Below, piece after piece: positions 1-64,000 of a DNA stretch of 64,000 nucleotides; positions within the stretch are counted from its first letter, which is position 1; the number at the start of each line of letters is the position of its first letter. Under the pieces are notes generated by a model, which was not told the DNA's origin, made no database searches, and saw only the letters and a list, made by a program, of their open reading frames with translations. Source of the stretch: a virus. Lineage: Duplodnaviria > Heunggongvirae > Uroviricota > Caudoviricetes. A program made the translations under genes and the position numbers. The DNA lies in the IMG/VR virus record IMGVR_UViG_3300035182_001709. One strand, written 5' to 3'.

Positions 1-218
1 TCGACGAGGTTGATGACCCGTCGAAGGAACTGATCATCATGGATCGCAGGATGTTTTTCGACGATCGTCGGTTCACTGACGATCAGGTCGACTACGGTCA
101 GGTCCTCCTGACAAAGGGCGGTGTTTCCCGTGACGACTGGTGACAATAAGCCTTTCTTCGATCAAAGAGGCTGCCATGAAAATGGGCGTCAGCAGATCAA
201 TGATCTTGCAAGTTTTGA

Positions 219-1046
219 ATGGTCATCGTGAATCTGCAAAAGGGTACGTGTACCATCATGCCAGAACACCAAAATAGGTTTTGTTTTGTGGCACCGATGT
301 TCAATGCATCGGAAACATTGCCCAGGATGCTTTACAGCATCTATGGGCAGTCATATGACAACTGGAAGATCGTCCTGATCGATGATGTGTCCGATTCTGT
401 GCATGTAGCCAACGCAAAAGACTGGCTGCAACGCTTCGATCACCTCAATTCTGGCCGTGTCACTACAATCTGGAACGCTGAGAAGAAGTGGGAGGTTGCC
501 AACGTCCTCAGAGGTCTGCAGGAGTGTGAGGACAGCGACATCGTCTGTCGCATTGACGCGGACGATTGGTTGACAGAGCTCGATGCTCTGACGTACCTAA
601 ACGTTCTCTACAACCAGAGCGGCGCAGACGCCCTGTGGACGGCACATCGTTGGGGTTTTACTGACAAGAACATCTCAGCTCCGATGCCCGGAGATGCTGA
701 CCCGTACAAATACCCGTGGGTCTCCAGCCACCTAAAGACCTTTCGTAAGAGCCTTCTGAATGGCGTACCTTACGAAAACTTTACCAATATGAATGGTGAT
801 CTTGTTCGTAGGGCCGGCGACCAAAGCCTTTATCTCCCGGTGTTGCATAATGCAAAGAGGCGTGGATTTGTTCCACGCGTCATGTATCACTATACCATTG
901 ATGAGCGCGGCGGTGCTGTTTATCAGACTGATGACGCAAAGTTTCAAAAAGCAGAAGCTGACTTCTTGCGCGGAAGAGGTTACGTTGCCCAAGGAAAACC
1001 GTGGGAAGAAGGTCTACAGACGTCATCACACAAAGCATCCACCTGA
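219..1046 (+). CDS. Glycosyltransferase family 2 (start possibly ATG 258)
   Basis: GT2 N-terminal signature CFVAPMFNASETLPRMLYSIYGQSYDNWKIVLIDDVSD (Rossmann DxD-type nucleotide-sugar binding region). Confidence 0.75.
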   Translation: MVIVNLQKGTCTIMPEHQNRFCFVAPMFNASETLPRMLYSIYGQSYDNWKIVLIDDVSDSVHVANAKDWLQRFDHLNSGRVTTIWNAEKKWEVANVLRGLQECEDSDIVCRIDADDWLTELDALTYLNVLYNQSGADALWTAHRWGFTDKNISAPMPGDADPYKYPWVSSHLKTFRKSLLNGVPYENFTNMNGDLVRRAGDQSLYLPVLHNAKRRGFVPRVMYHYTIDERGGAVYQTDDAKFQKAEADFLRGRGYVAQGKPWEEGLQTSSHKAST

Positions 1047-1119
1047 AGTGTGTCAGTCAATTGTTGACATGTACGTCAATGAAAAGCTGTCGTCAGTTGG
1101 CATCCTGGAACGCCTTTAG

Positions 1120-1742
1120 GGCGCGGGTGTTGACATCAGTTACTCTGGCGTTATCAATCTGATTCATGCAGCAGGTGTGATGCGGTCACGAAGTGAAACA
1201 ACGAAACACATCACGTTCACAGACACTAAAAAGTGTAAACACGGTACGTCAGATGACGTGTGGCGGCGGGAGGTGTTGGCACGGGTCGAAACGTTCGAAG
1301 AAGCAAAACGACTCGAAGTTAAGTTCATTGCTGAATATAACACCTGTGCACTTGTTGGCGGCTTTGGGTATAACATGACCCTGGGCGGTGATGGTGGCAC
1401 TTTGTCGGGCGTAGCAAACCCGTTCTATGGTCACAACCACACTCCAGAATCTGTCGAGAAAATTCGACGTACCATCGGTGACCGCCTCTCCGGATAGAAC
1501 AACCCACAATGGGGTCGAAAAGGTGTGTTGAGTCCGGCATGGGGGTTAAACATTCGGAAGAGTCTCGACGTAAACGTAGTGAAAAATTACGTGGTCGTAC
1601 GATCAGCGAACAAGCAAAGAACAACATGAGACAAACGTCTCAGAATCCTGAAACCAAGCGTCGTCGTAGCGAAGCACAAAAGCTTCGTCGACAGAAAGAG
1701 CGAGAAGCACGTGCGAGTCTACATCAATCGTCGACCGATTAG
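1120..1742 (+). mobile_element. Free-standing GIY-YIG/NUMOD homing endonuclease gene, apparently fragmented: the frame 1120-1497 has no ATG start and is followed by a separate NUMOD3-repeat ORF at 1509-1742
   Basis: I-TevI-like catalytic-domain end (EYNTCALVGGFGYNMTLGGDGG), then NUMOD3-type repeats GHNHTPESVEKIRR and GVKHSEESRRKRSEKLRG split over two frames. It lies between two GT genes. A sigma70-like TTGACA(17)TATCAAT promoter is at 1128-1163. Confidence 0.5.
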
Positions 1743-2646
1743 GGGACCTTGGGGAGGTGGCGCACACTTCATTAATGCTGCCTACGAACACATTCCTGAA
1801 TTGGGCCATGAAGTGGTTCCCGCTGATGAGCGTCAGGTGGCACCCGATATCATCCTGCTCGCGGGCCTTGACAGCGAGGCTGGTGGCATCTCAGCTGAGC
1901 AGGCGGTCATGTACAAGCTACACATGACGGGTCACCGCGACATTCGCATCGTCCTCCGCGTCAACGAAAATGATGCCCGGAAGGGGACTACGGGGGTCGA
2001 CGAATACCTTTTGAAGCTCTCGGAGTACGTCGACGGCACGGTGTTTGTCTCGAGATGGCTGCAGAAATATTTCGAGAAAAAAGGATGGAATTGCTCCAAC
2101 AACACCGTCATCAAAAATGGGGTCGATTCAACCATCTTTGCCCCTGCGAACAAGTTCAACGACGGCAAGGTGCACATCGCGGCCCATCACTGGTCAGACA
2201 ACCCGTTGAAGGGTGCCGACATCTACGAAGAAATTGATCGCTTCGTCGGAGCTCAACCCAAGAAGTTCGCCTTCACGTACATCGGTCGACACAAGTGCGA
2301 CTTTAAGCACACCACGGTTGTGAGGCCGCTGTACGGCAAGAAACTCGGTGAAGAACTGGGTCGCCATGATGTCTATGTGTCAGCATCCAGGTTCGATCCT
2401 GGTCCCAACCACATCTTGGAATCGATTGCCTGTGGCTTGCCAACCTACGTGCACAAGGACGGCGGCGGCGCGGTCGAGTTCGCTTGTGGAGATGAGTACG
2501 TCTACCAGGACTGGAATGAGCTGCGCTTCATCCTCGAAAAAGGCGTTTTCCGACCGAATCCTGCTGCAACGGGCGATTGGAAGACATGCATCGAGGAGTA
2601 TGTTAGATTCATGCAGGCCACTAGCCTACGCACGGAGAACCCATGA
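1711..2646 (+). CDS. Glycosyltransferase, GT-B fold (GT4-like); GTG start uncertain
   Basis: C-terminal GT4 motif PNHILESIACGLPTYVHKDGGGAVEF (E-x7-E nucleotide-sugar pocket). Confidence 0.6.
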   Translation: MRVYINRRPIRGPWGGGAHFINAAYEHIPELGHEVVPADERQVAPDIILLAGLDSEAGGISAEQAVMYKLHMTGHRDIRIVLRVNENDARKGTTGVDEYLLKLSEYVDGTVFVSRWLQKYFEKKGWNCSNNTVIKNGVDSTIFAPANKFNDGKVHIAAHHWSDNPLKGADIYEEIDRFVGAQPKKFAFTYIGRHKCDFKHTTVVRPLYGKKLGEELGRHDVYVSASRFDPGPNHILESIACGLPTYVHKDGGGAVEFACGDEYVYQDWNELRFILEKGVFRPNPAATGDWKTCIEEYVRFMQATSLRTENP

Positions 2647-3026
2647 GTGACAAGAAGGTCGGAATCCACGAGGCCGTGTCCCAGCTGTTGGGTGAGAAGT
2701 TGAAGAAGTACATCAAACCTGAGGGTTCAGAGGAGGGCCTCAATCCCTACGTCTGCACTCAGATCTATGGTGACATCTTTGACGCGCTCGTCGAGGTCTT
2801 CACCGCCGCGCAGGTCGAGATCACCAATGAGTCGATGAACTACGTGGCGCAGCAGTACTACGATAGCATCCTCATCAACAATCGCTATGAGCTCGATCCC
2901 AACATCTTCTCGCAGCGTGCCAGGCTGGAGAACATCGAGACCAAGGAGCTGGCATTGTTGCGCATGATGCTCCATGGGACCGACTTTTCGTTGCCGATCA
3001 TTCAGGAGATCAAGCGTCGATCATGA
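2643..3026 (+). CDS. Hypothetical protein
   Basis: 127-aa ORF co-oriented with the GT cluster; overlapping ATGA-type gene junctions. Confidence 0.4.
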   Translation: MSDKKVGIHEAVSQLLGEKLKKYIKPEGSEEGLNPYVCTQIYGDIFDALVEVFTAAQVEITNESMNYVAQQYYDSILINNRYELDPNIFSQRARLENIETKELALLRMMLHGTDFSLPIIQEIKRRS

Positions 3027-3955
3027 AGGTGCACTTCGACGGTGTCAATTTCAACTCTTTGTCCGGCCCCAACACCTTCGCAGGCCGCCTAGCCCGTGGG
3101 TTGTTCGAGAGCGGACACGAGGTGACGCTCTCGGTAGCCGAGGCCGACGTTTCACTGGTCTTCATCGAACGCAGTGGGGCACCCCTTGCCAAGAAAGTCG
3201 TCCAGCGCCTAGACGGCGTCTGGTTCAAACCCGAAGAGTTTCACACCAAGAACTCGAACATCAAGGCGTTGTACGGCGCCGCCGACGCCGTCGTCTTTCA
3301 GTCGGAATTTGATCGCAACTTCGTTGAGTAGTGGTGGGGAGGCGTCACCCGGCACACCGTCATCCGCAACGGGATCGACACGGTGCCTCTCAAGGAGTTG
3401 ACCATTCCGGCGCTGAGCAAATTGGTGCATGATTATGAGCGCATCTACGTCTGCAGCTCGAATTGGCACCCACAGAAGCGCCTCAAGTCAAACGTTGAAC
3501 TCTACATGCACCTCCGCGAGAAGCGGCCCAACAGCGCCCTGATCATTATGGGTAAGGACCCTGACGTGCGTGTGGCAGACCCACACGTCTTCTACACTGG
3601 TCCTGTTGGTCCCGATGTCTACATGCAGGTGTATGCTGCAGCCTCATGGATGCTGCATCTAGCGTGGGCTGACCATTGCCCCAACGTTGTCGTAGAAGCT
3701 CTGTCACAAGGAACTCCCGTGGCATGCGCATCCGTGGGTGGAACCAAGGAACTCATCGGCTCTTATGGCCACGTCCTACAGGAGCAGCCGTACGACTACA
3801 CGCTTGAGGACTACGATAATCCACCCATGATCGATGTGAGGCAGGTCGAAGACCTGCCAGACCGTCGCGATCTCGACTATACCAGCATCGCCGACATCGA
3901 CATCAAGAATGTCACGCGGCGCTACATTGAACTGTTCGAATCGGTACTCGCATGA
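3023..3955 (+). CDS. GT4 glycosyltransferase interrupted by a single in-frame TAG (3329-3331)
   Basis: ORFs 3023-3331 (GT4 N-terminal domain) and 3383-3955 (C-domain, EALSQGTPVACASVGGTKE) are in the same frame. The only intervening stop is TAG; reading through gives ...EFDRNFVE-X-WWGGVTRHTVIRNGIDTVPL..., which restores the conserved NGID interdomain motif. Confidence 0.6.
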
Positions 3956-4869
3956 ACAAGGTTTACGTGCTGCCTCCCAAAGAAGACTGGATCGTCGACC
4001 GCTTCGTCAAGGAATGGAACGAAGACAATGCCGACATCAGCGTCTATCATCCCAAGGACGCTCACGTTGTTTGGTTGTTGGCCGACTGGTGTTGGGAAGG
4101 TCTATCGAACGCGGGATTGTTGCGTTACAAAAAGGTGATCACCACAGTTCATCACATCACACCAGAGAAATTTGGGTTCAAGGAACTCGATGATTTCAGG
4201 CAACGCGACCTGGTGACCACAGCCTATCACGTTTACAACGAACGGACGCACTCGTTCATTAGACCCTTGACTGAAAAGCCTATCCATCTCATCAAGTACT
4301 GGGCCAACCAGAAGATCTGGCTGCCGACGTTGGACAAGGGATTGCTGCGGCAGAAGTACGGGATTCCGACAGATGCCTACGTCATCGGTTCATTCCAACG
4401 TGACACAGAAGGTAAGGACCTGAAGAGCCCAAAGCTCGAAAAGGGCCCTGATCTACTCGCAGATTTCATCATCCGGAAGCATCGCCAACGAGGCATCATC
4501 GGCGACGATAAGGTACACGTGGTCCTGGCAGGTTGGCGACGTCAGTACCTGATTGGACGTCTAGAAGAGGCGGGCGTCCCGTACACTTACCTGGAACGGC
4601 CCCCGCACGAGACGGTCAATGAACTCTACCAGACGCTTGACCTTTACCCGGTCACCGCACGTCACGAGGGAGGCCCGCAGTCATTGATCGAGTGTGGCCT
4701 GCTCAATGTGCCAGTAGTCTCCAGGCCAGTCGGCATCGCAGAACAGGTGTTGCCTTCCTCTGCAATTGCTGATGATGTCTTCAACGCTACGCCGGCAATT
4801 CCCAACGTAGAGGCATGGAAACTTCCCGCGGGTTATGAGCCCTATAGAAAATTGATCGAGTCGCTATGA
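3952..4869 (+). CDS. Glycosyltransferase-like protein (GT-B C-terminal domain)
   Basis: EGGPQSLIECGLLNVPVVSRP resembles the GT1/GT4 C-terminal motif. Confidence 0.45.
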   Translation: MNKVYVLPPKEDWIVDRFVKEWNEDNADISVYHPKDAHVVWLLADWCWEGLSNAGLLRYKKVITTVHHITPEKFGFKELDDFRQRDLVTTAYHVYNERTHSFIRPLTEKPIHLIKYWANQKIWLPTLDKGLLRQKYGIPTDAYVIGSFQRDTEGKDLKSPKLEKGPDLLADFIIRKHRQRGIIGDDKVHVVLAGWRRQYLIGRLEEAGVPYTYLERPPHETVNELYQTLDLYPVTARHEGGPQSLIECGLLNVPVVSRPVGIAEQVLPSSAIADDVFNATPAIPNVEAWKLPAGYEPYRKLIESL

Positions 4870-5120
4870 ACTACGAAGAACTGGCTGAGAAAGTCCGTCA
4901 CACCCTCGAAACATGGGAGAAAGGCCACATATCGAACGGTGAGTTCCACAGTCGGATCTACGATCTAGTCTGGGACCCACGAGAGTTTGAGGCACTCGAG
5001 GCCGGTGAGACTGTCATGGCATTTGGCTCGTGTTGCTGCAGCGAACATCCACCTGACAGGACATTCAAGTGCGAGATCACGATTCAACCTCACGGATACA
5101 CCATCAAGAGGTGCGAGTGA
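4866..5120 (+). CDS. Hypothetical small protein
   Basis: 84-aa ORF, overlapping start/stop with flanking genes. Confidence 0.3.
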   Translation: MNYEELAEKVRHTLETWEKGHISNGEFHSRIYDLVWDPREFEALEAGETVMAFGSCCCSEHPPDRTFKCEITIQPHGYTIKRCE

Positions 5121-5134
5121 GTGTCAAATTCTTG

Positions 5135-5929
5135 ATGGTGACGTGTTGCCTGGAGCCGACCCGCGTCGAGATCCTGAAGTCTGTCATCAAGAACATTCAG
5201 GAACAGGCGCCAGAGCTTGTCACTGATCTCACGGTCTTCGACAATGCCTCAAACCAACCAGACGTTCACGAGTTGCTTTACGGAGCCTTCAAGAACGTCT
5301 ATGTGGCAGACTCCAACGTGGGTTATTGGACCGCCATCGACTGGTGGCTGCGTTCGTTAGAGTCAGATCCTCCGAAGTACACGTACATCATCGAATCAGA
5401 CATGATGCACTATGACTTCAACAAGATCTGGACCGCAGCCTCCTACCTCGACACCCACCCAGAGATCGGTGCAGTTCGACTCCATGAATACGACTACGAT
5501 AACAGGCACCTTTACGACAAAGACCGGCCACTACCAGAATCACGGCGTAACATCTGGCAGTCGCACACCAACAAGGTCAACGGCAAGCGCGTTTCATTTG
5601 AAGAGTCAGAACAACCCGGCATCCTGAAGACAACGTTCCTGACACAGCTGCCTGCCCTCAATCGTTATTCAGCCATGGTCGAGTCATTCAGAAGGCTGCG
5701 CGGGATGCCCAAGTTTTCTGAGCTAGATTTCCAGCGGGCGTATTACGTGCAGTATCCCATCAATGCCATCCTCGATGGTGGCATCTTCAATGCTGACGCG
5801 GCGAGCTGGGGAACCAAGACTGTGACGGGCTCGTGGTCAACGCCTGAAGAACTTGCCAAGATTGGTTACAAGAGCACCCGCTATGCCAACATCGTGGGTC
5901 CCGAAGGGTACAAAGTCACCAGGCTGTGA
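5135..5929 (+). CDS. Putative GT2-like glycosyltransferase
   Basis: LTVFDNASNQ...GYWTAIDWW resembles the GT2 N-terminus (vvDNgStD). Confidence 0.4.
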   Translation: MVTCCLEPTRVEILKSVIKNIQEQAPELVTDLTVFDNASNQPDVHELLYGAFKNVYVADSNVGYWTAIDWWLRSLESDPPKYTYIIESDMMHYDFNKIWTAASYLDTHPEIGAVRLHEYDYDNRHLYDKDRPLPESRRNIWQSHTNKVNGKRVSFEESEQPGILKTTFLTQLPALNRYSAMVESFRRLRGMPKFSELDFQRAYYVQYPINAILDGGIFNADAASWGTKTVTGSWSTPEELAKIGYKSTRYANIVGPEGYKVTRL

Positions 5930-5943
5930 TAGAATGGCCACAG

Positions 5944-6957
5944 ATGTCGCGGTACCTCATTTTCGGTGGAACGGGCTCCCTGGGCAAAAAGCTGATCGAA
6001 CGGTTGTCGCCGCCCGATCAAGTTGCTGTCTATTCACGGGACGAGGCTAAACACTGGACGATTCGCAATGAGCTTGCGGCCCGTCCTCGTGCCTCTGATC
6101 TCAAGTTTTACGTTGGCGACATCCGTGATCCTTCCCGTGTCAAGGACGTCATTCGCCAGACTCAACCCACCCACATTATCATCGCCGCTGCGTTGAAGCA
6201 GGTCGATACCTGCGAACTGTCGCCCACTGAGGCGATTGCCACAAACCTGCAAGGCACTGTCAACGTTGTCAATGCCTTGAATGAGTTGCGTCCAACGTGG
6301 CTCGAGGCTTGCCTCTTCGTCTCTACCGACAAGGCGTGTGCACCCGTCAACGTCTACGGCATGTGCAAGGCCGCCTCAGAACGTGTCGTGACCAGTCAGT
6401 CAATGACGGGTCACCAGTGGATACGCTATCTGGCAGTTCGCTATGGAAACGTCCTGGAATCACGCGGCAGTATCATTCCGCTGTTCAAGTACCAAGCCGA
6501 GACTCAGCCTTACCTGACTGTCACCGATCCGAATATGACGAGGTACGTCATGACACTCGACGATTCTGTCGATCTGATTTTGACTGCTTTCAAAAAGGGT
6601 GAGTCGGGTGAAACCTGGATCCCGCGGCTGCCTGCCATGAAGATCGGCGACCTCGCGGAAATCTTTGCCGAGCGCCACGGGAAACAAGTGAAGATCATCG
6701 GCCTGCGTCCAGGTGAAAAGATGCACGAAGACCTGATCAATGCATCTGAATCAGTGCGCACCACATTGAGCAACGACAAGCAGAACTACATCATCGGACC
6801 AGCGCACCTCGCAGGCAAAAATGATGCGTTCACATACTCCAGCAATCACCAGGTCTTCACCAAGAACCAGCTGAAAGAACATTTGACACGCTTGGGCATC
6901 ATCGACAAGTCGTCGGATGAGTTTGAGGGTCGTTCAATCGAGGAGATTCGCAAGTGA
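5944..6957 (+). CDS. UDP-N-acetylglucosamine 4,6-dehydratase (PseB/FlaA1/CapD family SDR)
   Basis: GGTGSLGK Rossmann motif, STDKA, catalytic YGMCKAASE (YxxxK). Confidence 0.8.
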   Translation: MSRYLIFGGTGSLGKKLIERLSPPDQVAVYSRDEAKHWTIRNELAARPRASDLKFYVGDIRDPSRVKDVIRQTQPTHIIIAAALKQVDTCELSPTEAIATNLQGTVNVVNALNELRPTWLEACLFVSTDKACAPVNVYGMCKAASERVVTSQSMTGHQWIRYLAVRYGNVLESRGSIIPLFKYQAETQPYLTVTDPNMTRYVMTLDDSVDLILTAFKKGESGETWIPRLPAMKIGDLAEIFAERHGKQVKIIGLRPGEKMHEDLINASESVRTTLSNDKQNYIIGPAHLAGKNDAFTYSSNHQVFTKNQLKEHLTRLGIIDKSSDEFEGRSIEEIRK

Positions 6958-8099
6958 GCAAGACGTACCCACTGTTCAAGGTTCACGTGGACAAGCCCCG
7001 GGCTCTTAACGAGATCGAAAAGGTCTTTGCTTCGGGTTTCATCAACGAAGGCCTCGAGGTCACCAAGTTGACCGCGGCCATGAAGCACGAGCTGCAGGCC
7101 GAGAATCTGATTCTCGTCAACAGCTGCACTTCAGCACTGACGCTGGCACTGCACCTCTCTGGCGTCGATCATCGCTGTAACGTCGTCTCAACGCCAATGA
7201 CGTGTGTGGCGACTAACACGCCGATCGTAGCCGCGGGCGCGCGGATCAACTGGGCCGACGTGGACCCTGAAACAGGCATGCTCACTCCTGAGACAGTCGA
7301 GGCCGCCATCGATGACGACACTCGAGCTGTAATGGTTGTGGCCTGGGCAGGCACGCCGCCCGACTTGAGAGGCATCCGTGAGGTGTGCAATGCTCACAGC
7401 GTTCCAATGATCCTGGACGCAGCGCACGCATTTGACGCCGGCTTCGGCGGCATGCCTGTTCACACCTGGGCCGACTATGCCTGTTACTCATTCCAGGCCA
7501 TCAAACACTTCACCACCGGCGACGGCGGCGCCCTAATCTGTCGGGCGCCCAATGCTTACCGCAGAGCCAAGGCACTGAAGTGGTTTGGCATCGACCGTGA
7601 CCGTGCCAAGGATGAGAACGGCAACTGGAAGGGCCAACAGTGGGACGTCGACATCCTCGAGAGCGGCTTCAAGTTCAACATGAACAACGTGGCGGCAGCC
7701 ATTGGCCTGTCGCAACTGCCTCACATCGATGAGATTTTGGGCGCTCACCGCGCAAATGCGTCAGTCTATGACCAGGTCTTCCGCGATTCAAAGACAGTGC
7801 GGCCGGTCAAGCGTCACCCCGAAGCGTTCTCTAGTCACTGGGTTTACACCATGCGTGTCAATCACGAGTATTCGAGGTTGACGCGCGATGAGTTGTTGAA
7901 GGCCCTCAATGAAGAAGGAATCAAGGCTGGCGTGGTTCATGTGCCCAATGATGACTACTCGGCATTCGCGCACTTCTACAAGAGCCTGCCTGGCGTCCGT
8001 GGATTTGCTGCTGAGCAATTTTCGCTGCCATGTGGCTGGTGGATCACGGAAGACGACGTTCACCACATCGCCAAGCGCGTCCTCGAGTTGACTCGATGA
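6954..8099 (+). CDS. DegT/DnrJ/EryC1 (PseC/ArnB-like) PLP-dependent sugar aminotransferase
   Basis: PLP lysine motif YSFQAIKHFTTGDGGALI; family-typical N-terminus. Confidence 0.8.
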   Translation: MSKTYPLFKVHVDKPRALNEIEKVFASGFINEGLEVTKLTAAMKHELQAENLILVNSCTSALTLALHLSGVDHRCNVVSTPMTCVATNTPIVAAGARINWADVDPETGMLTPETVEAAIDDDTRAVMVVAWAGTPPDLRGIREVCNAHSVPMILDAAHAFDAGFGGMPVHTWADYACYSFQAIKHFTTGDGGALICRAPNAYRRAKALKWFGIDRDRAKDENGNWKGQQWDVDILESGFKFNMNNVAAAIGLSQLPHIDEILGAHRANASVYDQVFRDSKTVRPVKRHPEAFSSHWVYTMRVNHEYSRLTRDELLKALNEEGIKAGVVHVPNDDYSAFAHFYKSLPGVRGFAAEQFSLPCGWWITEDDVHHIAKRVLELTR

Positions 8100-8815
8100 G
8101 CACTCCGCGCGTCTTTGTTGGGACCCTCTATTGCAAAGAGGGCGATTTTCAGGAACACTGCAAGATGATTAGTTTGCAGCGAGATGTCAACATTTCACAC
8201 CATGTGATTGCTGACCTGCCTGAAAAGGACGCGCACAATTCCCTGTGGGACGCCTGGAACAGATCGAAGACGGAATATGACCTCTTCGTCAAGATCGATG
8301 CTGACACCGTCCTCCGTGACGAAGAGACCATAAAGCGAATTTGGGCCTTGTTCGAAGGCAATCCACGGCTCACTGGCATCCAGGCTCCACTGCACGACTA
8401 CATGACTGATGGCCTAATCAATGGCCTCAACTGCTTTTCGCCGAAGGTGATTTTCAACCCGACGAATGATGGTCTGTATTGTGACCGCGGCGTCGACACG
8501 GGCCACGATCAAGTCCTGCGTCAAGGACAACTGCCTCCCGAGCTCGAGCCCGCGGGCTATCACTGTCATCACGCAACAGACAAGCAAGCATTTCACTATG
8601 GCCTTCACCGGGCCCTGAAGGGTCAGGCTGACATCATGTTGCGTGTGCAAAAGGCGTGGCTGACACATCGTGATCGAATCCGTGGCCTCGCCTTGGCGGG
8701 CACCGCAGCGGCGCCCTACCTGTGGAATCACAACTACAACGATCCTGAATTTGAGTCCGAATACCAGCGACTAGTGAAGGAGTTCGATGCGTCCCACGAT
8801 CATCCAGCTCGTTGA
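8096..8815 (+). CDS. Hypothetical protein, possible sugar-modifying enzyme/glycosyltransferase (DxD-like KIDADTV)
   Basis: ORF within the glycan cluster; weak DAD motif only. Confidence 0.3.
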   Translation: MSTPRVFVGTLYCKEGDFQEHCKMISLQRDVNISHHVIADLPEKDAHNSLWDAWNRSKTEYDLFVKIDADTVLRDEETIKRIWALFEGNPRLTGIQAPLHDYMTDGLINGLNCFSPKVIFNPTNDGLYCDRGVDTGHDQVLRQGQLPPELEPAGYHCHHATDKQAFHYGLHRALKGQADIMLRVQKAWLTHRDRIRGLALAGTAAAPYLWNHNYNDPEFESEYQRLVKEFDASHDHPAR

Positions 8816-9704
8816 CTCAGTTCAATACGTTGAGACCAACTGCTTTCAACACCAACTGCTGTCGGCACTGCGTCGCAAGGCTGAAGTGGTTCAGGTGCCC
8901 GCTGATCAACTGCCCAGATTTCGCGTTCCAGAAGGAACGCATCACGTGCTCAGCTGCCTCAAGATGAGGACGCTACACAGGCTTAAGGACCAGCTTAGGG
9001 CCGCCCTGGGCAATTGTCAACTCGTACATTATGAGCAAGATCCTTGGCATGGCTACATGGACGACAGCCCGTGGCAAGGAATTTTTGCAGATATAAAACA
9101 AAGACTTAATCTGTCGTTCGTTGCAGTCACCACGCGATGGTGGGCTGACTACATGGAGGCCGACGGGATCCCGGCACGCTTCGTCAAGATGTGGATGATG
9201 CCAGAGTACTGCGACCGCGGGCCAGCGTACCTCGAGAGACCCATTGACCTGGGATTCGTCGGCAGTCTACATCCTTACCGCAGAAAACTGTTCGACCTGA
9301 TTGAAGACAGCGGCTATTCCATCAACACTTCAGGAGGTTACGACTACTCGGGTTACCTCAAAGCGTTGCATGGAATCAAGGTCTATCTTCACTCTGAAGA
9401 CTGTCCGATCAAAGTCAATGGTGTGTTCCACAATCTCAATGACGGACTGTGGGCCCGTGAGATCGAGGTCGCCGCACGAGGTTGCATCTCGATTCGCAAC
9501 TGGGGGTCTGAGTCTGACTCGTACCTGGGAAGCGATATTCGCACTGCGTTCCTCTACCGTGACCCTCAAGATGTCCCTGGAATAATCCGGTCAATTGAGC
9601 AGATGGATCCAACAGAACGCCAGAAAAGAATTGACGACACTTTGGAGTACATTCGTTCAGCAGATGAGTGGGGTCGGACTGCAGAAGTTCTGATCAGAGG
9701 TTGA
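8787..9704 (+). CDS. Putative glycosyltransferase (CgeB-like / Glyco_trans_1_2-type C-terminal domain)
   Basis: LGFVGSLHPYRRKLFDLIEDSG region resembles CgeB-type GT. Confidence 0.4.
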   Translation: MRPTIIQLVDSVQYVETNCFQHQLLSALRRKAEVVQVPADQLPRFRVPEGTHHVLSCLKMRTLHRLKDQLRAALGNCQLVHYEQDPWHGYMDDSPWQGIFADIKQRLNLSFVAVTTRWWADYMEADGIPARFVKMWMMPEYCDRGPAYLERPIDLGFVGSLHPYRRKLFDLIEDSGYSINTSGGYDYSGYLKALHGIKVYLHSEDCPIKVNGVFHNLNDGLWAREIEVAARGCISIRNWGSESDSYLGSDIRTAFLYRDPQDVPGIIRSIEQMDPTERQKRIDDTLEYIRSADEWGRTAEVLIRG

Positions 9705-10498
9705 TGATGACTTATAAAGCAGGTCACTACACGCACGTTTCACAGAAGGCAGAGATCGGACTCGGCGTCGAACTGGAACTCGGTGATTGCAGCTACATCG
9801 GCCCGGGCGTTCGGTTCACCGGCCGCGGGCGAGTCAAGTTTGGTGACTACTGTAAGGTCCACGCGGGTTGCTTCATCAACGCTGGTGACGGTGGTTACGT
9901 AGAGTTCGGCCACAACTGCTGGTTCGGCGAGCGCACCGTCCTGGACGGCACCGGTGGCCTGTTGGGTGGCAACAACATCGGCGTCGGTATTGCCTCACAC
10001 CTCTACACTCACATTGCCCACGGCGACGTCATCGAAGGCTGCCGATTCATGAGCACCAAGCAGATGTTGTTGGAAGACGACGTTTGGTTCGTCGGCCAGT
10101 GCCTCGTCTCGCCGATCCACGCCAAGGCCAAATCGATGGCCATGTTGGGTTCTGTGGTGACGAAGGATATGGAGGTGAACCACGTCTATGCAGGCACCCC
10201 AGCCAAAGACATCACTGACAAAGTTGGCCCTCCTTGGATTCCTCGGACTGACGAGGACAAGCTGCGGTTGCTGCAAGAGACCAAGGCACGTTACCTGTCG
10301 CTGCACGAGCCCGATTACACGGGTTCCGCACAGCACACCATCGTGCCTTGCGTTGGCCTGCCGGACAAGGCCTTGCGGGCCCAAGGTGTGACCTACATCG
10401 ACGTGGTCTCAAGGAAGTACACGAAGAATTTGTCTGAGGATGAACGTCGATTCATGTCATGGCTCATCTCATATAAAGGTCGCTACGTCCCAGAATGA
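9704..10498 (+). CDS. Left-handed beta-helix (hexapeptide repeat) sugar N-acetyltransferase (PseH/PglD/WbpD-like)
   Basis: Repeated [LIV]-G-x-x-x-x hexapeptides (GDYCKVHAGCFINAGDGGYVEFGHNCWFGERTVLDG...). Confidence 0.7.
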   Translation: MMTYKAGHYTHVSQKAEIGLGVELELGDCSYIGPGVRFTGRGRVKFGDYCKVHAGCFINAGDGGYVEFGHNCWFGERTVLDGTGGLLGGNNIGVGIASHLYTHIAHGDVIEGCRFMSTKQMLLEDDVWFVGQCLVSPIHAKAKSMAMLGSVVTKDMEVNHVYAGTPAKDITDKVGPPWIPRTDEDKLRLLQETKARYLSLHEPDYTGSAQHTIVPCVGLPDKALRAQGVTYIDVVSRKYTKNLSEDERRFMSWLISYKGRYVPE

Positions 10499-10537
10499 AT
10501 TGAACAAGGACCCCGGTGAGGGGTAAAGTAAGGTAAC

Positions 10538-11497
10538 ATGAAGAGCGTTGCAGTTATTGGGCAAGGGTTTGTCGGTGGATCGCTGACCACTGTGTTCGCT
10601 GAACGAGGGTTCGACGTCTATGTCTACGATAAGGCTGGTAAGACTGCCACAGGAGCGCAGTACTCGAAGTTCGTCCGCGGCGTGGCACAACCGTGCGAGT
10701 CGGTGGCAGACCTGGTCTCCTCCTGTGAGGAAAAGAAGAATTTTTCAGGCGTCTATTTTGTCGCCCTGCCGACGCCGATGTACGAGGACGGCACTGCCGA
10801 CCTTTCGATTGTAGAGGGCGTGCTCGATGAGCTGGCGGCCTGTACTGGCAATCGCATCGCTGTCGTCAAATCAACGGTGCCACCGGGCTCGACAGAACGT
10901 TGGAACAAGAAGTACGAAGGCACTGGACTCCGCGTGATCTTCAATCCCGAGTTCCTGACTGAAGCCAATGCCCTCGATGACATGCGTAATCAGGATCGTA
11001 TCATCCTTGGTGGACCTCGTCCGTGGATCAACACCGTCAAGTTGATCTTCCAGACGGCCTTTCCGAAGGTGACGCTCATCAAGACGTCTTCCACCACGGC
11101 TGAGATGGTGAAGTACACCATCAACTGCTTCCTGGCCACCAAGGTGTCCTTCGCCAACGAGATGGCACAGGTGTGTGAGGCGCTCGATAAGCGTGGACTG
11201 AACATCGACTACGATAAGGTCGTGGAATATGCTAGGCTCGACAAGCGCCTTGGCAACTCTCACTGGGCCGTCCCGGGTCCGGTGCCCACCCACGATGGCC
11301 GCTACGTTCGTGGCTTTGGAGGACACTGCTTCCCAAAGGACATGAACGCATTGATCGCTGTGGCCAAGGACTTGGGCGTTGACCCGAAGGTGATGGCCGC
11401 GTCTTGGGCCAAGAACCTCGAGGTTCGTGGTCCTGAGGATCGTGACTGGGAACACATGCAGGGCCGCGCTGTTAGCAAGAAAGGAGGCAAGAAGTGA
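10538..11497 (+). CDS. UDP-glucose/GDP-mannose dehydrogenase family protein (short form)
   Basis: N-terminal GxGxVG NAD fold (VAVIGQGFVGG); catalytic Cys motif GFGGHCFPKD. Confidence 0.75.
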   Translation: MKSVAVIGQGFVGGSLTTVFAERGFDVYVYDKAGKTATGAQYSKFVRGVAQPCESVADLVSSCEEKKNFSGVYFVALPTPMYEDGTADLSIVEGVLDELAACTGNRIAVVKSTVPPGSTERWNKKYEGTGLRVIFNPEFLTEANALDDMRNQDRIILGGPRPWINTVKLIFQTAFPKVTLIKTSSTTAEMVKYTINCFLATKVSFANEMAQVCEALDKRGLNIDYDKVVEYARLDKRLGNSHWAVPGPVPTHDGRYVRGFGGHCFPKDMNALIAVAKDLGVDPKVMAASWAKNLEVRGPEDRDWEHMQGRAVSKKGGKK

Positions 11498-11889
11498 TCA
11501 AGTTCTATTGGAGCCGATTGCCCGGCAAGTTCGTCAACAAGACCATTTGCGAGACTTTTATGCTCGCGGAAGGTCTGAACGCTGAATCTAAGTTCACCGG
11601 CACCGTCCGCGAGTGGTACGAGACGTTGGTGGAGACCTGTATTGACGCGCACAACACGGCAATCCATAAAGGCCTTGCCTCGTCTGAGTGGAAGCCAAAC
11701 TCCATTGAGTTGCTGGTGGGCCCTGACGTGCACACTATGCTAGAGGCATCGGTGCTGTACAGGTCCGACGGTCGCCTTGGAGCGCATTTCACCGTGAAGA
11801 AAGACAAGGGTCTGACGAACCGTGTCATAATGCGACATCGCGGCGAGGTGATCGGTGACGTGACCGTCCTCGACCTGCCTTGCCGCTGA
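11494..11889 (+). CDS. Hypothetical protein
   Basis: 131-aa ORF, last gene of the glycan operon. Confidence 0.35.
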   Translation: MIKFYWSRLPGKFVNKTICETFMLAEGLNAESKFTGTVREWYETLVETCIDAHNTAIHKGLASSEWKPNSIELLVGPDVHTMLEASVLYRSDGRLGAHFTVKKDKGLTNRVIMRHRGEVIGDVTVLDLPCR

Positions 11890-11907
11890 ATAAATTCAGC
11901 AGTGAAT

Positions 11908-11948
11908 CATCACGCCCGGTGCGATAAACAAATCCGACCGGGCGTGAT
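11908..11948 (+). promoter_or_regulatory. Perfect 11-bp inverted repeat (TCACGCCCGGT ... ACCGGGCGTGA) with a 16-nt loop in the intergenic region upstream of nadM
   Basis: Seen directly in the sequence; no T-tract follows it. Confidence 0.4.
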
Positions 11949-12027
11949 ACCTAACCGCATGTGGCAATGCCGCCACCCCTGGCGAGAAACCCAGTGAGGG
12001 TTTGCCGGAACCAACACGGAGAGTGTC

Positions 12028-13038
12028 ATGCGCGAGTTTGGCGTCTACATTGGGCGATTTCAGCCCTTTCACAATGCGCACCTAGAGATGGTGCGTTTCG
12101 CTCTTAAGCAGGCCAAGCGCCTCATCATCGTCGTCGGTAGCGACAACCAGGCAAGGAACGTCAAAAACCCCTGGACGACTGCGGAACGAATCAACATGAT
12201 TCGTGGACCGCTCACTGACGAAGAGCGAGCGCGGGTTGATTTCATCCCCGCCAAGGACTACCTCTACAACGACAACCTCTGGATCACTGCGGTACAGCGC
12301 TCAATCGATGAGGTCACTGACGGGTCAAAGGATGTCATCTTGGTCGGTCACAAGAAGGACGCCTCGAGCTTCTACTTGAAGCTGTTCCCACAGTGGGACT
12401 TCGTGGAGACCGGAATCACAATGGATGTCGATGCAACTCATATCCGTGAGTTGATGTTCACGCAGGACAAGATCGGCATTAAGAACCTGGTGCCCGAGGC
12501 TGTTTACGGCCAACTTCTGGCGTTCATGGCAACGTCCGAGTTCCAGCGACTCCACGAGGAGTACCACCACATCGCGGCGTACAAGGCCTCGTGGGACGGT
12601 GCACCCTTCCCTCCGACGTTCAATACCGTCGATGCCATCGTGGTCTGCAGTGGTCACGTCCTCGTCGTCCGCCGCCGTGGTGCTCCGGGCAAGGGTTTGA
12701 TCGCCCTGCCAGGAGGATTCCTGAACGTCAACGAAAAGATCGTCGATGGGATGGTCCGTGAGCTCAAGGAAGAGACAGGCATCAAGGTTCCGCCCCTCGA
12801 GTTGAAGAAGGTCATCGTCGATCAGCGGGTCTTCGATCATCCTGGTCGCTCGCTCCGCGGACGCACCATCACGCATGCCTTCTGTATCAAGCTTCCCGAC
12901 GGGGAGCTACCGCAGGTCAAAGGCATGGACGATGCCGACAAGGCCTGGTGGATGCCTCTGCGAGACGTCTTCTCTCGGGAAGATCAGTTCTTCGAGGATC
13001 ACTTCCACGTCATCAATTACTTCGTCAACCGCTTCTAA
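12028..13038 (+). CDS. nadM: Bifunctional NMN adenylyltransferase / Nudix hydrolase (NadM-Nudix, NatV-like)
   Basis: NadM motif GRFQPFHNAH; Nudix box GGFLNVNEKIVDGMVRELKEETGI. Confidence 0.85.
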   Translation: MREFGVYIGRFQPFHNAHLEMVRFALKQAKRLIIVVGSDNQARNVKNPWTTAERINMIRGPLTDEERARVDFIPAKDYLYNDNLWITAVQRSIDEVTDGSKDVILVGHKKDASSFYLKLFPQWDFVETGITMDVDATHIRELMFTQDKIGIKNLVPEAVYGQLLAFMATSEFQRLHEEYHHIAAYKASWDGAPFPPTFNTVDAIVVCSGHVLVVRRRGAPGKGLIALPGGFLNVNEKIVDGMVRELKEETGIKVPPLELKKVIVDQRVFDHPGRSLRGRTITHAFCIKLPDGELPQVKGMDDADKAWWMPLRDVFSREDQFFEDHFHVINYFVNRF

Positions 13039-13090
13039 ACCGCCACGATCGGACCAGAGAGGTCAGCGTGGCACTCACGGAGAGTGAATC

Positions 13091-14479
13091 ATGTGCAACA
13101 CCGACTACAACATCATACTAGATTGTGACAGTTACAAGGCTTCGCACTGGCTGCAATACCCGCCCAAGACGACCAGCGTCTTCTCGTACATCGAGAGCCG
13201 TGGCGGCCGCGACAGCGAGACAGTCGTCTTCGGCCTGCAGTACTTCCTGAAGCGCTACCTCTCGAGGCCCGTTACCCAGGACAACGTCGATGAGGCCGCC
13301 GCGTTCTACGCAGCTCATGGTGAGCCCTTCAACAAGGAAGGTTGGGATCACATCGTTAAGGACCACGGGGGCAAGTTGCCTCTGCGAATCCGAGCAGTGC
13401 CAGAAGGGACCGTCGTCCCGACGTTGAACGCACTGGTCACGGTCGAAAATACCTGCCCACAATGCTTCTGGACCACCTCGTGGATCGAGACGATGTTGCT
13501 CCGCGTCTGGTACCCGATCACGGTGGCGACCGAGAGCCGACACATCAAAAAGCTCATCATGAGCTTCCTGGAGAAGACCTCGGATGACCCCAGGGGTGAG
13601 ATCAACTTCAAGTTGCACGATTTCGGGGCTCGTGGAGTCTCGAGCCAAGAATCGGCAGCAATCGGTGGCGCCGCGCACCTGGTCAACTTCATGGGCAGCG
13701 ACACTGTCGTTGGCGTGATGACCGCGAATCGTTACTACAAGACGCCAATGGCCGCGTTCTCAATTCCAGCTGCTGAGCACTCGACCATTACCTCGTGGGG
13801 CAAGGAGAACGAGGCGGAGGCCTACCGCAACATGCTACGGAACTTCGCTAAGCCTGGAGCACTGGTCGCGGTGGTCAGCGACTCGTACGACATCTACAAT
13901 GCCTGTGAGCACATCTGGGGCGAGACCCTGCGTCAGGAGGTCAAGGATTCGGGCGCCATCGTGGTGGTACGTCCGGATTCGGGTCACCCGCCAACCGTGG
14001 TGCTCAACTGTCTGCGACTCTTGGAGTCCAAGTTCGGTTCAACTGTCAACTCGAAGGGCTACAAGGTCCTGAACAACGTTCGCGTCATCCAAGGTGACGG
14101 AATCAACCGTGACAGCATCTATGCGATCCTGGACGCGGCGGTGAAGGCCGGCTTCTCGGCGACCAACATCGCCTTCGGCATGGGAGGCGCGTTGTTGCAG
14201 CAACACAACCGCGATACGCAGAAGTTCGCCATGAAGTGTAGTCATATTGTGGCAGACGGCCTTGAGATCGACGTCTTCAAGGAACCAGTGACCGACTCGG
14301 GCAAGCGCTCGAAGAAGGGGCGTCTGGACCTCGAGGTCTTTGAGGGGCGATTCACCACGGGCCGAGTCCCAGTTGGCAAAGAGAAGCTGCCGTACTCAAT
14401 CATGGAGACGGTGTTCCTGGACGGTGAGGTCCTGAAAGAATACACCCTCGATGAGGTGCGAGCCCGCGCAGCCCTGTGA
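13091..14479 (+). CDS. nadV: Nicotinamide phosphoribosyltransferase (NAMPT/NadV)
   Basis: 462 aa, full-length NAMPT architecture; classic phage pairing with NadM-Nudix. Confidence 0.8.
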   Translation: MCNTDYNIILDCDSYKASHWLQYPPKTTSVFSYIESRGGRDSETVVFGLQYFLKRYLSRPVTQDNVDEAAAFYAAHGEPFNKEGWDHIVKDHGGKLPLRIRAVPEGTVVPTLNALVTVENTCPQCFWTTSWIETMLLRVWYPITVATESRHIKKLIMSFLEKTSDDPRGEINFKLHDFGARGVSSQESAAIGGAAHLVNFMGSDTVVGVMTANRYYKTPMAAFSIPAAEHSTITSWGKENEAEAYRNMLRNFAKPGALVAVVSDSYDIYNACEHIWGETLRQEVKDSGAIVVVRPDSGHPPTVVLNCLRLLESKFGSTVNSKGYKVLNNVRVIQGDGINRDSIYAILDAAVKAGFSATNIAFGMGGALLQQHNRDTQKFAMKCSHIVADGLEIDVFKEPVTDSGKRSKKGRLDLEVFEGRFTTGRVPVGKEKLPYSIMETVFLDGEVLKEYTLDEVRARAAL

Positions 14480-14955
14480 GGGTTGACATGGACGACGATC
14501 CGGATTACGATGACATCATGAACGTATTGGACATCAACAACATCCACGGTACCCTTTGGCAGGGTGCCATTCCGCCGGCAGGCAGCCTGCTGCGTGATAA
14601 GGGTTTTGATGTCGTGGTGCTCGCAGCAAGTGATCACCAGGACGCCTCATGGTACCCGGGTCTTCATGTCATCCTCGCACCGGGCGATGACGATGAACGT
14701 CCACATCGACTTATGAACTTCTTGCCGACATGGCAGGCGGCCGCCCGAGAGGTAGCCAGCCACGTCAGGTCAGGCAAGAAGGTCCTAGTCACATGCATGT
14801 CAGGGTACAATCGCAGCGGGATTGTGACCGCGATGGCCCTTCATGAGTTGACAGGTTGGAATGGCCACGTCTGCGTCGAGACGATCAAACGGCGCCGTCA
14901 GTATGCCTTGTCGAACAAGACATTTGTGGCTTGGGTCCACGACAACCTCAAGTAG
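14476..14955 (+). CDS. Dual-specificity (CX5R) protein phosphatase; ends with TAG followed in frame by GTT TAA
   Basis: VLVTCMSGYNRSG active-site loop (C-x5-R-S). Confidence 0.65.
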   Translation: MRVDMDDDPDYDDIMNVLDINNIHGTLWQGAIPPAGSLLRDKGFDVVVLAASDHQDASWYPGLHVILAPGDDDERPHRLMNFLPTWQAAAREVASHVRSGKKVLVTCMSGYNRSGIVTAMALHELTGWNGHVCVETIKRRRQYALSNKTFVAWVHDNLK

Positions 14956-15229
14956 GTTTAAGCCCTCTGTGTCAATCTTTGTACATAAAAGACGAATTTG
15001 ACATCAACATGTGTCCTTTATGTGCAAAGATTACAGAAGTTTTAGGGACCTGTACAAGACGCCACCTGTGTTGTATTTACAATACAAAGGCATCGCCATG
15101 TACGTCATGTATACGCAGAACTATCCACAGATGATTCTCCGCGAGCATTAGCTGCCGCGAGGTCCTCCTTTTCGCGCTCTTACCTCACCCGTGATTGAGT
15201 GCACTTTCAGAAAGAAAAGAGAGGACATC

Positions 15230-15577
15230 ATGAAGAACATCTATTTGCGCGTACTTCGCGCCAAGATCCGCGGTCTGCAGGCCACCGGCGTTTCGATCCA
15301 CAATCGTATCCGCAAGACGAGCGGCAAGCGACGTGATTCGCTGTGGCAGGAAAAGCGAAGGATTGGAACCTTCAACAGGGAGCACCTGATTGCTTACGGT
15401 TTGCTTCGCGGCATCCCGTATGAGAGGATTGAACATTGCTCAAACGTAAATCGACCCAGTCCCGCAAGGATTCACGAGCTGATGCTCGCCCACATGCCTC
15501 CTTGGGAGGCAAAAAAGCTCACGGTGGAGGCGGTGCAGGCCCTTCTCGAGCCCACGGAAAAAAGGCTCGAAAAATGA
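15230..15577 (+). CDS. Hypothetical protein
   Basis: SD AGAGAGGA upstream; ATGA overlap with the next gene. Confidence 0.4.
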   Translation: MKNIYLRVLRAKIRGLQATGVSIHNRIRKTSGKRRDSLWQEKRRIGTFNREHLIAYGLLRGIPYERIEHCSNVNRPSPARIHELMLAHMPPWEAKKLTVEAVQALLEPTEKRLEK

Positions 15578-15933
15578 GTGGTGGAAACCACAAGGTTAAG
15601 ACGGGGGATAAATTGTACCTCGTCACGCGGCGAGACATTGCGCCTGGTTACCAGGCCGTGCAGTCTTGCCATGCCATTCGACAGTTCACGGCTGATCATC
15701 CTGATCGCGATGGTGAGTGGTTTACCAACTCTAACTACCTCGCGTTGCTGTCAGTGGCCGATGAGGTAGAGCTGATGCGTCTTATCACCGCTGCCAAGGA
15801 CCATGGCCTGCGTTGGAGTGCTTTCCGTGAACCTAACGTGGGAGGCGCCATCACGGCGATCGCCATCGAGCCACATCCCAAGACGGCAGAGCTCTGTAAG
15901 AACCTGCCACTGGCGCTCAAGGAACTGTCATGA
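15574..15933 (+). CDS. PTH2-family peptidyl-tRNA hydrolase-like protein
   Basis: KLYLVTRRDIAPGYQAVQSCHA...AITAIAIEP parallels PTH2 (VIVVRKDLxMxKGKxAAQxAHA...AFGP). Confidence 0.55.
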   Translation: MSGGNHKVKTGDKLYLVTRRDIAPGYQAVQSCHAIRQFTADHPDRDGEWFTNSNYLALLSVADEVELMRLITAAKDHGLRWSAFREPNVGGAITAIAIEPHPKTAELCKNLPLALKELS

Positions 15934-16286
15934 GCGACGAACACAAGGCGCCCGACACAATCACCTTCGATGACTTCTTGAAGGTCGATATTCGTGTGGG
16001 CGAAATCACTAAGTCAGAGGCAGTGCCCAAGAGCGACAAACTTGTCAAGCTCGAGGTCTACTTTGGATCCGAGATCGGCTATCGCACCATTATGGCCGGC
16101 ATCGCTAAGAGCTACCACGTGGAGATGTTGGTCGGCACTCGGGTGTTGGCCGTGGTCAACCTTGCGCCTCGCAAGATGATGGGCGTTGAATCACACGGAA
16201 TGCTTCTAGCAGGACATGACCCGGTGACGGGCACAGTTACACTTGCCACGTGTATGGGAGTTCCCTGGGGAGAACGAATCGGTTGA
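15930..16286 (+). CDS. tRNA-binding domain protein (Trbp111/CsaA/EMAP-II/MetRS-C type)
   Basis: FDDFLKVDIRVGEITKSE...KLVKLEVYFG...NLAPRKMMGVESHGMLLA is the canonical tRNA_bind OB-fold. Confidence 0.7.
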   Translation: MSDEHKAPDTITFDDFLKVDIRVGEITKSEAVPKSDKLVKLEVYFGSEIGYRTIMAGIAKSYHVEMLVGTRVLAVVNLAPRKMMGVESHGMLLAGHDPVTGTVTLATCMGVPWGERIG

Positions 16287-16294
16287 GCAAGGGC

Positions 16295-16325
16295 GGGCGG
16301 TGAAATTCACCGCCCGTTTTGCTTG
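16295..16325 (+). terminator. Rho-independent terminator (9-bp GC-rich stem GGGCGGTGA/TCACCGCCC, loop AAT, then GTTTTGCTT)
   Basis: Directly visible hairpin plus U-tract downstream of the tRNA-binding protein gene. Confidence 0.65.
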
Positions 16326-16327
16326 CC

Positions 16328-16936
16328 ATGAATCATGGCAACGGAAATCGCGAAAGTTTCTTCAGGCATTTGGATTCGTTCCTAGCCCCGAGCGTCATCC
16401 TCAACGTGCAGCATGCCTACACGATGGCAAAGTATGGCAACCGCGCGTAGGTTCGAAAGGAATTGGACGACCACGGTGATCCCGTCAGGTACTTCGAGCA
16501 CGTGCGCCAAGTGGCCATCGTCCTGATCGACAAGGCCAAGATCGTCAAGTCAGAGATGATAATCTCTGCGTTGCTCCATGACGTGGCGGAAGACGCTCCC
16601 AACCTGCCGCCCGTGTTGATCGAGCGCTGCTTCGGCACCGATGTCATCGAGATCATCAAGACTTTGAACAAGGTGCCCGAGGAAGGTTATTTTGAGTGCT
16701 TCAACATGTCGACCGACTGGCGTCCGTTCATCAAGGCACGTGATCGGCTCGACAATCTCAGGACGTTGGGGGCAGCCTCTAAGGAGTTCCGTGTCAAGCA
16801 GGTCGCAGAGACCCGCGAGAAGTACTTTCCGTTGTTCGACGTCATGATGACTCTGACGCCCGCACCTATCTCAATCACCCCCAGACGCTGCGTGACCTGG
16901 TCCGAGCCGAGACGGAGAAACAAGTGCTGCTACTGA
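16328..16936 (+). CDS. HD-domain hydrolase (RelA/SpoT/MESH1-like (p)ppGpp hydrolase family) with an in-frame TAG at 16448-16450
   Basis: ATG 16328 opens ...VQHAYTMAKYGNRA-TAG-VRKELDDHGDPVRYFEHVRQVAIVL...ISALLHDVAEDAPN. The conserved HD N-terminal helix (AxxxHxGQxRxxxxPYxxHPxxVAxxL) spans the TAG, so translating across it gives a complete domain. Confidence 0.6.
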
Positions 16937-16955
16937 CCGTACAATTTTGAGGTTT

Positions 16956-17028
16956 GCCTCGGTAGCTTAGCGGGCTAAAGCTGCGGTCTCTAAAACCGCG
17001 ATCGTGGGTTCGACTCCCACTCGGGGCA
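16956..17028 (+). tRNA. Amber suppressor tRNA (anticodon CUA at 16990-16992); amino-acid identity unknown; discriminator A; no encoded CCA
   Basis: Canonical cloverleaf: acceptor GCCTCGG/TCGGGGC, D arm GCTT-AGCGGGCTA-AAGC, anticodon stem GCGGT/ACCGC with loop CUCUAAA (U33, A37), T arm GTGGG-TTCGACT-CCCAC. Confidence 0.8.
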
Positions 17029-17030
17029 CT

Positions 17031-17102
17031 GCTCCTGTAACTCAATGGCAGAGTGACGGATTCTAACACCATGCGTTGAGGGTTCAAGTCCCTTCGGGAG
17101 CG
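17031..17102 (+). tRNA. Second tRNA with probable CUA anticodon (17063-17065) but a weak anticodon stem
   Basis: Acceptor GCTCCTG/CGGGAGC, D arm ACTC-AATGGCA-GAGT, T arm GAGGG-TTCAAGT-CCCTT. Anticodon loop UUCUAAC is flanked by stem ACGGA/ACCAT (3 of 5 pairs), so identity is less certain. Confidence 0.5.
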
Positions 17103-17417
17103 TCATGGAAACTGCCTTTATCTGTGATCACTGCGGCAAGCGTTGTAGCCTCGAGCAAATGCTTGAGCTCCGTGAGTGATCCAGCCTTCTACAACAACTC
17201 TGGTCTAGAGAGGCTCGCTGAATAGTTTCGACTCCGGCGCGATGAGCCAGAAGAACCGCTTCAACGTTATCATCTGTGTCATGAGTATCATCGCTATGGC
17301 GGTACATGGCGCATGGTGCCCTGTGGACCGATGTATCACGAGACAGAGCAGGAGTACTTCATTCACTGGGTTGGTGGCTCGATGAACTTCGCGCAGAAAC
17401 GTTGATACATTGTTGGA

Positions 17418-18248
17418 ATGAGCGACAGCGGCCTGGATGAGGCGAAGCCCATTTTCGAGAACCTTCCCACCGGGAAGCCTCACATTTCGTTTTCTGAACT
17501 GCGCGACTGGCAGGATTGCTCATATCGTCACAAGCTGAAGTACATCGACAAGATCGGCGTCTTCGAGCCTGTTCCCATCATCGACTTTGGGACCGCGGTC
17601 CACTCGGCCTGTGAGAAGTTCCTAGAGACGCGTGTGATGGAACCCGAGATTGCCCATATTTCTCTGAGGAAGTTCTTCGAGACGCACAAGGCCCGTCCTG
17701 CATACACGCCTGAGCTCCTGCAACAGATGTTGGCTGAGGCCACCTCGATTTGTGCAGACGTGCCGGCATTCATGGACGAGAACTTCCCGGATTGGGAATA
17801 CGTTGACGCCGAACACGAGCTCTACGAGTCGATGGAAAAGCATCCACATGCCTTCAAGGGCTTCATCGACGGCATCATCAAGGCCAAAGGCAAGCGTGGT
17901 GAACCCGTCTATTGGCTGATCGACTGGAAGACAACCGCATGGGGATGGACAGCCGACAAGAAGTCTGACCCACGCGTGCTGCAGCAACTGGTCTTCTACA
18001 AGAACTTCTGGTCATCCAAGACAGGCACCGATCCCAAGCACGTCCGCTGTGGCTTCGTCCTGTTGAAACGCAGTGCCAAGGTAGGCAGTCACTGCGAACT
18101 CGTCAAGGTGTCAGTGGGTGACGTCACCACTGGTAGGTCGCTGAAGGTCCTCAACAATGCGGTGGTTTCCATCCGCCGTAAGATCTTCATCAAGAACAGG
18201 GACTCTTGCACCTATTGCGACTACAAGAATACCGAGCACTGCACTTGA
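17418..18248 (+). CDS. PD-(D/E)XK exonuclease, Cas4/RecB-like with C-terminal Cys cluster
   Basis: RecB-nuclease motifs (DFGTAVHSACEKF; FIDGII; IDWKTT) and terminal C-x2-C-x6-C (CTYCDYKNTEHC) plus an N-terminal Cys. Confidence 0.6.
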   Translation: MSDSGLDEAKPIFENLPTGKPHISFSELRDWQDCSYRHKLKYIDKIGVFEPVPIIDFGTAVHSACEKFLETRVMEPEIAHISLRKFFETHKARPAYTPELLQQMLAEATSICADVPAFMDENFPDWEYVDAEHELYESMEKHPHAFKGFIDGIIKAKGKRGEPVYWLIDWKTTAWGWTADKKSDPRVLQQLVFYKNFWSSKTGTDPKHVRCGFVLLKRSAKVGSHCELVKVSVGDVTTGRSLKVLNNAVVSIRRKIFIKNRDSCTYCDYKNTEHCT

Positions 18249-18542
18249 TAACACCGATCAAGCCCGGCTCAACTATAAATTTCATTGTCAGCCACCTAGA
18301 CGGATCTTTGCCTCCGACAGTTGCTTACCGCACATTTGAAGGCTTGAAGCGCAAAGACGAAGATGACGTAGCGTATCTGGATTTCGAAACGATCGGTCTT
18401 GTCGTTGCGTGCCTTCAACTTGATGATGACAAATTTGCTGTGAAGGTTCTGTTAAGTGAACCGCCTCGACGGGTGTGTGACGCAATGTGTGTAGCTTCAT
18501 TCACTCCCTGGGGTGCCTGTATTGCTACGCTTTACAGATTCA

Positions 18543-19214
18543 ATGGACCAGATACATCTGGTCTGGATGTTCATCCGAACATGTGAGCGTTGTCAACGAC
18601 CCTTTGAGGCCGCAGTCGCCAGCAAGCGGTTTTGCGGCCCGATGTGTTTCTCTGAGCACCGCAAGGAGTACGGCGCCAAGAACATCGAGTCTCATAAGGT
18701 CGAGCGGACGTGTCGACAGTGTGGTAGAACGTATTTTGGACGCAAGTTCATGGGTTCTGGCAATCCTATGTTCGGTCGCAAAAACAGTGAAGAAGTCCTC
18801 GACAAGTCTAGACGAACATTGTTGCAGAACCACGGCGTAACCAACGCATTCTTTCTGAGCAAGCACCGTACGGTTTCAAAAGCCCAGCAGGAAATCATCG
18901 ATCACCTATCCAGCAGCATACCTGCAGCACAGTTTGAAGGTGAGAAACTGTTCCATGGAGGCACACACAAGTACTGCATCGACATCTTCAGCGACAAAGC
19001 CAAGATGGTCGTTGAGTACAACGGCGACTACTGGCACTGCAATCCTATCAAGTACAGCGGTTCCTTCTACCATCCACTGAAGAAGAAGTACGCAGAACAG
19101 ATTTGGGCTGAAGACGCAGAACGAATGAGCGTGATGCAACAAAAGGTTGCTACACGATCACAGTGTGAGAGAGTGAGTACTATTCTGACAAGCAGAACGT
19201 GTTTCAAAGGTTAA
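18543..19214 (+). CDS. Putative free-standing endonuclease: zinc ribbon + NUMOD-like motif + Vsr/DUF559-like nuclease domain
   Basis: CERCQRPF...CGPMCF zinc ribbon; GNPMFGRKNSEEV (NUMOD3-like); VVEYNGDYWHCNP (Vsr-like GxxWH). Confidence 0.4.
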   Translation: MDQIHLVWMFIRTCERCQRPFEAAVASKRFCGPMCFSEHRKEYGAKNIESHKVERTCRQCGRTYFGRKFMGSGNPMFGRKNSEEVLDKSRRTLLQNHGVTNAFFLSKHRTVSKAQQEIIDHLSSSIPAAQFEGEKLFHGGTHKYCIDIFSDKAKMVVEYNGDYWHCNPIKYSGSFYHPLKKKYAEQIWAEDAERMSVMQQKVATRSQCERVSTILTSRTCFKG

Positions 19215-19244
19215 CTGAGACAGCACTTTCGTGCAGCAAAAGAG

Positions 19245-20498
19245 ATGCAAGTGGTTGAAAAGAAAAAGATTTTGATGCTAAGTGACCATCCTCTTAGCAC
19301 AAGTGGCGTCGGCACGCAAGCCCGCTGGTTGATCAATGGACTGATCGGAACCGGCAAGTACAGCTTTCGCGTCTTCGGCGGCGCCATTCGTCACGAGAAC
19401 TACGACGAGATCGCTGTCAGTGAGGACTTCATCATCAAGCCGACTAACGGCTTTGGTGACAAGAATCTCCTTCGCAAGGCCCTGGTTCAGGTGAAGCCAG
19501 ACGCCTTGTTGCTTTTCACCGACCCACGGTTCTTCATCTGGGTCTGGGAGATGGAAGACGAGGTTCACCAGATCTGTCCGATCACCTACAATCACCTGTG
19601 GGACAATCCGCCTTGGCCTGAGTTCAACAGAACGCTGTACGACAGCACCGACTTGATTAACTGCATCAACTACCCAACGTACGAGATGGTCAGCAAGCGA
19701 TTTCCGGAGAAGACCAACTACATTCCACATGGAGTGCCCAAGGATCTATTCCGCCCGCTGCCGCCCGCGGATGTTGCGCGGTTCAAGAAGTCGTTGTTGG
19801 GCCCGGCCCGCGAGGACCACTTCATTGTGTTGTTTGTCTCCAGAAACGCCCGCCGCAAGATGCCGGGTGACATCCTGGTCTCCTGGCGCATGTTCATTGA
19901 ACAGCTCCGCGCTAAGTATGGTCACACCAAGGCCACGCTGGTCATGCATGCCGATCCGCTCGATCCAGAAGGTGCCAACCTGCACCATGTGCTCGACGTC
20001 CTACAGTTGAAGGAACATGTGGTCTTCTCGAAGGACAGAGTCGGGTTCCCGGAGATGGTGGGTCTCTATAACATGAGCGATGTCATCATCAATCGTTCGT
20101 GCAACGAGGGCTTCGGTCTCGGCACCCTTGAGGCCATGATGTGCGGCAAGCCGATCATTGCCTTGAAGACGGGAGGTTTGACTCGGCAGGTCGAGGACCA
20201 TGAGACTGGTGAACAGTACGGCATCGCCCTTGAGCCCGAGGTCAAGTCGCTGGTCGGCAACCAACTGGTACCCTACATTTTCGAGGATTTTGTCTCTCAT
20301 GAGACAGTTGCCAATGCATTCATGAAGATGTATGAATTGGGCCCTGAGGCTCGTGCCGAGTTGGGCCAGAAGGCATTGGCGCATGCTCACAGGGACTATG
20401 ACCTGCAGACGATCATCAATCGTTGGGACGAAACGCTGACCGACACCATTGATAATTGGCGCACACGACATAAGCGCTGGGAACACGTGGAGCTTTGA
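19245..20498 (+). CDS. GT4 glycosyltransferase
   Basis: EGFGLGTLEAMMCGKPIIALKTGG (GT4 E-x7-E motif). Confidence 0.7.
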   Translation: MQVVEKKKILMLSDHPLSTSGVGTQARWLINGLIGTGKYSFRVFGGAIRHENYDEIAVSEDFIIKPTNGFGDKNLLRKALVQVKPDALLLFTDPRFFIWVWEMEDEVHQICPITYNHLWDNPPWPEFNRTLYDSTDLINCINYPTYEMVSKRFPEKTNYIPHGVPKDLFRPLPPADVARFKKSLLGPAREDHFIVLFVSRNARRKMPGDILVSWRMFIEQLRAKYGHTKATLVMHADPLDPEGANLHHVLDVLQLKEHVVFSKDRVGFPEMVGLYNMSDVIINRSCNEGFGLGTLEAMMCGKPIIALKTGGLTRQVEDHETGEQYGIALEPEVKSLVGNQLVPYIFEDFVSHETVANAFMKMYELGPEARAELGQKALAHAHRDYDLQTIINRWDETLTDTIDNWRTRHKRWEHVEL

Positions 20499-20503
20499 TC
20501 AGA

Positions 20504-21663
20504 TGAAGACTGTGATTCTTCGGGGTCCAACGTTGACCCAATCAGGATACGGCGTTCACGCTCGCCAGGTTGCACGTTGGTTGCTCGACAAGCCCGGTAT
20601 CGATGTCAAATTTCACTTGCTGCCTTGGGGTGACACGCCTTGGTTGCTCGACAGCAACGCACATGAAGGTCTGGTGGGCGAAGTGATGAAGCGCTCGGTC
20701 GGCCCTGACGCCCATAGTGACGTGTCATTTCAGCTGCAGTTGCCCAATGAGTGGGACCCAAAGGTTGCTGCTTGGAACGTAGGCATGACAGCCGGTGTCG
20801 AGACAGATCGCTGCAACCCATCGTGGATTGAATACTGCAACAGGATGTCACAGATCATCGTTCCAAGTCAGCACGTGTTGGCCAACCTGACAAGCACGGG
20901 CAAGGTGTCGACGCCCATCGCAGTGGTTCCTGAGTCGTTCGTTGATTCGGTGCTGTTGGACGACGACAAGCTGCCTAAGTTGCCCGAGTTCTCAACCAAG
21001 TTCAACTTCTTGGTTTTTGGTCAGTTGACGGGTAACAACCCGTTCAACGATCGCAAGAACACCTTCTTCACCCTGAAATGGCTGTGTGAAGCATTCAAGG
21101 ATGACAAGGACGTGGGCATCGTCATCAAGACCAACGCCGGGCGTAATACAAAGATCGACAGGAACATCATCAAGAATGTCCTGTCGGGCGTCCTGGCTGA
21201 GGCTCGCAAGGGTCCGTATCCCAAGGTTCACCTGCTTCACGGTGACATGGATGACCTTGAGGTAGCAGCGTTGTACCGTCACCCACAGATCAAGGGCCTG
21301 GTCACCTTGACGCGGGGCGAAGGCTATGGATTGCCGATCCTCGAGGCAGCTGCCAGTGGCCTACCAGTCATCGCAACCGGATGGTCAGGGCACCTCGATT
21401 TTATGAAGCTGGGCAAGTACGTTAGCATCTACTATCAACTCGGTGAGGTACACCCGTCCAGGATCGATGGCCAGATCTTCGTGAAGGGCTCCAAGTGGGC
21501 CAATCCTTCCGAGGAGGACTTCAAGAAGCGAATCGTCAAGTTTCGCAACTCTCATACCATCCCGAAGGAGTGGGCCGACGAGCTAGCCACTCGCCTGCGA
21601 GGACACTTCAGTTTCCCGGAGATCGCCAAACAATATGACGAACTCCTGAAAGACGTGCTCTGA
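20504..21663 (+). CDS. GT4 glycosyltransferase
   Basis: LTRGEGYGLPILEAAASGLPVIATGWSGHLDF. Confidence 0.65.
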
Positions 21664-21971
21664 TGATTACGACGATTGTCATACTGTCGCTGCTCTGTCT
21701 GACACTTGCGTTCTTCATCTACGTTAGCGTAAAGAGGAACCTCGAGTACCAAGACAAGATGCAGGAAATCGTCGATCAGACAGAGGTAGCGCTTGACGTG
21801 TTGAACACGTGCTATCAACGAGCGGCCGCACGGGCAGAGCTCGAGGTCATGAGCGACGAACCCGTCGTCCGTGAGCTCGTGCAGGACATCAAAATGTCCC
21901 GTGACGCCATACTGCTTGTTGCAAACTTGATTGTCGAGCCGATTCAGGACGACGAGGAAGGCAACAAATAG
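21663..21971 (+). CDS. Small membrane protein (N-terminal TM helix); ends with TAG abutting the ATG of the next, same-frame gene
   Basis: MITTIVILSLLCLTLAFFIYV hydrophobic segment. Confidence 0.4.
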   Translation: MITTIVILSLLCLTLAFFIYVSVKRNLEYQDKMQEIVDQTEVALDVLNTCYQRAAARAELEVMSDEPVVRELVQDIKMSRDAILLVANLIVEPIQDDEEGNK

Positions 21972-22784
21972 ATGGCCGCCCGCAAAAAGACGACCCAGAA
22001 ATCACCCGCAAAGAAGGCAGCACTCGCCGCAATCGTCCCATCTTCTCCCCCTGAGAAGGAAGAGCCCAAGACGGAGGAACAGAAGAAGGCTGCGAAGCAG
22101 TCGAGGATGTACTTCAATCAAAATACGCAGGCCGCGATCTGCGCCTACCAGAAGGAAACTGACAGGAAGGAACGCGAGAGGCTCTACGTCAATGAAATCA
22201 TGCCAGCGTTTGAGAAGTTGACAGAGAACCTGATCAACATTCACAAGTTCACCAGCCTGCACGACACCTACGATGATTTGAAGAACGACTGCGTCAACTT
22301 CCTCTTTGAGACGATTCACAAGTTCGACGGCACGCGAGGGACCAACGCTTTTTCGTACTTCAACGTGGTCGCCAAGAACTGGTTGATCATCAGGACAAAG
22401 CAGAAGGCACAGCGCGTCAAGCGTTCGGTGTCGCTGGACGATCCCAACTCGCTGAATGCTCATGAGTTCAACATCGTCGAAGAGCACAACATGGTCCCGT
22501 CTGCTGAGATGATCATGGAGAATGAGACCAGCGCAGCTGGCGTCCTGAAGATGTTGTACGAAATCAGGACCCGCGTCAAGACAGAGAATGAGCTGGCGTG
22601 CATCAACTCCATCATCACCATCTTCGAAAACGTTGATGATGTTGACTTGTTGAGCAAGAGTGCCATCCTGCTCTACATGCGTGAACTGTCGGGCCTGAGT
22701 CCTAAGCAGTTGACAACGACGATGCAGATGGTCAAGAAGCACTATCGCAAGTTGAAGGGCGACGCTAAGTTTCGCCTGTTCTGA
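21972..22784 (+). CDS. gp55-like late-transcription sigma factor with a Lys/Pro-rich N-terminal extension
   Basis: KFDGTRGTNAFSYFNVVAKNWLIIRTKQKAQ parallels T4 gp55 region 2 (..[20 protein letters not shown]..). Confidence 0.5.
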   Translation: MAARKKTTQKSPAKKAALAAIVPSSPPEKEEPKTEEQKKAAKQSRMYFNQNTQAAICAYQKETDRKERERLYVNEIMPAFEKLTENLINIHKFTSLHDTYDDLKNDCVNFLFETIHKFDGTRGTNAFSYFNVVAKNWLIIRTKQKAQRVKRSVSLDDPNSLNAHEFNIVEEHNMVPSAEMIMENETSAAGVLKMLYEIRTRVKTENELACINSIITIFENVDDVDLLSKSAILLYMRELSGLSPKQLTTTMQMVKKHYRKLKGDAKFRLF

Positions 22785-22792
22785 GGAAGATC

Positions 22793-23170
22793 ATGGCGGT
22801 CGAAGAAAAGAATGATCTGGTTGAAGTCGAGGATCGCACCGTCGAGGAGCGCATTAAGGACTTTTCTGGCCTACTCAACCAGATCGAAAGCCTAAACGAC
22901 AAGAAGCGCAAGCTGTGGTTGGAGATCTACGAGAATGCAATCTCAGATCGCCAGAACTCCTACGCCATGTTCGCTCGCCTGGTCAAAATCGTGTCGGACA
23001 AGAGTTCCGAACACGCCGTTCACGGTAAGACAATCGCCACCTATATCGAACGCATGAGCAAGGCTAACGATCAACTCATCAAGCTGGCGGAGTTGATTGC
23101 CAAGGCTGAACGTGCTGATGAAGAGATCGATCCTGAAGATATGTTCGAGCGCATCAAGAAGGGTGGCTGA
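22793..23170 (+). CDS. Hypothetical coiled-coil protein (baseplate-module associated)
   Basis: ORF immediately upstream of the hub gene. Confidence 0.35.
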   Translation: MAVEEKNDLVEVEDRTVEERIKDFSGLLNQIESLNDKKRKLWLEIYENAISDRQNSYAMFARLVKIVSDKSSEHAVHGKTIATYIERMSKANDQLIKLAELIAKAERADEEIDPEDMFERIKKGG

Positions 23171-23199
23171 ACGCACTGGGTCGATTAGGTACGTAGGAC

Positions 23200-24654
23200 A
23201 TGACAGACTATGCCAAGCTAACGAAGCACATCGTCGAGGGCGAAGCCGGCCGCATCATGCGGGACCGGTCGGCCCTGGAACACGGCACACACGCTCAGTT
23301 TCCAGCGTTCTATCGCTATGTTGTCCTGGACGTGGTCTTCGACCCAACGATCATTGACAAGGCTAAGCTCGACTTCTGGGAGCACGGCATCGGCGTCGCC
23401 AACATGGAGTACGCTGCCGTGCTACCGCGCAATGCCATCATCGCTCAACGGATACTGGACGGAGCCACCGAGGCACCCGTCTTTCTGTTTCCATTCTTCT
23501 CGAGTCACTTGGCAATGCCATGTAAACCAGGTGAACACGTTTGGGTGATGTACGAGGCTCCGGGAACCGTTGAGACCTCATTGGGTTACTGGTTTTGCAA
23601 GATCACCGAGTTGGGTCACGTTGACGATGTCAACCACACTCATGGGCCGCGGGCCTGGGACCCATCATTTACGCCCAAGATCAAAGACGTCTTTGACGGA
23701 ACTGCCGAGGCCAAGTACGAGTTCCGCAACGGCCGCGTCGATATCCAAGAAGGCGAGCGTTACACCGTGGCCAGCAGCCACGTGGTGCCCAGTGATGACG
23801 AGGCGATCTACGAAAAATTGTTGACAAACTCAGATGGTAGCCAGGTGATGAAATACGAGGCAATTCCCAGGTACCGTAAGAGGCCCGGGGACCTTGCTTT
23901 TGAGGGTAGCAACAATACGTTGATCGTCCTGGGCACTGACCGCGTGGGACCCGCTGCCGACCTGACGAGGCCCGCTGATCCAAAGAAGGGGACGGTGCCC
24001 GCTAAGCTTGACTCTGACATGGACGGCGATGCAGGCATGATCGACCTGGTCGCTGGCCGTGGACAGACAGACGACACGCGAGGCAAGGAGGTCACCAACA
24101 AGAAACTCGACAAGTCAGACTTCAATAAGGAGTTGGGCAAATCAGGCGCGGAGCTCTCTGAAAAGGAGGGCGACCCGGACCTCAAGAACGACCGCTCTCG
24201 GGTCCTCATTGTCCAGCGCACCATGATCGACAAGAACATTGGACTCGATGGCTACAATGCCAGCAACTTTCCAGACGTCAAGGATCCGAGCAAGGGTGCC
24301 GGCGCCGTGTTGATTCGCACCGACAAGGTCAGGATCGTGGCTCGAATGGACGTCGAAATTCTCGTCTCGGGCTACGAGACCGACGCAAGAGGCAATGCCA
24401 AGGCGCTGAACGACCCTGACAACTATGCCGCCATCGTGATCAGAAGCAACGGAGACATCATCCACAGGCCTTCGAAGAAGGGCTACGTCAAGTTGGGCGG
24501 CGATGATGCGAATCTTGCGGTCCTGTGTCAGGACAGTCCGACGCCCATCGACGGCCAAGTGTCCGCGATTCCAATCACGGACTCCATGGGTGGGCAGCAG
24601 GGAACAGGCGCGCCAGGTCAAGGCCAATACGCCAAGAAAGTTTTGATGAAATGA
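23200..24654 (+). CDS. Baseplate hub/central spike protein, gp5/VgrG-like OB-fold N-domain (no lysozyme domain seen)
   Basis: RYVVLDVVFDP...PGEHVWVMYEAPG...GYWFCKI resembles the gp5 N-terminal OB fold (VGVVEDVMDP...GDEVLVAFE...GSLW). Confidence 0.5.
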   Translation: MTDYAKLTKHIVEGEAGRIMRDRSALEHGTHAQFPAFYRYVVLDVVFDPTIIDKAKLDFWEHGIGVANMEYAAVLPRNAIIAQRILDGATEAPVFLFPFFSSHLAMPCKPGEHVWVMYEAPGTVETSLGYWFCKITELGHVDDVNHTHGPRAWDPSFTPKIKDVFDGTAEAKYEFRNGRVDIQEGERYTVASSHVVPSDDEAIYEKLLTNSDGSQVMKYEAIPRYRKRPGDLAFEGSNNTLIVLGTDRVGPAADLTRPADPKKGTVPAKLDSDMDGDAGMIDLVAGRGQTDDTRGKEVTNKKLDKSDFNKELGKSGAELSEKEGDPDLKNDRSRVLIVQRTMIDKNIGLDGYNASNFPDVKDPSKGAGAVLIRTDKVRIVARMDVEILVSGYETDARGNAKALNDPDNYAAIVIRSNGDIIHRPSKKGYVKLGGDDANLAVLCQDSPTPIDGQVSAIPITDSMGGQQGTGAPGQGQYAKKVLMK

Positions 24655-25490
24655 AGTCACAGGAAGCGGCAGGCATCCTCGACGCAAAGGAAAAACTGAC
24701 GCAATCTGCAAAGGACTCCTTCATCAAGGAGGTCAAGAGCATTCTCGTCAATGGCGTCACTGGCATCGATGATGGCAAGTTGCTGTGTTTTGAAGTGCCA
24801 CCCACGCCTGGATCTGACTCGATTCCTCTCGAAGATGCCTCGAAGTTCCCAGAGTTCCACCGATACGTCTTCAACCTCTACGAGTCGATCGCAAGAGGCC
24901 TGAACCTTGATAGCGACTTCAAGTTTCTACCCGTCGTTGATCCGATCGCGCTCGGCCTCAAGCTGGGAATCGACTTTGACATTGACGTGTCACTGCCTCC
25001 CGATATTCCAGCATGGTCGCCCAAGATCGCTGCTAAACTAGCCCTTCCAGAAATCGTGGCAAAGTTGCCCTCGCTGGACATCCAGTTCCCGCCTCCGGTG
25101 TCGCCTGCTATCCCGATGCCAAAGTTCGAGCTGCCTCAGATTGATGATTCCAGGCTATCGTTTACCCTGACGGCGGTGTTCGACCTTGTCCCGAAGCTGC
25201 CCGAAGTCTTCCTGAATTTCACGCTTAGTATTCCGACGGCCATCCTACAATTTCCCAAGATGGGACTCTGCAAGGCATTTACCGACGCATTGGGCCCGCT
25301 CGTCCTGGGTAATCCGGCCTTCAAGCTGACGCCCATGCCGACAATGATGGCAACTGTTGCGTTGGTTCTACTGCGTAAGACTGCAAATTGCATCGTCTAT
25401 GCCGCCATCGGATCAACATTGGGTGCTGCGCCCGGTGGGATGGTGGGTGCCGTGGCTCGGTCAAACGGAGAGACGCCTCCGGCGGCTTGA
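24651..25490 (+). CDS. Baseplate/structural protein (Pro-rich repeats)
   Basis: ATGAAATGA overlap with the hub gene; lies between the gp5-like and gp25-like genes. Confidence 0.4.
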   Translation: MKSQEAAGILDAKEKLTQSAKDSFIKEVKSILVNGVTGIDDGKLLCFEVPPTPGSDSIPLEDASKFPEFHRYVFNLYESIARGLNLDSDFKFLPVVDPIALGLKLGIDFDIDVSLPPDIPAWSPKIAAKLALPEIVAKLPSLDIQFPPPVSPAIPMPKFELPQIDDSRLSFTLTAVFDLVPKLPEVFLNFTLSIPTAILQFPKMGLCKAFTDALGPLVLGNPAFKLTPMPTMMATVALVLLRKTANCIVYAAIGSTLGAAPGGMVGAVARSNGETPPAA

Positions 25491-25506
25491 GGATGGTAGA
25501 TAGATC

Positions 25507-25980
25507 ATGGCCGTGTATTCATTCAAGAGCTCTGGCAAGACGCAAGAGCAAAAGCTCGTCGAGACACTCGAGAGCAGCAAGACGCCCATTGGCATCCGAA
25601 CGCCTCTACAATTGAACGAAGGCGACGGGACCGAGATCGTGGCCACCTACGACAATCTGGCTGACACTGTACACGATAACCTGCGCAACCTGTTGTTGAC
25701 CAACTGGGGCGAGCGCTTGGGCCTCTACGATTTTGGTGGGAACTTGCGACCTCTGATGGCAGAGTTCGTCTCACTCGATGATTTCGACGGCAAGGCGATT
25801 GACAGAATCTCCAACGCGGTCTCGCGGTGGATGCCCTACGTCTCCCTCGAGAACTACCTGTCCAACACGGATCGCACTGACAACAAGAACACTGCTCACG
25901 TTAACATCAAGATCACCTACAGCGTCCCAACGTTGAACATCGTCAATAAACTGCTTGAGATCAATCTCTACGCGATGTGA
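25507..25980 (+). CDS. Baseplate wedge protein gp25/GPW family
   Basis: 157 aa; GPW/gp25-like fold sequence; directly precedes the gp6-like gene as in T4-like phages. Confidence 0.6.
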   Translation: MAVYSFKSSGKTQEQKLVETLESSKTPIGIRTPLQLNEGDGTEIVATYDNLADTVHDNLRNLLLTNWGERLGLYDFGGNLRPLMAEFVSLDDFDGKAIDRISNAVSRWMPYVSLENYLSNTDRTDNKNTAHVNIKITYSVPTLNIVNKLLEINLYAM

Positions 25981-26029
25981 GCGGTAGCCCACGCGTTAGG
26001 ATACGATACTTACGGTTGACGGTGAACCA

Positions 26030-27871
26030 ATGGCGCTAAAGCGTGACGACATCGTGCCTGTCAGGCAACGGAAGTATTTGGGCAAAGACTTTGACAGTCT
26101 GCGCGCGCAGCTGTTGGAGTACGCTCGGTTGTACTACCCTGACAGGTTGCGTGACTTTTCAGAGGCGTCACTGGGTGGCTTGTTCCTTGACATGGCGGCC
26201 TACGTGGGCGACAACATGTCGTTCTACCTCGATCACCAGTACTCGGAACTGAATCCCGAGACTGCAGTCGAGACAAACAACATTCAGCGTCACCTCAGAA
26301 CAGCAGGCGTCCCGATCACTGGAGCAGCACCCGCGTTGGTTCCTGTCACAGTCTATATCCAGGTTCCGGCTGCCGCCATCGGCAACTCAATCGGCCCGCG
26401 GCCCGACTGCATCCCGGTGATGCAGATGAACACGATCTTCACCGCTGATAACGGAACTGAGTTCATCCTCCTCGAGGACATCGACTTCGGCGCGCGACGC
26501 GCCGATGGATCACTCAAGGCCACCGTCAAAGTGGGAAACAAGTCTCCGGCCGGCGTGCCTCGAACTTTCATCATGGCCCAAACAGGCCTCTGCGTTTCAG
26601 GCAAGGTTGGACAGGACGCCTTTCCGATCAGTCAAGCGTTTGTCCCGTTTAGGCAGTTGACGTTGAGCAACGCTAACGTCACTGACATTATCAACGTCAC
26701 AGACACGCTGGGCAACATCTACTACCAGGTCTCGGCCCTGAGCCACGATGTCGTTTACCGCAACGTCCTGAACACCGCCAGTGACAATGACATCGTACCA
26801 GAATCGATCAAGGTCATTCCGGCGCCTTACAGGTACACCTCTGACGTCGATTTGGCAACACGGCGCACAGTGCTAACGTTCGGCGGCGGCAGCGCTGACA
26901 GTCTAGAAGACGACGTCATTCCCGATCCCTCAGAGTTTGCGATCTCGTTTCCGTACTCTCGCACCTTCTCGCGGATTTCAGTCAATCCGCAGCAGTTGCT
27001 GCAGACCAAAACTCTGGGCGTGGCTGCTGTCAACACGACAGTGACCGTCGACTATCGCTACGGCGGCGGCCTGAATCACAACGTCTCTGCAGGTAGCATC
27101 AAGACGATCAAGATCGCCAACCTCTTTTTTCCCGGCAATCCGCCTGCTGCCATCGCGGCGCAGGTCCGCAACACGATGGAGTGTGCCAACCTGATCCAAG
27201 CATCTGGCGGTGAGGACGCGCCCTCGGCGGACGACCTGAAGGCCTTGATCCCGTCGGTCAGGAACAGCCAAGAGCGCATCGTTTCCCGTGAGGATCTGGT
27301 CGCTCGAGTCTACACGATTCCATCCAACTTCGGTCGCGTCTTTCGCGCATCTGTCAAGTCGAATTCGAACAACCCACTGGCCACGCAGCTGTTCATCGTC
27401 TCGCGGTCACCAGAACAGAAGCTAATCACGTCGCCTGACACTCTGAAGACCAACCTGCAGAAGTATTTGAATCCCTACAGGATGATCTCAGACGCCATCG
27501 ACATCCTGGATGCTCGGATCATCAACTTGACGTTGGACTTTGAGGTCGTCGTTGATCCTGCCTTGAACAAGAGCACGGTGCTGCAAAACGTCCTGACCAA
27601 GTTGCAGTCGACGTTCAACATCAAGAACTACCACATCGATCAGCCTTTGATCGTCTCTGACATCGTCAACACGATCTTCTCGGTTTCTGGCATCGTTGCG
27701 GTCGACCGCGTGCAGTTCAACAGCATCACGGGCACCGTCAACAACCGAACTTACAGCAACGACACCTTTGACGTGGCCAGCAACACGGTTAGGGGAATCA
27801 TTTTGCCGCCTCCTGGCGGAATCTTCGAGGTACGTTACCCCGAAGTCGACATTCTGGGTAAGGTGGTCTGA
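26030..27871 (+). CDS. Baseplate wedge protein gp6 (Baseplate_J family)
   Basis: 613 aa; position and size match gp6; Baseplate_J-like N-terminus. Confidence 0.55.
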   Translation: MALKRDDIVPVRQRKYLGKDFDSLRAQLLEYARLYYPDRLRDFSEASLGGLFLDMAAYVGDNMSFYLDHQYSELNPETAVETNNIQRHLRTAGVPITGAAPALVPVTVYIQVPAAAIGNSIGPRPDCIPVMQMNTIFTADNGTEFILLEDIDFGARRADGSLKATVKVGNKSPAGVPRTFIMAQTGLCVSGKVGQDAFPISQAFVPFRQLTLSNANVTDIINVTDTLGNIYYQVSALSHDVVYRNVLNTASDNDIVPESIKVIPAPYRYTSDVDLATRRTVLTFGGGSADSLEDDVIPDPSEFAISFPYSRTFSRISVNPQQLLQTKTLGVAAVNTTVTVDYRYGGGLNHNVSAGSIKTIKIANLFFPGNPPAAIAAQVRNTMECANLIQASGGEDAPSADDLKALIPSVRNSQERIVSREDLVARVYTIPSNFGRVFRASVKSNSNNPLATQLFIVSRSPEQKLITSPDTLKTNLQKYLNPYRMISDAIDILDARIINLTLDFEVVVDPALNKSTVLQNVLTKLQSTFNIKNYHIDQPLIVSDIVNTIFSVSGIVAVDRVQFNSITGTVNNRTYSNDTFDVASNTVRGIILPPPGGIFEVRYPEVDILGKVV

Positions 27872-29370
27872 TGTTCAAGTCACTGCGCGCTGACAAAGAT
27901 GCCTACATCAATGATCGCGTGGTCAAGGGTGTTCGGGCCTACGGGTCAAACACTGGCATCGCTGGCACCCTCGATGTCTTCAAGCTGTATGGCGCGACCT
28001 CGTCAGGCAGCGTTCCCAATACAGAGTTGTCGAGGTTGCTGGTTCACTTCGACCTGACGGCCCTCAAACAGGCCGTCACCGCAGGTTCAATTGATCCAAC
28101 TGACAGCAGCTTTTGGGCCAAACTTCACCTGTTCGACGTTTACGGTGGCCAACCGACGCCCGACAACTTCACCTTGTCGGTAACACCGTTGTCGCAGTCG
28201 TTTGATGAAGGTCGTGGCAAAGACGTGGTCTACTACAGTGACTACGACGAATGTAACTTCTTGACAGCCTCACGCGGTAACCCATGGTTGGGAGCTGGTT
28301 GCACAGCCTCTGGTACGCTGCCCGGACCCTGTGACTACTTCACAGATCTCGAGGCCACACAGTCATTCGTCACGGGCGAAGAGGACCTGCTGGTCGACGT
28401 CACTCCTATCATCAAAGGTATCCTGTCGGGAACAGTTCCAGATGCTGGATTCCGCATCGCATTCACTGCAGCCGAAGAAAATGATGAATACACCCGCTTC
28501 GTCAAGAGGTTTGCTTCACGGCACGCCTACGACGACTCGAAGCGGCCGCGGCTACTTGTAGGATTCGATGACTCAATCCGCGATGATTCCGAGGGATTGA
28601 CGTTGGATTCTAACAGCAACCTGTTCATGTGGAACTATGACAAGGGAAGGCCTGCCAACCTGATGTCAGGCAGCTCACCGGTCACTGGCTCCAATTGTCT
28701 GATCGTGAAGCTGCAACTGCCCGTCTCGGGCGGCGTCTATGAGCTGGTGTTCACGGGCAGCCAACACAGTGCTGGCGTAAATCCTGTTGTCGGTGAGTAT
28801 GATGTCAACGTCTTCATCCCATCATCAGATCCTGTAATCGCAGCGGCGATGGTTGCCTCTGGCTCGAGCATCAACTTGACACCGATCTGGGGTTCACTCG
28901 ATGGCACGCTGGCGTTCTTGACTGCATCATCTGCCATCACAGTCTATCCACCTACGCGTGGTTCGAGAAACCTGGCACCCAAACACTTTGTCGTCACTGT
29001 CAACGGTTTGAACTCTGAGCACGATGCAGACGAGATCGTGGCCTGCCGCGTCAACCTGTTCGACTACACCTCTCCTCGCATCACAGCGGTCAAGATTCCA
29101 GTCGAATCGCCTGGTGGTCTGCAGGGCGTGGCCTCCGATGCCTTCTATTCAGTTCGCGATGTTGCAACTGACAGGGTCGTCATCCCGTACGATACTTCAA
29201 AGGGATCGACGCGGTTGTCGTCCGACGGTTCTGGCATGTACTTCGCACTGGACATGAGCAATCTGGACCCTGGGCGCAGCTACGTCGTCGACGTCATGGT
29301 CATCGTGGGAGGCACGCAGCAGCGGCACCCAGCAGCGTCCGGAGTTTTCAAAGTCAACCCAGTACAGTAA
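27871..29370 (+). CDS. Baseplate/tail structural protein
   Basis: 499-aa ORF in the structural operon; ATGA overlap. Confidence 0.4.
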   Translation: MFKSLRADKDAYINDRVVKGVRAYGSNTGIAGTLDVFKLYGATSSGSVPNTELSRLLVHFDLTALKQAVTAGSIDPTDSSFWAKLHLFDVYGGQPTPDNFTLSVTPLSQSFDEGRGKDVVYYSDYDECNFLTASRGNPWLGAGCTASGTLPGPCDYFTDLEATQSFVTGEEDLLVDVTPIIKGILSGTVPDAGFRIAFTAAEENDEYTRFVKRFASRHAYDDSKRPRLLVGFDDSIRDDSEGLTLDSNSNLFMWNYDKGRPANLMSGSSPVTGSNCLIVKLQLPVSGGVYELVFTGSQHSAGVNPVVGEYDVNVFIPSSDPVIAAAMVASGSSINLTPIWGSLDGTLAFLTASSAITVYPPTRGSRNLAPKHFVVTVNGLNSEHDADEIVACRVNLFDYTSPRITAVKIPVESPGGLQGVASDAFYSVRDVATDRVVIPYDTSKGSTRLSSDGSGMYFALDMSNLDPGRSYVVDVMVIVGGTQQRHPAASGVFKVNPVQ

Positions 29371-29385
29371 GTTCGAGTCGCCAGC

Positions 29386-32300
29386 ATGCCGAACACAGCT
29401 TCACCCTACATTCCCTCTTTCCTGAGGTCAGCGCTCGAGGACAACAAACCCGTTCAGTTGACGTTCAGCGAGGTGAAGCATACCAACATACAGAGTACCT
29501 CGTCATTTCTCTATGATCCGACGAATGCGCCGCTGAAGAACACGCAGCAGCTCAACATCGACTGGTCGAAGTTCGAGAATCACACCTTTTTCTCGTCGGC
29601 CGAGGCAAAGGTCAATCTAGCGTTTGACCAGGTCATCAACGGTTACCCGTTCGACGGTTCTCGGGCCGAGATCGAAGCCTTCTTTGAGCGTCTGACGGGC
29701 TTTGATAGGTGGGTCTTCGATCAGTTTCCGAAGTTCAAGGGCCAGTTGATGTTCTCAGGTACGCAGTACGGAGAGGACGTCGACGGAACGTTGGGCAGCT
29801 GGATCAAGCTCAACGATTTCGCTGGCGCGTTGTACCCAGAAATCTCCAAGAAAAAGTCGGGTGAAGGCGTCATCAATCCCAAGGATGGCGTCTCGTTCAC
29901 CCTAGAGCTCAACGTTTTCCTGCCGCCTAAGACAAATAGCGTCTCGACAATTTTTCAGAAGTTGTCGGGTTCGCAGCAAGGCCTGTCGCTGTACCTTGAG
30001 AAGTCAATCTCGACGGGTTCATGTGTGGCACGATTTGCTGTCGTCTCTGGCAGCAGCTATGTCACAGCAGCTGCAACCCTCCGCAAGGGTTGCTTCAATC
30101 ACGTCTGCGTGACGTTGAACCGCGAGTCGACCACCGACTTCGTCGACTTCTACGTCGATGAGGTGTTGCAGGAACGCTCACGTATGAGCAGTAACATCGG
30201 AGAGCTCGACATCGACGCCTCTGACGTGCTGATCGGAACGGGCACCATGATCTCGTTGGGTGCCACTGACGTCATTCCCAAGACGACGTTCAGCGGTTCT
30301 CTTGATGAGCTGCGTGTCTTTCACTCGGCTCGGACAGTCAATCAACAGGAGCTCTATGCCAAGAAGGCGATCTACGCAACGCCTGACCTGAAGCTCTACT
30401 ACCGTTTCAATGAGCCACCTCCTCCGCTGACGCCTGATCCCAACGACCCGGTCAATGCCATTGTTCTAGATTCGAGCGGCAACTCGTTGCATGCTTTGAT
30501 CACAAATTTCGAGCCCACGTTGAGGCATGACGCTAGTCAGGATCCTGCGAGCTTGATGATCTATGAGAAGCCAGAGACGTACCCCGTCTTGTTCCCGGCC
30601 TATCCAACGACAGTCAACCTAAACACCCAACTTCTGGCGTCTGCGTCTGAATACGACAAGCACAATCCAAATTTGATCACCAGGCTGGTTCCACAGCATT
30701 ACCTCCTCGAGGGCGATGCACAGGATGGAACTGTCGACTGGACAGAACCACTGGCGCCCTACGGGGGCACGGGCATGCCGGGCCAAAGCAAGGCCTCGTC
30801 GCAGCAGATCGTCCTGTCGTTCCTTTACATCTGGGCACGCTTCTTCGATGAGATGAAGCTGTACCTCGATTCGTTCAGCGCCCTGCGCTACCTTGACTAC
30901 ACGGGTCACGATAACTCTCCCAACAACTTCTTGTATGACTTTGTCCGTGCATACGGGTTCCACCTGCCTCCCCTCTTCGGCGGTGCGACGATTGACCAAT
31001 ACGTCAACGCCGAGAACGTAGGCTACGAGATCGCGACTTCCGCATTTCCGTTGAAGGTTGTTCAGAACGAGCTACTGCGCCGCGTGTTGATCAACATGCC
31101 CCAAGTCGTCAGGTCAAAGGGCACGCAGCACGCGATCAAGTCATTCCTCCGCGCCATGGGCATCGACCCCGAGAACTCGCTGCGGATCCGCGAGTACGGC
31201 GGGCCCACTGAACGCCCACTGTCATTCTCCCGTGAACGCAAGTTCGATTCTGGCGCCATGGTGCAGTTCGTCACCTCATCATTGGCAACGTCTCCCTTTC
31301 TTTCAGCATCACGTGTTGAGGTCGGATTTCCCAAACCCGCGGGCTCGATGGTTCAGCAGGACCTCTACCCGCCGCATGGCATTTCGCAGAATCAGAACGA
31401 TGGGCTGCTGACGAGCGGCTCGTGGACCGTTGAGGGCATTTTCAAGTTCACACCTCAGAACATTGCACTGATGACGTCTGCGACACAGTCGTTGGCTCGC
31501 CTCGCGGTCGGTGACGCTCCGGGCACGTCAGGTAGCTTTGTGGCCAACCTGCTGGCAATCTCGTCGTCATTTGATCCCAAGGTCCTGCTCTACGTACGTC
31601 CTGGCAATGCATCGACGTCACCGCTGCTGCGCATGGAGATCGATCTGCCACCAGGCGGCATCTTCAATTACGATCGTTGGAACATCTCGTTCGGTCGCTA
31701 CCGCAACGACGAGGTGAAGTCTAACGTTTCCTCGAGCTACTTCCTCCGCGTTGCCACACAGAACGATGGTGATGTCACTTGGTTCGCCAGCACCAGCAGC
31801 TTCTTCCTCGAGAATCCTGCTGGAGAAGCAAATGTCTGGCAAGCCATCACGCTCGAGGCACCGTCTGGCAGCTACCTAGCAATTGGCGAAAACCAGGCTT
31901 CAGTATCCAGCAGTCTGTTTTTGGCAGATATTCTAGCAGTCCCTGAGGAGGCCCGGACGACGGCATTTACTGGTCGTGCGTCTAACCTTCGATTCTGGTC
32001 AAAGGCCGTGTCCGACGCAGAGTTCCGTGAGCACACTCGAAACTACAAGTCACTGGGCGTTGAGAACCCGCTGGTCAACTACAACTTTAACCAGACGAGC
32101 ACGGGCTCCTGGAACCGCGTCCGCATTGATGCACTGCAGAAACAGGTGGATCGCGCGGCGGTGACGAGCTCAATGGGAATCTCGGGCAGCATCACCTTCA
32201 TCGACTTCTCGCTCAATGGCCTTCACTTGACAGGATCTGGTTTTCCACCGGGCGTCAATTCGGTGGTGGGCGAGATCTTTGATCACTCCTACCTGTCGCC

Positions 32301-32859
32301 TTACTTTGACGAGGCAGCAACAGACGAGAAGATCCGCGTTCGAGGCTACCAGAATCAAGACCTGGTTGACGCAACTCCTTGGGCATCGGTGGCACCCGTT
32401 CACGAGATCGTCAGGAGCGAGCGCCCGACCGACGACACGCGGCTGAGCATTGAGTTTTCACTGGTCGACGCCTTGAACCGCGACATCGTCACTCTGTTTT
32501 CCACCTTCGATGCACTGGACAACGCTTTGGGCGCACCGGAGCTGGTGTATTCACCTGATTACCCGAACCTCGATCACCTGCGTAACGTATACTTCAACAG
32601 GATCACCCGTAGGCTGAACTTTCAGGACTTCTTCGAGTTCTTCAGGTGGTTCGACAAGACGCTGGGAACCTTCATCGAGCAATTGATTCCCCGCAAGACG
32701 CGGTTCAAGGGGACCAACTTCACCATCGAGTCGCACATGTTGGAGCGTGCAAAGTTGGAACACCTCTCCTCCGAGATTTATCTCGGCGAAGAAGACCGCA
32801 GCCGCATCCGCGACGTGTTGCTGGTGCAGCAAGTGACCGGCATCATAAGGAAATACTAA
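29386..32859 (+). CDS. Large baseplate wedge (gp7-like) structural protein with LamG/concanavalin-like domain
   Basis: 1157 aa; FSGSLDELRVFHSARTVNQQELY is a typical LamG motif. Confidence 0.5.
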   Translation: MPNTASPYIPSFLRSALEDNKPVQLTFSEVKHTNIQSTSSFLYDPTNAPLKNTQQLNIDWSKFENHTFFSSAEAKVNLAFDQVINGYPFDGSRAEIEAFFERLTGFDRWVFDQFPKFKGQLMFSGTQYGEDVDGTLGSWIKLNDFAGALYPEISKKKSGEGVINPKDGVSFTLELNVFLPPKTNSVSTIFQKLSGSQQGLSLYLEKSISTGSCVARFAVVSGSSYVTAAATLRKGCFNHVCVTLNRESTTDFVDFYVDEVLQERSRMSSNIGELDIDASDVLIGTGTMISLGATDVIPKTTFSGSLDELRVFHSARTVNQQELYAKKAIYATPDLKLYYRFNEPPPPLTPDPNDPVNAIVLDSSGNSLHALITNFEPTLRHDASQDPASLMIYEKPETYPVLFPAYPTTVNLNTQLLASASEYDKHNPNLITRLVPQHYLLEGDAQDGTVDWTEPLAPYGGTGMPGQSKASSQQIVLSFLYIWARFFDEMKLYLDSFSALRYLDYTGHDNSPNNFLYDFVRAYGFHLPPLFGGATIDQYVNAENVGYEIATSAFPLKVVQNELLRRVLINMPQVVRSKGTQHAIKSFLRAMGIDPENSLRIREYGGPTERPLSFSRERKFDSGAMVQFVTSSLATSPFLSASRVEVGFPKPAGSMVQQDLYPPHGISQNQNDGLLTSGSWTVEGIFKFTPQNIALMTSATQSLARLAVGDAPGTSGSFVANLLAISSSFDPKVLLYVRPGNASTSPLLRMEIDLPPGGIFNYDRWNISFGRYRNDEVKSNVSSSYFLRVATQNDGDVTWFASTSSFFLENPAGEANVWQAITLEAPSGSYLAIGENQASVSSSLFLADILAVPEEARTTAFTGRASNLRFWSKAVSDAEFREHTRNYKSLGVENPLVNYNFNQTSTGSWNRVRIDALQKQVDRAAVTSSMGISGSITFIDFSLNGLHLTGSGFPPGVNSVVGEIFDHSYLSPYFDEAATDEKIRVRGYQNQDLVDATPWASVAPVHEIVRSERPTDDTRLSIEFSLVDALNRDIVTLFSTFDALDNALGAPELVYSPDYPNLDHLRNVYFNRITRRLNFQDFFEFFRWFDKTLGTFIEQLIPRKTRFKGTNFTIESHMLERAKLEHLSSEIYLGEEDRSRIRDVLLVQQVTGIIRKY

Positions 32860-32860
32860 A

Positions 32861-33793
32861 ATGGGCGTCAACCTGAACTTCTTCCGAAATCCAGGCTTTC
32901 AGGAGCCCGATTGGTTCGATGAGGGACCTCTCGTCACTGCTAAGTCCAACGTCAAGTACGAGTACACATACTTCAGCGCATCAGTTTTGATTAACGGCAT
33001 GATTGTCAATAAGATTGACACGATCGCCACTGCTGTGCAGCAGGGCCACGATACGTCGCAAATCGACGGTTACCGTCAGGGCGTTGAGCTGACACAGATG
33101 AAACACTTTGACGCTGGTCTCGTCAAGATTCACGCTGGTGAGCCCGGGCACGTGCTTCGCAAGAACAACTTTGGTGAAGACAAGAACTTCTTCCCGGACC
33201 CACGTTACGGGGACCTCGACCTGTTCAACCCAGTGCGCTTCCTGGAGGCACAAGAACACATTTCGTACCTTGACAAGGAAATTCTGACGTTCCCGATCGT
33301 TACTGGCGACTCTGACCAACTCGAGTCGTTCAACACCAACGGTGTCATTGAACCATTGGCGATCCGCGCACCTGCTGCTTTCTACTCGATGGACATTCCC
33401 TTCGAGAGTCACAGCATCAAGGGTTCTTTCATGGGTGGCAGCGAGGATCAATCGCGGGCCTCATGTCAGATCGTCGGCATTGATGACTTTGATCCCGAAT
33501 CACGCATCGTCGAGTACCTGGATGACGTCGACATGCTTGGGACCATGGGCGTCTCGACGGGCTTCTTCCGCTACGACAAGGTCTACCTCAAACCCTTCAA
33601 GGATGAGCGTTATCCGAGAAATGTAGCCTCTTCTTCACGCGGCAGCGACATGGATGCCGCGTTGTCACTGATGTCAGGCTCGACCGACAACTACGTGTCG
33701 AGCAAACAGAGGTCACAGGCGACGGGTTGGGATTATGATACTGCGGCGGCGGTCGGCACCGACTCGATCGCTTTCGGAGGCATGACATACTGA
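32861..33793 (+). CDS. Baseplate wedge protein (gp8-like by position and size)
   Basis: 310 aa, follows the gp7-like gene. Confidence 0.35.
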   Translation: MGVNLNFFRNPGFQEPDWFDEGPLVTAKSNVKYEYTYFSASVLINGMIVNKIDTIATAVQQGHDTSQIDGYRQGVELTQMKHFDAGLVKIHAGEPGHVLRKNNFGEDKNFFPDPRYGDLDLFNPVRFLEAQEHISYLDKEILTFPIVTGDSDQLESFNTNGVIEPLAIRAPAAFYSMDIPFESHSIKGSFMGGSEDQSRASCQIVGIDDFDPESRIVEYLDDVDMLGTMGVSTGFFRYDKVYLKPFKDERYPRNVASSSRGSDMDAALSLMSGSTDNYVSSKQRSQATGWDYDTAAAVGTDSIAFGGMTY

Positions 33794-36700
33794 TGCCGGC
33801 TTCATCGACCCAACTTCGTAAAGCACCTCAGCGCAGATTTGAGGACTACACCCTCAATCGAATCGTCAGTCCTGAGGTGGGCCTGTATCCGATCGCAACT
33901 TCTGCGATGACGGAAGTTCCGGGCTGGACAACCTCGGGACCGACGGGCGGGGCTCCTGGCGCTGATGACGGTCCGTCGATCAATCTCGACCTGGGATTTG
34001 TCTTTCACTTCGACGGCATCGACTACACTCAAATTGAGGTGACCCCCAACGGCGTCGCCGTGTTGATCGATCCGGCCACGAGCCCGATATCAGGTACAGT
34101 CATCGGTGACTGTACGTTTGTCACCTACGACAACTCTTCGATCAGGTCGCCTTTCAACGCCACTGCCAATCACGTGTTGCTGTGTGTCTGGTTTGACGAC
34201 CTTCGCAACCTGTACAAGACAGGAAAAGATTTCCGCGATGATTTTCCGTCTCAGATCACGGATCAGCAACTGCTATATCAGCAGCGTGGCCTTGATCTGC
34301 CGAACGAGCGTTACAATGCCGTCGAGTACGGCATCAAGTATGCCTATGTCACGACGAAGGAAGGCATCCGGGCGACGGTATTTCGTTGGAACTCATTGAG
34401 CAACTTTTCGTTCGCAGGTTCAAAGCTGCGCTTTGATCTTGTCATCTACGAAAACGGCGTCATCGAGTATCGCTACCACACGCGCATCGGCATCTACAAG
34501 ACCGACCCAGTGCACCTAGAGTCTGCGACCATCGGCGTCTTCCTGAACAACGATCCCAATTCGCCGAGTTACTGGCGATTCCGCGACTTCACGGTCGGGA
34601 TGGGTTACCGTGACCAGGATCGCACGCCGTACAGGTTGGGCGGTTACGTGTACGATTCAACGTATGTCGATGGCCTATCGTCAGTGCCGTACACCGTCAA
34701 CCTGACGCCGGAACTTCACTGGCCCGGTCTCAACAGTGAAGGCTGCGTAATGCGGTTCACACCGCCGCAGAACCGTCGCAAGATTCTGCCCCGTAGAGAG
34801 CTCGCTCAGCGTGACGCAAGAACCTCGTATCCTCTGGCGGCCAGGACTGGCGACGGGGACAGGTTGGGCACGCGTTTGAGTGCGTTCGATGATCGTCGAA
34901 CGTTGACCTACGTTCCCGGCGTGGTCGTCGACTATCCGACGACAATTCCTCGTCGTTATGCTGACTCTGAACCAGGAGCACCTGACAGGATCAACCTGTT
35001 CGGTAGCATGGAGGTCACTGGCAGCATCATCAAAGGAAATGCTGACACGTTCATTGGCAATGAACCCAAGCAATTCATCACGCCATTTTCTGACCATGAA
35101 CGACCCGAGCAGTCCAGGTCGAGCCAGGTATACTATGCCACGGGCTCAAACGTCGACATCTTCGGCGATAACCTGAAGGAACCGCTGTCAGCCAAGACTC
35201 AGATTAAACTCGAGCTACCGATTGAATATGCGACCTGGATGTTTGAGACAACGTCCAGCATCTATTACTACAATGTGCAGTCACGCGGGTGGTACGTTCC
35301 TCGAAACGTTGTCACGAATCTTGGACACGGAAATTACGACCTGAGTGATCCGCTGGCGGCGCTCGATTACCTCGTCAATCCTGAAGATGCTCGAGGTTTC
35401 GGTGCGCTCGGCAACTCCATCTCATCTGGATCACACAACCAAAATCTGGGACAGCAGACAGACGCCGTGTTGGGATTCAGTAGCCCACCACCGTTCAATC
35501 TCAACCTCGACAAGCTAAGCAGCATTCTGTCAAGGCAGTACCCGAATAGTGTCCAGACGAATCCGAAATACCTTGCGACCTCAGACGAGCAGTTTGAACT
35601 GCCCATCAACCACCCATTCTTGATCGAGAAGGTCATCTTCGAGATTCCGATGACAATGGGTCCTGGCTGGTTCAACGATAGAACGACCACAAGCGTTCCG
35701 ATTACTTCAGCCTATAACGGTGGCATCAACTTCTATACGTACGACTTCGCTGGCCCTGCAATCACGGTCTCGCTCTTCAACCAACAGCAAGCCGGGCCCA
35801 ACACGTACCGCGACCTGATCACGTCAGGAACCGTCATCCCGTTGGGTGATAACTACGCAAACGTCAAGGCGACCAAGGTCTACTACTATACCGGCATAGG
35901 CATTCTGCCAGCCTGGATCTTCTCTCCTGAAGGCTTCGTCTCATACAACGCCACGCCCTCGAGCGTTGTGCGACCTGATGGTGACAACTACTTCACGGGT
36001 AGCATCGAGATTCCGACCATCGCGGGCGTTTCAAATGGAATTATTGCAGAGTACACGTCTATCTTTGCAGACCCTGACATCGAAAGCAACCGCGTCAATG
36101 TGTTGAAGTGGTTGACGAGCCCAACCGTCGACGTCAATTCGACGACCGAGATCTTCGAAGGCGGTAGCGGCATCACTGTCGTCAAGGACGTTGATCCATT
36201 TGGTCGAGCCGCGACCGGGTTCAACCCCTCGGGACGCTCAGTATTCGGAAAAGAGTTCGTTACCACTCAGACGTCTATCAACTCACGAGGACAGTTCAAG
36301 AATCCCCTCTTCATCTCTGCCTCGACCACCTCATCGACGAGCTCACTGCCGCAGAACTACCAAAACGCGATCAATGATCCCAACTTCGTTGCCGCAGTCA
36401 TCTCTGCCATCAACGTCGGCAGCACCTACCCGTCACCCTATCTGGTCCTGCCTGGCGATAAGTTGACGTTGGCGCTTTCCAAGATGCGACCGTCGATCTT
36501 CACAAACGGTCAGGACAATTTGACGTCGTCGTTGCCGGTGGATTACTTCACCGCATCACTACGTCACGATGTGACACTGCCGACGGGGACCATCAAGATC
36601 ACGTTGTACGGCACGTTGCTGCGGGAATCAAGGGAACGACACAGCACATTGAACCAGCCACTGAGTTCTGACACAATTCACGAGACGATCGGCGATGATC

Positions 36701-38061
36701 CTGTACTCGATCAGTACAACGTAGAGTACCCTGGTTCGTACTGGGGGACGTACACGGACGACTACATCACCGGAAGCATGTTGTCGATCGTCTCGTCAGG
36801 AGGCAGCCGCTACTTTGTGACCGGCTCGCGGGGCAAGGTCTTTCAGAGGTTGGATGCTCGTTCGCAGCCCGCGCCCGCCTCTTCTCCAATCACCTCGTAC
36901 GAGGTTCAGCAGAACAACTCGAAGTCATTCAGATTGCAGCCGTGGTACGAGCGAGCAAACCGGCCCATTGTCACTCAGCTCCTGTCTGATTCTGAGACAT
37001 ACTATGATTCTATGGTTCCAGACCTCGCGCAGTGCCTCAAGGCAAGTGGCAATGGAATCTGGATCTTGAAGAATGGCGACGTTCCACCCGCGCCGTTTGA
37101 CTCGACGAAAGTCAAGGTAGGTCCAACAGTGGGCTACCTCTATTTCAACAATCAAGTGGACTCGGCTAGCGAGACAATCGAATCCCTCGCTAACGGCGTT
37201 TGGACGTGGTCTTATCCATTTGAGCCGCGCTACAGCGACATTCCTCGCTCAATAGGCATGTCAAAGTCGCTGGTGGCTGAGCGCGAATACTCGAGTGGGT
37301 CAAACATGATCTCTCCGATCACCCCGCACGAAATCGACACGTTCTATCCAATCTTTGTTGGCACTACGCCTCACGTTGGATTCTTTGAAGATTATCTACA
37401 CTTGGCATTGAATCAGTTCGCCATCTCCTGGCAGATCGCTGCTGACGTTGACCTTCGAAGATCGTCGCCCTATTACCTCACCAGCTCACTGTCGCCAGAT
37501 GATATGATCAGGGTCATGTATGGCTATGGTGACATCAACACCATGGTGCCCCAAAAGGTCACCGGAAGTTGGCCTAACGTCACGCCAGATTATACGTCAT
37601 CGTCAGTGGCGGGTTGCAACAATCAACCTGCTTGGCGTGACCAAGAAATTGCAAAGGGCCTATACGCAACGTACCTGGTCGGTCCGATCATCAGAGGTTG
37701 GAAATACGGGCTCTATAACGGACTGCCGGTCAAGAGCCACGCTACGTTCCGTCGTGATCGTTACGGTCAAAACCGTGATATGCTCGAGCAGCGCCCGTTC
37801 ACCAAGTACTACCAGGCGACCGACACCGCCGACAATAAGGCTGGAGTTCTACGCAGTGCGGTGCAAGTTACCTTCGTCGACTCACAAGGCAGGATCACAC
37901 CGCCAGAAAACACCTGGTCGCAGAACTTGAGCACTGAGGCTACATCGTCGATGCCGTACTTTGACGGTCAAGCCGTGAATCGCCCAGACCCCAACCCGGC
38001 GGCGCTAAACCAGTCGATCATCACGTTCACGTCCAATGTCTTTGGCAACTTGACGGTCTAA
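33793..38061 (+). CDS. Giant structural protein (1422 aa), baseplate/tail-fibre component
   Basis: Uninterrupted ORF in the structural operon. Confidence 0.45.
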   Translation: MPASSTQLRKAPQRRFEDYTLNRIVSPEVGLYPIATSAMTEVPGWTTSGPTGGAPGADDGPSINLDLGFVFHFDGIDYTQIEVTPNGVAVLIDPATSPISGTVIGDCTFVTYDNSSIRSPFNATANHVLLCVWFDDLRNLYKTGKDFRDDFPSQITDQQLLYQQRGLDLPNERYNAVEYGIKYAYVTTKEGIRATVFRWNSLSNFSFAGSKLRFDLVIYENGVIEYRYHTRIGIYKTDPVHLESATIGVFLNNDPNSPSYWRFRDFTVGMGYRDQDRTPYRLGGYVYDSTYVDGLSSVPYTVNLTPELHWPGLNSEGCVMRFTPPQNRRKILPRRELAQRDARTSYPLAARTGDGDRLGTRLSAFDDRRTLTYVPGVVVDYPTTIPRRYADSEPGAPDRINLFGSMEVTGSIIKGNADTFIGNEPKQFITPFSDHERPEQSRSSQVYYATGSNVDIFGDNLKEPLSAKTQIKLELPIEYATWMFETTSSIYYYNVQSRGWYVPRNVVTNLGHGNYDLSDPLAALDYLVNPEDARGFGALGNSISSGSHNQNLGQQTDAVLGFSSPPPFNLNLDKLSSILSRQYPNSVQTNPKYLATSDEQFELPINHPFLIEKVIFEIPMTMGPGWFNDRTTTSVPITSAYNGGINFYTYDFAGPAITVSLFNQQQAGPNTYRDLITSGTVIPLGDNYANVKATKVYYYTGIGILPAWIFSPEGFVSYNATPSSVVRPDGDNYFTGSIEIPTIAGVSNGIIAEYTSIFADPDIESNRVNVLKWLTSPTVDVNSTTEIFEGGSGITVVKDVDPFGRAATGFNPSGRSVFGKEFVTTQTSINSRGQFKNPLFISASTTSSTSSLPQNYQNAINDPNFVAAVISAINVGSTYPSPYLVLPGDKLTLALSKMRPSIFTNGQDNLTSSLPVDYFTASLRHDVTLPTGTIKITLYGTLLRESRERHSTLNQPLSSDTIHETIGDDPVLDQYNVEYPGSYWGTYTDDYITGSMLSIVSSGGSRYFVTGSRGKVFQRLDARSQPAPASSPITSYEVQQNNSKSFRLQPWYERANRPIVTQLLSDSETYYDSMVPDLAQCLKASGNGIWILKNGDVPPAPFDSTKVKVGPTVGYLYFNNQVDSASETIESLANGVWTWSYPFEPRYSDIPRSIGMSKSLVAEREYSSGSNMISPITPHEIDTFYPIFVGTTPHVGFFEDYLHLALNQFAISWQIAADVDLRRSSPYYLTSSLSPDDMIRVMYGYGDINTMVPQKVTGSWPNVTPDYTSSSVAGCNNQPAWRDQEIAKGLYATYLVGPIIRGWKYGLYNGLPVKSHATFRRDRYGQNRDMLEQRPFTKYYQATDTADNKAGVLRSAVQVTFVDSQGRITPPENTWSQNLSTEATSSMPYFDGQAVNRPDPNPAALNQSIITFTSNVFGNLTV

Positions 38062-38064
38062 ACG

Positions 38065-39333
38065 ATGCCGACGAAGGACGACGCAGCGCACTCATTCTTT
38101 GTGTTCGTCAAGGACGTCAACACGGGCAAGATCTCGCGTGTTGCCTTTCCGGGCGCCGTGCAGGTCGGCATGGCCGGCAATCCAACCGAACTGTCTGTGT
38201 TGGGCAGTCTGTCTGTCAACGTGACGACGTACCGAACCGCGCCAGCGAACAACGGCATCATCAACCTGAAGCCGTACGACACCGTCGCCTGCATTATTAA
38301 CGCATACACACCGTCAACAAACATCATTCGCGTCAACCTGCCGGCCAAGCCCAGGGATGGTCAACTTCACTTCATTAAGGATGTTTCTGGCAGCGCAGGC
38401 AACGCTAGAATCGACGTCTACGGCAGCGCCGATGGTAAGACGCCGATCGATGGCAGTGCGTCACCCGTCAGTATGACTACACCATACGACTCGTGTGGCT
38501 TTGTCTGGTCTGGCCCGGAACGCATCTGGATCCTGTTGACGAAGACTGGCACCAGCGGGGGCGGGGGTGCGACCAATGGTGCTGGTGGAGGAGCCGCATC
38601 GCTTTATCCTCTCGATTCACACGACAAAATCTTGTGGAAGTTTGACGACACTACACCAGGAGGTCCGTACCTCAACTATGGAACTATAGTTGGCTATGAT
38701 GCAACGCAGCTTGGCACTGCAGGTCAAGATATCCCGTGTCAATTTGGTCGAGTGACACAGTGCGTTTTTCACTCTGGTTGGTCGTACCTTGGCGGCCCAG
38801 CTGGAACATCAGGTAACCTATCACCGACGGGTAGCTTCACTGTTGCTGGTTGGTTTAAGCTCTTGGCCGCATCTGATACGTTATTGTTCTACAAACGGTA
38901 TCGCATTACAGGGTCGGCTTACGGCTGGTTTGCGCCATTTGCCACTGTGTTGATGACCTGGCACTCTGACAATACCACGTCATTGTACCTCACATTGGGC
39001 CCCGACGGAGCAGGCACACGTTTTCAGTTTGACACGCCCAAGATTATCCCGTATGGAGAGTGGGTCTTCGTAGGTCTGACGTTCGATCAAGCTGACAGCA
39101 AGTATCGAGTGTATGTCAACGGTAATCTCGTCTATACGTCACCCGCATTTGGCAGTAGCACGATCGATTGGAACAATGCGGGAGCAGACGCTTGCGGGAG
39201 CTGGTGCACCGGGTCAGATCCCAATAACAGCGAGTACCCGAACACTTACGTCAATGCCTTGCGCGTGTGCGACGTGGCACGACCAGGTTCTTGGTTCACC
39301 GCCGTTTTTGCAGCAGAGAACGGTCGCTACTAA
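38065..39333 (+). CDS. Tail fibre/receptor-binding-like protein with Gly-rich linker and C-terminal LamG/ConA-like domain
   Basis: GTSGGGGATNGAGGGAAS linker; GEWVFVGLTFDQADSKYRVYVNGNLVY LamG motif. Confidence 0.45.
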   Translation: MPTKDDAAHSFFVFVKDVNTGKISRVAFPGAVQVGMAGNPTELSVLGSLSVNVTTYRTAPANNGIINLKPYDTVACIINAYTPSTNIIRVNLPAKPRDGQLHFIKDVSGSAGNARIDVYGSADGKTPIDGSASPVSMTTPYDSCGFVWSGPERIWILLTKTGTSGGGGATNGAGGGAASLYPLDSHDKILWKFDDTTPGGPYLNYGTIVGYDATQLGTAGQDIPCQFGRVTQCVFHSGWSYLGGPAGTSGNLSPTGSFTVAGWFKLLAASDTLLFYKRYRITGSAYGWFAPFATVLMTWHSDNTTSLYLTLGPDGAGTRFQFDTPKIIPYGEWVFVGLTFDQADSKYRVYVNGNLVYTSPAFGSSTIDWNNAGADACGSWCTGSDPNNSEYPNTYVNALRVCDVARPGSWFTAVFAAENGRY

Positions 39334-39524
39334 GGCTTCTCAACCAGAATCACTTGGGGTTGAGGAGCTCGCTTTAGGTACTCGTACCACCGCTCGTGGC
39401 GTAGTCGCTCTTGTTCTGCCTTGTCGACGGGCGGACCATCATTGCGAGTAACCACGACGTCTTCCCCCTCACTGCCCAAATCAATTACGATCATGTTAAC
39501 CTCCGAAACGTAAGTATCGGGCAC
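39330..39524 (-). CDS. Small hypothetical protein
   Basis: 64-aa ORF at the convergent operon junction. Confidence 0.25.
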   Translation of the reverse strand: MPDTYVSEVNMIVIDLGSEGEDVVVTRNDGPPVDKAEQERLRHERWYEYLKRAPQPQVILVEKP

Positions 39525-39625
39525 CCTCTAACCACCGTAACACATTCCGGGCCCGTGGGAAGGCCCAAATGGAACACGGGGGCACCCACGAATATTCGCG
39601 TAATACCCCCGGTTGTGTTCAGCCT

Positions 39626-40897
39626 TCAGCGGCCGATCTTATTCAGGATGGTGTCGTAGGACGAGGCGTTGAGCTTTTCCTTGGACGCCATCAACTCACA
39701 CCACTCGCGGGCATTGGCCGCACGGCTTTCCCACAAGTTGAAGTAGGGCGCCGCCCAATCGTTGGACTGCATCACCTTCTCAGCGAAGAGCTTCCGCGAA
39801 CCCGCTGCGTAATCACGCCAGGCCTCGAAGTTGCGATCGACAGAGATGAGATACTCGCGCACCGCAGCCTGCATCGAACGCAGCTCCCCAGCCACGTCGG
39901 CCTCGACCAACGGGATGACGTCATCAATCGTGCCGCGGATGATGGCCTCGACTGCGGATCGCTTCGAGACAGTCACTAGGTCCTTCGCTTTGGAAGACAG
40001 GACCCAGGCCCGAGACTTGACCTTCTGACGGTTGAAATTCGAGTCAACGACGACCGCGCCTTCCAACTTTGATGGGTCCGCCGCCTCAACAAACGCTGCC
40101 AGCGCCTTCGGTTCCGACAACTTCCAACGCTGCGGCCGGTTGACGTGCTGCAGTTGCAGCTCCTCGATGACCGATTCATTGCCCGATGCCGTGTGACGAA
40201 TCGCCAACAGCGTCACACGAGGCTCGTCATAGCGAACCACGATGCGGTTGTGCGGGCTCGTTAGCTCGAAGACGTACGTCAGTTCCTTGTTGAGATGAAC
40301 GACCTGATCGAAGTCGCTCGGAACCCAGTCTAGCTTTTGGCCCGAGTTCGCCTCACGGGTCTCGATCAGGGCCTTGAAGAACAGGTCGCGGAACGTCATG
40401 TTGCCGATCGACATGTCATCCTTGCGGATCGGCAGGTCAGCCTCGGGAACCGACCGCGTACCGACGTGCCACTGACCATGAAGTTCGTCCCAGTAGACGA
40501 TGCAACACGTGCCATCGAGCTTCTCGTAGACGCGGAGCTCGGGATCCGACCAGTCGACCCCCGCGGCCGCGACATCGCCGTGGTTGTAGAAGCGATTCAT
40601 GGGCCAGGCCAACAGCTCGCAGTCGCCTACGACGCGGTCGCGCCACTTTGCTGTCGACAGAGGCGCGCCACCACGCCGGGCCTCATCGTGGAGGAACTGC
40701 TCCGTCTGCTCGCGAGATGGACGAATCACCATGCCGCGGCACTGTTCCATCAAGGCATTGCCCGACTTCGCCAAGATCTGATCATAGTTGAGTGAGAACT
40801 TATCGAAGCGCGAGTTGGGCCGCGCACAGACACCGTGCTCGTCCTCGAGCTCACGGAACGTATGGGAACGCAGGTACTCCAACACCAACGGCTTCAT
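39626..40897 (-). CDS. ATP-dependent RNA ligase (T4 RnlA/Rnl1-like nucleotidyltransferase)
   Basis: Motif I YEKLDGTCC (KxDG); 423 aa, comparable to Rnl1. Confidence 0.55.
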   Translation of the reverse strand: MKPLVLEYLRSHTFRELEDEHGVCARPNSRFDKFSLNYDQILAKSGNALMEQCRGMVIRPSREQTEQFLHDEARRGGAPLSTAKWRDRVVGDCELLAWPMNRFYNHGDVAAAGVDWSDPELRVYEKLDGTCCIVYWDELHGQWHVGTRSVPEADLPIRKDDMSIGNMTFRDLFFKALIETREANSGQKLDWVPSDFDQVVHLNKELTYVFELTSPHNRIVVRYDEPRVTLLAIRHTASGNESVIEELQLQHVNRPQRWKLSEPKALAAFVEAADPSKLEGAVVVDSNFNRQKVKSRAWVLSSKAKDLVTVSKRSAVEAIIRGTIDDVIPLVEADVAGELRSMQAAVREYLISVDRNFEAWRDYAAGSRKLFAEKVMQSNDWAAPYFNLWESRAANAREWCELMASKEKLNASSYDTILNKIGR

Positions 40898-40926
40898 CTC
40901 ATGCCTCCTAGTTACTCTAGCATACC

Positions 40927-41598
40927 ATGCCGGGACGGACTAATACACTGCGTCGAGACCATGTACGATTATACATGCAATCCAAGACGAAACTCTTGAA
41001 AGAGTGCGTCGAGGGTCTCGTCCTGGAAGTCATCGGCCCGCGAAAACTGCGTGTGTTCGACTTCGATGACACTCTGGCGCAGACAGGTTCCAAGGTCTGG
41101 GTCATTCGACCCGATGGTTCGCGGAAGTCATTGTTGCCGGGAGAATTTGCTGTCTACCAGCCTACGCCCGACGAGCAGTTTGACTTCACTGAGTTTGGTC
41201 AGTTGATCGAGCCCAAGGCCTACGTCTGGACGGGCCGCGTCCTAAAGAACATCTACGACAAGTACGGACCTAGTGGTGTCGTCATCCTGACAGCACGCCA
41301 CGCGACAGCGCCCATTCATCAGTTCCTGCATCAAGCAGGATTTGACGGGATTGAGGTCATTGCTCTGGGCACCTCCAACCCGCAGGCCAAAGCCAATTGG
41401 ATCGATGCCCGCATCGTGCGTGATGACCTGCACTTGATTGAGTTCTTTGATGACTCGAGCAAGAATGTTGAGGCAGTCCGCGCCCTGCAGGACAAACACC
41501 CTGACGTCAAGGTGATTGCGCGACACATTGTGCACCAGTCGAAGCCGATGCCACACCCATATCCTCCGCTGCAACCGCGATCAAGGAACAAGATTTGA
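40927..41598 (+). CDS. HAD-superfamily phosphatase (polynucleotide 3-phosphatase-like, cf. T4 Pnkp C-domain)
   Basis: DxDxT motif VFDFDDTL; divergent partner of the RNA ligase; no P-loop kinase domain seen. Confidence 0.5.
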   Translation: MPGRTNTLRRDHVRLYMQSKTKLLKECVEGLVLEVIGPRKLRVFDFDDTLAQTGSKVWVIRPDGSRKSLLPGEFAVYQPTPDEQFDFTEFGQLIEPKAYVWTGRVLKNIYDKYGPSGVVILTARHATAPIHQFLHQAGFDGIEVIALGTSNPQAKANWIDARIVRDDLHLIEFFDDSSKNVEAVRALQDKHPDVKVIARHIVHQSKPMPHPYPPLQPRSRNKI

Positions 41599-41868
41599 TT
41601 GCGTAGATGCCGTTAGAGGTTAGACACAGCGACCACTGATCTTCTGCGCGGTTGAGTACGATGAATAGCCCGCCGGGATCATCGCTCGGCTGCATTTGCA
41701 TTTCGTCGCGCAGTATCTGGTAGACTTTGGCATCGTCTCAACGAGGACGATCATCACTGTATCATGCTTCAAGCGAAGCGATGGGTGACGAAGTCCGCCT
41801 CTGTCAAGCGCTTGACGATGATAGCCTCGGCATGAGTCCTCTCATACATGTCGATGAATCTGACCAGA

Positions 41869-42330
41869 TCACCCGTCTTCAACGTCGCTTCCATCAGGAT
41901 CCTCCTCATCTGGATCGTCGCTGCCGTCCTGGAACAGAGCATCCAAATCGAGGCGCCACTCAGCCTCAGAGGTCAGCAGCCTGGTGCGCGTGAGTTCGTC
42001 TTCAATATCGCGAAAGATGAACGTATCATCAGCGACCCAACCGTGATCGACTGAGACAACCAGCCCAGAGGCGTTCTTGGTCGGTGAGCCCTTGGCGAAC
42101 CTCACGTAGTCGAGACGTCGATAGCGATCGGCTCCCTCGTGAGCGAACTCACAACCACGCCACTCAACTTCAAGAAAGTCACCGGGCAACAACGTCACCA
42201 CTGACGAGCCATCTGGATCGGGACCTGCACCCACGTCGTTTAGCCAGAGGTAGAGCGCCTCGGCAGAATCGAAGAACCTGAAGGGCTTGCCCAACGCCTT
42301 GTTCTTCAACTCAATGCGGATTTTTTTCAC
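41869..42330 (-). CDS. Hypothetical protein with acidic C-terminal tail
   Basis: 153-aa ORF, TGA stop. Confidence 0.35.
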   Translation of the reverse strand: MKKIRIELKNKALGKPFRFFDSAEALYLWLNDVGAGPDPDGSSVVTLLPGDFLEVEWRGCEFAHEGADRYRRLDYVRFAKGSPTKNASGLVVSVDHGWVADDTFIFRDIEDELTRTRLLTSEAEWRLDLDALFQDGSDDPDEEDPDGSDVEDG

Positions 42331-42339
42331 GGTGTTCCC

Positions 42340-42729
42340 TCAATTGATCGTGTGGCTAGAAGAGTTGCCCACCAATCCTAGGTAATCCGTGAGTCGCCTG
42401 ATGCTCTCGGCATTGGGAACGTCGTCCCAATCTTCTTCCTTCATCAGGGTCCCTCGGATTGAGTTGAGGGTGTCTCTTGGCTGTGACTTGATGAGGTTCT
42501 TTTCAGCATTGACGATTGCCGCCGCGCAGTGATGATCGCACATGGCAACGTTGAGGCGCTTGTGCCGGACTGTCGCCGGAACACTGCACTCCCCTGCGTT
42601 ACACCTCTCAACCTGAGGAATCAGCAGCTTAACAACGTCGAAGAAACCGTCAGACAGGGCGTTAATTAGCCTCTCATGACGCATAACCAACTTTGCAAGT
42701 GCTACCTTCACGTCAGGACGATCTGCCAT
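42340..42729 (-). CDS. Hypothetical Cys-rich protein
   Basis: 129-aa ORF. Confidence 0.35.
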   Translation of the reverse strand: MADRPDVKVALAKLVMRHERLINALSDGFFDVVKLLIPQVERCNAGECSVPATVRHKRLNVAMCDHHCAAAIVNAEKNLIKSQPRDTLNSIRGTLMKEEDWDDVPNAESIRRLTDYLGLVGNSSSHTIN

Positions 42730-42765
42730 GGGATGATTCTACTCCATGCCCACGTGTACTTCAAC

Positions 42766-42840
42766 GGTCCGACCGTCCGGAATTGAACCGGCTTGGCGCG
42801 CTTATAAGACGCGCTCGGAGGACCACTCCGACCCGGGCGG
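42766..42840 (-). tRNA. tRNA, anticodon UAU (Ile2-like)
   Basis: Antisense T arm CCGG-TTCAATT-CCGG; anticodon stem CGCGT/GCGCG with loop CUUAUAA. The supplied ORF 42746-42931 is the translated tRNA. Confidence 0.45.
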
Positions 42841-42848
42841 TTGTTATG

Positions 42849-43541
42849 TTACCGTAGAGTCCGGAACAACTCGTTATTGTCGCCGCAGTAAGCCTTCAGC
42901 TTGTCGAACCAGGCCCGCGACTTCTGCTTGAACATCACGGGTGCCTTGGTTTTCTTGTCGTTCTTGCCTTTGCAGACGACGCCTTCAAAGGTCATGCCGG
43001 GCAGCGAACCGTCCCGAACGCTCTCTATGAAGGCTTCCGTCACTTCGCCTTCGTACAAGACCTTGGCGTGGTCGAGGTGACCAAACAACTTCAGGTAGAG
43101 CTCAGGCTCCAGAATGCCGGCGCCGAAGGGCGCCACGTCGATCAGGGTTACCGTCTGGTCTTCCTTGAGGTCGTGCATGCCGAAGGCACTATTGGGCCCC
43201 CAAAATTCGAAGAAGCAGCAGGCCGAGACCCACTTCGATTCCTTGAGCACCTCGTCGATGCCCTTGCCGTACTTGTCGTTGATCAGTCCGGGCACCTTAC
43301 CGAAGACAGGATCGGATGCGTCCACTAGCCGCGTGCGGGTGCCGAACTTGTAGAAGCCTTTTTTGCGCGACCACTCGGCGCGGACGTTGGACCCGTCGAG
43401 CTTGTCGAAGGCGACGATTGGGACTCGGCACTCGGTGGCGTAGGGGATTGAGGGATATGATTTCATGACTTTCTTCACAGAAAAACATTCGTCGCCATCG
43501 ATGTCATCGATAGCCCTAGATCGTCGGTGGTACGATACCAC
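42849..43541 (-). CDS. Small RNA ligase-like nucleotidyltransferase (Rnl2/DRB0094-like)
   Basis: Motif I FDKLDGSNVR (KxDG), EGVVCKG (motif IV/V-like). Confidence 0.5.
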   Translation of the reverse strand: MVSYHRRSRAIDDIDGDECFSVKKVMKSYPSIPYATECRVPIVAFDKLDGSNVRAEWSRKKGFYKFGTRTRLVDASDPVFGKVPGLINDKYGKGIDEVLKESKWVSACCFFEFWGPNSAFGMHDLKEDQTVTLIDVAPFGAGILEPELYLKLFGHLDHAKVLYEGEVTEAFIESVRDGSLPGMTFEGVVCKGKNDKKTKAPVMFKQKSRAWFDKLKAYCGDNNELFRTLR

Positions 43542-43607
43542 TACGCCACGATCACAAAAGCTTTCACATGTAGGCCATTGGGGACGGCCTTGGTGGTGAT
43601 TACTTGC

Positions 43608-43681
43608 TGGAGCGGGTCACCGGAATCGAACCGATCTCTCTAGCTTGGAAGGCTAGGGCACAACCACTATACCAGACCCGC
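43608..43681 (-). tRNA. tRNA-Gly (UCC)
   Basis: rc gives GCGGGTC...CUAGC-CUUCCAA-GCUAG...ATCGG-TTCGATT-CCGGT-GACCCGC-T-CCA. Confidence 0.6.
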
Positions 43682-43691
43682 ACTTGAATTT

Positions 43692-43766
43692 TGGAGCAGG
43701 TGATAAAATTCAAACCCACGACCATCTCATTGGCAACGAGATGTTCTACTACTGAACTACACCTGC
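43692..43766 (-). tRNA. tRNA-Gly (GCC), non-canonical T loop (TTTGAAT)
   Basis: Acceptor GCAGGTG/CACCTGC; D arm GTTC-AGTAGTA-GAAC; anticodon loop UUGCCAA. Confidence 0.5.
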
Positions 43767-44187
43767 ACTGTGCTATTGTAACCTGCGTCCCTCAACCTGC
43801 TCGCCTCAAACGTCGGTTGTATGAGTTCTTTGCTGCCGCGCGCTGACCAGGCTTCCACTTCAACATATTCTTCCATCCGGTCAGAGCATCAACCTCATCG
43901 CCGCCCTTCAACGGGATCCTGGTGGGTGGGTCCATGTCCTCATACGGGCTCGCGGGTTCTTCGGGCGAGACTTCACCATCGAGCGGAGGATTCTCTAGAG
44001 GAGGCTCCACGATGTCATCATCCATGTAATCGTAGCCTTCTTCGTCGTAGAGGTCCGAATACTCAGGCTCAGGCTCAATCTGCTGCTTACGGGTCGACTT
44101 ATCCCAAGTCGGATACGATTCTGCCAAGACAACCTCTTTAATGAGGTTCCTCAGTTTGCCAAGGGTAATCTTCATGTCCAGTAACTA

Positions 44188-44268
44188 TGGCGGAAGAGGA
44201 GGAATTCGAACCCTTGGGGCCCTCCCCGCTACCTTTGCGATAACCTCCAATATTTCCGTCACGTTTAG
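44188..44268 (-). tRNA. tRNA-like element, degenerate (family with 3-prime end ...CTCTTCCGCCA)
   Basis: Good T loop (GGGTTCGAATTCC) and CCA end but no canonical D or anticodon arm. Confidence 0.3.
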
Positions 44269-44362
44269 CTGCTTCACGAATACGTTGTCGTCGAACGACA
44301 TCCTTTTCAGGAGAGGAGGCTATGCCACGACAATTAAGATTATTCGTGAGTGCTATCCTAAT

Positions 44363-44590
44363 TTACTCGCGCACTTCGGGAGAAGTTGTCTGCCCGTGAC
44401 TCCAACTTTTCTTTCCTAAGATTCCGCGTGGATGTTCACGACCCTCAAGGGGATTCTTGCCTCGTTTATGTGAAGCATCTCGTTCTTTCTTAGCGGGACA
44501 TGCATTGACACTAGTGTTGCAACACCAGCGTTTTGTGCTTATGAAGAATTTCACTCCTTCGTTGCCACATCCATAATCACATTGAGGCAT
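44363..44590 (-). CDS. Small Cys-rich (zinc-ribbon-like) protein
   Basis: CDYGCGNEG...CCNTSVNAC. Confidence 0.3.
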   Translation of the reverse strand: MPQCDYGCGNEGVKFFISTKRWCCNTSVNACPAKKERDASHKRGKNPLEGREHPRGILGKKSWSHGQTTSPEVRE

Positions 44591-44630
44591 TTAGAATCAT
44601 GCTTTGCATGTAAATGGTGTAAAGCGCCTG

Positions 44631-44717
44631 TTCTAACTTGCGGAAGGTGCGAGAGTCGAACTCGCAATAGGCTCATCACCTATGTCGGTTTTCAAGACCG
44701 ATGGGCCTGCCAATGCC
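44631..44717 (-). tRNA. tRNA-Ser (UGA), type II
   Basis: GGAAGGT-TT-GGGC-ATTGGCAG-GCCC-A-TCGGT-CUUGAAA-ACCGA-[long variable arm]-GCGAG-TTCGACT-CTCGC-ACCTTCC-G. Confidence 0.65.
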
Positions 44718-44740
44718 CAAACCTTCCAAGTCACTTCTTC

Positions 44741-44848
44741 TTCGGCTTCTTGATTTCGTTCACCGTCTCCGGGTGCTTTTTTCGTGAGTGTTCGTGGTAA
44801 CAATCGATGCAGACGATCACTGCACACTTGATGCAGATCCACACTTCT
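44741..44848 (-). CDS. Small zinc-ribbon protein with Lys-rich tail (paralogue of 45031-45282); GTG start
   Basis: rc translation ...VWICIKCAVIVCIDCYHEHSRKKHPETVNEIKKPKK; shares the CxKCxVIVC core with the neighbouring ORF. Confidence 0.3.
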
Positions 44849-44933
44849 GACGTGTCAGAGGCGTGCCAGCGGACGGACGCACTCTCTTTAATTCAACCTT
44901 CGAACTACAGCTTGGACAGGGAATGATCATCCG

Positions 44934-45026
44934 GCGGAAGCGGGGATTTGAACCCATGATCCTTGCAGACCCTTCGGTCTAGCAAACCGGTCGAATAAAC
45001 CACTCTACCAATCCTCCAATATACCA
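44934..45026 (-). tRNA. Degenerate tRNA-Ser(GCU)-like copy (poor acceptor and D pairing)
   Basis: Shares ...CCGGTTTGCTA(G/A)ACCG...AGTGGTTTATTCGACC with the Ser(GCU) gene at 45295-45374 but the acceptor halves do not pair. Confidence 0.35.
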
Positions 45027-45030
45027 CACT

Positions 45031-45282
45031 CTACTTTTTCTTATTTTTCTTGCCACCTTTCGTGGGCCCAGGTTTGAGGCCATAGACTTCTGGATGGGCC
45101 TTCTCGAGGTGGCTTGCATAGCAAGGAACGCTGTTACCATTCCCGAGATCGATGGGATTTCCGCAGACAATGACTGGGCATTTGAGGCACAGCCAAATCT
45201 CGGTCCCGTCATTGCTTAGCCCACGCACGGGTGCCGAGTTGGCAATGACCTCATGACGGCAGTTGGGACAAATCGTCTGCAT
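45031..45282 (-). CDS. Small zinc-ribbon protein with Lys-rich C-terminal tail
   Basis: CPNC...CLKCPVIVCGNP...KGGKKNKKK. Confidence 0.35.
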   Translation of the reverse strand: MQTICPNCRHEVIANSAPVRGLSNDGTEIWLCLKCPVIVCGNPIDLGNGNSVPCYASHLEKAHPEVYGLKPGPTKGGKKNKKK

Positions 45283-45294
45283 GATGGCGGAAGC

Positions 45295-45374
45295 GGGGGG
45301 ATTCGAACCCCCGAGGCCCTTTCAAACCCTCCGGTTTAGCAAACCGGTCGAATAAACCACTCTCGCACGCTTCC
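45295..45374 (-). tRNA. tRNA-Ser (GCU), type II
   Basis: GGAAGCG-TG-CGA-GAGTGGTTTAT-TCG-A-CCGGT-UUGCUAA-ACCGG-[variable arm]-GGGGG-TTCGAAT-CCCCC-CGCTTCC-G-CCA. Confidence 0.6.
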
Positions 45375-45398
45375 AAGTTCGTTCGGGTCGGAGCAGAG

Positions 45399-45471
45399 GG
45401 ATTCGAACCCCCGTGAACCCTATGGGCCTCCTGGGTGTAAACCAGGCATTCTACCGCTGAACTATGCTCCG
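45399..45471 (-). tRNA. tRNA-Val (UAC) with unusually long (17-nt) variable region
   Basis: Anticodon arm CCTGG-UUUACAC-CCAGG; T arm GGGGG-TTCGAAT-CCCTC; acceptor CGGAGCA/TGCTCCG. Confidence 0.45.
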
Positions 45472-45499
45472 ATTGCGGGGGATAGCACCCCCGCTCGCC

Positions 45500-45886
45500 T
45501 CAAATCAACTTCAGGTTACCTGTGATCCTGTCGAGCAGCGCACCCTCGCATGGTCCGAAGGCTGCACAAGTCAATGTCGGAACTCCATTGAACTCTGTCC
45601 TTCCGGCGTCGATGATGGGATGCACCTCGACGTCCTCAATTTCTGCCTTGAAGATGAGGTCCTTCAAGGCATCTTCCGAATCCACACCCACCACGATCTT
45701 GGTGAAGGAACCCGACAACCATGTGGCCTCTGCGGGTGTCAGCTTGATGACGACCTCGTCTCCACGTTGCGCTTCGTTGTTGTCAACGAGAAACTTCATC
45801 GAAGCATGGGCGACCTGGGCGGCCAATTTGCCCTTTTTCATGTTCAGGTCCTTTCGTACGACGATGACCTGCTTCACGTCACTCAT
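45500..45886 (-). CDS. pth2: Peptidyl-tRNA hydrolase, PTH2 family
   Basis: KQVIVVRKDLNMKKGKLAAQVAHAS...TLTCAAFGP (canonical PTH2). Confidence 0.75.
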   Translation of the reverse strand: MSDVKQVIVVRKDLNMKKGKLAAQVAHASMKFLVDNNEAQRGDEVVIKLTPAEATWLSGSFTKIVVGVDSEDALKDLIFKAEIEDVEVHPIIDAGRTEFNGVPTLTCAAFGPCEGALLDRITGNLKLI

Positions 45887-46044
45887 GGTGTCCTCCGGCT
45901 TGTCAAGGATCGGTCTCGTGCCTTTCGGCACGGGCTTCCCCCTCGGCTCTTCGCCGAATCTCGGACGCTTGCGCGTCTTGGGAGTTGATAGGTCTTGCGG
46001 GCGCATAACCGGCCTTGATAAGTATCGGAAGTTCGAGGTTCAGT

Positions 46045-46374
46045 TCACTTGCTGGGGCGCTCCGCCTTTTCTTGTGCGCGACGTTCCTTCGCCTTCTGCT
46101 TCACCTGCTCAGCGGGCGCAGTTCGCTTGCCAATGCCGGTCAACGGCTTGGACTCTGCGAGAGCCACCGCGATCCGGGCGCGCTGCTTCTGGGCACCAAC
46201 ACCCTTGCCAAGCCGGCCGTCGAGGCTGGCGAGCTGTTCCCGAGGCGACAGCTTCTGCCACACCGTGAGGCGTTCCTTCGCCTCTTTTTGACGCAGCTTG
46301 CGCAGATCGGGCCGCGGGCCGCCGCCGGTGAACTTACGGACGTTGTTGAGCTTCTTGGTAGCCTTCAGGTTCAT
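46045..46374 (-). CDS. Hypothetical basic (Lys/Arg-rich) protein
   Basis: 109-aa ORF, TGA stop. Confidence 0.3.
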   Translation of the reverse strand: MNLKATKKLNNVRKFTGGGPRPDLRKLRQKEAKERLTVWQKLSPREQLASLDGRLGKGVGAQKQRARIAVALAESKPLTGIGKRTAPAEQVKQKAKERRAQEKAERPSK

Positions 46375-46392
46375 GTGATTCCGTTTCCTTCT

Positions 46393-46581
46393 TCAGTCAG
46401 GTGACTTTGGATGTGGAGGTGGCGCTGGATAGCGACACGTGGGGTTGACGTAGACATAACCTTCTTCGAGAAGACGAGTGCAAGGATCGCGGCGTCGCAC
46501 CTTGGGAATGTCCCATTCCGTGTAGCAACCAGCGACAGCGAGGGTCGCAATCGCAATCACCGTGACGATTAGCTTCTTCAC
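46393..46581 (-). CDS. Small lipoprotein (lipobox LAVAGC)
   Basis: MKKLIVTVIAIATLAVAGC signal/lipobox. Confidence 0.4.
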   Translation of the reverse strand: MKKLIVTVIAIATLAVAGCYTEWDIPKVRRRDPCTRLLEEGYVYVNPTCRYPAPPPHPKSPD

Positions 46582-46769
46582 ATGGCCCTCATCTCCCGAA
46601 GGAGCTTCGAGTAGTCCATCTGCCGGAACCAGATGCCATTGTGGCTCTCTTTGATGCGATTGTACATGTCCGAATCAACATCGATGATCTTGGGGCTGCC
46701 GCTGGGTCGGTTATACTCATCTAGGACCTCCTTGAGCATCTTGGCCCAATAGTCCTTCTCGAATGCCAC
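46578..46769 (-). CDS. Hypothetical small protein
   Basis: 63-aa ORF overlapping the lipoprotein start. Confidence 0.3.
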   Translation of the reverse strand: MAFEKDYWAKMLKEVLDEYNRPSGSPKIIDVDSDMYNRIKESHNGIWFRQMDYSKLLREMRAM

Positions 46770-46928
46770 GTGGTCTGCCTCGGTCAGGTGAAGCGTGGCC
46801 CCGTCAGGGCGACAGCTCCAACCTCGTTCAAACTCGTTCCATTCTTAGGAGACGACCGGAAATCGCTTTTGCCTTCGCCATGCGTGGCCTCTTGATTCAA
46901 GATACCATACCGACCGCTCGAGTTACAC

Positions 46929-47008
46929 TGGCACCCCTGGCGAGAGTCGAACTCGCATGTGTCCAATTACGATTTCACCTGCTTAGAAGGCAGAGTCGAT
47001 ACAGGGGC
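46929..47008 (-). tRNA. Atypical tRNA-Arg-like gene (anticodon UCU)
   Basis: Acceptor GCCCCTG/CAGGGGT, canonical T arm GCGAG-TTCGACT-CTCGC and anticodon hairpin TCTGC-CUUCUAA-GCAGG. Only ~5 nt lie where the D arm should be, and a ~20-nt D-loop-like segment (AATTGGACACAT) follows the anticodon arm. Confidence 0.4.
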
Positions 47009-47012
47009 ATGA

Positions 47013-47090
47013 TGGCACCCCCGACAGGATTCGAACCTGCATGTGTCCGTTAGCTTTCTCGTGCTTCGAAGGCACGCGGCATACGGGGGC
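47013..47090 (-). tRNA. Atypical tRNA-Arg-like gene (anticodon UCG), same architecture
   Basis: Acceptor GCCCCCG/CGGGGGT; anticodon hairpin CGTGC-CUUCGAA-GCACG; segment ...CTAACGGACACAT before T arm GCAGG-TTCGAAT-CCTGT. Confidence 0.4.
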
Positions 47091-47097
47091 GTGATGG

Positions 47098-47177
47098 TGG
47101 CACCGCTGGAGGGATTCGAACCCACGTGCATCCAGCTACCCTTTCAACGGTTTAGGAAACCGAGGGGATACAGCGGC
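47098..47177 (-). tRNA. Atypical tRNA-Arg-like gene (anticodon CCU), same architecture
   Basis: Acceptor GCCGCTG/CAGCGGT; anticodon hairpin CGGT-UUCCUAA-ACCG; D-loop-like GGGTAGCTGGATGCAC placed 3-prime of the anticodon arm. Confidence 0.4.
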
Positions 47178-47182
47178 ATAGT

Positions 47183-47259
47183 TGGCCTCCCCGGTGGGAT
47201 TTGAACCCACGACCTCGTGCTTCGGAGACACGCGCTCTGATCCGCTGAGCTACGGGGAG
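47183..47259 (-). tRNA. tRNA-Arg (CCG), canonical
   Basis: CTCCCCG-TA-GCTC-AGCGGATCA-GAGC-G-CGTGT-CUCCGAA-GCACG-AGGTC-GTGGG-TTCAAAT-CCCAC-CGGGGAG-G-CCA. Confidence 0.65.
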
Positions 47260-47335
47260 AAATTCTTGCTAACGTGATAGCCTCCTTTGGTGGAAGTCAT
47301 GCGATCTTTCTCGTGTCAAACGTGCTTCACCTGAT

Positions 47336-47410
47336 GCAGGATTCGAACCTGCTGCCCCGGATCACGAGCCCGGTGTGTTAACCCATACACCATCGATGGT
47401 TACTAATTGT
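47336..47410 (-). tRNA. tRNA-Thr (CGU); acceptor pairing imperfect
   Basis: D arm GTGT-ATGGGTTA-ACAC; anticodon arm CCGGG-CUCGUGA-TCCGG; T arm GCAGG-TTCGAAT-CCTGC. Confidence 0.45.
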
Positions 47411-47444
47411 GCGCACGTCACTGTTCAATCAACTTCACCTTCAT

Positions 47445-47514
47445 TCGAGGCAGGAATCGAACCTGCAACCCCCTGAGTACAAGTCAGGTAAGCTACCATT
47501 GCTCCACTCGATGT
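47445..47514 (-). tRNA. tRNA-Thr (UGU)
   Basis: Anticodon arm CCTGA-CUUGUAC-TCAGG; T arm GCAGG-TTCGATT-CCTGC. Confidence 0.45.
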
Positions 47515-47548
47515 CTAACTGGCTGTAGGTTACCGTTGATTGGTACGG

Positions 47549-47637
47549 TCGGTGGGACTTGAACCCACACAGGTATTGCCCCACTGGTACCTGAAACCAG
47601 CGCGTCTGCCATTCCGCCACGACCGCGTGTATCACTT
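47549..47637 (-). tRNA. tRNA-Leu (CAG), type II
   Basis: GCGGTCG...CTGGT-UUCAGGU-ACCAG...GTGGG-TTCAAGT-CCCAC-CGACCGT-A-CCA. Confidence 0.6.
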
Positions 47638-47781
47638 GAAGAATAACTGCACGAGGCCATAGAGACCCAACGCAGCAGTAGCCAGAATGAGGGCCACAAG
47701 CGCGTACCCGGTCGCTACCAGGACGTACCAACTTGCCCTCTTTACGTCTTCGAATTTCATCGCTACACCTTGAATACTCTA

Positions 47782-48190
47782 TCACCCTCCTGTCGCTTCG
47801 TTCACAGCTCGCGAGAGCGAGACCCACCACCTCCGCGCAAACTTCGTGACAAAGAACATCGCTGACAATCGCTTGGAACGCCACACGCGCTGTGCGAAGG
47901 CGCTGGGCGAGTATGACGAGGTGATCGTCTTGCCTCTGTCGAGGGCATACTTGATGGCAGCCGCGCACATGGCGATGCCGAGACCGCGACCACGGTATTC
48001 TTTTTCAGCAATGAGTGCGTCTCAAGGACCTTGACATTACGCTTCGCCGCACGAACGAACGACTCACAGACATTGACGTAACCAATCTGGTCGAGCCCGT
48101 GAAAGAGCTTGACGCGGTAGCCACCCGTGTTGGTCCTCTTCGGCGGTGACCTGTATTTTGGTGACAGGCGACCCGAGGCGTCAGGGAATG
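47782..48190 (-). pseudogene. GNAT N-acetyltransferase split by a frameshift in an A5/T5 homopolymer (~47997-48006)
   Basis: One minus-strand frame encodes ...GYRVKLFHGLDQIGYVNVCESFVRAAKRNVKVLETHSLL. The +1 frame continues AEKEYRGRGLGIAMCAAAIKYALDRGKTITSSYSPSAFAQRVW, the GNAT motif A (R-x-x-G-x-G). Confidence 0.4.
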
Positions 48191-48642
48191 TCATCGAGGG
48201 CTGACTCTGCATCAACTTCGGCCCTGATTTCATCACGAACCTCCTGCAAGATACGACCCAACCAATTCTGTCCCTGCCCGCGACAAACGCCCCAAAACTT
48301 ATCGTTCCAGTGGTTGCCCTCGATGAGCTCAGCATCCTCAGTCGCCAGCAACATCTCGCGGAGCAGCGGGTTCTCGAACTTGGCCTTGACGAACTTTCGC
48401 ATCAAGTCGACCTTGACCTGGTCCCAATCCTCGCGGAGGGTGACAGAGCGGCCGAGCTTCTTGGCCTCGGCCGCCGTCTTCGACTTGCGCACCATCTCAC
48501 GTTGCGTCTCGTCTAGGGTCTTGGCAGCCTGATAGGCATGCTCAACCGTGGCATAATGCCGGCCGTCGACGATGATGGTGGATGGATGAAAGTTCGACAA
48601 GAACGCGAACTCATTGATGAACCTGTCGATCTTTGCTGACAC
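48181..48642 (-). CDS. NADAR/YbiA-family (DUF1768) protein
   Basis: FAFLSNFHPS...DGRHYATVEHAYQAAK...EAKKLGR...REDWD...KFENP...WGVCRGQGQNWLGRIL (NADAR signature). Confidence 0.7.
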   Translation of the reverse strand: MSAKIDRFINEFAFLSNFHPSTIIVDGRHYATVEHAYQAAKTLDETQREMVRKSKTAAEAKKLGRSVTLREDWDQVKVDLMRKFVKAKFENPLLREMLLATEDAELIEGNHWNDKFWGVCRGQGQNWLGRILQEVRDEIRAEVDAESALDDIP

Positions 48643-48683
48643 TTTGGCCTCCGCCTCACCCTATCAAAGGGAACGGCAACTGT

Positions 48684-49352
48684 TCACCAGTCACCCTTGA
48701 GCCACTTCGACAGGTTGTACTTCTGACCTGTCCTATGGTCAGTGACCAGGTCGTCCTGTGTCCGGTAGGTTCGTACCTTGTCGCCGCGCTGACCTGAGCC
48801 CACCTGTTGCTTGCGCTCGTTGGAGCGCTCGCGGTAGAGCCGTTCAGACTCAGCCTCGTAGAGGCGAGCGGCCAAGACCTTGAAGGCCATCGCCCGGTTC
48901 TGGTGCTGCGAGCGCTCGTTGTCAATGCGAACCTGAAAGCCGGTGGGCTTGTGGACCGCGATGACGCACGACTCTGTCTTGTTGCGATTTTGGCCGCCCG
49001 GACCCGAGCCTCGGGCAGTGGTGATTTCCACATCACGGGGGTCTAGTGCCTGGCCGATGACGGTGTCTGGGTTTAAGACCGCGACCGTCACTGTCGACGT
49101 TTGCACACGACCACGCTTTTCTGTCGGTGGAACGCGCTGCCACCTGTGCCCGCCGCCTTCATTTGCAAAGGTCTGCAGGGTTCCTGGGCCGGAGACAGAG
49201 AGCATCACCATCCCTGGTCGATCATCGATTACAGTCGCCTCAAAGACCCCTCCGGGCCGCCGCGTTGGCGTATGCCCGGAGCTGCTCCTGAACGAGAAGT
49301 CTTGCGTCCTCGCCGCCCTCGGCGGCCCTGATCTCGATGATGACAGTTTCCA
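48684..49352 (-). CDS. Class-I peptide chain release factor homologue (RF1-like domains 2-4, PPT tripeptide, GGQ) made by programmed +1 frameshift at CUU-UGA; lacks domain 1
   Basis: Frame 1 (ATG 49352) reads METVIIEIRAAEGGEDARLLVQEQLRAYANAAARRGL then UGA (49242-49240). The +1 frame continues GVFEATVIDD...GGGHRWQRVPPTEKRGRVQTSTVTVAV...SGPGGQNRNKTES...RIDNERSQHQNRAMAFKVLAARL...GDKVRTYRTQDDLVTDHR. The junction AGGGGU-CUU-UGA-G has a Shine-Dalgarno-like AGGGG 3 nt upstream. Confidence 0.7.
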   Translation of the reverse strand, partial: WKLSSSRSGPPRAARTQDFSFRSSSGHTPTRRPGGVFEATVIDDRPGMVMLSVSGPGTLQTFANEGGGHRWQRVPPTEKRGRVQTSTVTVAVLNPDTVIGQALDPRDVEITTARGSGPGGQNRNKTESCVIAVHKPTGFQVRIDNERSQHQNRAMAFKVLAARLYEAESERLYRERSNERKQQVGSGQRGDKVRTYRTQDDLVTDHRTGQKYNLSKWLKGDW

Positions 49353-49353
49353 T

Positions 49354-49665
49354 GTTAGTCCTCCACGGCAACGAGGATGCCGAAGACGGTCTTCCTCGTG
49401 CACCAACCGTTGATGTGGCCGTGATTGTTGCTGATCTGGTAGCGACCATCGCTGCCGATAGCTGACACCTTGTGAAGCATCTGGATGCCGTTGACCTTGC
49501 ACAGGACAACGTCGTCAACCTCGACCAACGTTTCGTCCGTGACAGGGGCGACCGTGACCAGCTGCCCGCTGCAGATCCGCGGGACCATACTGTTCCCGTG
49601 TGGGCGAAACTTGACCGTCTGACCCTCACGTAGAGCCTGGACGTTGAAGAGAGATCAGTCTGTCA
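49354..49665 (-). CDS. LexA/UmuD-like S24 peptidase domain protein; catalytic-Ser region lies upstream of the first in-frame ATG, behind ATG-ACA-GAC-TGA
   Basis: ...VKFRPHGNSMVPRICSGQLVTVAPV...VVLCKVNG... (S24 GxSM Ser and Lys dyad). The reading frame is open from the TGA at 49656-49654, which is preceded by ATG ACA GAC. Confidence 0.4.
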
Positions 49666-49675
49666 TGATGGTTCC

Positions 49676-49765
49676 TGTTGAGATGGGACTCGAATCCACG
49701 ATTCCCCACGTATGAGATGGGTGCTGTTGCCGCTGAGCCATTGGGAGGCCAACCTGCGCTCACCT
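49676..49765 (-). tRNA. tRNA-like gene, candidate CAU anticodon; acceptor boundaries unresolved
   Basis: Candidate anticodon arm CCCAT-CUCAUAC-GTGGG; D loop AGCGGCAA; T loop TTCGAGT. Confidence 0.3.
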
Positions 49766-49830
49766 ACAGGGGGTGGGCATCACGCGCCAACCCAACTCGA
49801 GTGGTTACTTCTACGAAGATCTCTTCATTC

Positions 49831-49910
49831 TGGTACCAGAGGCGGGATTTGAACCCGCACGCTTTTGGCGCTCCGCTCTAAACGGAGTGTGTCTGCCGTT
49901 CCACCACTCT
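49831..49910 (-). tRNA. tRNA-Leu (UAG), type II
   Basis: GCCAGAG...CTCCG-UUUAGAG-CGGAG...GCGGG-TTCAAAT-CCCGC-CTCTGGT-A-CCA. Confidence 0.6.
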
Positions 49911-50210
49911 GGCATTTCTACCGCAGTAGGTAGGTGTTTGACTGTGGCAATTGGGACACAGCATGCGAAAATTTTCAAGCCTGTGATCCCGTGGATTCCG
50001 GTTCACATGATCAACATGAACGCAGAGATGTTTCCTCTCTATTCTGGGAATCCGCACTCTTCACACTCATTTTCTTAAGTCCCGATCTAATCAGACTTTT
50101 CTTCAGCCAAGCGTTCACCCACAGGTCTCCATGACCTGTGCTGGTGGACACCGCCGATAACAGCACTTGCTGCCATCCTGGGAGTTTCACCCGAGCCAGT
50201 GGTTACTTGC

Positions 50211-50286
50211 TGGCGCGCCCGGCAGGATTTGAACCTACGTAAACTTGTTTCGTAGACAAGTGCCTCATCCACTAGGCTACGGGCGC
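50211..50286 (-). tRNA. tRNA-Arg (ACG)
   Basis: GCGCCCG-TA-GCCT-AGTGGATG-AGGC-A-CTTGT-CUACGAA-ACAAG...TTCAAAT... Confidence 0.6.
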
Positions 50287-50410
50287 ATGATTTAGTGAGG
50301 TGAGTCGTAAACCGGGTTTGTTCACCCTAAGCGGGTGGACGATCATTCCTCTTGGTTGACAGTTACCTGTCCCCACCTCAAAGGTTGAAACGCTTCACCT
50401 TCACGATCGG

Positions 50411-50484
50411 ATTCGAACCGACGACCCAGTAGTTGGACACCACCTGCTCTACCAGACTGAGCTACGTCTCATGAGTTACTTACG
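50411..50484 (-). tRNA. tRNA, anticodon uncertain (loop region GUCCAAC; possibly Trp CCA); acceptor pairing poor
   Basis: D arm GCTC-AGTCTGGTA-GAGC and T arm GTCGG-TTCGAAT-CCGAT are clear. Confidence 0.35.
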
Positions 50485-50488
50485 TTTC

Positions 50489-50575
50489 TGGTGCCAGTGG
50501 AGGGATTCGAACCCTCACGCTTGTGGGCGGCGGTTTTTGAGACCGCTGTGTCTGCCTGGTTCCACCACACTGGCA
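50489..50575 (-). tRNA. tRNA-Leu (CAA), type II
   Basis: GCCAGTG...GCGGT-CUCAAAA-ACCGC-[variable arm]-GAGGG-TTCGAAT-CCCTC-CACTGGC-A-CC. Confidence 0.6.
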
Positions 50576-50611
50576 TTACGTTGAATATTCTCGAGTCAAT
50601 TCTGGTGTCGA

Positions 50612-50697
50612 TGACAGGGGATCGGACCTGCCTAGAGAAGTTACCCTAACTAGGGTCTGAGACTAGCGCGTCTGCCTAATTCCTCCACGGCGACGTA
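50612..50697 (-). tRNA. Type II tRNA-like gene (Leu-like, candidate CAG) with non-canonical T arm (8-nt loop TCCGATCC)
   Basis: The 5-prime half closely parallels the Leu(CAG) gene at 47549-47637. Confidence 0.3.
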
Positions 50698-50713
50698 ACT
50701 AATGCTTGGTGAC

Positions 50714-50780
50714 CCCAGCGGGTTTCGATCCCGCTTCTCCTGGTTGAAAGCCAGGCGACTTAGCCACTGGTCGATGGGGC
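50714..50780 (-). tRNA. tRNA-Glu (UUC)
   Basis: Anticodon arm CCTGG-CUUUCAA-CCAGG; acceptor GGCCCCA/TGGGGTC-A-CCA. Confidence 0.55.
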
Positions 50781-50958
50781 CATACTTGGCGATTGCACGT
50801 GTTAGCAACTTACCACTACCCATGCACCCATCATCGAGATCATCAGACGAGTGTTTCCCGACGTAGACCTTTCCGTTAAACGAGATTTTCGATGCAGTAG
50901 ACGTAATGAAACACGATCTATTTATCGACAACTTCGATATTCGATCGAGTTGCACAGG

Positions 50959-51031
50959 GTGAGCGAGGGGATTCGAACCCCCACCTTCAGGGCCACAACC
51001 TGACGTGCAGAACCACTATACCACGCCCACC
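50959..51031 (-). tRNA. tRNA-His (GUG) with encoded G-1
   Basis: G-GTGGGCG...TCAGG-UUGUGGC-CCTGA...GGGGG-TTCGAAT-CCCCT-CGCTCAC-C. Confidence 0.55.
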
Positions 51032-51252
51032 ATAGACCGGACTTTTTGGGGAGTCCGGCGGACCCTGCGATCACCCGAAGGGTCGCAAACTTCAGCTGTT
51101 AGATTTCTCGGACGCTGCCTTGACCTTCTTGACGATGAAGACCACCGCTGCAACAGCTGCGGCCGTAAGTGTTGCGACAGTTGCCACCCTGACAAGCTTG
51201 GAAAATTGCATAATGCTACCTTACCACCCTCGTCAGAGGGTGTACACAGTTG

Positions 51253-51344
51253 GCGGAAGCGAAGGGATTCAAACCTCTGGGCCCATGAGGACCCTCCTGC
51301 TAAGCTTCGAGACAGGTGTGATAAACCGTTCTACCACGCTTCAA
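51253..51344 (-). tRNA. Degenerate Ser-like tRNA element (same 3-prime-end family ...CGCTTCCGCCA)
   Basis: Shares acceptor/T-arm family with the tRNA-like genes at 44188-44268, 44934-45026 and 45295-45374; anticodon arm not formed. Confidence 0.3.
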
Positions 51345-51357
51345 TGGAGCTGATGGT

Positions 51358-51419
51358 CGGACTCGAACCGACAGTCTGCTGCTTACAAGGCAGCTGCATC
51401 GCCATTATGCTACACCAGC
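51358..51419 (-). tRNA. tRNA-Thr (UGU), second copy
   Basis: GCTGGTG-TA-GCAT-AATGGCG-ATGC-A-GCTGC-CUUGUAA-GCAGC-AGACT-GTCGG-TTCGAGT-CCGAC-CATCAGC. Confidence 0.55.
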
Positions 51420-51426
51420 ATGAATT

Positions 51427-51500
51427 TTCACTTGCACGGAATCGAACCGTTCTACTCGCTTTTTAGGCAAATGTGCTACCGTTACACTAAGTCAGACGCG
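51427..51500 (-). tRNA. tRNA-like gene, anticodon unresolved (loop CUAAAAA)
   Basis: T loop TTCGATT present; acceptor pairing poor. Confidence 0.25.
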
Positions 51501-51525
51501 TTAGCGCCCAAGAGTTACTAACTCT

Positions 51526-51598
51526 GAGCGGCCGACAGGAATCGAACCCGTGAGATTCTCCATGGCAAGGAGACGCCGTACCACTGGGCCACGGCCGC
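51526..51598 (-). tRNA. tRNA-Gly (GCC), second copy
   Basis: GCGGCCG-TG-GCCC-AGTGGTAC-GGCG...TCTCC-UUGCCAU-GGAGA...TTCGATT...CGGCCGC. Confidence 0.55.
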
Positions 51599-51619
51599 AT
51601 TGCGATCGATCTTTCACCT

Positions 51620-51706
51620 TCGACAGGAGGGACTTGAACCCCCACCACCCCTCGCGAGGCGAGCCGGTTTTCTGCCGGCCGTGTATGCCGATTCCACCAC
51701 TGTGCT
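51620..51706 (-). tRNA. Type II tRNA-like gene, anticodon loop CAGAAAA (GAA-like with A33); identity uncertain
   Basis: Variable arm hairpin CCTCG/CGAGG; T arm GGGGG-TTCAAGT-CCCTC. Confidence 0.3.
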
Positions 51707-51728
51707 GTGTGGTTACTTGAGCAATCGG

Positions 51729-51800
51729 AGCTGACACCGAGAATCGAACTCGGGATTCTTCCGTACCAAGGAAGCGTGATGCCACTTACACCATGTCAGC
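51729..51800 (-). tRNA. tRNA-Thr (GGU)
   Basis: GCTGACA-TG-GTGT-AAGTGGCAT-CAC...CTTCC-UUGGUAC-GGAAG...CCGAG-TTCGATT-CTCGG-TGTCAGC. Confidence 0.55.
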
Positions 51801-51809
51801 AAAACATTT

Positions 51810-51900
51810 CTCTAGCTTTCACCCACCGGGACTCGAGCCCACAAACCCTAGTTCGACATCAAGTGTCGACCGAGTCGCCGGGTTTTTACGCCGATCGCGT
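51810..51900 (-). tRNA. tRNA-like gene(s), candidate Gln (UUG) anticodon hairpin TCGAC-ACUUGAU-GTCGA; boundaries unresolved
   Basis: T loop CTCGAGT; partial second D-arm-like sequence up to ~51960. Confidence 0.25.
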
Positions 51901-52479
51901 TTGCCATTCCACCACTACACACGATTGCTCGCAGTAGGCATCTGGATTACTCGCGAAGAGATTAGAGTCGAGGGCGAGAGTTGAGCTCGCAGACACCTGT
52001 TTTGCAGACAGGCCGCTCTCCAATGGCGTACCTCGACATGAGATCGGTTGTACCACACCGATCGAGTGGTTTGCACTGTTAGTAGCTGGACTGATCCATT
52101 CCGCCCGAGCAGGCCTGGCACATATACTTGCCTTCGACCTGCTGCAGCTGGTTAGACGGGACCATTTCACCACAGCCCTCGCAAGGATCAAACGAACCGT
52201 CCACCTCATTGATTTCGCGGTAGTCGCCCTGCTTCCAAGCCTTGAGTTCGGCCTGTGAGATCTTCTGGAATGATTCATTCATTCCTGAGCGGCTGTTGGG
52301 CCCCTTTGGCATACTGACCAAACTGTTCTTAGGATCACGCGGATTCTGCACGTCGATCTTGGTAGGTGCACCGTAGAGGTGTTCTTCCTTTTCGACGGGC
52401 CAACCGTAGCACTCCTTGACAACGTTGCGGATGATCTGCCGCAGCTCAGACAACCTGATCTTCATACGATCTAAGTATG

Positions 52480-52560
52480 TGGTCCACCCTCTCCCTCTCA
52501 GGATTGAATCGAGGCCTCCTGGGTTTCAACCAAGTGCGCTACCATTACGCCAAGGGTGGA
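52480..52560 (-). tRNA. tRNA-Phe (GAA)-like gene with a 7-nt insertion (AGGGAGA, duplicating the acceptor 3-prime strand) between the T stem and acceptor
   Basis: Anticodon arm CTTGG-UUGAAAC-CCAGG; 5-prime TCCACCC pairs with GGGTGGA located 7 nt beyond the expected position. Confidence 0.35.
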
Positions 52561-52573
52561 TGCATGAAATCCG

Positions 52574-52647
52574 GTCCCCAAGGTCGGAGTCGAACCGACA
52601 TCTCCTGTTCTTCAGGCAGGCGCTAAAGCCACCCCGGCTACTCGGGG
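52574..52647 (-). tRNA. tRNA-Phe (GAA)
   Basis: Anticodon loop CUGAAGA; acceptor CCCCGAG/CTTGGGG; T arm GTCGG-TTCGACT-CCGAC. Confidence 0.5.
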
Positions 52648-52797
52648 ATGGAACGTGTCGTTGGTTCCAACCCAACATTTCCGGATTTGCTTTTTCCGGC
52701 GTCTTGCATTAGACGACACATGCATGGGTGACCGACGGGAGTTGCACCCGCACTTGTCTGATTCACAGTCAAATGACCCGTTATCGGGCGGTCACAG

Positions 52798-52870
52798 TCA
52801 GGATGGTGGGACTCGAACCCACGGCTCCCTCGCTCCAGACGAGGTTGTCTGCCGCTGACTTACATCCTGA
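52798..52870 (-). tRNA. tRNA-Pro (UGG) (C33 in loop)
   Basis: TCAGGAT...CCTCG-UCUGGAG-CGAGG...GTGGG-TTCGAGT-CCCAC-C-ATCCTGA. Confidence 0.45.
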
Positions 52871-52921
52871 ATTTGATGGCACCGTGAAACACGGCGAGAT
52901 TTCGAGTTGGCCATCACGACG

Positions 52922-52996
52922 TGGAGCTGGCGATGGGAGTCGAACCCACATGATCCTCCTTACGAGAGAGGCGCATCTGCCTTTGTGCTACACCAG
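52922..52996 (-). tRNA. tRNA-Thr (CGU), second copy
   Basis: GCTGGTG-TA-GCA-CAAAGGCAGA-TGC...CCTCT-CUCGUAA-GGAGG...GTGGG-TTCGACT-CCCAT-CGCCAGC-T-CCA. Confidence 0.5.
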
Positions 52997-53096
52997 CATG
53001 TGGGGTGCTTGTACACCCCACGTTTCTCACTCGACGCTGAGAATCACCCCTGTGCCGACCGTCTTACTACCCTCGCCGGTGAATCCGGTTTCAGAG

Positions 53097-53120
53097 GTAT
53101 GCCATCGCCACGTGGCGATT
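53097..53120. repeat. Palindrome CCATCGCCACG/CGTGGCGATGG (hairpin on either strand) between tRNA genes
   Basis: Seen directly in the sequence. Confidence 0.4.
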
Positions 53121-53199
53121 GGTCGGAATGGCCGGATTCGAACCGGCGACCCCCTGTCCCCCAGACGGGTGCGCTAAACCAAACTACGCTACATTCCGA
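53120..53199 (-). tRNA. tRNA-Pro (GGG)
   Basis: TCGGAAT...CCCGT-CUGGGGG-ACAGG...CCGG-TTCGAAT-CCGG-CC-ATTCCGA-C-CA. Confidence 0.5.
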
Positions 53200-53211
53200 T
53201 GTGAAACTTGG

Positions 53212-53284
53212 TCAGGGTGGGGAGACTTGCACTCCCGTCCTCCTCGATCCGAACGAGGCCGTCTGCTTCTGACTTACACCCTGA
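53212..53284 (-). tRNA. tRNA-Pro (CGG) with non-canonical T loop (TGCAAGT)
   Basis: TCAGGGT...CCTCG-UUCGGAU-CGAGG...GGGAG-TGCAAGT-CTCCC-C-ACCCTGA. Confidence 0.5.
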
Positions 53285-53600
53285 TAGCGTCGATCGACTG
53301 ATCGTCTAGGAGAAGGGCATCACTCCCTCTCACCTACCTCGCAGCAGTCGCGTTGTTCCGTCATAGGACTCAGCAGTTAGCTAGACCGCCTCAACATCCC
53401 AGCAGGAATTTACCTGCATGCACCCCAGCTCTGATCCGGTATTGTCGGTGCACTGTCTCTCGTGAGAATAGGGAACTGCCTGATCCCACGTCGGACGACG
53501 TTACGCTTCCATGCGCCTCGGACCTGACCAGTTCCCGGTGCCAGTGCCTTTCCCCGAGCAGGGATGAACTTCAGCCACGAGACGATCAGACGATCGACGG

Positions 53601-53675
53601 TCGGCACGATGGGATCTGAACCCACGACCTCTGCTGTGTGAGAGCAGCGATCTAGCCCCTGAGCTAAGTGCCGAT
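53601..53675 (-). tRNA. tRNA-Val (CAC)
   Basis: Anticodon arm CTGCT-CUCACAC-AGCAG; T arm GTGGG-TTCAGAT-CCCAT. Confidence 0.5.
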
Positions 53676-53677
53676 TA

Positions 53678-53774
53678 GTGGACCCGGCGGGATCGAACCG
53701 CCCTGTCGGGTGCCCGTAACCTCCTGACATGGAGGAACAGCAACACCGTGTATGCCCGTTACACCACGGGTCCA
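53678..53774 (-). tRNA. tRNA-Asp (GUC)-like gene, ~97 nt, with internal direct repeat (GTAACGGGCA / TTACGGGCAC) suggesting a ~20-nt insertion
   Basis: Acceptor GGACCCG/CGGGTCC; anticodon hairpin CCTCC-AUGUCAG-GGAGG; T arm GGGCGG-TTCGATC-CCGCC. Confidence 0.35.
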
Positions 53775-53828
53775 TTGGAACGCAGGTTGTCAGAGAACAA
53801 GGAAGAACGGACCTTGCGGTCTGTTTCC

Positions 53829-53907
53829 TGGTCGGGGAGGTCGGATTTGAACCGACAACATCGTGCACCCAAAGCACGCGCACTACCAGGTTGTGCTACA
53901 CCCCGAT
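53829..53907 (-). tRNA. tRNA-Pro (UGG), second copy
   Basis: Anticodon arm CGTGC-UUUGGGU-GCACG; T arm GTCGG-TTCAAAT-CCGAC; ...CTCCCCG-A-CCA. Confidence 0.5.
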
Positions 53908-54114
53908 GAGTTTCTTCTGTCTGTCTGCCGGTTGTCTCTGCCCGGCTGCGCCACTTTCAACCCCTATGGGGGTGCGGCGACCGAAACGGCAACGACAACG
54001 TGGTCACAGACAAGAGGCAACAGAGGCTTTCGCCTTCCATGCTCATCATCGTCGTTGTGGTTCCGCGTGACATTGTAAATCTCGTTTTCGGTTAGGAGTG
54101 AGTTGTAGTGACTC

Positions 54115-54190
54115 GGTGACCCTAACGGGATTCGAACCCGGGTCGCCAGCGTGAGAGGCTAGCATCCTGAGCCGTTAGAAGATAGGGCCA
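54115..54190 (-). tRNA. tRNA, candidate Glu (CUC)
   Basis: Acceptor GGCCCTA/TAGGGTC-A; anticodon arm CTAGC-CUCUCAC-GCTGG; T arm CCGGG-TTCGAAT-CCCGT. Confidence 0.35.
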
Positions 54191-54286
54191 TTTGATGGCC
54201 TTGCAACCATCGTGAACATACAGTATCATGCTCCTTGGGTCTCGTACACTGCTTTTTTCACTTTTTTCGATGGGCTCTCTGCGAAC

Positions 54287-55060
54287 TTATGCGGGAGGCT
54301 GGCGGTAGACGGTCTGCGCGCCCTCAGACGAAATCCCAAGCGAAAGATTAGCGTCGGCGAGGATCACGGGCAACCGCATCGTCGTCCCATCCAGCTCGCA
54401 GTCTAGGCTCACCAGCCTCAGACCGTGGCTGTAGTCGGCGTACGTGTTCTCATGGCCTAGGTACAGAGGCTGGATCGGCCGCCCATTGAGCTGCTGCCAA
54501 CCATAGATGGCGACCTGCTTCGTCTGACGCTCCAAGCGCTGCGTCATGACGACATCCTTCTTGTGACCCGCGGTCAACTTGGTGGCATCGAGCTTCATCA
54601 TCTCGAGTTGCTTGTTGATGCGCTGGTTGTGAATGACCAGACGCTCAGTTGTCATCATTGACGCATCATAAGGCGGGCCCCATGGGAGAGGTTGCAGCTT
54701 GTTGACCGCTGCGGCCCAAATCAGGTCAGACATCCTAGTCGTCGGTAGCATGCAATCCCACGCATCGCACACCTGCTGCGCCGCGAGCGGAGACAACGAG
54801 GTACGTAGGTAGTCAGCATTAGTGCCGATGCACAACACGTCGGGCATCACGTGGAGCGTCAGAGTGTGCGTCTGGTTGTCGGCTGAGCGAAACGTCGTCG
54901 TCACGTCGACAAATGATCGCATGTGCGCAGGCACGTTGCCCGCGAGCAAGGCTGCGACGGCGTGAGCGTCACGGGTGATGTGATCCATGCCCGTCACTTC
55001 GCTGACGAACTGTGCGGCGGTGATCGGCGTCTCGGAAACTGGGATGATGGGCGATGTCAT
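54287..55060 (-). CDS. Hypothetical protein
   Basis: 257-aa ORF, TAA stop. Confidence 0.35.
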   Translation of the reverse strand: MTSPIIPVSETPITAAQFVSEVTGMDHITRDAHAVAALLAGNVPAHMRSFVDVTTTFRSADNQTHTLTLHVMPDVLCIGTNADYLRTSLSPLAAQQVCDAWDCMLPTTRMSDLIWAAAVNKLQPLPWGPPYDASMMTTERLVIHNQRINKQLEMMKLDATKLTAGHKKDVVMTQRLERQTKQVAIYGWQQLNGRPIQPLYLGHENTYADYSHGLRLVSLDCELDGTTMRLPVILADANLSLGISSEGAQTVYRQPPA

Positions 55061-55071
55061 GGCAGCTTTAA

Positions 55072-55314
55072 CTAGCTGCCAGCTGACCCACTCATGGCCG
55101 ACTCAGCGGGATAGGCGAGGCTTCGGTGGTCCAGCGCGGAGTCAGACCTCTTACCGAGTTCAGCTTTGACATCGTGGATCTTTGTCGCATAGCTTGCGCG
55201 AAGCTCCGGCGACGTGGTGCCCGATAGGAGGGCATCAGCCATGACGAGGTAACCGCGCAAGGCATCGACGGACCAATGAGCGTACGTCACAGGTCGTCTC
55301 CGGCGCTGGCCCAA
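55072..55314 (-). CDS. Hypothetical small protein
   Basis: 80-aa ORF. Confidence 0.25.
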   Translation of the reverse strand: MGQRRRRPVTYAHWSVDALRGYLVMADALLSGTTSPELRASYATKIHDVKAELGKRSDSALDHRSLAYPAESAMSGSAGS

Positions 55315-55709
55315 CGTTCATACTCGTTTTCAACGTCAACGCCCACCCACCGTAGCCAGTCATCACAGCGCTGCCTGATCAGTTGCTCCATCCAGAGCTT
55401 GATGAACGACTCACCATGAGGCCACGTGGACTCTTCGGACATGTCGACCTCCTTGCCATTGATCTTGACAACGACATGCCAGACTGCCGAGGTGAACAGT
55501 GACTGGTATAACTCGTGAGCTTCAACGCGGTAATCCCCGATGGGCCAATCGATTGCCTCCTCGTGAGCATCGACAATGCTCGAAACAACGTCTAGGTCGA
55601 ACCCGCTCAAATCAATCATGTCGTGCGTCCTGTGTGTTTCATCATATAACACCCGATTGCGCGTGCCGGGTACCATTCCGAACGTCGACAGATACGTATC
55701 TGCAGTCAC
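55287..55709 (-). CDS. Hypothetical protein
   Basis: 140-aa ORF. Confidence 0.3.
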   Translation of the reverse strand: MTADTYLSTFGMVPGTRNRVLYDETHRTHDMIDLSGFDLDVVSSIVDAHEEAIDWPIGDYRVEAHELYQSLFTSAVWHVVVKINGKEVDMSEESTWPHGESFIKLWMEQLIRQRCDDWLRWVGVDVENEYERWASAGDDL

Positions 55710-55771
55710 CGCAATGACGGCGCAGGCATATGACCATCAGAGACAAGACTCGATCACGAAAGACGTACTCG

Positions 55772-57925
55772 TTCTACCGGTCTCCTCCCGTGGTCGAGGC
55801 CATGGTAGCCGCGGCCGTGACAGGATGCCCGGGGTCTAAATTGCAAACCTTCAACAACATCGCAGAGTTGGCGGCATTCGACGTTGCAGCGGCCGCGGCG
55901 ACCGGCTGCGCCTCCCGCGGCATGATCGCTTACGTCAAGTCAGTCGGCGATTACTTCTCGCTGCTGCCTTTTTCATCGTTCCTTGATCCAACAACGCAGC
56001 CCACTATGTTTCCGTATTCAGGTACGCACACCGACGCGGTGCCTGCCAACGGGACCATCGCACCGTATCCCTTGATGTACTGGCTACGATTGAGGTTGAG
56101 CCGCGAATGGTCTGCACAGCAGACTTGGTGGGTCAATGCCGACTACGGCTACGATGAGAACGACGGCAAGACGCCCGAGACAGCGCTGCGTACCATCGAC
56201 GAATTGACGCTACGCTTGCTTAGCCGCCCAGATGGCCTTGAAGGCGACTACGTTGTCAACGTCACGTCACAGGTCACATCGTCGGTTCAGGCAAAACTTG
56301 GCGTCAACGTCAAGTTTGCGTCCGGCAGCATCAAGTTCGAAGGCTACCGCACCTACGGTGGTGGAGGGCCCGGTTACGGAATCACTGCGCTCGATCCGTG
56401 GCAGTACGGACGCCACGTGTACATCTCACAGATCGGCTATGCCGACTACGGAGCCACCGGAAGCATTGCGTACGGTTACCAGGCACGTGGTGATGGAGGA
56501 TCGATCTTGATGATTCCGATGATCTCGTCGTCGTACGATGCCTACAACATCGAACCTCCATTCAAAAAGCCGCAGTGCATCTTTGTGGAACCCAAATTTG
56601 AGGGTTCGCAGCCAATGTTCTTCGGTTGGTTCATGGAAGAGGTCTACGATAACACGTATGCCAGCGCCACGTCGTTCAAGTACATGATCACGCCTTTTCC
56701 GCGGGAAGGTGACACCAACTCACAGTATGCCCGAGCTGGTCTACACATGTGGCCCGATGCGCAGCCGGGCGCGGGTGGACCCTATGCTGGCCCATACGCA
56801 CCCATGTGGCCAACTGACTGGGGCACTGGCACTCAACTTAAGGTTTACAACGTTGACTTCGCAAAGATCAACACGAGTGAGGTCTCTGTCGAAGGCGCTG
56901 GCACCTGCGTCTTCCACTCGCTTGATGTGGGAATAGCTGGAGAACTCGAGTTCTTCAACAATAAGATCGCACCAGACATGACTGTGACGGGTGACGAGGC
57001 CTCAAGGCTGATCTTCACTAAGTGTAATGTTTTCAATACCCTGGGCAAGCTTATCATCCAAGGTGGACCCATCACGTTCAACGCATCGTTGTTGACGGCT
57101 GTGCCATACACCGAAAATTACCCAGAAGGCTTTGGAGCCAACCCTGGTCCACCCATGGGCAAAGGCTGGTTCTATTGCAGTGACAAGTCGCCCATCGTCA
57201 TCTTCCAAGACGCAAGGGTCGGATTCAGCCTCTCTGGCATCACGGGCACTGATCAGGGTCAATTCATGCCAAAACTGGAAGGCATTCCTCTGCCCAACAA
57301 CGTCTACATGAAGGACTCACTGTTGGAGGTCGACGATAGCTCGCTGTTCAACGTCAACTTCTCGATGGAACGTTCTAAACTCAGCCTGGGTGCCAAGGCT
57401 GACGCCGGCATGCCGCGGCCCTCAGCTTGGCACAAGACAGATACCTCAGGTCATCCAGACGATGCTGGTTGTCCTGCCGCTGTGACTGGGTGTGTCTTCT
57501 CAATGGACGGTGATTCCATAGTCGACGTGGGATCATTGATCGATGGCGACACAGTCATGGATGGTGCCAACAATGGTATTTACACGTTGAACCCGTGGTT
57601 TACGAGAATTGATCGTTTGGGATATCCCAAGTCAGTCTTTGAACTTCGTAACCAAAATTCGACCATCTACACGCCGTACTCGACACCAAGTTACTCTCCT
57701 GCACCGCCCCCTACCGGCAGCATCATCTTGGATTACATCACCGAAGGGTCTATGCCGCAAGAGCGCCAGTGGTATGACACGCCCATCGTCGACACACTGA
57801 CTGGCACTAGAATCGTGCCAGGCATCTTGCCGTGGACGGTGTTGACGGGCTCGGGTGCTTGGGCTGCGTCTCCCAATGGCAAAGGTCCAATGCCAATGCC
57901 GAAGCAGATACCCGGACCTTGGTGA
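55772..57925 (+). CDS. Tail fibre/tailspike-like structural protein (start uncertain, 55730-55772)
   Basis: ~720-aa ORF rich in G/T/S/N, typical of beta-helical fibre proteins. Confidence 0.4.
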   Translation, partial: FYRSPPVVEAMVAAAVTGCPGSKLQTFNNIAELAAFDVAAAAATGCASRGMIAYVKSVGDYFSLLPFSSFLDPTTQPTMFPYSGTHTDAVPANGTIAPYPLMYWLRLRLSREWSAQQTWWVNADYGYDENDGKTPETALRTIDELTLRLLSRPDGLEGDYVVNVTSQVTSSVQAKLGVNVKFASGSIKFEGYRTYGGGGPGYGITALDPWQYGRHVYISQIGYADYGATGSIAYGYQARGDGGSILMIPMISSSYDAYNIEPPFKKPQCIFVEPKFEGSQPMFFGWFMEEVYDNTYASATSFKYMITPFPREGDTNSQYARAGLHMWPDAQPGAGGPYAGPYAPMWPTDWGTGTQLKVYNVDFAKINTSEVSVEGAGTCVFHSLDVGIAGELEFFNNKIAPDMTVTGDEASRLIFTKCNVFNTLGKLIIQGGPITFNASLLTAVPYTENYPEGFGANPGPPMGKGWFYCSDKSPIVIFQDARVGFSLSGITGTDQGQFMPKLEGIPLPNNVYMKDSLLEVDDSSLFNVNFSMERSKLSLGAKADAGMPRPSAWHKTDTSGHPDDAGCPAAVTGCVFSMDGDSIVDVGSLIDGDTVMDGANNGIYTLNPWFTRIDRLGYPKSVFELRNQNSTIYTPYSTPSYSPAPPPTGSIILDYITEGSMPQERQWYDTPIVDTLTGTRIVPGILPWTVLTGSGAWAASPNGKGPMPMPKQIPGPW

Positions 57926-57972
57926 ATTTTGAGCGCAAAGTCAAGACAGATCCTGTGAGAGAAAACTAGACA

Positions 57973-60762
57973 ATGAAAACGTACGCACGTCCAACACAAC
58001 GCCCCGGTTGGTTCTACCGTCTGACGACACTGTCGGGAAGCGTGGGTTACCTGGGACCGCTCAGCGTCTACAAAGGACCGGGTGACATCGGCGCGCATAA
58101 CCCACCTTACAGCACTCAACGACCCACGGTTGGTTGGGACGTGGCACTATGGGTCGATGGTGGCAATGACGTTGACGAAGTGAATCAAGTCGGCAGAAAC
58201 ACGCAGGTGTTTGCGGGCGACGTGGTCATCTCAGGCAGCCTCAGCATCCTTAACTCTAACTGCAATGAATGGTCAAGTAACAACGCTGGTCCCGCGGGAG
58301 GTCTGCGCTTCAACACCAAGTTGGCCAAGTACGCAGCGGGCGAAATTTCTCCAGGTTGGCGCACGAACGATCTGCAGTATTTCCTTGACGATAAGATCAA
58401 TCAAGACGCGTATGGCAAATTGCCAAGCGCCGCCACAGCGCTGATCAACCTGATCGATGCCAGCGGCGCGCAGCAGCTTAGCATCGATCCAGATGGCAAC
58501 AGCCCTGCGTTCATTGCGCTGCCGAGCCTCAGCGACACTGGGCAGCTTTCAAAGACTGACAATTTGCCCATAACGAGTTGGTCTTCTGGGTCGATGTTGC
58601 GCTACAAGAAAATCGATCCGAGTCCCAACTCAGTGCACATCTATACGCCATTGCCTCTAAAGGATGCTCAACGAGGCACGCAGATCGATGTCATCTCAGG
58701 CTCGGGCTACGTGTCTGATAATGATCCAGATACACTCGAGAACGAGTATCCTTCTTCGTACGTCCTCAAGGCACAAGGTGACGAGGTCACGTTCGTTGCT
58801 TGGGGCGGTGCCTGGCACGTGATCGGTGGAGGCAACGAGATCAGCAGCACGAGATACGCCCCGGGTGATTCAGGAGCTGGCAAGAAGGCGACGTTGTTCT
58901 CACGAGGCGGCGTATCTGGTGGCCGCTACGCAGATGATTCATTCGACTATCGGCACAGCAATCGCTCGTACATCAGCGGATCAATGACGATCGGTTATTG
59001 GGATGGCACGGACCAGGACCACCCGACACTCACCGACACCGCCAACTACGAAAAGGCTTTTTCTTGCGCAGCCTTGTTGGATGAGGAGCTCTTCTTCACT
59101 GCAGGAACGGGTGAAGGTGAAGGTGAAGGCGAACTATTGTCGTTCAATCAGTTCACGGGTCGCTTCACCGATTGGCTCACGTTGGCAGGCACGAAGAATG
59201 ATGGACCAGGGCCGTCGTCAATCAGTGCAAGAAATGCGTCAGACATCCTGGCACTCAAGAATTGGTTCAATGGCCAGCAGCTAGCGGTCGTCCATGCCAA
59301 CGCATTCTTCTTGTTGAGCCTGGGCAGCGACAGTATCTGGCCAGTTCCTTCATACAACTACACGTACAAGTACTCGGTAGTCGCCGGTACGTTCCAAGAC
59401 GCACGTTTGTGCTACTCGCCTATCGGTCAGAGTTCAAAGGACAAGATGGGGCAGATCTTCCTGTTTGCGCCCGTTCTAAAGTCGATCTTGGGCTTTGATG
59501 GCAACAAGAACTCCCCTGGAACAGTGCTGCTGGACTTCACGGGTCGCCAATTTGACACGCCGTTGTGCGGTTGCGTCGACAACGAAGGCTACCTGTGGGT
59601 CGCCGTCGCGCAGAGACACATTGAAAACGCAACGACATGCAGGCTAGAGAAGTACAGGATCAGCAGTTGGACCAATGAGCTGGTCCCAAGCCCAGTCGTC
59701 ACCATTAAATTTCCCAATATCATAGATTTGGTCTTCGACGGCAAGCACGTCTGGGTCCTGGATGCCCTGTCAGCTCCCAAAATCGAAGGACCCTCAGCGC
59801 CCCAGGGAACTGTGTGGAAGGTTGATCCTCGAGCTGGCTGCATTGTCGGCAAGGTCACATCGACGCCCGCGGGGGGCAGCTTCATTGATTTTAAGAATGC
59901 TGGTTACAATAACGTTTCAGGGGCCAGGCAGTACCTACGTCTCGCGTTCGATGGTCAATACCTTTGGGTCAACTCGGCGGTCAACCCCTTGTACAGCGAA
60001 AATTGGTACCAGGGCAACACATACATGATCGATCCTGACAGCTGCACGATCGTCAGTCAACCCGGGCTTGGTACCACGACGGGCGCAATCGTCCCAGTGT
60101 CGCCCGGGACTGCAATCGTCAGCCACGGTCAATCAGGGACATTTGCCACGATTGACCTCGAGGTGACGTCACCCGAACCGTCCCTGTCGATCTCGGGCAT
60201 CTCGTGGATGGACCAACCGCTGCCAGTTCGATTTGGCGGCGGCACTTCCAACGAGTATGTCCTCAACTTGACGGCAGGTTACAGCGAGATCAATGGCGTA
60301 AATGCTTTGACGTATCTTCCTATCGGCGCGTGCCGCCTGTGGCACCCAATCAGGGCAGCCTGGCACTCCAAGAGGTATTCATTTCCGGGCGGTGGTGCGA
60401 CGCGGACCGTGTATGCCGACAGAGGCAGGTCTGACAAGATTCGTGCTTATCTCCGAGGCTGCATGTGGGCCGACAACAACGTCGGCGGGGGCGGTCCCGG
60501 CAACGTAGCGGTGAAACTGATTGACACCAATGGTGCTGTCGGTTCACCGGGCGCCACTATCTATCGATCAAGCGTCGTCGACACCACGATTACCGCGCCT
60601 GGGTTCTTTGAGGTCGAGCTGCCGTCAGTGACGGCGTGGCTGGCGGATCAGGGTCCCAGCGTTGAGTTCCTTGATGTTCTGGCGGGTGCCTGGAACCCTG
60701 CGGCACCCGCCGCCGGCGCGGGTTTTGTCCTCAAGCTTGAACTGGTGCTACGATGGCTGTGA
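57973..60762 (+). CDS. Large structural (fibre-like) protein, 929 aa, with GEGEGEGE repeat
   Basis: Uninterrupted ORF; TGEGEGEGEL low-complexity linker. Confidence 0.4.
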   Translation: MKTYARPTQRPGWFYRLTTLSGSVGYLGPLSVYKGPGDIGAHNPPYSTQRPTVGWDVALWVDGGNDVDEVNQVGRNTQVFAGDVVISGSLSILNSNCNEWSSNNAGPAGGLRFNTKLAKYAAGEISPGWRTNDLQYFLDDKINQDAYGKLPSAATALINLIDASGAQQLSIDPDGNSPAFIALPSLSDTGQLSKTDNLPITSWSSGSMLRYKKIDPSPNSVHIYTPLPLKDAQRGTQIDVISGSGYVSDNDPDTLENEYPSSYVLKAQGDEVTFVAWGGAWHVIGGGNEISSTRYAPGDSGAGKKATLFSRGGVSGGRYADDSFDYRHSNRSYISGSMTIGYWDGTDQDHPTLTDTANYEKAFSCAALLDEELFFTAGTGEGEGEGELLSFNQFTGRFTDWLTLAGTKNDGPGPSSISARNASDILALKNWFNGQQLAVVHANAFFLLSLGSDSIWPVPSYNYTYKYSVVAGTFQDARLCYSPIGQSSKDKMGQIFLFAPVLKSILGFDGNKNSPGTVLLDFTGRQFDTPLCGCVDNEGYLWVAVAQRHIENATTCRLEKYRISSWTNELVPSPVVTIKFPNIIDLVFDGKHVWVLDALSAPKIEGPSAPQGTVWKVDPRAGCIVGKVTSTPAGGSFIDFKNAGYNNVSGARQYLRLAFDGQYLWVNSAVNPLYSENWYQGNTYMIDPDSCTIVSQPGLGTTTGAIVPVSPGTAIVSHGQSGTFATIDLEVTSPEPSLSISGISWMDQPLPVRFGGGTSNEYVLNLTAGYSEINGVNALTYLPIGACRLWHPIRAAWHSKRYSFPGGGATRTVYADRGRSDKIRAYLRGCMWADNNVGGGGPGNVAVKLIDTNGAVGSPGATIYRSSVVDTTITAPGFFEVELPSVTAWLADQGPSVEFLDVLAGAWNPAAPAAGAGFVLKLELVLRWL

Positions 60763-61034
60763 AATCTACCACACAAATCATCTCAAGGGCTCGACTACAG
60801 GCGGCACTCGACGCAGCATCTCGTGATCACGAGCAGGTTTGGATCAGGCCTCTCGTCGATCGTTGGTCGAACGTCGGTGGAGCCTTCAGGGTGATGTTGA
60901 CGGGGTCCCTGTCGGGAACGTTGTCGTCAATTTTGACGCCCGACGTCATCCTGACTTCCGACTTCACAGGCTCGCTGACGCTAGCGCCCTCGGGATCCGC
61001 GTCCCCACCTCCCACGCCCGTCGACTGTGTCTGA
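60753..61034 (+). CDS. Small protein overlapping the fibre-gene end (possible fibre assembly factor)
   Basis: 93-aa ORF. Confidence 0.25.
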   Translation: MAVKSTTQIISRARLQAALDAASRDHEQVWIRPLVDRWSNVGGAFRVMLTGSLSGTLSSILTPDVILTSDFTGSLTLAPSGSASPPPTPVDCV

Positions 61035-61232
61035 TCAGTTGGCGCTGCTGTAGCGATACCAGACCTTGTCCTCGTCGTGGTCGTATACGCGGCTCAGGCC
61101 GAATTCACCCCAGTCAAGGGTGATAACCCAACGTGCCTCGCAGTCCACGTAGTTGACGTCAATCACGCGAGGGATGATGTCCCGTCTCCCGTAAACCACG
61201 ACCAATGCACCCTTCTCGATCGGCTGCTTCAT
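61035..61232 (-). CDS. Hypothetical small protein
   Basis: 65-aa ORF. Confidence 0.25.
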   Translation of the reverse strand: MKQPIEKGALVVVYGRRDIIPRVIDVNYVDCEARWVITLDWGEFGLSRVYDHDEDKVWYRYSSAN

Positions 61233-61293
61233 CCCTTAATGGTACTCTGAGGGTCCAAATGTGTTACACCCGTGACACACAGAATATTCGCGC

Positions 61294-61542
61294 TTATTGA
61301 GATGAGGTATCCGTCACCACCTGGACTAGAAATGCACCAAGGGCCCAACCGCCACCGCGGGGGCCCAAGACATAGACGCAGCGACCATCGTGGCGGTCGA
61401 GCGAAATGACGAGTGCGACATCCTTGGGTTCAAGGATGTTGATGACGTGACTCATGGTCGCGGGTCCCGCGGGAGACGCTGTCAATTCCACCGCCCCGGC
61501 GATGGACGCGGCCTTGACCAGGTCGCCTGCTCTAAGCCTCAT
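61294..61542 (-). CDS. Hypothetical small protein
   Basis: 82-aa ORF. Confidence 0.25.
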   Translation of the reverse strand: MRLRAGDLVKAASIAGAVELTASPAGPATMSHVINILEPKDVALVISLDRHDGRCVYVLGPRGGGWALGAFLVQVVTDTSSQ

Positions 61543-61558
61543 AAGAGCAAGTAGGACC

Positions 61559-61762
61559 TCACTCCTTCTTGTTGGCGAACAGTTCCTTGGTGGCTTCGAT
61601 TCCCTCGTTGATGATGCGGACCAACGTCCACATCACCGCCACCAGAATCGCCATCAACGTGGCATTCTGGTGCTTAAGAAAGGCGCCAACGAGGCAAAAG
61701 GCCACGAGCAGCGCCCACAGGATCGCCATCACGTTGGCGAACTTGCTTCGATTTTCCATTTC
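61559..61762 (-). CDS. Small membrane protein (2 TM)
   Basis: MENRSKFANVMAILWALLVAFCLVGAFL...MAILVAVMWTLV. Confidence 0.35.
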   Translation of the reverse strand, partial: EMENRSKFANVMAILWALLVAFCLVGAFLKHQNATLMAILVAVMWTLVRIINEGIEATKELFANKKE

Positions 61763-61991
61763 ACTCGACCTTCGCCGACGCGCCCTTGACAAGGCTGCCA
61801 AGCACGGTGAGACCGAACGCCAACCAGAACGCCCGGAAGACGTCGGTGAGCGGGTGGAGCCCGGTGACGGGCACAAGATCCCAGTTCCAGCCCGCATAGA
61901 GGAAGACGCTGCTGATCAGCGCCATGAGGGCGCAGAGCAACAGGGTGACGAGGACGAGAAGGCCCGCAACGGTGACGCGCTGCAGCATGAT
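61761..61991 (-). CDS. Small membrane protein (2 TM)
   Basis: MLQRVTVAGLLVLVTLLLCALMALISSVFLYAGW... Confidence 0.35.
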   Translation of the reverse strand: MMLQRVTVAGLLVLVTLLLCALMALISSVFLYAGWNWDLVPVTGLHPLTDVFRAFWLAFGLTVLGSLVKGASAKVE

Positions 61992-62005
61992 ATGATTCCT
62001 TTCTT

Positions 62006-62230
62006 TCAGTTGGTGTCGAACAACGCGAGGACCTCTGCGAGTAGCACGCCCGACAGTAGGAACAGGCCAAAGGCATGCAGGGTGATGAGAGAGTTGACGA
62101 TTGTGGCCACGATGGCCCATCCCACGCCACCGGCCGCGATGCCGAACAGCGGCGCGGCGACGAGGAACTTCATTCCCTTCGGGAAGAGCAGGCCGAGACC
62201 CATCATCGTCAAGATGAACAGAATGTGCAT
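62006..62230 (-). CDS. Small membrane protein (2-3 TM; holin-like size)
   Basis: MHILFILTMMGLGLLFP...LFGIAAGGVGWAIVATIVNSLITLHAFGLFLLSGVLLAEVLALF. Confidence 0.35.
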   Translation of the reverse strand: MHILFILTMMGLGLLFPKGMKFLVAAPLFGIAAGGVGWAIVATIVNSLITLHAFGLFLLSGVLLAEVLALFDTN

Positions 62231-62237
62231 GGTACCC

Positions 62238-63695
62238 TCAGCGCCAGGCGCCGGTCATGGGCTTCGTGTCGTCCAGGTAAACCTGAAGCTCATCGCTGTT
62301 GAAGAGCAACTTGTGACCCTTGCTCAGGACCCAACCACGCTTCACCCGCGAGCCACGAGGAGCGCTGCACTCGCCATCGGTCATGATGAGGTAGCCGTCC
62401 CAACGACCACGGTTCTTGACGTCGTTGACGATGTCAGATGGGGCGTTGAAGTCGGTGCCACCCATTCGAGTGCGCTTGATCTTCGGGTTGGTTCCCTTCT
62501 TCCATTCGAAGATCTCGCGGACGTCGGCGCCGCAGTCGAACGGGAGAATGTCGACACCCACGCGCTTGGTCAGCGTGGCCAGCTCATCGAAGAACATCGA
62601 CATCTGGCCGTCGTCGACGGACCCTGATTGGTCGATGGCAACGAGGATGCGAGCCGTGTAGCCTCGCTTGACGCCCGGGTGAATGTATGGGTAGCGACGG
62701 TTGATGCGCTTGATCGAGGTAGTGCGTTCACCACGCATCAGCGAGCCAACGAACTGGCGAAGGACCGCGCGCCAGTCGACGATGGTGCTGATGCTGCGAC
62801 GGATCTCAGCCTGGATGTGTACCGGAATGCTGCCCCAACCGTTGGGCTTCCCGTCGGCGTTGGCGACGGCCTTTTCGACCATCGCCTTGATCTTGCCTTC
62901 GACGTAGTCGACCTGATCGTCCGGGACATCGTCCCAACCATCATGGTCATCAAGCGTGCCCAGGACGCTGTCGATATCGAAGCCGCTGCCATCGGCATCG
63001 CAGGAGCCGCCCGACTGCTTCTGCTTCTTCTGTGCGATTTCGTTGAGCTTGTTGAAGTAGAACTCAGTCGCCTGGTCCTTCGGGAACTTCTCGATGATGT
63101 CCGAGAACTCCTCGATGGCCTTCTTGCGTTCCGGAGTCAGCGCCGCGAACTGCTTCGGGTCGACCCAGGGTCGCTGCCCGGGGATCAGCGCGCTCTTCGG
63201 CAGTGGACGCGCGTCGAGGCGGTCGTCCTCCTGTCGCATGCCGGCCGAGGAGACGATCAGCGAGTTGATTGCAAGGTCGCCTGCGATATTGTGTCGGACG
63301 GCGAGTTCCCGCTTCGCTGGGCGCCGGTGCGTTAGGTGGCCGAACGTCAGGTGGTCGAACTCGTGGCGAACCACACCGCGAACCTCCCAGTTGGAGAGCG
63401 GCGTGCACTCGATTTCCTCGCCCGTCTTCTTGTCGGTGTACTTGCCGCCCGCGAAGAAGACCGGGTTGTAGTACATGACGAACTCATCGTTTACCACGTC
63501 GAAGGTGACCGCAGCCGTCGGTATGTCGAGCGTCGCCACCTTACGCAGGTGACGCGAGATCTCGGCATAGTAGGCGTTCTCCTGGAGGAAGACCAGCAGG
63601 TGGCGTTCGATGTTGAACGTTGGGTCGTTCGGACCGCAGGGGTTCCAGTGGGAGTGCATGATATTACTGTACCCCATCGAAGGTGTGTTTTGCAT
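62238..63695 (-). CDS. Metallopeptidase-like (HExxH) domain + von Willebrand factor A domain protein (DUF2201-type)
   Basis: HEFDHLTFGHL zinc-binding motif; C-terminal MIDAS VAIDQSGSV (DxSxS). Confidence 0.5.
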   Translation of the reverse strand: MQNTPSMGYSNIMHSHWNPCGPNDPTFNIERHLLVFLQENAYYAEISRHLRKVATLDIPTAAVTFDVVNDEFVMYYNPVFFAGGKYTDKKTGEEIECTPLSNWEVRGVVRHEFDHLTFGHLTHRRPAKRELAVRHNIAGDLAINSLIVSSAGMRQEDDRLDARPLPKSALIPGQRPWVDPKQFAALTPERKKAIEEFSDIIEKFPKDQATEFYFNKLNEIAQKKQKQSGGSCDADGSGFDIDSVLGTLDDHDGWDDVPDDQVDYVEGKIKAMVEKAVANADGKPNGWGSIPVHIQAEIRRSISTIVDWRAVLRQFVGSLMRGERTTSIKRINRRYPYIHPGVKRGYTARILVAIDQSGSVDDGQMSMFFDELATLTKRVGVDILPFDCGADVREIFEWKKGTNPKIKRTRMGGTDFNAPSDIVNDVKNRGRWDGYLIMTDGECSAPRGSRVKRGWVLSKGHKLLFNSDELQVYLDDTKPMTGAWR

Positions 63696-64000
63696 AGCCC
63701 GCGCGATCGCGGAGCTCGCGCACGCAGGTTCCCCTGCGATGATAGGAACGCCCGCGCCAAGCGCGGCGCTCGGGATTGAATCGAGTGCGCTTCATGAAGT
63801 CATCCTACCCGGTCAGGTCCGGCCTTTGCACCGCTCTGGGTGCCCTCACGTGACCCACCGTGCCGTTTTCACAAGCCGGACGGGGTTTCCCATTGCTGAC
63901 CACACGAGAAGACACGGTGGGATTACACTGTCATTGAAATCCGTGAGATTCTACTGTGCAAATCTCACTTTTCCCTAGCGATCGCCACGCCACCCATGGT

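What the first reader, a model, noticed from the sequence alone, without database searches (positions are those of the whole stretch)
3023..3955. GT4 glycosyltransferase split into N- and C-domain ORFs by a single in-frame TAG (3329-3331)
Both halves are in the same frame with no other stop between them. Translation across the TAG produces ...HTVIRNGIDTV..., the conserved interdomain NG[IV]D motif of GT4 enzymes. This is a second, independent case of a TAG inside a conserved enzyme in this window.
Basis: partly seen in the sequence, partly recalled or inferred. Interest (0 to 1): 0.7.

Follow-up and report, generated by a model that had tools for sequence, protein, structure and literature searches.

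The report
One-sample amber mutation in phage glycosyltransferase
The stop codon inside this phage sugar-transferase gene is real, but it is a one-letter change (AAG lysine to TAG) seen in only one assembly of the phage, so it is an ordinary recent nonsense mutation rather than evidence of an altered genetic code.

Summary
TAG at 3329-3331 is the only stop in a 310-codon frame (3023-3955) that encodes a conserved GT4/GT-B glycosyltransferase of an uncultured ~309 kb jumbo phage.

The implied stop-codon recoding is not supported.
- Four near-identical assemblies of the same phage have AAG (Lys) at this codon. T3329 is their only difference from the window, over 7.5-10.9 kb each.
- The intact 310-aa protein is on record on 4 contigs. 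The split products are each on 1 contig.
- Orthologues mostly have Lys, Arg or His at this position, and all 25 related IMG/VR loci are uninterrupted.
- TAG still ends genes here (14953, 21969).
- The "other case", the HD gene TAG at 16448, replaces a near-invariant Gln. That gene looks decayed: 13 of 80 conserved columns differ and its C-terminus is frameshifted.

The phage does carry two tandem tRNA(CUA) genes (16956-17102). They might make this amber allele leaky, but that is inferred, not shown.

Verdict: a recent, sample-specific Lys103-to-amber allele, or less likely an assembly error, in a standard-code phage. Low interest. The suppressor-type tRNAs are the more interesting thread.

The parts
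3023..3955 (+). GT4/GT-B glycosyltransferase gene. It has 310 sense positions and a TGA stop at 3953-3955. It overlaps both neighbouring genes by ATGA.
   Evidence: Pfam Glycos_transf_1 and Glyco_trans_1_4 score above their cut-offs, and Glyco_transf_4 matches residues 80-120. There are 674 homologues, of which the best 120 are listed and nearly all are ~310 aa. The AF2 model has pLDDT 95.2. The top Foldseek hits are BshA, MshA, PimA and WaaG.
3329..3331 (+). Amber codon TAG at residue 103. Sister assemblies have AAG (Lys) here.
   Evidence: T3329 versus A is the only difference between the window and L037, L038, L039 and L040, over 7.5-10.9 kb each. The orthologue column is K60 R33 H15 T3 Q2 N2 Y1 G1.
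3023..3331 (+). The 102-aa product expected under the standard code. It is a truncated N-terminal Rossmann domain that lacks its last strand.
   Evidence: This product (P0242) is on record on one contig only, of 309,378 bp.
3383..3955 (+). Downstream 190-aa ORF (GTG start) that JGI called as a separate gene. It covers the C-terminal domain. There is no evidence that it is translated on its own.
   Evidence: P0080 is 100% identical to it and is on one contig of 309,378 bp.
16956..17028 (+). tRNA with anticodon CUA (amber-suppressor type), well formed, discriminator A73.
   Evidence: ARAGORN. Rfam tRNA 60.4 bits against a threshold of 29. Identical in sister assemblies L035 and L036.
17031..17102 (+). 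Second tRNA with anticodon CUA. Its anticodon stem has two mismatches and its discriminator is G73. It resembles the single tRNA(CUA) of relative L028.
   Evidence: (48.8 bits).
16319..16936 (+). Context: an HD_4 (SpoT/RelA-hydrolase-like) gene with an in-frame TAG at 16448-16450. It is probably decaying.
   Evidence: The TAG aligns to Gln in 118/120 homologues and in L026 and L027. 13 of 80 conserved columns are changed, against 0-6 in its full-length homologues. The C-terminal ~25 aa are encoded in another frame.
14953..14961 (+). Genuine TAG terminator of the DSPc phosphatase gene, followed by GTT and then TAA.
   Evidence: The DSPc domain is complete before the TAG.
21969..21971 (+). Genuine TAG terminator between two separate genes. 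The next gene's ATG follows it directly, in frame.
   Evidence: In relatives L019, L025, L026 and L027 the two genes lie in different frames, and L028 ends the first gene with TGA.

Best explanation
The TAG is a very recent, sample-specific nonsense allele (Lys103 AAG to TAG, one A-to-T transversion) of an otherwise intact and conserved GT4 glycosyltransferase gene. The gene lies in the sugar-biosynthesis and glycosylation cluster of an uncultured ~309 kb jumbo phage that uses the standard code.

Shown:
- The ancestral and prevalent allele is AAG.
- The gene shows no other lesion and no excess change at conserved positions.
- TAG still terminates genes in this genome.

Inferred:
- Under the standard code this allele yields a 102-residue fragment that lacks the last N-domain strand and the whole nucleotide-sugar-binding C-domain, so it would be inactive.
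- Because the five genes from 1711 to 5120 overlap by ATGA/GTGA, early termination may also lower translation of the next glycosyltransferase.
- The phage's own two tRNA(CUA) genes may read the TAG at some rate and give some full-length enzyme. I put this at about 0.4. Position 103 accepts K, R, H, Y, F, N, Q, T and G in orthologues, so almost any inserted residue should be tolerated.
For: - T3329 versus A is the only difference from the window in four other assemblies: L037, L038 (a 309,481 bp contig), L039 and L040. All of them read GAG AAG TGG.
- The exact-sequence look-up finds the intact 310-aa protein on 4 contigs. The 102-aa and 190-aa pieces are on 1 contig each.
- Lys is the commonest residue at this column in orthologues, K60 R33 H15 of 120. 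All 25 IMG/VR loci are uninterrupted.
- The window's GT4 departs from the family at 3 of 117 columns that are at least 90% conserved. The normal range is 0-5.
- Only two in-frame stops lie inside homology-supported genes in the window.
- TAG is a real terminator at 14953 and 21969.
- Relative L028 carries a tRNA(CUA) and has no in-frame TAG in the ~11 kb compared.
- The tRNA(CUA) pair passes the Rfam tRNA threshold and is conserved in the sister assemblies.
Against: - I could not see reads, so I cannot separate a real fixed variant from a consensus error.
- A random single-base change in this 10.9 kb has only a ~3.6% chance of creating a stop and ~1.8% of creating TAG. It is therefore mildly surprising that the one SNV is exactly that. 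This is n = 1, and the site was picked because it looked odd.
- Both in-frame stops in the window are TAG, none is TGA or TAA, and the phage carries amber-type suppressor tRNAs. That pattern is also what a suppressor-buffered genome would show.
- Nothing here shows that the tRNAs are expressed, charged or active.
Confidence: 0.72

Rival explanations
1. Assembly or sequencing artefact: the true base at 3329 in the source sample is A, as in the sister assemblies, and the gene is intact.
For: The TAG allele is on record on exactly one contig. Every other assembly of the phage has AAG. A one-base difference in 10.9 kb is within the range of consensus errors.
Against: Single-base substitution errors are rare in the consensus of a 309 kb, evidently well-covered contig. 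The sister assemblies differ by other real variants, such as an in-frame ~111-nt deletion in L035, so strain-level variation does exist. A random error has only about a 2-4% chance of making a stop.
Confidence: 0.15
2. TAG is a sense codon in this phage (code-15-like, or a regulated partial reassignment). It is decoded by the two tRNA(CUA), and the GT4 and HD genes are two examples.
For: - There are two tRNA(CUA) genes.
- Both homology-supported in-frame stops are TAG.
- The HD TAG aligns to an almost invariant Gln, the residue known for TAG-recoded phages.
- TAG is a rare terminator here.
Against: - There are only 2 in-frame TAGs in about 58 kb of coding sequence, and none in the structural genes from 25.5 to 39.3 kb.
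- One TAG is a private SNV from AAG. The other sits in a gene with 13 changed conserved columns and a frameshifted C-terminus.
- The aligned residues disagree, Lys versus Gln.
- TAG ends the DSPc gene and the 21663-21971 gene.
- G+C is ~55% and TGA is the main stop, unlike the low-GC, TAA-preferring lineages where recoding is described.
Confidence: 0.05
3. A functional split enzyme: the 102-aa and 190-aa pieces are made separately and assemble into an active glycosyltransferase.
For: The second ORF starts (GTG 3383, residue 121) close to the start of the C-terminal domain.
Against: The cut lies inside the N-domain, and residues 103-120, which include the invariant N116 and G117, would be lost. 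None of the 25 related loci is split, and neither are the listed homologues apart from the window's own fragment P0080. The split is one base change away from an intact allele in the same population.
Confidence: 0.02

Closest known systems
GT4-family retaining glycosyltransferases (GT-B fold), e.g. BshA (3mbo, 5d00, 6n1x), MshA (3c4q), PimA (2gej), WaaG (2iv7), PglA (8dqd)
   Same: It has two Rossmann-like domains with a C-terminal helix. Pfam Glycos_transf_1 and Glyco_trans_1_4 score above threshold. The NG[IV]D turn is conserved at the domain junction, and the acidic-x7-E motif aligns with the ExxxxxxxE of BshA.
   Different: It is shorter (310 aa against ~360-400), with a compact N-domain. 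The first acidic residue of the motif is Asp217 rather than Glu. Sequence identity to solved structures is only 12-18%. Donor and acceptor are unknown. No homologue was found in 50,697 deposited phage genomes.
Classical amber (nonsense) mutants of phages that are rescued by suppressor tRNAs (textbook knowledge, cited from memory)
   Same: A single base change turns a sense codon into TAG in an otherwise intact gene, and function would depend on a tRNA with anticodon CUA.
   Different: Here the candidate suppressors are encoded by the phage itself, and the allele arose in a natural population. Suppression has not been shown.
TAG-recoded (code 15) phages such as crAss-like and Lak phages, and standard-code relatives that have acquired suppressor tRNAs (Borges et al., bioRxiv 10.1101/2021.08.26.457843; Peters et al., PMC9523058)
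   Same: The phage encodes tRNA(CUA). In-frame TAGs occur in conserved genes, and one of them aligns to Gln. The situation matches the proposed stage in which a suppressor is acquired first and in-frame stops can then accumulate.
   Different: There are only two in-frame TAGs, and neither is in a structural or lysis gene. TAG is still used as a stop. G+C is 55% and TGA is the dominant stop, rather than a low-GC, TAA-rich genome. The GT4 TAG is polymorphic and replaces Lys, not Gln.

Membership tests
GT4 / GT-B glycosyltransferase | C-terminal 'Glycosyl transferases group 1' domain above the curated threshold | tested here: met
   PF13692 scores 42.6 bits (cut-off 27) and PF00534 scores 39.6 bits (cut-off 26.4), over residues 139-251.
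GT4 / GT-B glycosyltransferase | N-terminal Glyco_transf_4-type domain | tested here: inconclusive
   PF13439 scores 24.4 bits, below its cut-off of 28.5, and matches only residues 80-120. The precomputed Pfam column lists PF13439 for some orthologues.
GT4 / GT-B glycosyltransferase | Two-Rossmann-domain GT-B fold most similar to solved GT4 enzymes | tested here: met
   The AF2 model has pLDDT 95.2 and pTM 0.91. The top 50 Foldseek PDB hits are GT-B glycosyltransferases of the kind grouped in GT4 (BshA, MshA, PimA, WaaG, PglA, TreT), with E down to 9e-14 and TM about 0.6-0.75. A profile search of PDB sequences hits BshA at E = 3e-7.
GT4 / GT-B glycosyltransferase | E-x7-E motif in the C-domain | tested here: inconclusive
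   The motif aligns with ESFGLVLLE of BshA as D217-HCPNVVV-E225. The second Glu is invariant, but the first position is Asp in this family.
GT4 / GT-B glycosyltransferase | Glycosyl transfer activity with retention of configuration | not testable with these tools
   This needs an enzyme assay.
Stop-codon-reassigned phage (TAG as sense, code 15-like) | Many in-frame TAGs in conserved genes, typically late or structural ones | tested here: not met
   There are two in about 58 kb of coding sequence and none in the baseplate or large structural genes. One is a private SNV and the other is in a decaying gene.
Stop-codon-reassigned phage (TAG as sense, code 15-like) | TAG is not used as a terminator | tested here: not met
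   The DSPc gene ends TAG GTT TAA with its domain complete. Gene 21663-21971 ends in TAG, and its neighbour is a separate gene in another frame in four relatives.
Stop-codon-reassigned phage (TAG as sense, code 15-like) | TAG positions align to one consistent amino acid in homologues | tested here: not met
   GT4 aligns to Lys, Arg or His, with AAG in the sister genomes. HD aligns to Gln in 118/120 homologues.
Stop-codon-reassigned phage (TAG as sense, code 15-like) | Phage-encoded suppressor tRNA with anticodon CUA | tested here: met
   There are two, at 16956-17028 and 17031-17102, with Rfam scores of 60.4 and 48.8 bits.
Recent nonsense allele / nascent pseudogene | A sense codon at the same position in near-identical genomes, one base change away | tested here: met
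   AAG is found in L037-L040, which are 99.99% identical to the window. The intact protein is on 4 contigs.
Recent nonsense allele / nascent pseudogene | The variant is supported by reads in the source sample | not testable with these tools
   No read data are available.

The most novel reading that the evidence does not exclude
The phage's own amber-suppressor tRNAs buffer TAG nonsense mutations, so amber alleles such as GT4 K103am (polymorphic) and HD Q41am (fixed) can persist or spread. On this reading the window catches the earliest step of stop-codon reassignment, suppressor first and in-frame stops later. It would be doing so in a 55% G+C, TGA-terminating environmental jumbo phage, outside the low-GC gut lineages where that path was proposed.
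Probability: 0.25. Interest if true: 0.6.

Novelty: already known. Interest (0 to 1): 0.22.

Why it matters
For the scan, this removes one of the two supports for a claim that this genome uses a recoded genetic code. The GT4 TAG is a one-sample variant of AAG, and the HD TAG sits in a gene that looks decayed. Annotators should therefore treat this phage as using the standard code and the GT4 as an intact gene family with one nonsense allele.

What remains of interest is the context. A clade of uncultured jumbo phages keeps suppressor-type tRNAs at a fixed locus next to a peptidyl-tRNA hydrolase, a tRNA-binding protein and an HD hydrolase. The anticodon is CUA in this phage and in L028, while relatives L026 and L027 have 8-nt anticodon loops containing UUCA.

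If these tRNAs are active, natural amber alleles like this one would be a direct readout of how suppressors relax selection against nonsense mutations.

Tried and rejected
- A megablast of window 1-12000 and a tblastn of the GT4 protein against 50,697 deposited phage genomes gave no match. No cultured relative or host could be named.
- An exact look-up of P0080 in the contig index returned "not on record". I reached the sister assemblies through the neighbouring gene instead.
- I tried to assign an amino-acid identity to the two tRNA(CUA) genes.
  - Pairwise comparison with the 26 other tRNAs of the window and four E. coli tRNAs (sequences typed in from memory) gave no clear parent. The best matches were the phage's Arg-CCG tRNA for tRNA1 and nothing convincing for tRNA2.
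  - Exact-pattern scans of IMG/VR for their T-arm and acceptor sequences found only the already known L028 contig, plus one contig on which ARAGORN found no tRNA.
  - Identity is therefore unresolved. Gln is suggested only by the HD alignment and by the literature.
- A six-frame tblastn of ORFs from the related loci against the window first gave hundreds of "in-frame stops" from shadow frames. After filtering by coding potential, only 3329 and 16448 were left.
- I asked whether TAG-terminated genes have unusually close back-up stops. There are too few genuine TAG-terminated genes (about 2-5) to say.
- The "SNV" at 22080 in L035 turned out to be an alignment effect at the edge of a deletion, not a second substitution.
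- The ARAGORN 96-nt "tRNA" with a four-base anticodon (53678-53773) does not reach the Rfam tRNA threshold.

Full report
**The observation**

ATG 3023 opens a frame that runs to TGA 3953-3955, and its only stop is TAG at 3329-3331. Under the bacterial code this gives a 102-aa ORF (3023-3331) and a 190-aa ORF that starts at GTG 3383. The translation across the TAG reads FDRNFVE*WWGGVTRHTVIRNGIDTV.

**What the gene is**

The read-through product matches Pfam Glyco_trans_1_4 (42.6 bits) and Glycos_transf_1 (39.6 bits) above their cut-offs. It also gives a sub-threshold Glyco_transf_4 match over residues 80-120, which spans the TAG.

A search of 5.8 billion proteins found 674 homologues. The best 120 are 57-75% identical, and nearly all are about 310 aa long and cover the whole query without interruption.

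An AlphaFold model of the intact allele is very confident (pLDDT 95.2, pTM 0.91). Its best matches among solved structures are GT4 enzymes with the GT-B fold: BshA, MshA, PimA, WaaG and PglA. A profile search of PDB sequences also hits BshA, at E = 3e-7. In that alignment D217-x7-E225 lines up with the E-x7-E motif of BshA.

In the model, residue 103 lies near the end of helix 95-105, before the last strand of the N-domain (111-113) and the invariant N116-G117 turn. So the TAG cuts inside the N-domain, not at the domain boundary. The downstream ORF starts at residue 121, roughly where the C-domain begins.

**The surroundings**

The gene sits in a run of five genes (1711-5120) that overlap by ATGA or GTGA. 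This run belongs to a sugar cluster that also holds:
- GT2 and further GT-B transferases;
- a Polysacc_synt_2 dehydratase, a DegT-type aminotransferase and a UDP-glucose dehydrogenase-type gene.

The window also carries baseplate wedge proteins, a T4 Rnl1-like RNA ligase and 27 credible tRNA genes out of 28 ARAGORN calls. The sister contigs are about 309 kb long. This is an uncultured jumbo myovirus-like phage. Nothing similar was found among 50,697 deposited phage genomes.

**The decisive result: the TAG is private to one assembly**

I looked up the neighbouring gene by exact protein sequence. That returned other assemblies of the same phage, from JGI samples 3300035181 (contig of 309,481 bp), 3300036715 and 3300035661 and from three Logan runs.

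Four of them cover position 3329: L037, L038, L039 and L040. They are identical to the window over 7,467 to 10,869 bases apart from a single base: A where the window has T at 3329. All four read GAG AAG TGG, which gives Lys103.

The cluster look-up agrees. The intact 310-aa protein (P0241) is on record on 4 contigs. The 102-aa and 190-aa pieces are each on one contig, of 309,378 bp.

Lys is also the commonest residue at this column in orthologues: K60, R33, H15, T3, Q2, N2, Y1 and G1 of 120. All 25 related IMG/VR loci have a sense codon there (AAG, AAA, CGN, AGR, CAY, TAC, TTC or AAC) and no internal stop.

The window's copy differs from the family at only 3 of 117 columns that are at least 90% conserved. 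That is within the 0-5 range seen for ordinary members. The gene is therefore intact apart from one very recent A-to-T change.

**Is TAG a sense codon in this genome?**

For:
- There are two tandem tRNA genes with anticodon CUA at 16956-17028 and 17031-17102. Both are above the Rfam tRNA threshold, at 60.4 and 48.8 bits, and both are unchanged in the sister assemblies.
- After filtering by coding potential, the only in-frame stops inside homology-supported genes are the two TAGs at 3329 and 16448. No TGA or TAA case was found.

Against:
- TAG is a working terminator. The DSPc phosphatase gene ends ...NLK TAG GTT TAA with its domain complete.
- Gene 21663-21971 also ends in TAG. It is a separate gene from its neighbour, which lies in another frame in relatives L019, L025, L026 and L027, and L028 ends this gene with TGA.
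- There are no in-frame TAGs in the baseplate and large structural genes.
- The genome is about 55% G+C and ends most genes with TGA. The lineages where recoding has been described are low in GC and prefer TAA.
- Relative L028 also carries a tRNA(CUA) and has no in-frame TAG in the ~11 kb that could be compared.

**The "other case", the HD gene**

The TAG at 16448 aligns to Gln in the two closest loci, to Gln of the HRGQLRR motif in a solved Rel structure, and to Gln in 118 of 120 homologues. It is fixed in every assembly of this phage. L035 and L036 are identical to the window at this site, and the truncated 157-aa product is on 6 contigs.

However, this gene also differs from its family at 13 of 80 conserved columns, where its full-length homologues differ at 0-6. 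One of those changes replaces the otherwise invariant His three residues upstream of the TAG. In addition, the conserved C-terminal stretch (LRDLVRAETEKQ...) is encoded in a different frame from the rest of the gene. The HD gene therefore looks like a decaying gene, not clean evidence that TAG is read as Gln.

The two TAGs also replace different residues, Lys and Gln.

**Conclusion on mechanism**

The best-supported reading is a recent, sample-specific amber allele (K103am) in a standard-code phage. Under the standard code it yields an inactive 102-residue fragment. Because the genes are translationally coupled, it may also reduce expression of the downstream transferase; this step is inferred.

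Whether the phage's tRNA(CUA) pair reads this codon is open. Position 103 is tolerant of many residues, so any read-through would probably restore function. I found no evidence on expression, charging or amino-acid identity of these tRNAs.

A consensus error cannot be excluded without reads. The sister assemblies do differ by at least one other real variant, an in-frame ~111-nt deletion in L035.

One small oddity remains. The only substitution in about 21 kb of comparable sequence creates a TAG, and a random change does that only about 1.8% of the time. With n = 1 and a site that was chosen because it looked odd, this is a hint and no more.

**Comparison with what is known**

- The gene is a member of the GT4/GT-B family by domain content, fold and motif. 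Its compact N-domain and D-x7-E motif are the differences.
- The TAG is a natural counterpart of a classical phage amber mutation.
- The genome does not meet the defining features of TAG-recoded phages, apart from carrying suppressor-type tRNAs.
- The genome does resemble the standard-code stage with an acquired suppressor tRNA that Borges et al. propose as the precursor of recoding. That is the most novel reading still open. I give it about 0.25.

**Verdict**

The gene identity is correct. The recoding interpretation is not supported. Interest in this finding is low. The conserved suppressor-type tRNA locus deserves its own look.

Noticed in passing
window 16956-17102; L026 10613-10770; L027 8875-9487; L028 250-324: A conserved tRNA locus lies just downstream of the HD gene in this phage clade. 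The window has two tRNA(CUA) genes and L028 has one. L026 and L027 instead have two tRNAs with 8-nt anticodon loops containing UUCA (AUUUCAAC, ACUUCAAG). The L026 pair passes the Rfam tRNA threshold; the L027 pair was seen with ARAGORN only. These look like opal or quadruplet suppressors, yet these phages end most genes in TGA.
   Followed up: partly
window 16319-16936: The HD_4 (SpoT/RelA-hydrolase-like) gene has a TAG at a near-invariant Gln. It also has 13 changes at otherwise conserved columns, including the invariant His three residues upstream, and its conserved C-terminal ~25 aa are in another frame. It is probably a decaying gene, and the TAG is fixed in all assemblies.
   Followed up: yes
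window 14476-17104: There is a translation-related module: a DSPc phosphatase, a PTH2 peptidyl-tRNA hydrolase (15436-15933), a tRNA_bind-domain protein (15930-16286), the HD gene and the two tRNA(CUA) genes. Further on are a T4 Rnl1-like RNA ligase (39626-40897, minus strand) and an array of 25 credible tRNA genes (26 ARAGORN calls) at 43.6-54.2 kb.
   Followed up: partly
window 1177-1497 and 1509-1742: Two short ORFs with repeats that look, by eye, like NUMOD3 motifs of homing endonucleases; Pfam found no family for either. Both end in TAG and they lie in different frames. They sit between the GT2 gene (219-1046) and the next transferase (1711-2646), and may be a broken mobile endonuclease gene.
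   Followed up: no
window 21972-22082 versus L035 8207-8212: Sister assembly L035 lacks about 111 nt directly after the TAG at 21969. This removes the start codon and the Lys/Ala/Pro-rich N-terminus of the 270-aa protein, and it keeps the downstream frame in register with the upstream gene.
   Followed up: partly
window 53678-53773 (minus strand): ARAGORN calls a 96-nt tRNA with a four-base anticodon (gttc) here. It does not reach the Rfam tRNA threshold, so it is doubtful.
   Followed up: partly
window 12028-14479: These are NAD-salvage-type genes: a cytidylyltransferase-like plus NUDIX fusion (12028-13038, NadR/NadM-like by domain content) and a nicotinamide phosphoribosyltransferase (13091-14479).
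   Followed up: no

What the first reader, a model, noticed from the sequence alone, without database searches (positions are those of the whole stretch)
16328..16936. HD (RelA/SpoT/MESH1-like) hydrolase whose conserved N-terminal helix is split by an in-frame TAG at 16448-16450
The stretch ...AYTMAKYGNRA | TAG | VRKELDDHGDPVRYFEHVRQVAIVL...ALLHDVAED matches the MESH1/SpoT consensus (AxxxHxxQxRKxxxxPYxxHPxxVAxIL...AALLHDxxED) across the stop. The TAG falls where Q/R residues normally sit. The gene begins right after a rho-independent terminator and ends 20 nt before the CUA tRNA. The position would fit insertion of Gln, but this is only an inference.
Basis: partly seen in the sequence, partly recalled or inferred. 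Interest (0 to 1): 0.8.

Follow-up and report, generated by a model that had tools for sequence, protein, structure and literature searches.

The report
Decaying alarmone-hydrolase gene beside amber-suppressor tRNAs
A jumbo-phage gene for a small (p)ppGpp-type hydrolase really is split by a TAG stop exactly where all its relatives encode glutamine, next to two phage tRNAs that could read TAG. But this copy carries several other defects, so it looks more like a dying gene than deliberate recoding.

Summary
A profile built from 116 homologs aligns to 16328-16936 straight across the TAG at 16448-16450 (299 bits), and 115 of 116 homologs have Gln there (CAG in 6 of 8 relatives). Five or more contigs are identical here, so it is not a random read error.

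This copy has lost three invariant residues (H38N, R61Q, R124C). It breaks 11 of 81 conserved columns, more than any homolog (mean 2.2), while two control genes from the same window are normal. It has a one-codon deletion and a 1-nt deletion that puts the conserved C-terminal helix out of frame. A 48-nt hairpin insertion has replaced the overlapping stop/start seen in relatives.

The position next to the tRNAs is inherited gene order, because nine relatives with intact genes carry two tRNAs at the same place. The genome uses the standard code.

A well-preserved glycosyltransferase (TAG at 3329) and a small decayed ORF (TAG at 17223) also carry in-frame TAGs, so real amber suppression remains plausible.

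Best reading: an eroding accessory gene in a suppressor-carrying phage, confidence 0.6.

The parts
16285..16324 (+). GC-rich hairpin (terminator-like) inside a ~48-nt insertion between the tRNA_bind stop (16284-16286) and the hydrolase ATG
   Evidence: RNA fold of 16284-16330 gives -28.8 kcal/mol, z -5.3. Relatives instead have overlapping or abutting stop and start codons. The simple terminator scan did not call it.
16328..16936 (+). HD_4 / small-alarmone-hydrolase-type ORF read in one frame, with an in-frame TAG. From about 16862 the frame-0 tail is non-homologous.
   Evidence: Translation. Pfam HD_4. Family profile aligns positions 3-178 at 298.8 bits.
16448..16450 (+). In-frame TAG at the position of the conserved Gln of the HxxQxRK motif
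   Evidence: Q in 115 of 116 homologs; the codon is CAG in 6 of 8 relatives and CAA in 2. It aligns to the Q of Mesh1 'HRQQRRK' and Rel 'HRGQLRR'.
16862..16866 (+). Site of an apparent 1-nt deletion (5 nt where relatives have 2 codons). Downstream, the homologous frame is -1.
   Evidence: Three-frame translation, alignment with homologs, and profile positions 177-203 matching the other frame.
16867..16950 (+). Ancestral C-terminal helix (YLNHPQTLRDLVRAETEKQVLLLTVQF*), now out of frame. Its stop, TGA 16948-16950, lies 5 nt before the tRNA.
   Evidence: In relatives the hydrolase stop lies -23 to +10 nt from the first tRNA (in L006 a tRNA_bind gene lies between them).
16956..17028 (+). tRNA with anticodon CUA (amber suppressor type): canonical cloverleaf, 7-nt loop CUCUAAA, 5-bp anticodon stem, A73, no encoded CCA
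   Evidence: ARAGORN. Rfam tRNA 60.4 bits. Anticodon arm identical to the CUA tRNA of Sinorhizobium phage Phosso, 78% identity in the MAFFT alignment.
17031..17102 (+). Second tRNA with CUA in the loop. The anticodon stem has 2 mismatches of 5, so it may be impaired.
   Evidence: Rfam 48.8 bits with two non-standard pairs marked. Fold and stem check.
17105..17405 (+). Remnant of a small Zn-ribbon-like ORF. It starts at ATG 17105, needs a +1 shift at TGA 17177-17179, and has an in-frame TAG at 17223-17225.
   Evidence: tblastn with the 92-aa protein of relative L008 spans the TAG (E 7e-16), while the N-terminal 24 aa lie in another frame. Codon scores are low.
3023..3955 (+). GT4-type glycosyltransferase gene with a single in-frame TAG at 3329-3331 (residue 103), otherwise normally conserved
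   Evidence: 119 homologs are continuous proteins of mostly 301-328 aa. The aligned residue is K in 60, R in 33, H in 15 and Q in 2. The copy violates 3 of 117 conserved columns against a family mean of 2.6. Pfam Glyco_transf_4 stretch 80-120 spans the TAG.
15574..16286 (+). Conserved upstream neighbours: PTH2-type peptidyl-tRNA hydrolase (15574-15933) and a tRNA_bind-domain protein (15930-16286)
   Evidence: Gene calls with Pfam families on the identical contigs L004 and L005. The same cluster is found in nine relatives.

Best explanation
The window comes from an uncultured ~309-kb jumbo phage that uses the standard genetic code. The stretch 16328-16950 is its copy of a small alarmone hydrolase (Mesh1/SpoT-type HD domain). 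In relatives this accessory gene sits in a conserved cluster: PTH2, a tRNA-binding protein, the hydrolase, then two tRNAs.

In this lineage the gene is eroding. A C-to-T change turned the conserved Gln codon CAG into TAG. Three invariant residues were replaced. One codon was deleted next to the catalytic Asp motif. A 1-nt deletion threw the C-terminal helix out of frame. A hairpin insertion replaced the translational coupling to the upstream gene.

The phage also carries at least one well-formed amber-suppressor tRNA, so some ribosomes probably read through the TAG. The resulting protein would still lack invariant residues and its C-terminal helix, so it is most likely inactive.

Shown: the homology across the TAG, the lesions, the inherited gene order, and standard code use.

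Inferred: loss of function, and actual suppression by the tRNAs.
For: - Homology across the TAG: the profile alignment is continuous over positions 3-178 and the TAG column is Q in 115 of 116 homologs.
- Excess change at conserved sites: the copy violates 11 of 81 columns that are >=90% conserved, against a mean of 2.2, sd 2.0 and maximum 7 among 116 homologs. At 100% conservation it violates 3 of 22 columns (H38N, R61Q, R124C).
- Controls from the same window are typical: GT3023 violates 3 of 117 columns and PDDEXK 4 of 93.
- One-codon gap in WRPYVIKACDRLDNL.
- C-terminal 27 profile positions match the -1 frame, which ends 5 nt before the tRNA as in relatives.
- Hairpin insertion, and no Shine-Dalgarno-like sequence before the ATG on inspection.
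- No homolog has a stop at this position.
- Two tRNAs follow the hydrolase (or the tRNA_bind gene next to it) in eight of nine relatives, and one tRNA was found in the ninth (L016). All nine have intact hydrolase genes, so the adjacency is inherited.
- Standard code. Coding density is 85.6% under code 11 and 87.8% with TAG as sense. TAG ends 3 of 34 plus-strand genes, including an ortholog that also ends in TAG in L008. There is no in-frame TAG in the structural block 25.5-39.3 kb.
Against: - Apart from one TAG and one late frameshift, the 203-codon frame is open, and codon usage on both sides of the TAG is still gene-like (scores 11.9 and 24.4; the in-gene mean is 14.5).
- The metal-binding H...HD...D residues are kept.
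- A canonical CUA tRNA lies 19 nt downstream.
- A second gene, the glycosyltransferase, carries an in-frame TAG yet shows normal conservation. That is what functional suppression would predict.
- Both tRNAs at this locus have changed to CUA, which argues for selection for UAG reading.
- The C-terminal tail also deviates in at least one other family member (P0024), so it may be dispensable.
- Fast change at conserved sites could also reflect a change of function.
Confidence: 0.6

Rival explanations
1. One reading: the gene is functional and is expressed by read-through of the TAG by the phage's own amber-suppressor tRNA(s). These insert Gln or a tolerated residue, and read-through may act as a control that ties hydrolase synthesis to tRNA expression.
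For: - The TAG sits exactly at the conserved Gln.
- There is a canonical tRNA-CUA at 16956-17028.
- The frame is otherwise open, with coding-like codon usage.
- The catalytic HD residues are kept.
- A glycosyltransferase with a TAG but normal conservation suggests suppression works in this phage.
- No in-gene TAA or TGA interruption was found in the 64 kb.
Against: - Three invariant residues are lost, and the excess of conserved-site changes is absent from control genes.
- There is a frameshifted C-terminus and a codon deletion.
- The TAG is not conserved in any of 116 homologs.
- The adjacency to the tRNAs is ancestral.
- A hairpin lies upstream and no ribosome-binding site is evident.
- 'Only TAG' is not significant. 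With this codon usage, 54% of single-base nonsense mutations give TAG, so P = 0.29 for 2 of 2 and 0.15 for 3 of 3.
- The tRNA does not look Gln-like: G1-C72, A73, and nearest annotated sense tRNAs are tRNA-Lys.
Confidence: 0.27
2. A shortened 157-aa protein made from the TTG at 16463 is the functional product (this is how public pipelines called it), and the upstream 40 codons are dispensable.
For: - JGI gene calls give this 157-aa product (P0003).
- Pfam HD_4 still hits it, at 36.9 bits.
- An AAGGA lies just before the TTG.
Against: - The missing N-terminal helix holds the invariant H-x-x-Q-x-R-K motif that every homolog keeps.
- The AAGGA is only 1 nt from the TTG.
- Codon usage upstream of the TAG is still coding-like in the same frame.
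- This product would also carry the frameshifted tail.
Confidence: 0.05
3. The TAG and the frameshift are sequencing or assembly errors.
For: No variant with CAG at this site could be retrieved for comparison. All the contigs probably come from one project or phage population.
Against: - Two further JGI contigs from other samples are 100% identical to the window over about 8 kb each.
- The truncated product is recorded on 5-6 contigs, including three of 0.2-1 Mb.
- The neighbouring PDDEXK product is also recorded in Logan assemblies.
- The amino-acid changes at invariant sites cannot be explained by indel-type errors.
Confidence: 0.03
4. The whole phage uses a TAG-reassigned code (code 15-like).
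For: Two CUA tRNAs and three homology-supported in-frame TAGs in 64 kb.
Against: - Treating TAG as sense changes coding density only from 85.6% to 87.8%.
- Conserved genes end in TAG.
- There are no in-frame TAGs in the baseplate and structural block.
- Five other candidate TAG read-throughs lie upstream of the real starts or at gene boundaries.
Confidence: 0.02

Closest known systems
Small alarmone hydrolases / Mesh1 (RelA-SpoT homolog hydrolase domain, Pfam HD_4)
   Same: - The Pfam HD_4 hit is above the cut-off.
- The nearest solved structures are Drosophila Mesh1 (3nqw), human MESH1 (3nr1, 5vxa), Thermus Rel hydrolase domains (6s2t) and bacterial SAHs (6yvc, 6z3n).
- The gene is single-domain and about 205 aa, and it keeps the H...HD...D pattern.
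   Different: This copy has a stop in place of the motif Gln. It lacks the invariant His of HxxQxRK and two invariant Arg residues, and its last helix is out of frame. The substrate of the phage family is untested; it could be (p)ppGpp, (p)ppApp or pyrophosphorylated tRNA 3' ends.
Amber-suppressor tRNA pairs of cultured standard-code jumbo phages (Xanthomonas phage XacN1, Sinorhizobium phage Phosso, Ralstonia phage RsoM2USA)
   Same: XacN1 has two adjacent CUA tRNAs. Phosso's CUA tRNA shares the identical anticodon arm and 78% identity with the window tRNA at 16956. All are large phages that use the standard code.
   Different: For XacN1 the authors found no gene that the suppressors could serve (PMC5852040). 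Here three in-frame TAGs lie at homology-supported positions. The window phage is not closely related to XacN1: its baseplate protein matches other uncultured huge phages.
Stop-codon-recoded phages (TAG to Gln, code 15: crAss-like, Lak and others) and their proposed precursor stage
   Same: There are phage-encoded CUA tRNAs plus in-frame TAGs. Borges et al. propose that once a suppressor is acquired, in-frame stops can accumulate (10.1101/2021.08.26.457843).
   Different: - There is no genome-wide reassignment, and TAG is still used as a terminator.
- The TAGs are not in late or lysis genes but in accessory genes.
- GC content is 55%, not low.
- Two of the three TAG-bearing ORFs also carry frameshifts.
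Ordinary bacterial or phage pseudogenes
   Same: There is an in-frame stop, a frameshift, a codon deletion, loss of invariant residues, and loss of expression signals.
   Different: Decay is at an early stage. The gene is full length, its codon usage is still gene-like, and a matching suppressor tRNA lies next to it.

Membership tests
RelA/SpoT-homolog hydrolase domain (Pfam HD_4; SAH/Mesh1 type) | Significant match to the HD_4 profile | tested here: met
   36.4-36.9 bits against a cut-off of 27.2. The family-specific profile scores 298.8 bits. Mesh1 and Rel are the top solved relatives of homolog P0001.
RelA/SpoT-homolog hydrolase domain (Pfam HD_4; SAH/Mesh1 type) | Metal-binding H...HD...D residues | tested here: met
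   YFEH, LLHDVAED and RDRLDNL are present in the main frame.
RelA/SpoT-homolog hydrolase domain (Pfam HD_4; SAH/Mesh1 type) | N-terminal H-x-x-Q-x-R-K/R motif intact | tested here: not met
   The window reads N-R-A-TAG-V-R-K. The His is H in 116 of 116 homologs and the Gln is Q in 115 of 116.
RelA/SpoT-homolog hydrolase domain (Pfam HD_4; SAH/Mesh1 type) | Pyrophosphohydrolase activity | not testable with these tools
   This needs an enzyme assay.
TAG-reassigned (code 15-type) phage genome | Many genes, especially late genes, carry in-frame TAG, and coding density rises clearly when TAG is read as sense | tested here: not met
   Coding density is 85.6% against 87.8%. Only 3 supported cases were found in 64 kb, none in 25.5-39.3 kb.
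TAG-reassigned (code 15-type) phage genome | TAG not used as a terminator | tested here: not met
   3 of 34 plus-strand genes end in TAG. These include 21663-21971, whose L008 ortholog also ends in TAG.
TAG-reassigned (code 15-type) phage genome | Phage-encoded tRNA with anticodon CUA | tested here: met
   Two were found, at 60.4 and 48.8 bits.
Programmed stop-codon read-through gene | The stop codon is conserved at the same position in homologs | tested here: not met
   0 of 116 homologs have a stop there.
Pseudogene / decaying gene | Disabling lesions beyond a single stop (frameshift, indel) | tested here: met
   A 1-nt deletion at 16862-16866 with the homologous tail in the -1 frame, plus a one-codon gap.
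Pseudogene / decaying gene | Relaxed constraint relative to homologs and to other genes of the same genome | tested here: met
   11 of 81 conserved columns are violated, against a mean of 2.2 and a maximum of 7. Controls violate 3 of 117 and 4 of 93.
Pseudogene / decaying gene | No functional product made | not testable with these tools
   This needs transcript, protein and activity data.
Pyrrolysine system (ARAGORN labels both tRNAs 'tRNA-Pyl') | tRNA-Pyl architecture (short D-loop without G18G19, 3-nt variable loop, atypical T-loop) | tested here: not met
   Both fit the general tRNA model end to end. The D-loops contain GG and the T-loops read GGTTC(G/A)A. The label reflects only the CUA anticodon.
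Pyrrolysine system (ARAGORN labels both tRNAs 'tRNA-Pyl') | pylS / pylBCD genes present | not tested
   The window's ORFs were not all scanned. None of the annotated neighbours is Pyl-related.

The most novel reading that the evidence does not exclude
The PTH2, tRNA_bind, hydrolase and two-tRNA cluster is a conserved 'decoding module' of a family of soil and groundwater jumbo phages. In nine relatives its tRNAs have 8-nt anticodon loops with the core UUCAA. In this lineage both tRNAs have been retargeted to CUA. The in-frame TAGs in the glycosyltransferase, the hydrolase and the small ORF would then be genuine clients. That would make this a high-GC, standard-code jumbo phage caught at the first step of amber-codon reassignment. 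It would also supply the first candidate target genes for the unexplained amber suppressors of jumbo phages.
Probability: 0.2. Interest if true: 0.7.

Novelty: new member of a known kind. Interest (0 to 1): 0.4.

Why it matters
Several jumbo phages that use the standard code carry amber-suppressor tRNAs, and no target genes had been identified for them; the XacN1 authors searched and found none. This window offers concrete candidate sites: TAG at a 115/116-conserved Gln, and TAG at a Lys/Arg position of an otherwise well-kept glycosyltransferase.

The analysis also carries a warning. The most eye-catching case, the hydrolase, bears the marks of a gene being lost. An in-frame stop next to a matching suppressor tRNA is therefore not proof of recoding.

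If suppression is real, the phage would document the proposed early stage of stop-codon reassignment, in which stops become tolerated once a suppressor is present. It would do so outside the low-GC gut phages where that stage was inferred.

Tried and rejected
1. The Pfam HD_4 local alignment starts after the TAG. I considered this as a refutation and rejected it, because the family profile and more than 100 homologs align across the TAG.
2. Global TAG, TGA or TAA reassignment is rejected on coding density and stop usage.
3. Five other TAG-spanning ORFs were rejected:
   - 15149, 25501, 57967 and 18492 lie upstream of the real starts.
   - 21969 is a genuine stop followed by an in-frame ATG.
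4. 'Only TAG interrupts genes' was tested as a statistic. It is not significant, because 54% of possible nonsense mutations give TAG.
5. An extra 1-nt deletion near the start is possible but ambiguous. ATG 16335, GCA ACG GAA A-T CGC matches 'MTENR' of L008 at the DNA level, but an in-frame alignment with two substitutions is also possible. It is not counted as a lesion.
6. The singleton-substitution test against only 8 relatives was inconclusive. The window lineage is long-branched for most genes: HD_4 8.0% against 0.2-7.4%. It was replaced by the 116-119-homolog tests with controls.
7. The metagenome scan for near-identical CAG or TAG variants gave 0 hits, not even the window itself, so it was uninformative.
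8. The IMG/VR scan for the anticodon arm found 51 CUA tRNAs with unrelated bodies, so it said nothing about amino-acid identity.
9. Extending beyond the window gave only about 3 kb more on the left. The right-end look-up failed.
10. The in-frame stop scan in the relatives' loci found only gene boundaries.

Full report
**What the window is.** The 64-kb window (55% GC) is part of an uncultured jumbo phage.
- It has a T4-like baseplate and structural block at 25.5-39.3 kb.
- It has an array of 26 (ARAGORN) to 28 (Rfam) tRNA genes at 43.6-54.2 kb.
- Exact products of its genes are recorded on contigs of up to 309 kb.
- No megablast match was found in the phage collection; by protein, the only relatives there below 60% identity include two uncultured huge phages (LR745208, LR756508).
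- Relatives carrying the same gene cluster come from forest-soil (ZJ_forest), 'Hain_H52' and other environmental assemblies of 120-350 kb.

**Check of the observation.**
- The frame 16328-16936 reads MNHGNGNRESFF...AKYGNRA*VRKELDDHGDPVRYFEH...LLHDVAED..., with TAG at 16448-16450.
- More than 100 homologs of about 205 aa cover 96-100% of the read-through protein. They read KYGHRAQVRKELDDHG at the interrupted site.
- A profile built from 116 of them aligns to the window frame from position 3 to 178 without interruption, at 298.8 bits.
- The column under the TAG is Q in 115 of 116 homologs. The codon is CAG in 6 of 8 relatives, so a single C-to-T change is enough.
- In solved structures the motif corresponds to HRQQRRK of Mesh1 and HRGQLRR of Thermus Rel.
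- The Pfam HD_4 model begins its local alignment only after the TAG. This is a sensitivity limit, not a domain boundary.
- The hairpin upstream is real and strong.
- The two downstream tRNAs both have CUA in the anticodon position.
- Two further JGI contigs from other samples are 100% identical across the locus, so the TAG is a real allele.

**Why I do not read it as purposeful recoding.** There are four reasons.

*1. The TAG is unique to this lineage.* None of the 116 homologs has a stop there.

*2. The gene carries other damage.*
- The invariant His three residues before the TAG is Asn, and two further invariant Arg residues are Gln and Cys (H38N, R61Q, R124C). Near-invariant P17, S114 and C138 are also changed.
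- In total, 11 of 81 columns conserved at >=90% are violated. The mean is 2.2, sd 2.0 and maximum 7 in the 116 homologs.
- Two control genes of the same window are ordinary in the same test with 118-119 homologs each. The glycosyltransferase at 3023 violates 3 of 117 columns and the PDDEXK nuclease at 17418 violates 4 of 93.
- A codon is missing in WRPYVIKACDRLDNL.
- At 16862-16866 five bases stand where relatives have two codons. The conserved C-terminal helix (…YxxxxxxLRDxVRxETExQ…) continues in the -1 frame as YLNHPQTLRDLVRAETEKQVLLLTVQF. It ends at TGA 16948-16950, 5 nt before the tRNA, which is the spacing relatives have. The frame-0 tail, PAPISITPRRCVTWSEPRRRNKCCY, has no counterpart.

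*3. The expression signals have changed.* Relatives start the gene by stop/start overlap with the upstream gene. Here a 48-nt insertion forming a -28.8 kcal/mol hairpin separates them, and I see no ribosome-binding site before the ATG.

*4. Lying next to the tRNAs is not special.* All nine relatives examined have an intact hydrolase. Eight have two tRNAs directly after it or after the adjacent tRNA_bind gene, and one tRNA was found in the ninth (L016).

A rough count fits neutral decay. About nine excess changes at conserved sites imply roughly 5% neutral divergence. Over 615 nt, that predicts about one nonsense mutation and a few indels, which is what is seen (my estimate, an inference).

**Why suppression is still plausible.**
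- The tRNA at 16956-17028 is a clean cloverleaf with the loop CUCUAAA (60.4 bits). Its anticodon arm is identical to that of the CUA tRNA of the cultured Sinorhizobium jumbo phage Phosso.
- Xanthomonas phage XacN1 also has two adjacent CUA tRNAs. Its authors could not find target genes (PMC5852040).
- In the nine relatives, the tRNAs at this locus do not have CUA. All 17 of them have 8-nt anticodon loops with the core UUCAA. Both tRNAs of the window have changed to CUA, which looks selected rather than accidental. The second tRNA (17031-17102) has only 3 of 5 anticodon-stem pairs.
- A codon-usage scan of every TAG, TAA and TGA in all six frames found only two stops that interrupt coding sequence rather than separate genes. 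Both are TAG: 16448 and 3329.
- The TAG at 3329 sits at residue 103 of a GT4 glycosyltransferase, and its 119 homologs are continuous proteins of mostly 301-328 aa. The aligned residue is K in 60, R in 33, H in 15 and Q in 2. This gene shows no excess of conserved-site changes.
- A third in-frame TAG (17223) lies in the small ORF just after the tRNAs. It is homologous to a 92-aa protein of relative L008 across the TAG (E 7e-16, with the TAG opposite K). That ORF also needs a +1 shift at TGA 17177 and has poor codon scores, so it too looks decayed.
- The 'TAG only' pattern is not significant by itself. With this genome's codon usage, 54% of single-base nonsense mutations yield TAG, so P is 0.29 for two of two and 0.15 for three of three.

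**Genetic code.** The phage uses the standard code.
- Coding density is 85.6% under code 11 and 87.8% with TAG as sense.
- Stops of 34 plus-strand genes are TGA 25, TAA 6 and TAG 3.
- Five other apparent TAG read-throughs lie upstream of true starts or at gene boundaries.

**Which amino acid.** Gln is what the hydrolase site requires.
- The well-formed tRNA has G1-C72 and discriminator A73, and its nearest annotated sense tRNAs are tRNA-Lys of Streptomyces phages at 77%.
- By the E. coli identity rules (established knowledge), that looks more Lys-like than Gln-like.
- Lys would restore the glycosyltransferase exactly and would be a substitution at the hydrolase's conserved Gln. This is inference only.

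**Mechanism I commit to.** The hydrolase is an accessory gene, probably part of an anti-defence or translation-maintenance island.
- NMNAT-Nudix and NAMPT lie at 12.0-14.5 kb, followed by a DSPc phosphatase, PTH2 and a tRNA-binding protein.
- Small alarmone hydrolases are known to reverse toxSAS products, including pyrophosphorylated tRNA ends (10.1101/2021.04.30.441581, listed; the function here is inferred).
- In this lineage the gene is no longer maintained. It acquired CAG-to-TAG, indels and active-site changes.
- The resident amber suppressor may let ribosomes pass the TAG, which would soften selection against such mutations. This is the step Borges et al. propose precedes recoding. The product is nevertheless probably inactive.
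- Confidence is about 0.6, against about 0.27 for a functional read-through gene.

**Novelty.** This is a new example of known kinds: a pseudogenising SAH, suppressor tRNAs in a jumbo phage, and tolerated in-frame stops. The glycosyltransferase TAG and the switch of both locus tRNAs from UUCAA 8-nt loops to CUA are the parts that deserve follow-up.

Noticed in passing
L003 6600-6673 and 7136-7212; L006 10998-11148; L008 10622-10785; L010 10621-10781; L013 4622-4780; L014 3421-3573; L015 4626-4783; L016 4629-4701: In all nine relatives, the tRNAs at the position of the window's CUA tRNAs (two in eight relatives, one found in L016) have 8-nt anticodon loops with the core UUCAA (AUUUCAAC, CUUUCAAU, ACUUCAAA/G). 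The stem sequences differ between phages but still pair. These could be UGA readers, UGAA quadruplet readers or Glu-like decoys. TGA is the main stop codon in these phages, so a general opal suppressor seems unlikely.
   Followed up: partly
window 3023-3955 (TAG at 3329-3331): A GT4 glycosyltransferase is interrupted by one in-frame TAG at a Lys/Arg/His position, and its conservation is otherwise normal. It is the best candidate in the window for a gene that really depends on amber suppression. Public pipelines call it as 102-aa and 190-aa fragments.
   Followed up: yes
window 17105-17405: The small Zn-ribbon-like ORF right after the tRNAs is homologous to a 92-aa protein of relative L008. It needs a +1 shift exactly at a TGA (GAG TGA TCC read as GAG-(T)-GAT-CCA) and has an in-frame TAG at 17223. 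In L003 an HNH endonuclease gene sits between the two tRNAs instead.
   Followed up: partly
window 12028-14955: An NMNAT-Nudix fusion (12028-13038) and NAMPT (13091-14479) are followed by a DSPc-type phosphatase. This gene pair resembles the NAD+ reconstitution pathway that phages use against NAD-depleting defences (from memory, not checked in the library). It suggests that the whole 12-18 kb stretch is an anti-defence or auxiliary island.
   Followed up: no
window 43608-54189, minus strand: There is a large tRNA array: 26 ARAGORN calls and 28 Rfam matches. ARAGORN calls a 96-nt 'tRNA' with a four-base anticodon (gttc) at 53678-53773, which Rfam does not report. The tRNA at 44642-44727 scores above threshold for the tRNA-Sec model, but its anticodon is UGA (Ser), so it is probably a long-arm Ser tRNA. 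Rfam also finds weak tRNA-like matches at 50403-50467, 47332-47394 and 51436-51489 that ARAGORN misses.
   Followed up: no
window 21972-22078 vs L004 8207-8212: Contig L004 (JGI 3300036715) lacks about 105 bp that the window has just after 21972. Contig L069, from the same sample, differs from the window downstream of 1046. More than one strain of this phage is therefore present in the samples.
   Followed up: no
window 14953-14961 and 21969-21974: Two conserved genes end in TAG. The DSPc gene has a back-up TAA two codons later. The 102-aa gene is followed at once by an in-frame ATG, so read-through would fuse it to the next 270-aa protein. Both would be affected if the suppressors are active.
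   Followed up: partly
P0024 / L015 4001-4648: The hydrolase of another family member (on a 324-kb contig) also has a deviant, apparently frameshifted C-terminal tail. The last helix of this family may therefore be lost repeatedly, or may be dispensable.
   Followed up: no

What the first reader, a model, noticed from the sequence alone, without database searches (positions are those of the whole stretch)
16956..17102. Phage-encoded amber suppressor tRNA(s) (anticodon CUA) next to genes containing in-frame TAG codons
A canonical 73-nt tRNA at 16956-17028 has the anticodon loop CUCUAAA, which reads UAG. A second tRNA 3 nt downstream (17031-17102) also has CUA at the anticodon position, although its anticodon stem is weak. 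Two conserved enzyme genes in this window (GT4 at 3023-3955 and the HD hydrolase immediately upstream of the tRNAs) are interrupted only by single in-frame TAGs, and TAG is otherwise almost unused as a terminator (TGA >> TAA > TAG). Together this suggests TAG suppression or recoding, either constitutive (code-15-like) or as a timing switch that makes some proteins only once the suppressor is expressed. In a high-GC T4-like phage this would be unusual.
Basis: partly seen in the sequence, partly recalled or inferred. Interest (0 to 1): 0.9.

Follow-up and report, generated by a model that had tools for sequence, protein, structure and literature searches.

The report
Tandem amber-suppressor tRNAs in jumbo phage
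A roughly 309-kb phage carries two adjacent tRNA genes that would read the UAG stop codon, but it still uses the standard genetic code, and its few UAG-interrupted genes are two decaying pseudogenes and one rare single-base variant, so this is a further case of something already seen in other giant phages.

Summary
The two CUA-anticodon tRNA genes are real (16956-17028 and 17031-17102). tRNA1 is a clean cloverleaf and looks like a tRNA-Lys(CUU) with one anticodon change. tRNA2 belongs to a CUA-tRNA lineage kept at the same locus in related phages, with 12 of 21 pairs showing compensatory changes. The window's copy is the only one with a damaged anticodon stem.

The in-frame TAGs are also real, and I found a third at 17223. 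They do not indicate recoding:
- **GT4 TAG (3329):** a single T/A variant. Four other contigs of the same phage carry AAG (Lys) and an intact 310-aa gene.
- **HD gene:** besides its TAG it has a 1-nt deletion, a codon deletion and 14 changes at 82 conserved positions. It is a pseudogene.
- **Small gene after tRNA2:** it has a TAG and a frameshift.

Structural genes contain no TAG, and TAG still terminates 3-4 genes. With this codon usage 55% of random nonsense mutations give TAG, so three of three has p=0.17. The phage also encodes an RF1-like factor, not RF2.

Tandem or paired CUA tRNAs are already recorded in XacN1, Phosso and the 735-kb huge phage. Verdict: standard-code phage with suppressor tRNAs of unknown target; new member of a known kind.

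The parts
16956..17028 (+). tRNA1, anticodon CUA (loop CUCUAAA), discriminator A73, no encoded CCA. Canonical cloverleaf with a tRNA-Lys(CUU)-like body.
   Evidence: ARAGORN. Rfam tRNA 60.4 bits with all pairs standard. 84% identical to a phage tRNA-Lys(CUU) in L070, with the same T arm and a near-identical anticodon stem, and an anticodon loop differing only at U36A. None of 7,547 cross-phage tRNA pairs in the ad hoc library reaches 84%. blastn hits in cultured phages are annotated tRNA-Lys, plus CUA tRNAs of Phosso and LR756501.
17031..17102 (+). tRNA2, anticodon CUA (loop UUCUAAC), discriminator G73. Anticodon stem has only 3 of 5 pairs. Member of a conserved CUA-tRNA lineage, but the one degenerate copy.
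   Evidence: Rfam 48.8 bits with two non-standard pairs. The MFE fold is not a cloverleaf. Homologues L027, L054 and L037 sit at the same locus. 12 of 21 pairs have changes on both sides and 97.6% of cells are paired; the only two unpaired cells are this copy's.
16328..16950 (+). RelA/SpoT-type HD (HD_4) gene, here a pseudogene. TAG at 16448-16450 replaces a Gln that all 22 aligned homologues keep. A 1-nt deletion at 16865-16866 shifts the frame; the restored frame ends at TGA 16948-16950, 5 nt before tRNA1.
   Evidence: Pfam HD_4. L001 has CAA at the TAG position. Alignment A4. 14 of 82 departures at columns at least 90% conserved, against 0-5 in equally close homologues. Frame switch by tblastn. 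The split gene is the only allele on record, on 9 contig records, and is identical in two independent assemblies.
17106..17405 (+). Remnant of a small Zn-ribbon gene found between the tRNA and the nuclease gene in relatives. The N-terminal part is in one frame (17108-17173) and the rest in another (17181-17402), with an in-frame TAG at 17223-17225.
   Evidence: Three-frame translation. tblastn with the L037 and L027 proteins gives two HSPs in different frames, and the second (E = 2e-18) spans the TAG, which aligns with Gly.
3023..3955 (+). GT4-type glycosyltransferase with TAG at 3329-3331. This is a minority allele of AAG (Lys103).
   Evidence: Pfam. Homologues mostly have Lys there, in the motif FVEKWWG. 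L072, L073 and L059 are identical to the window apart from A at 3329. The intact 310-aa P0241 is on 4 contigs and the 190-aa fragment P0085 on 1. Constraint is normal: 4 of 144 departures.
14953..14955 (+). Genuine TAG terminator of the dual-specificity phosphatase gene, followed one codon later by TAA.
21969..21971 (+). Genuine TAG terminator of a small membrane-protein gene. The next gene (gp55-like) starts at the following ATG in the same frame.
   Evidence: In 57 relatives the two genes are in frame in 19 (one third, as chance predicts) and are mostly separated by TGA.

Best explanation
This is a standard-code jumbo phage (JGI contig of about 309 kb, 55% GC, distantly T4-like). Outside its main tRNA array it carries a tandem pair of amber-suppressor tRNA genes. 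tRNA1 is intact. By descent it is a tRNA-Lys(CUU) with U36 changed to A, so it would most likely be charged by the host LysRS and insert Lys at UAG in competition with RF1. tRNA2 comes from a second, older CUA-tRNA lineage (Lys- or Trp-like body, G73) that related phages keep at the same site, but in this genome its anticodon stem has decayed. The in-frame TAGs are not programmed targets. Two lie in genes flanking the tRNAs that are already dead (HD and the small Zn-ribbon gene, each also frameshifted). One is a recent AAG-to-TAG variant of the GT4 gene present in a minority of the population. A Lys-inserting suppressor would make that GT4 allele phenotypically near wild type. That could help such an allele persist, which would be nonsense buffering rather than recoding. 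Shown: tRNA structures and anticodons, conservation and covariation, gene lesions, the polymorphism, and the stop-codon survey of the window. Inferred: expression, aminoacylation, the inserted amino acid, and any rescue of the GT4 allele. What the suppressors are selected for remains unknown, as in XacN1.
For: tRNAs. Lys ancestry of tRNA1. Lineage conservation and covariation of tRNA2-type CUA tRNAs. No in-frame TAG in other genes of the window, including about 20 kb of structural genes. Genuine TAG terminators. GT4 TAG is a single-base variant of AAG. HD pseudogene. Third TAG plus frameshift. The lesions and tRNAs are identical in independent assemblies. With this genome's codon usage, 55% of random nonsense mutations give TAG, so three of three has p = 0.17. 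RF1-like rather than RF2 factor. Precedents in standard-code jumbo phages.
Against: Only 64 kb of about 309 kb could be examined, so TAG-bearing genes elsewhere (capsid, portal, terminase, lysis) are not excluded. All three nonsense lesions are TAG and two lie right beside the suppressors, which is suggestive even if not significant. TAG terminators among long ORFs are fewer than in GC-matched relatives (1/42 against 18/117, p = 0.026). Amino-acid identity is inferred from sequence similarity and from E. coli identity rules recalled from memory. The host is unknown. The single-contig TAG allele of GT4 could be an assembly or consensus artefact rather than a real minority allele.
Confidence: 0.55

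Rival explanations
1. Incipient or regional TAG reassignment. The suppressors decode UAG as Lys and/or Gln in a set of phage genes, most of them outside this window, as in phages where recoding is confined to late or lysis modules. The lesions seen here would be the visible edge of that process.
For: Two suppressor tRNAs. All three nonsense lesions are TAG. The GT4 TAG replaces Lys and tRNA1 is Lys-derived. The HD TAG replaces an invariant Gln. TAG terminators are rather rare. Borges et al. describe suppressor acquisition preceding recoding.
Against: No TAG in the baseplate, tail-fibre and other late genes present in the window. TAG terminators are retained, including one that would fuse two genes. 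Two of three TAG genes are also frameshifted. The third TAG is a minority allele. The phage has an RF1-type factor and 55% GC, both opposite to the known pattern. The 11 kb and 5.6 kb held from relatives with perfect CUA tRNAs show no internal TAG.
Confidence: 0.12
2. The whole 16.3-17.4 kb segment is decaying, suppressors included. The tRNAs are relics no longer under selection in this phage, and their proximity to TAG lesions is coincidence.
For: Both flanking genes are pseudogenes with frameshifts. tRNA2 is the only family member with broken anticodon-stem pairs. Three of three TAG is not significant.
Against: tRNA1 has no defect: 60.4 bits, all pairs standard, U33 and A37 present. Close homologues with the same anticodon arm exist in Phosso and LR756501. 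The segment is identical in independent assemblies.
Confidence: 0.15
3. The suppressors act mainly on the host or on competitors rather than on phage genes. They might cause read-through of host UAG-terminated genes during takeover, act as Lys/Trp-like tRNA decoys against anticodon nucleases, or work together with the phage RF1-like factor to retune termination.
For: CUA tRNAs recur, often in pairs, in unrelated standard-code jumbo phages where no phage targets were found. The lineage is conserved without visible TAG targets in relatives. The genome is rich in tRNA and translation repair genes: two PTH2, a tRNA-binding protein, two RNA ligases and an RF1-like factor.
Against: No direct evidence. 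No defence or anti-defence gene is linked to the tRNAs. A tRNA with CUA cannot replace a cleaved Lys or Trp tRNA in decoding.
Confidence: 0.18

Closest known systems
Xanthomonas citri jumbo phage XacN1: two CUA suppressor tRNA genes (PMC5852040)
   Same: A jumbo myovirus of a high-GC host with the standard code and dozens of tRNAs. It has two tRNA(CUA) genes, and in-silico read-through of its amber stops revealed no target genes.
   Different: In XacN1 the suppressors lie in the terminal-repeat tRNA array. Here they are a separate tandem pair far from the main array. No sequence relationship between the phages was detected.
735-kb huge phage LR756501 (Al-Shayeb et al. 2020) and Sinorhizobium jumbo phage Phosso PV764938
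   Same: LR756501 has two CUA tRNAs 4 nt apart. One is of tRNA1 type (GCUU/AAGC D stem, loop CUCUAAA, 4-nt variable loop) and one has a tRNA2-type loop (UUCUAGC). Phosso's annotated 'tRNA-Pyl(cta)' shares tRNA1's whole anticodon arm and T stem.
   Different: The order of the two types is reversed in LR756501. Their genomic neighbourhoods differ. Nothing is published, as far as I found, on the function of these pairs.
TAG-recoded (code 15) phages: Lak, crAss-like, Agate and others (Borges et al., 10.1101/2021.08.26.457843; PMC13037316)
   Same: Phage-encoded tRNA(CUA), and in-frame TAG in some genes. Their model has suppressor acquisition by standard-code phages preceding recoding.
   Different: Those phages are low-GC and have TAG in many structural and lysis genes. 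Their TAG aligns with Gln, they avoid TAG stops, and where they carry a release factor it is RF2. Here GC is 55% and there are three TAGs, in two pseudogenes and one minority allele. The aligned residues are Gln, Lys and Gly, TAG stops are retained, and the factor is RF1-like.
Laboratory amber suppressors of E. coli (from memory: supE, su7 from tRNA-Trp, synthetic tRNA-Lys(CUA); Normanly and Kleina 1990)
   Same: They arise by a single anticodon substitution of a sense tRNA, decode UAG partially in competition with RF1, and the cell tolerates read-through of natural TAG stops. CUA anticodons tend to be charged with Gln or Lys.
   Different: Those are host chromosomal mutants. Here the genes are phage-borne, paired, and conserved in a phage lineage.

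Membership tests
Elongator tRNA (Rfam RF00005) | Cloverleaf scoring above the family's gathering score (29 bits) | tested here: met
   60.4 bits (tRNA1) and 48.8 bits (tRNA2), full-length model matches.
Elongator tRNA (Rfam RF00005) | Five-pair anticodon stem closing a 7-nt loop with U33 and a purine at 37 | tested here: inconclusive
   tRNA1 meets it: GCGGU/ACCGC with loop C-U-CUA-A-A. tRNA2 has U33 and A37 but only 3 of 5 stem pairs (C.A and A.A mismatches). All three homologues have full stems.
Amber suppressor tRNA | Anticodon CUA at positions 34-36 | tested here: met
   ARAGORN and the cmscan alignment place CUA at 34-36 in both tRNAs.
Amber suppressor tRNA | Expressed, aminoacylated, and inserts an amino acid at UAG in vivo | not testable with these tools
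   Only indirect evidence: lineage conservation with compensatory changes and a Lys-tRNA-like body.
tRNA-Pyl (ARAGORN's label) | Pyl-type architecture (3-nt variable loop, 6-bp anticodon stem, reduced D loop; features recalled from memory) with pylS and pylBCD genes | tested here: not met
   Both tRNAs have standard D loops containing GG, 5-position anticodon stems and 4-5-nt variable loops. No Pyl genes appeared among the window proteins scanned. The label only reflects the CUA anticodon.
TAG-recoded (code 15-like) phage | In-frame TAG in many intact genes, especially structural and lysis genes | tested here: not met
   The window has three in-frame TAGs. Two are in frameshifted genes and one is a minority allele. 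None is in the 23-39 kb structural block. Only 64 of about 309 kb was tested.
TAG-recoded (code 15-like) phage | TAG no longer used as a terminator | tested here: not met
   TAG terminates the phosphatase gene (14953), the membrane-protein gene (21969) and probably a small ORF at 39330(-).
TAG-recoded (code 15-like) phage | TAG positions align consistently with one amino acid (Gln) in homologues | tested here: not met
   The aligned residues are Gln in HD (22 of 22), Lys in GT4 (majority, and the phage's own other allele) and Gly or Asp in the small gene.
TAG-recoded (code 15-like) phage | Accessory factors favouring recoding (RF2 rather than RF1) | tested here: not met
   The encoded factor scores prfA 219 bits against prfB 135 bits and has a PxT-type tripeptide, PPT.
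Standard-code jumbo phage carrying CUA tRNAs (XacN1 type) | CUA tRNA gene(s) in a genome otherwise read with code 11, with no evident programmed TAG targets | tested here: met
   within the 64 kb available.

The most novel reading that the evidence does not exclude
The tandem pair (a Lys-type and a Trp/Lys-type CUA tRNA), which recurs in unrelated jumbo phages, may work together with the frameshift-controlled RF1-like factor as a phage system that tunes termination at UAG during infection. This would include UAG-to-Lys decoding, which I do not know to be described for phages, with real targets in the 245 kb of this genome that I could not see or in the host.
Probability: 0.12. Interest if true: 0.75.

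Novelty: new member of a known kind. Interest (0 to 1): 0.33.

Why it matters
Phage-encoded suppressor tRNAs in standard-code phages are a known but unexplained observation. XacN1's authors could find no targets.

This case adds a few useful points:
- One suppressor is traceable to tRNA-Lys(CUU) by a single base change.
- A second CUA lineage is kept under selection at a fixed locus in related phages.
- The same two types occur in tandem in the 735-kb huge phage.

It also shows how in-frame TAGs next to suppressor tRNAs can mislead. Here they are pseudogene lesions and a minority variant, not recoding. If a Lys-inserting suppressor does mask AAG-to-TAG mutations, it would be a concrete example of the 'suppressor first, in-frame stops later' route to recoding proposed by Borges et al., in a GC-rich environmental phage rather than a low-GC gut phage.

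Tried and rejected
1. **tRNA-Pyl (ARAGORN label).** Rejected on structure.

2. **Programmed read-through fusing the membrane protein to the gp55-like protein at TAG-ATG (21969).** Rejected. In 57 relatives the genes are in frame in 19, which is chance, and they are mostly separated by TGA, including in the CUA-tRNA-bearing relative L077.

3. **TAG-terminator depletion as evidence for suppression.** Not robust: p = 0.026, 0.09 or 0.35 depending on the gene set.

4. **'Only TAG interrupts genes' as evidence.** 55% of random nonsense mutations would give TAG here, so three of three has p = 0.17.

5. **Quadruplet decoding at the TAGs to explain the frameshifts.** Rejected. Homology stays in the same frame across each TAG, and the frame changes lie 50-400 nt away.

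6. **Other apparent in-frame TAGs** (2604, 2622, 11473, 15149, 23194, 25501, 25985, 25997, 40942, 57808, 57967). These lie upstream of the real starts.

7. **In-frame TAG in the pieces held from relatives with perfect CUA tRNAs (L036, L054).** None found.

8. **Searches that gave nothing.**
   - megablast of 14-20 kb against cultured phages.
   - Exact tRNA1 arm in IMG/VR.
   - Look-ups of the 190-aa GT fragment and the 485-aa right-end protein.
   - Promoter and terminator scan around the tRNAs, which was uninformative.

9. **Walking out of the window to survey the whole genome.** Not possible with the look-up rules. Only about 3 kb on the left and about 7 kb on the right were reached, and neither was scanned for in-frame TAG.

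Full report
**1. What is there**

ARAGORN reports 28 tRNA genes in the window. Twenty-six lie on the - strand between 43.6 and 54.2 kb. Two lie on the + strand at 16956-17029 and 17030-17104, both with anticodon CUA.

Rfam's tRNA model matches 16956-17028 at 60.4 bits and 17031-17102 at 48.8 bits, against a gathering score of 29.

- **tRNA1** has every stem pair standard, the loop C-U-CUA-A-A and discriminator A73.
- **tRNA2** has the loop U-U-CUA-A-C and G73. Two of its five anticodon-stem positions are mismatched, C28.A42 and A31.A39. On its own it does not fold into a cloverleaf (z = -1.3, against -3.4 to -3.6 for its homologues).
- Neither tRNA has Pyl-type architecture. ARAGORN's 'Pyl' label only reflects the anticodon.

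**2. The genome**

The window is 55.2% GC. It contains:
- a large sugar and glycosyltransferase cluster;
- NAD salvage genes and a dual-specificity phosphatase;
- PTH2, a tRNA-binding-domain protein, then the HD gene, the two tRNAs and a PD-(D/E)XK nuclease;
- a gp55-like gene, gp25- and gp6-like baseplate genes, large tail proteins and an RnlA-like ligase.

No cultured phage is close. Relatives are IMG/VR and metagenome contigs of up to 370 kb. The source is a JGI contig of about 309 kb. The same phage was assembled independently from several sequencing runs. L057 and L058 are 100% identical to window 14418-21248.

**3. Survey for in-frame TAG**

I treated only TAA and TGA as stops and scored coding potential, then read the translations. 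Most 'internal' TAGs lie upstream of the true start codon or are genuine terminators:
- 14953: phosphatase gene, TAG GTT TAA.
- 21969: small membrane-protein gene, followed by the ATG of the next gene.
- 39330(-): probably a terminator of a small ORF.

A third, at 17223, lies in the small gene between tRNA2 and the nuclease gene. There is none in the 23-39 kb structural block.

Among about 66 predicted genes the stops are TGA 48, TAA 11 and TAG 7, the 7 including 2 of the 3 internal TAGs.

**4. The GT4 TAG is a minority single-base variant**

Homologues mostly have Lys at this position, in the motif FVEKWWG. Other assemblies of this same phage are identical to the window over up to 3.9 kb except for A instead of T at 3329. 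These are L072 (a 74-kb contig), L073 and the end of L059. They give AAG and an intact 310-aa gene.

In the protein collection the intact protein (P0241, K103) is on 4 contigs. The 190-aa fragment (P0085) is on 1. The gene is otherwise under normal constraint, with 4 departures at 144 conserved columns.

**5. HD is a pseudogene**

- The TAG replaces a Gln that all 22 aligned homologues keep.
- The gene also lacks one nucleotide at 16865-16866. Homology to relatives' C-termini continues in another frame, as two tblastn HSPs in frames 2 and 1.
- It lacks one codon in the WRPY.IK motif.
- It departs from the consensus at 14 of 82 columns that are at least 90% conserved. Homologues of similar divergence show 0-5 departures.
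- Only the split form is on record, on 9 contig records.

**6. The small gene after tRNA2 is also broken**

Its Zn-ribbon N-terminus (17108-17173) and the remainder (17181-17402) are in different frames. The remainder contains the TAG at 17223, aligned with Gly in L037.

So both genes flanking the tRNAs carry a TAG and a frameshift, and the adjacent tRNA2 carries two stem mismatches. This is a decaying segment, in which tRNA1 is the intact element.

**7. Is 'only TAG' meaningful?**

With this genome's codon usage (AAG, GAG and CAG are abundant), 55% of single-base nonsense mutations produce TAG. Three of three has p = 0.17.

TAG terminators among long ORFs number 1 of 42, against 18 of 117 in relatives with at least 50% GC (p = 0.026). 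The contrast fades with other gene sets (p = 0.09 and 0.35).

Neither statistic establishes suppression.

**8. The tRNAs themselves are under selection as CUA tRNAs**

At the same place, upstream of the nuclease gene, relatives carry tRNA2-type genes:
- L027 and L054 have perfect cloverleaves with CUA.
- L037 has CUA in an 8-nt loop.

On a structure-registered alignment of the four, 97.6% of cells pair and 12 of 21 pairs change on both sides. Slid controls drop to 30-45% paired. The only unpaired cells are the window's. These phages range from 39 to 55% GC, and their nucleases are 59-78% identical to the window's.

tRNA1 is 84% identical to a phage tRNA-Lys(CUU) in L070. The T arm is identical, the anticodon stem is nearly so, and the anticodon loop differs only at U36A. 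No pair among 7,547 cross-phage comparisons of standard tRNAs reaches that level; the maximum for different amino acids is 82%.

In cultured phages, tRNA1's blastn hits are:
- annotated tRNA-Lys genes of Streptomyces phages;
- the 'tRNA-Pyl(cta)' of Sinorhizobium jumbo phage Phosso, which has the same anticodon arm;
- the 735-kb huge phage LR756501, which has two CUA tRNAs 4 nt apart, one of each type.

tRNA2-type hits are annotated tRNA-Lys, tRNA-Trp or tRNA-Asn, so its ancestry is ambiguous.

From E. coli identity rules (recalled from memory), CUA tRNAs tend to be charged with Lys (A73) or Gln (G73). That would match the Lys site in GT4 and the Gln site in HD. This is inference only.

**9. 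Evidence against a recoding system**

- The window encodes an RF1-type factor, not RF2, whereas TAG-recoded phages carry RF2 where they carry a release factor.
- The genome is not low-GC.
- TAG stops are retained.
- The pieces held from relatives with perfect CUA tRNAs show no internal TAG.

**10. Comparison with what is known**

- Suppressor tRNAs in code-15 phages are well described.
- Borges et al. also report suppressor tRNAs in standard-code relatives and propose that acquisition precedes recoding.
- XacN1, a standard-code jumbo phage of a GC-rich host, has two CUA tRNAs with no identifiable targets.
- Huge phages are known to encode RF1 and RF2.

The present case is therefore a further member of a known kind. 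It comes with extra detail on the ancestry and conservation of the tRNAs, and a clear demonstration that the neighbouring TAGs are lesions.

**11. Verdict**

- Observation: largely confirmed.
- Interpretation: half right. The suppressor tRNAs are real; recoding or a timing switch is not supported.
- Best explanation: a standard-code phage with at least one functional, probably Lys-inserting, amber suppressor. Its selected role is unknown. It may incidentally buffer amber alleles such as the GT4 variant. Confidence is about 0.55.
- Main limitation: 245 kb of the genome could not be inspected.

Noticed in passing
window 48684-49353, - strand (frameshift site 49238-49253): A release factor lacking domain 1, closest to RF1: prfA 219 bits, prfB 135, prfH 96; best PDB match RF1 residues 87-312. 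It has the tripeptide PPT and GGQ, but Gln replaces the His of RIHTS. It is encoded in two frames joined at GGAGG-GGT-CTT-TGA, the prfB-type +1 programmed frameshift cassette. Seventy-nine IMG/VR loci hold homologues, many on contigs of 100-480 kb. Thirty-four distinct loci keep CTTTGA in register. Twenty-seven of these have the ORF0 motif (xIEIRAAEGG, typically within an ORF0 of about 35 codons ending ...RRGL), and 25 have an SD-like GGAGG. A 2025 survey found no programmed frameshift in bacterial prfA (PMC12421855). Gene callers annotate only the 173-aa C-terminal part.
   Followed up: partly
L001 6600-6673 and 7136-7212; L040 260-339; L037 520-593: At the same locus as the window's CUA tRNAs, relatives carry tRNAs with 8-nt anticodon loops: UUUUCAAC, ACUUCAAA, AUUUCAAC and ACUCUAAG. 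The extra base is on the 5' side, as in the +1 frameshift suppressor SufJ (PMC4238358). Read with U33 fixed, the anticodons are UCA (opal) or CUA. ARAGORN calls them 4-base anticodons (ttca). They might be opal or quadruplet decoders, although TGA is the main stop codon in these phages.
   Followed up: partly
L142 (LR756501.1 690585-690738): The 735-kb huge phage has two CUA tRNAs 4 nt apart. One is tRNA1-type and one has a tRNA2-type loop, in the opposite order to the window. Sinorhizobium phage Phosso (L141 2994-3069) has a tRNA1-type CUA tRNA annotated as tRNA-Pyl.
   Followed up: partly
window 15436-16286, 39626-40897, 42849-43616, 45500-46039, 48181-48660: The window holds several tRNA and translation maintenance genes. 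Two are PTH2-type peptidyl-tRNA hydrolases, one next to the suppressor locus and one inside the tRNA array. The others are a tRNA-binding-domain (CsaA/Trbp111-like) protein, an RnlA-like RNA ligase, a second weak RNA-ligase match and a NADAR protein.
   Followed up: no
window 53678-53773 (-), 52489-52559 (-), 50403-50467 (-), 47332-47394 (-), 51436-51489 (-): The main array contains an ARAGORN tRNA with a 4-base anticodon (gttc, 96 nt). It also contains several Rfam-only, short or weak tRNA matches (29-43 bits) that ARAGORN does not call. These may be degenerate or unusual tRNAs.
   Followed up: no
window 219-11497 and 19245-21663: A large glycan-synthesis cluster. It includes a GT2, at least five GT4/GT1-type transferases, a PseB/Polysacc_synt_2 dehydratase, a DegT aminotransferase and a UDP-glucose dehydrogenase-like gene. 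The GT4 orthologue is conserved in at least 665 metagenomic proteins, many on phage contigs over 100 kb.
   Followed up: no
window 16290-16325: A GC-rich hairpin followed by a T run (GGGCGGGCGGTGAAATTCACCGCCCGTTTTGCTT) lies between the tRNA-binding-protein gene and the HD pseudogene. It looks like an intrinsic terminator but was not called by the scan. If it is active, HD and the two tRNAs would need their own promoter.
   Followed up: no
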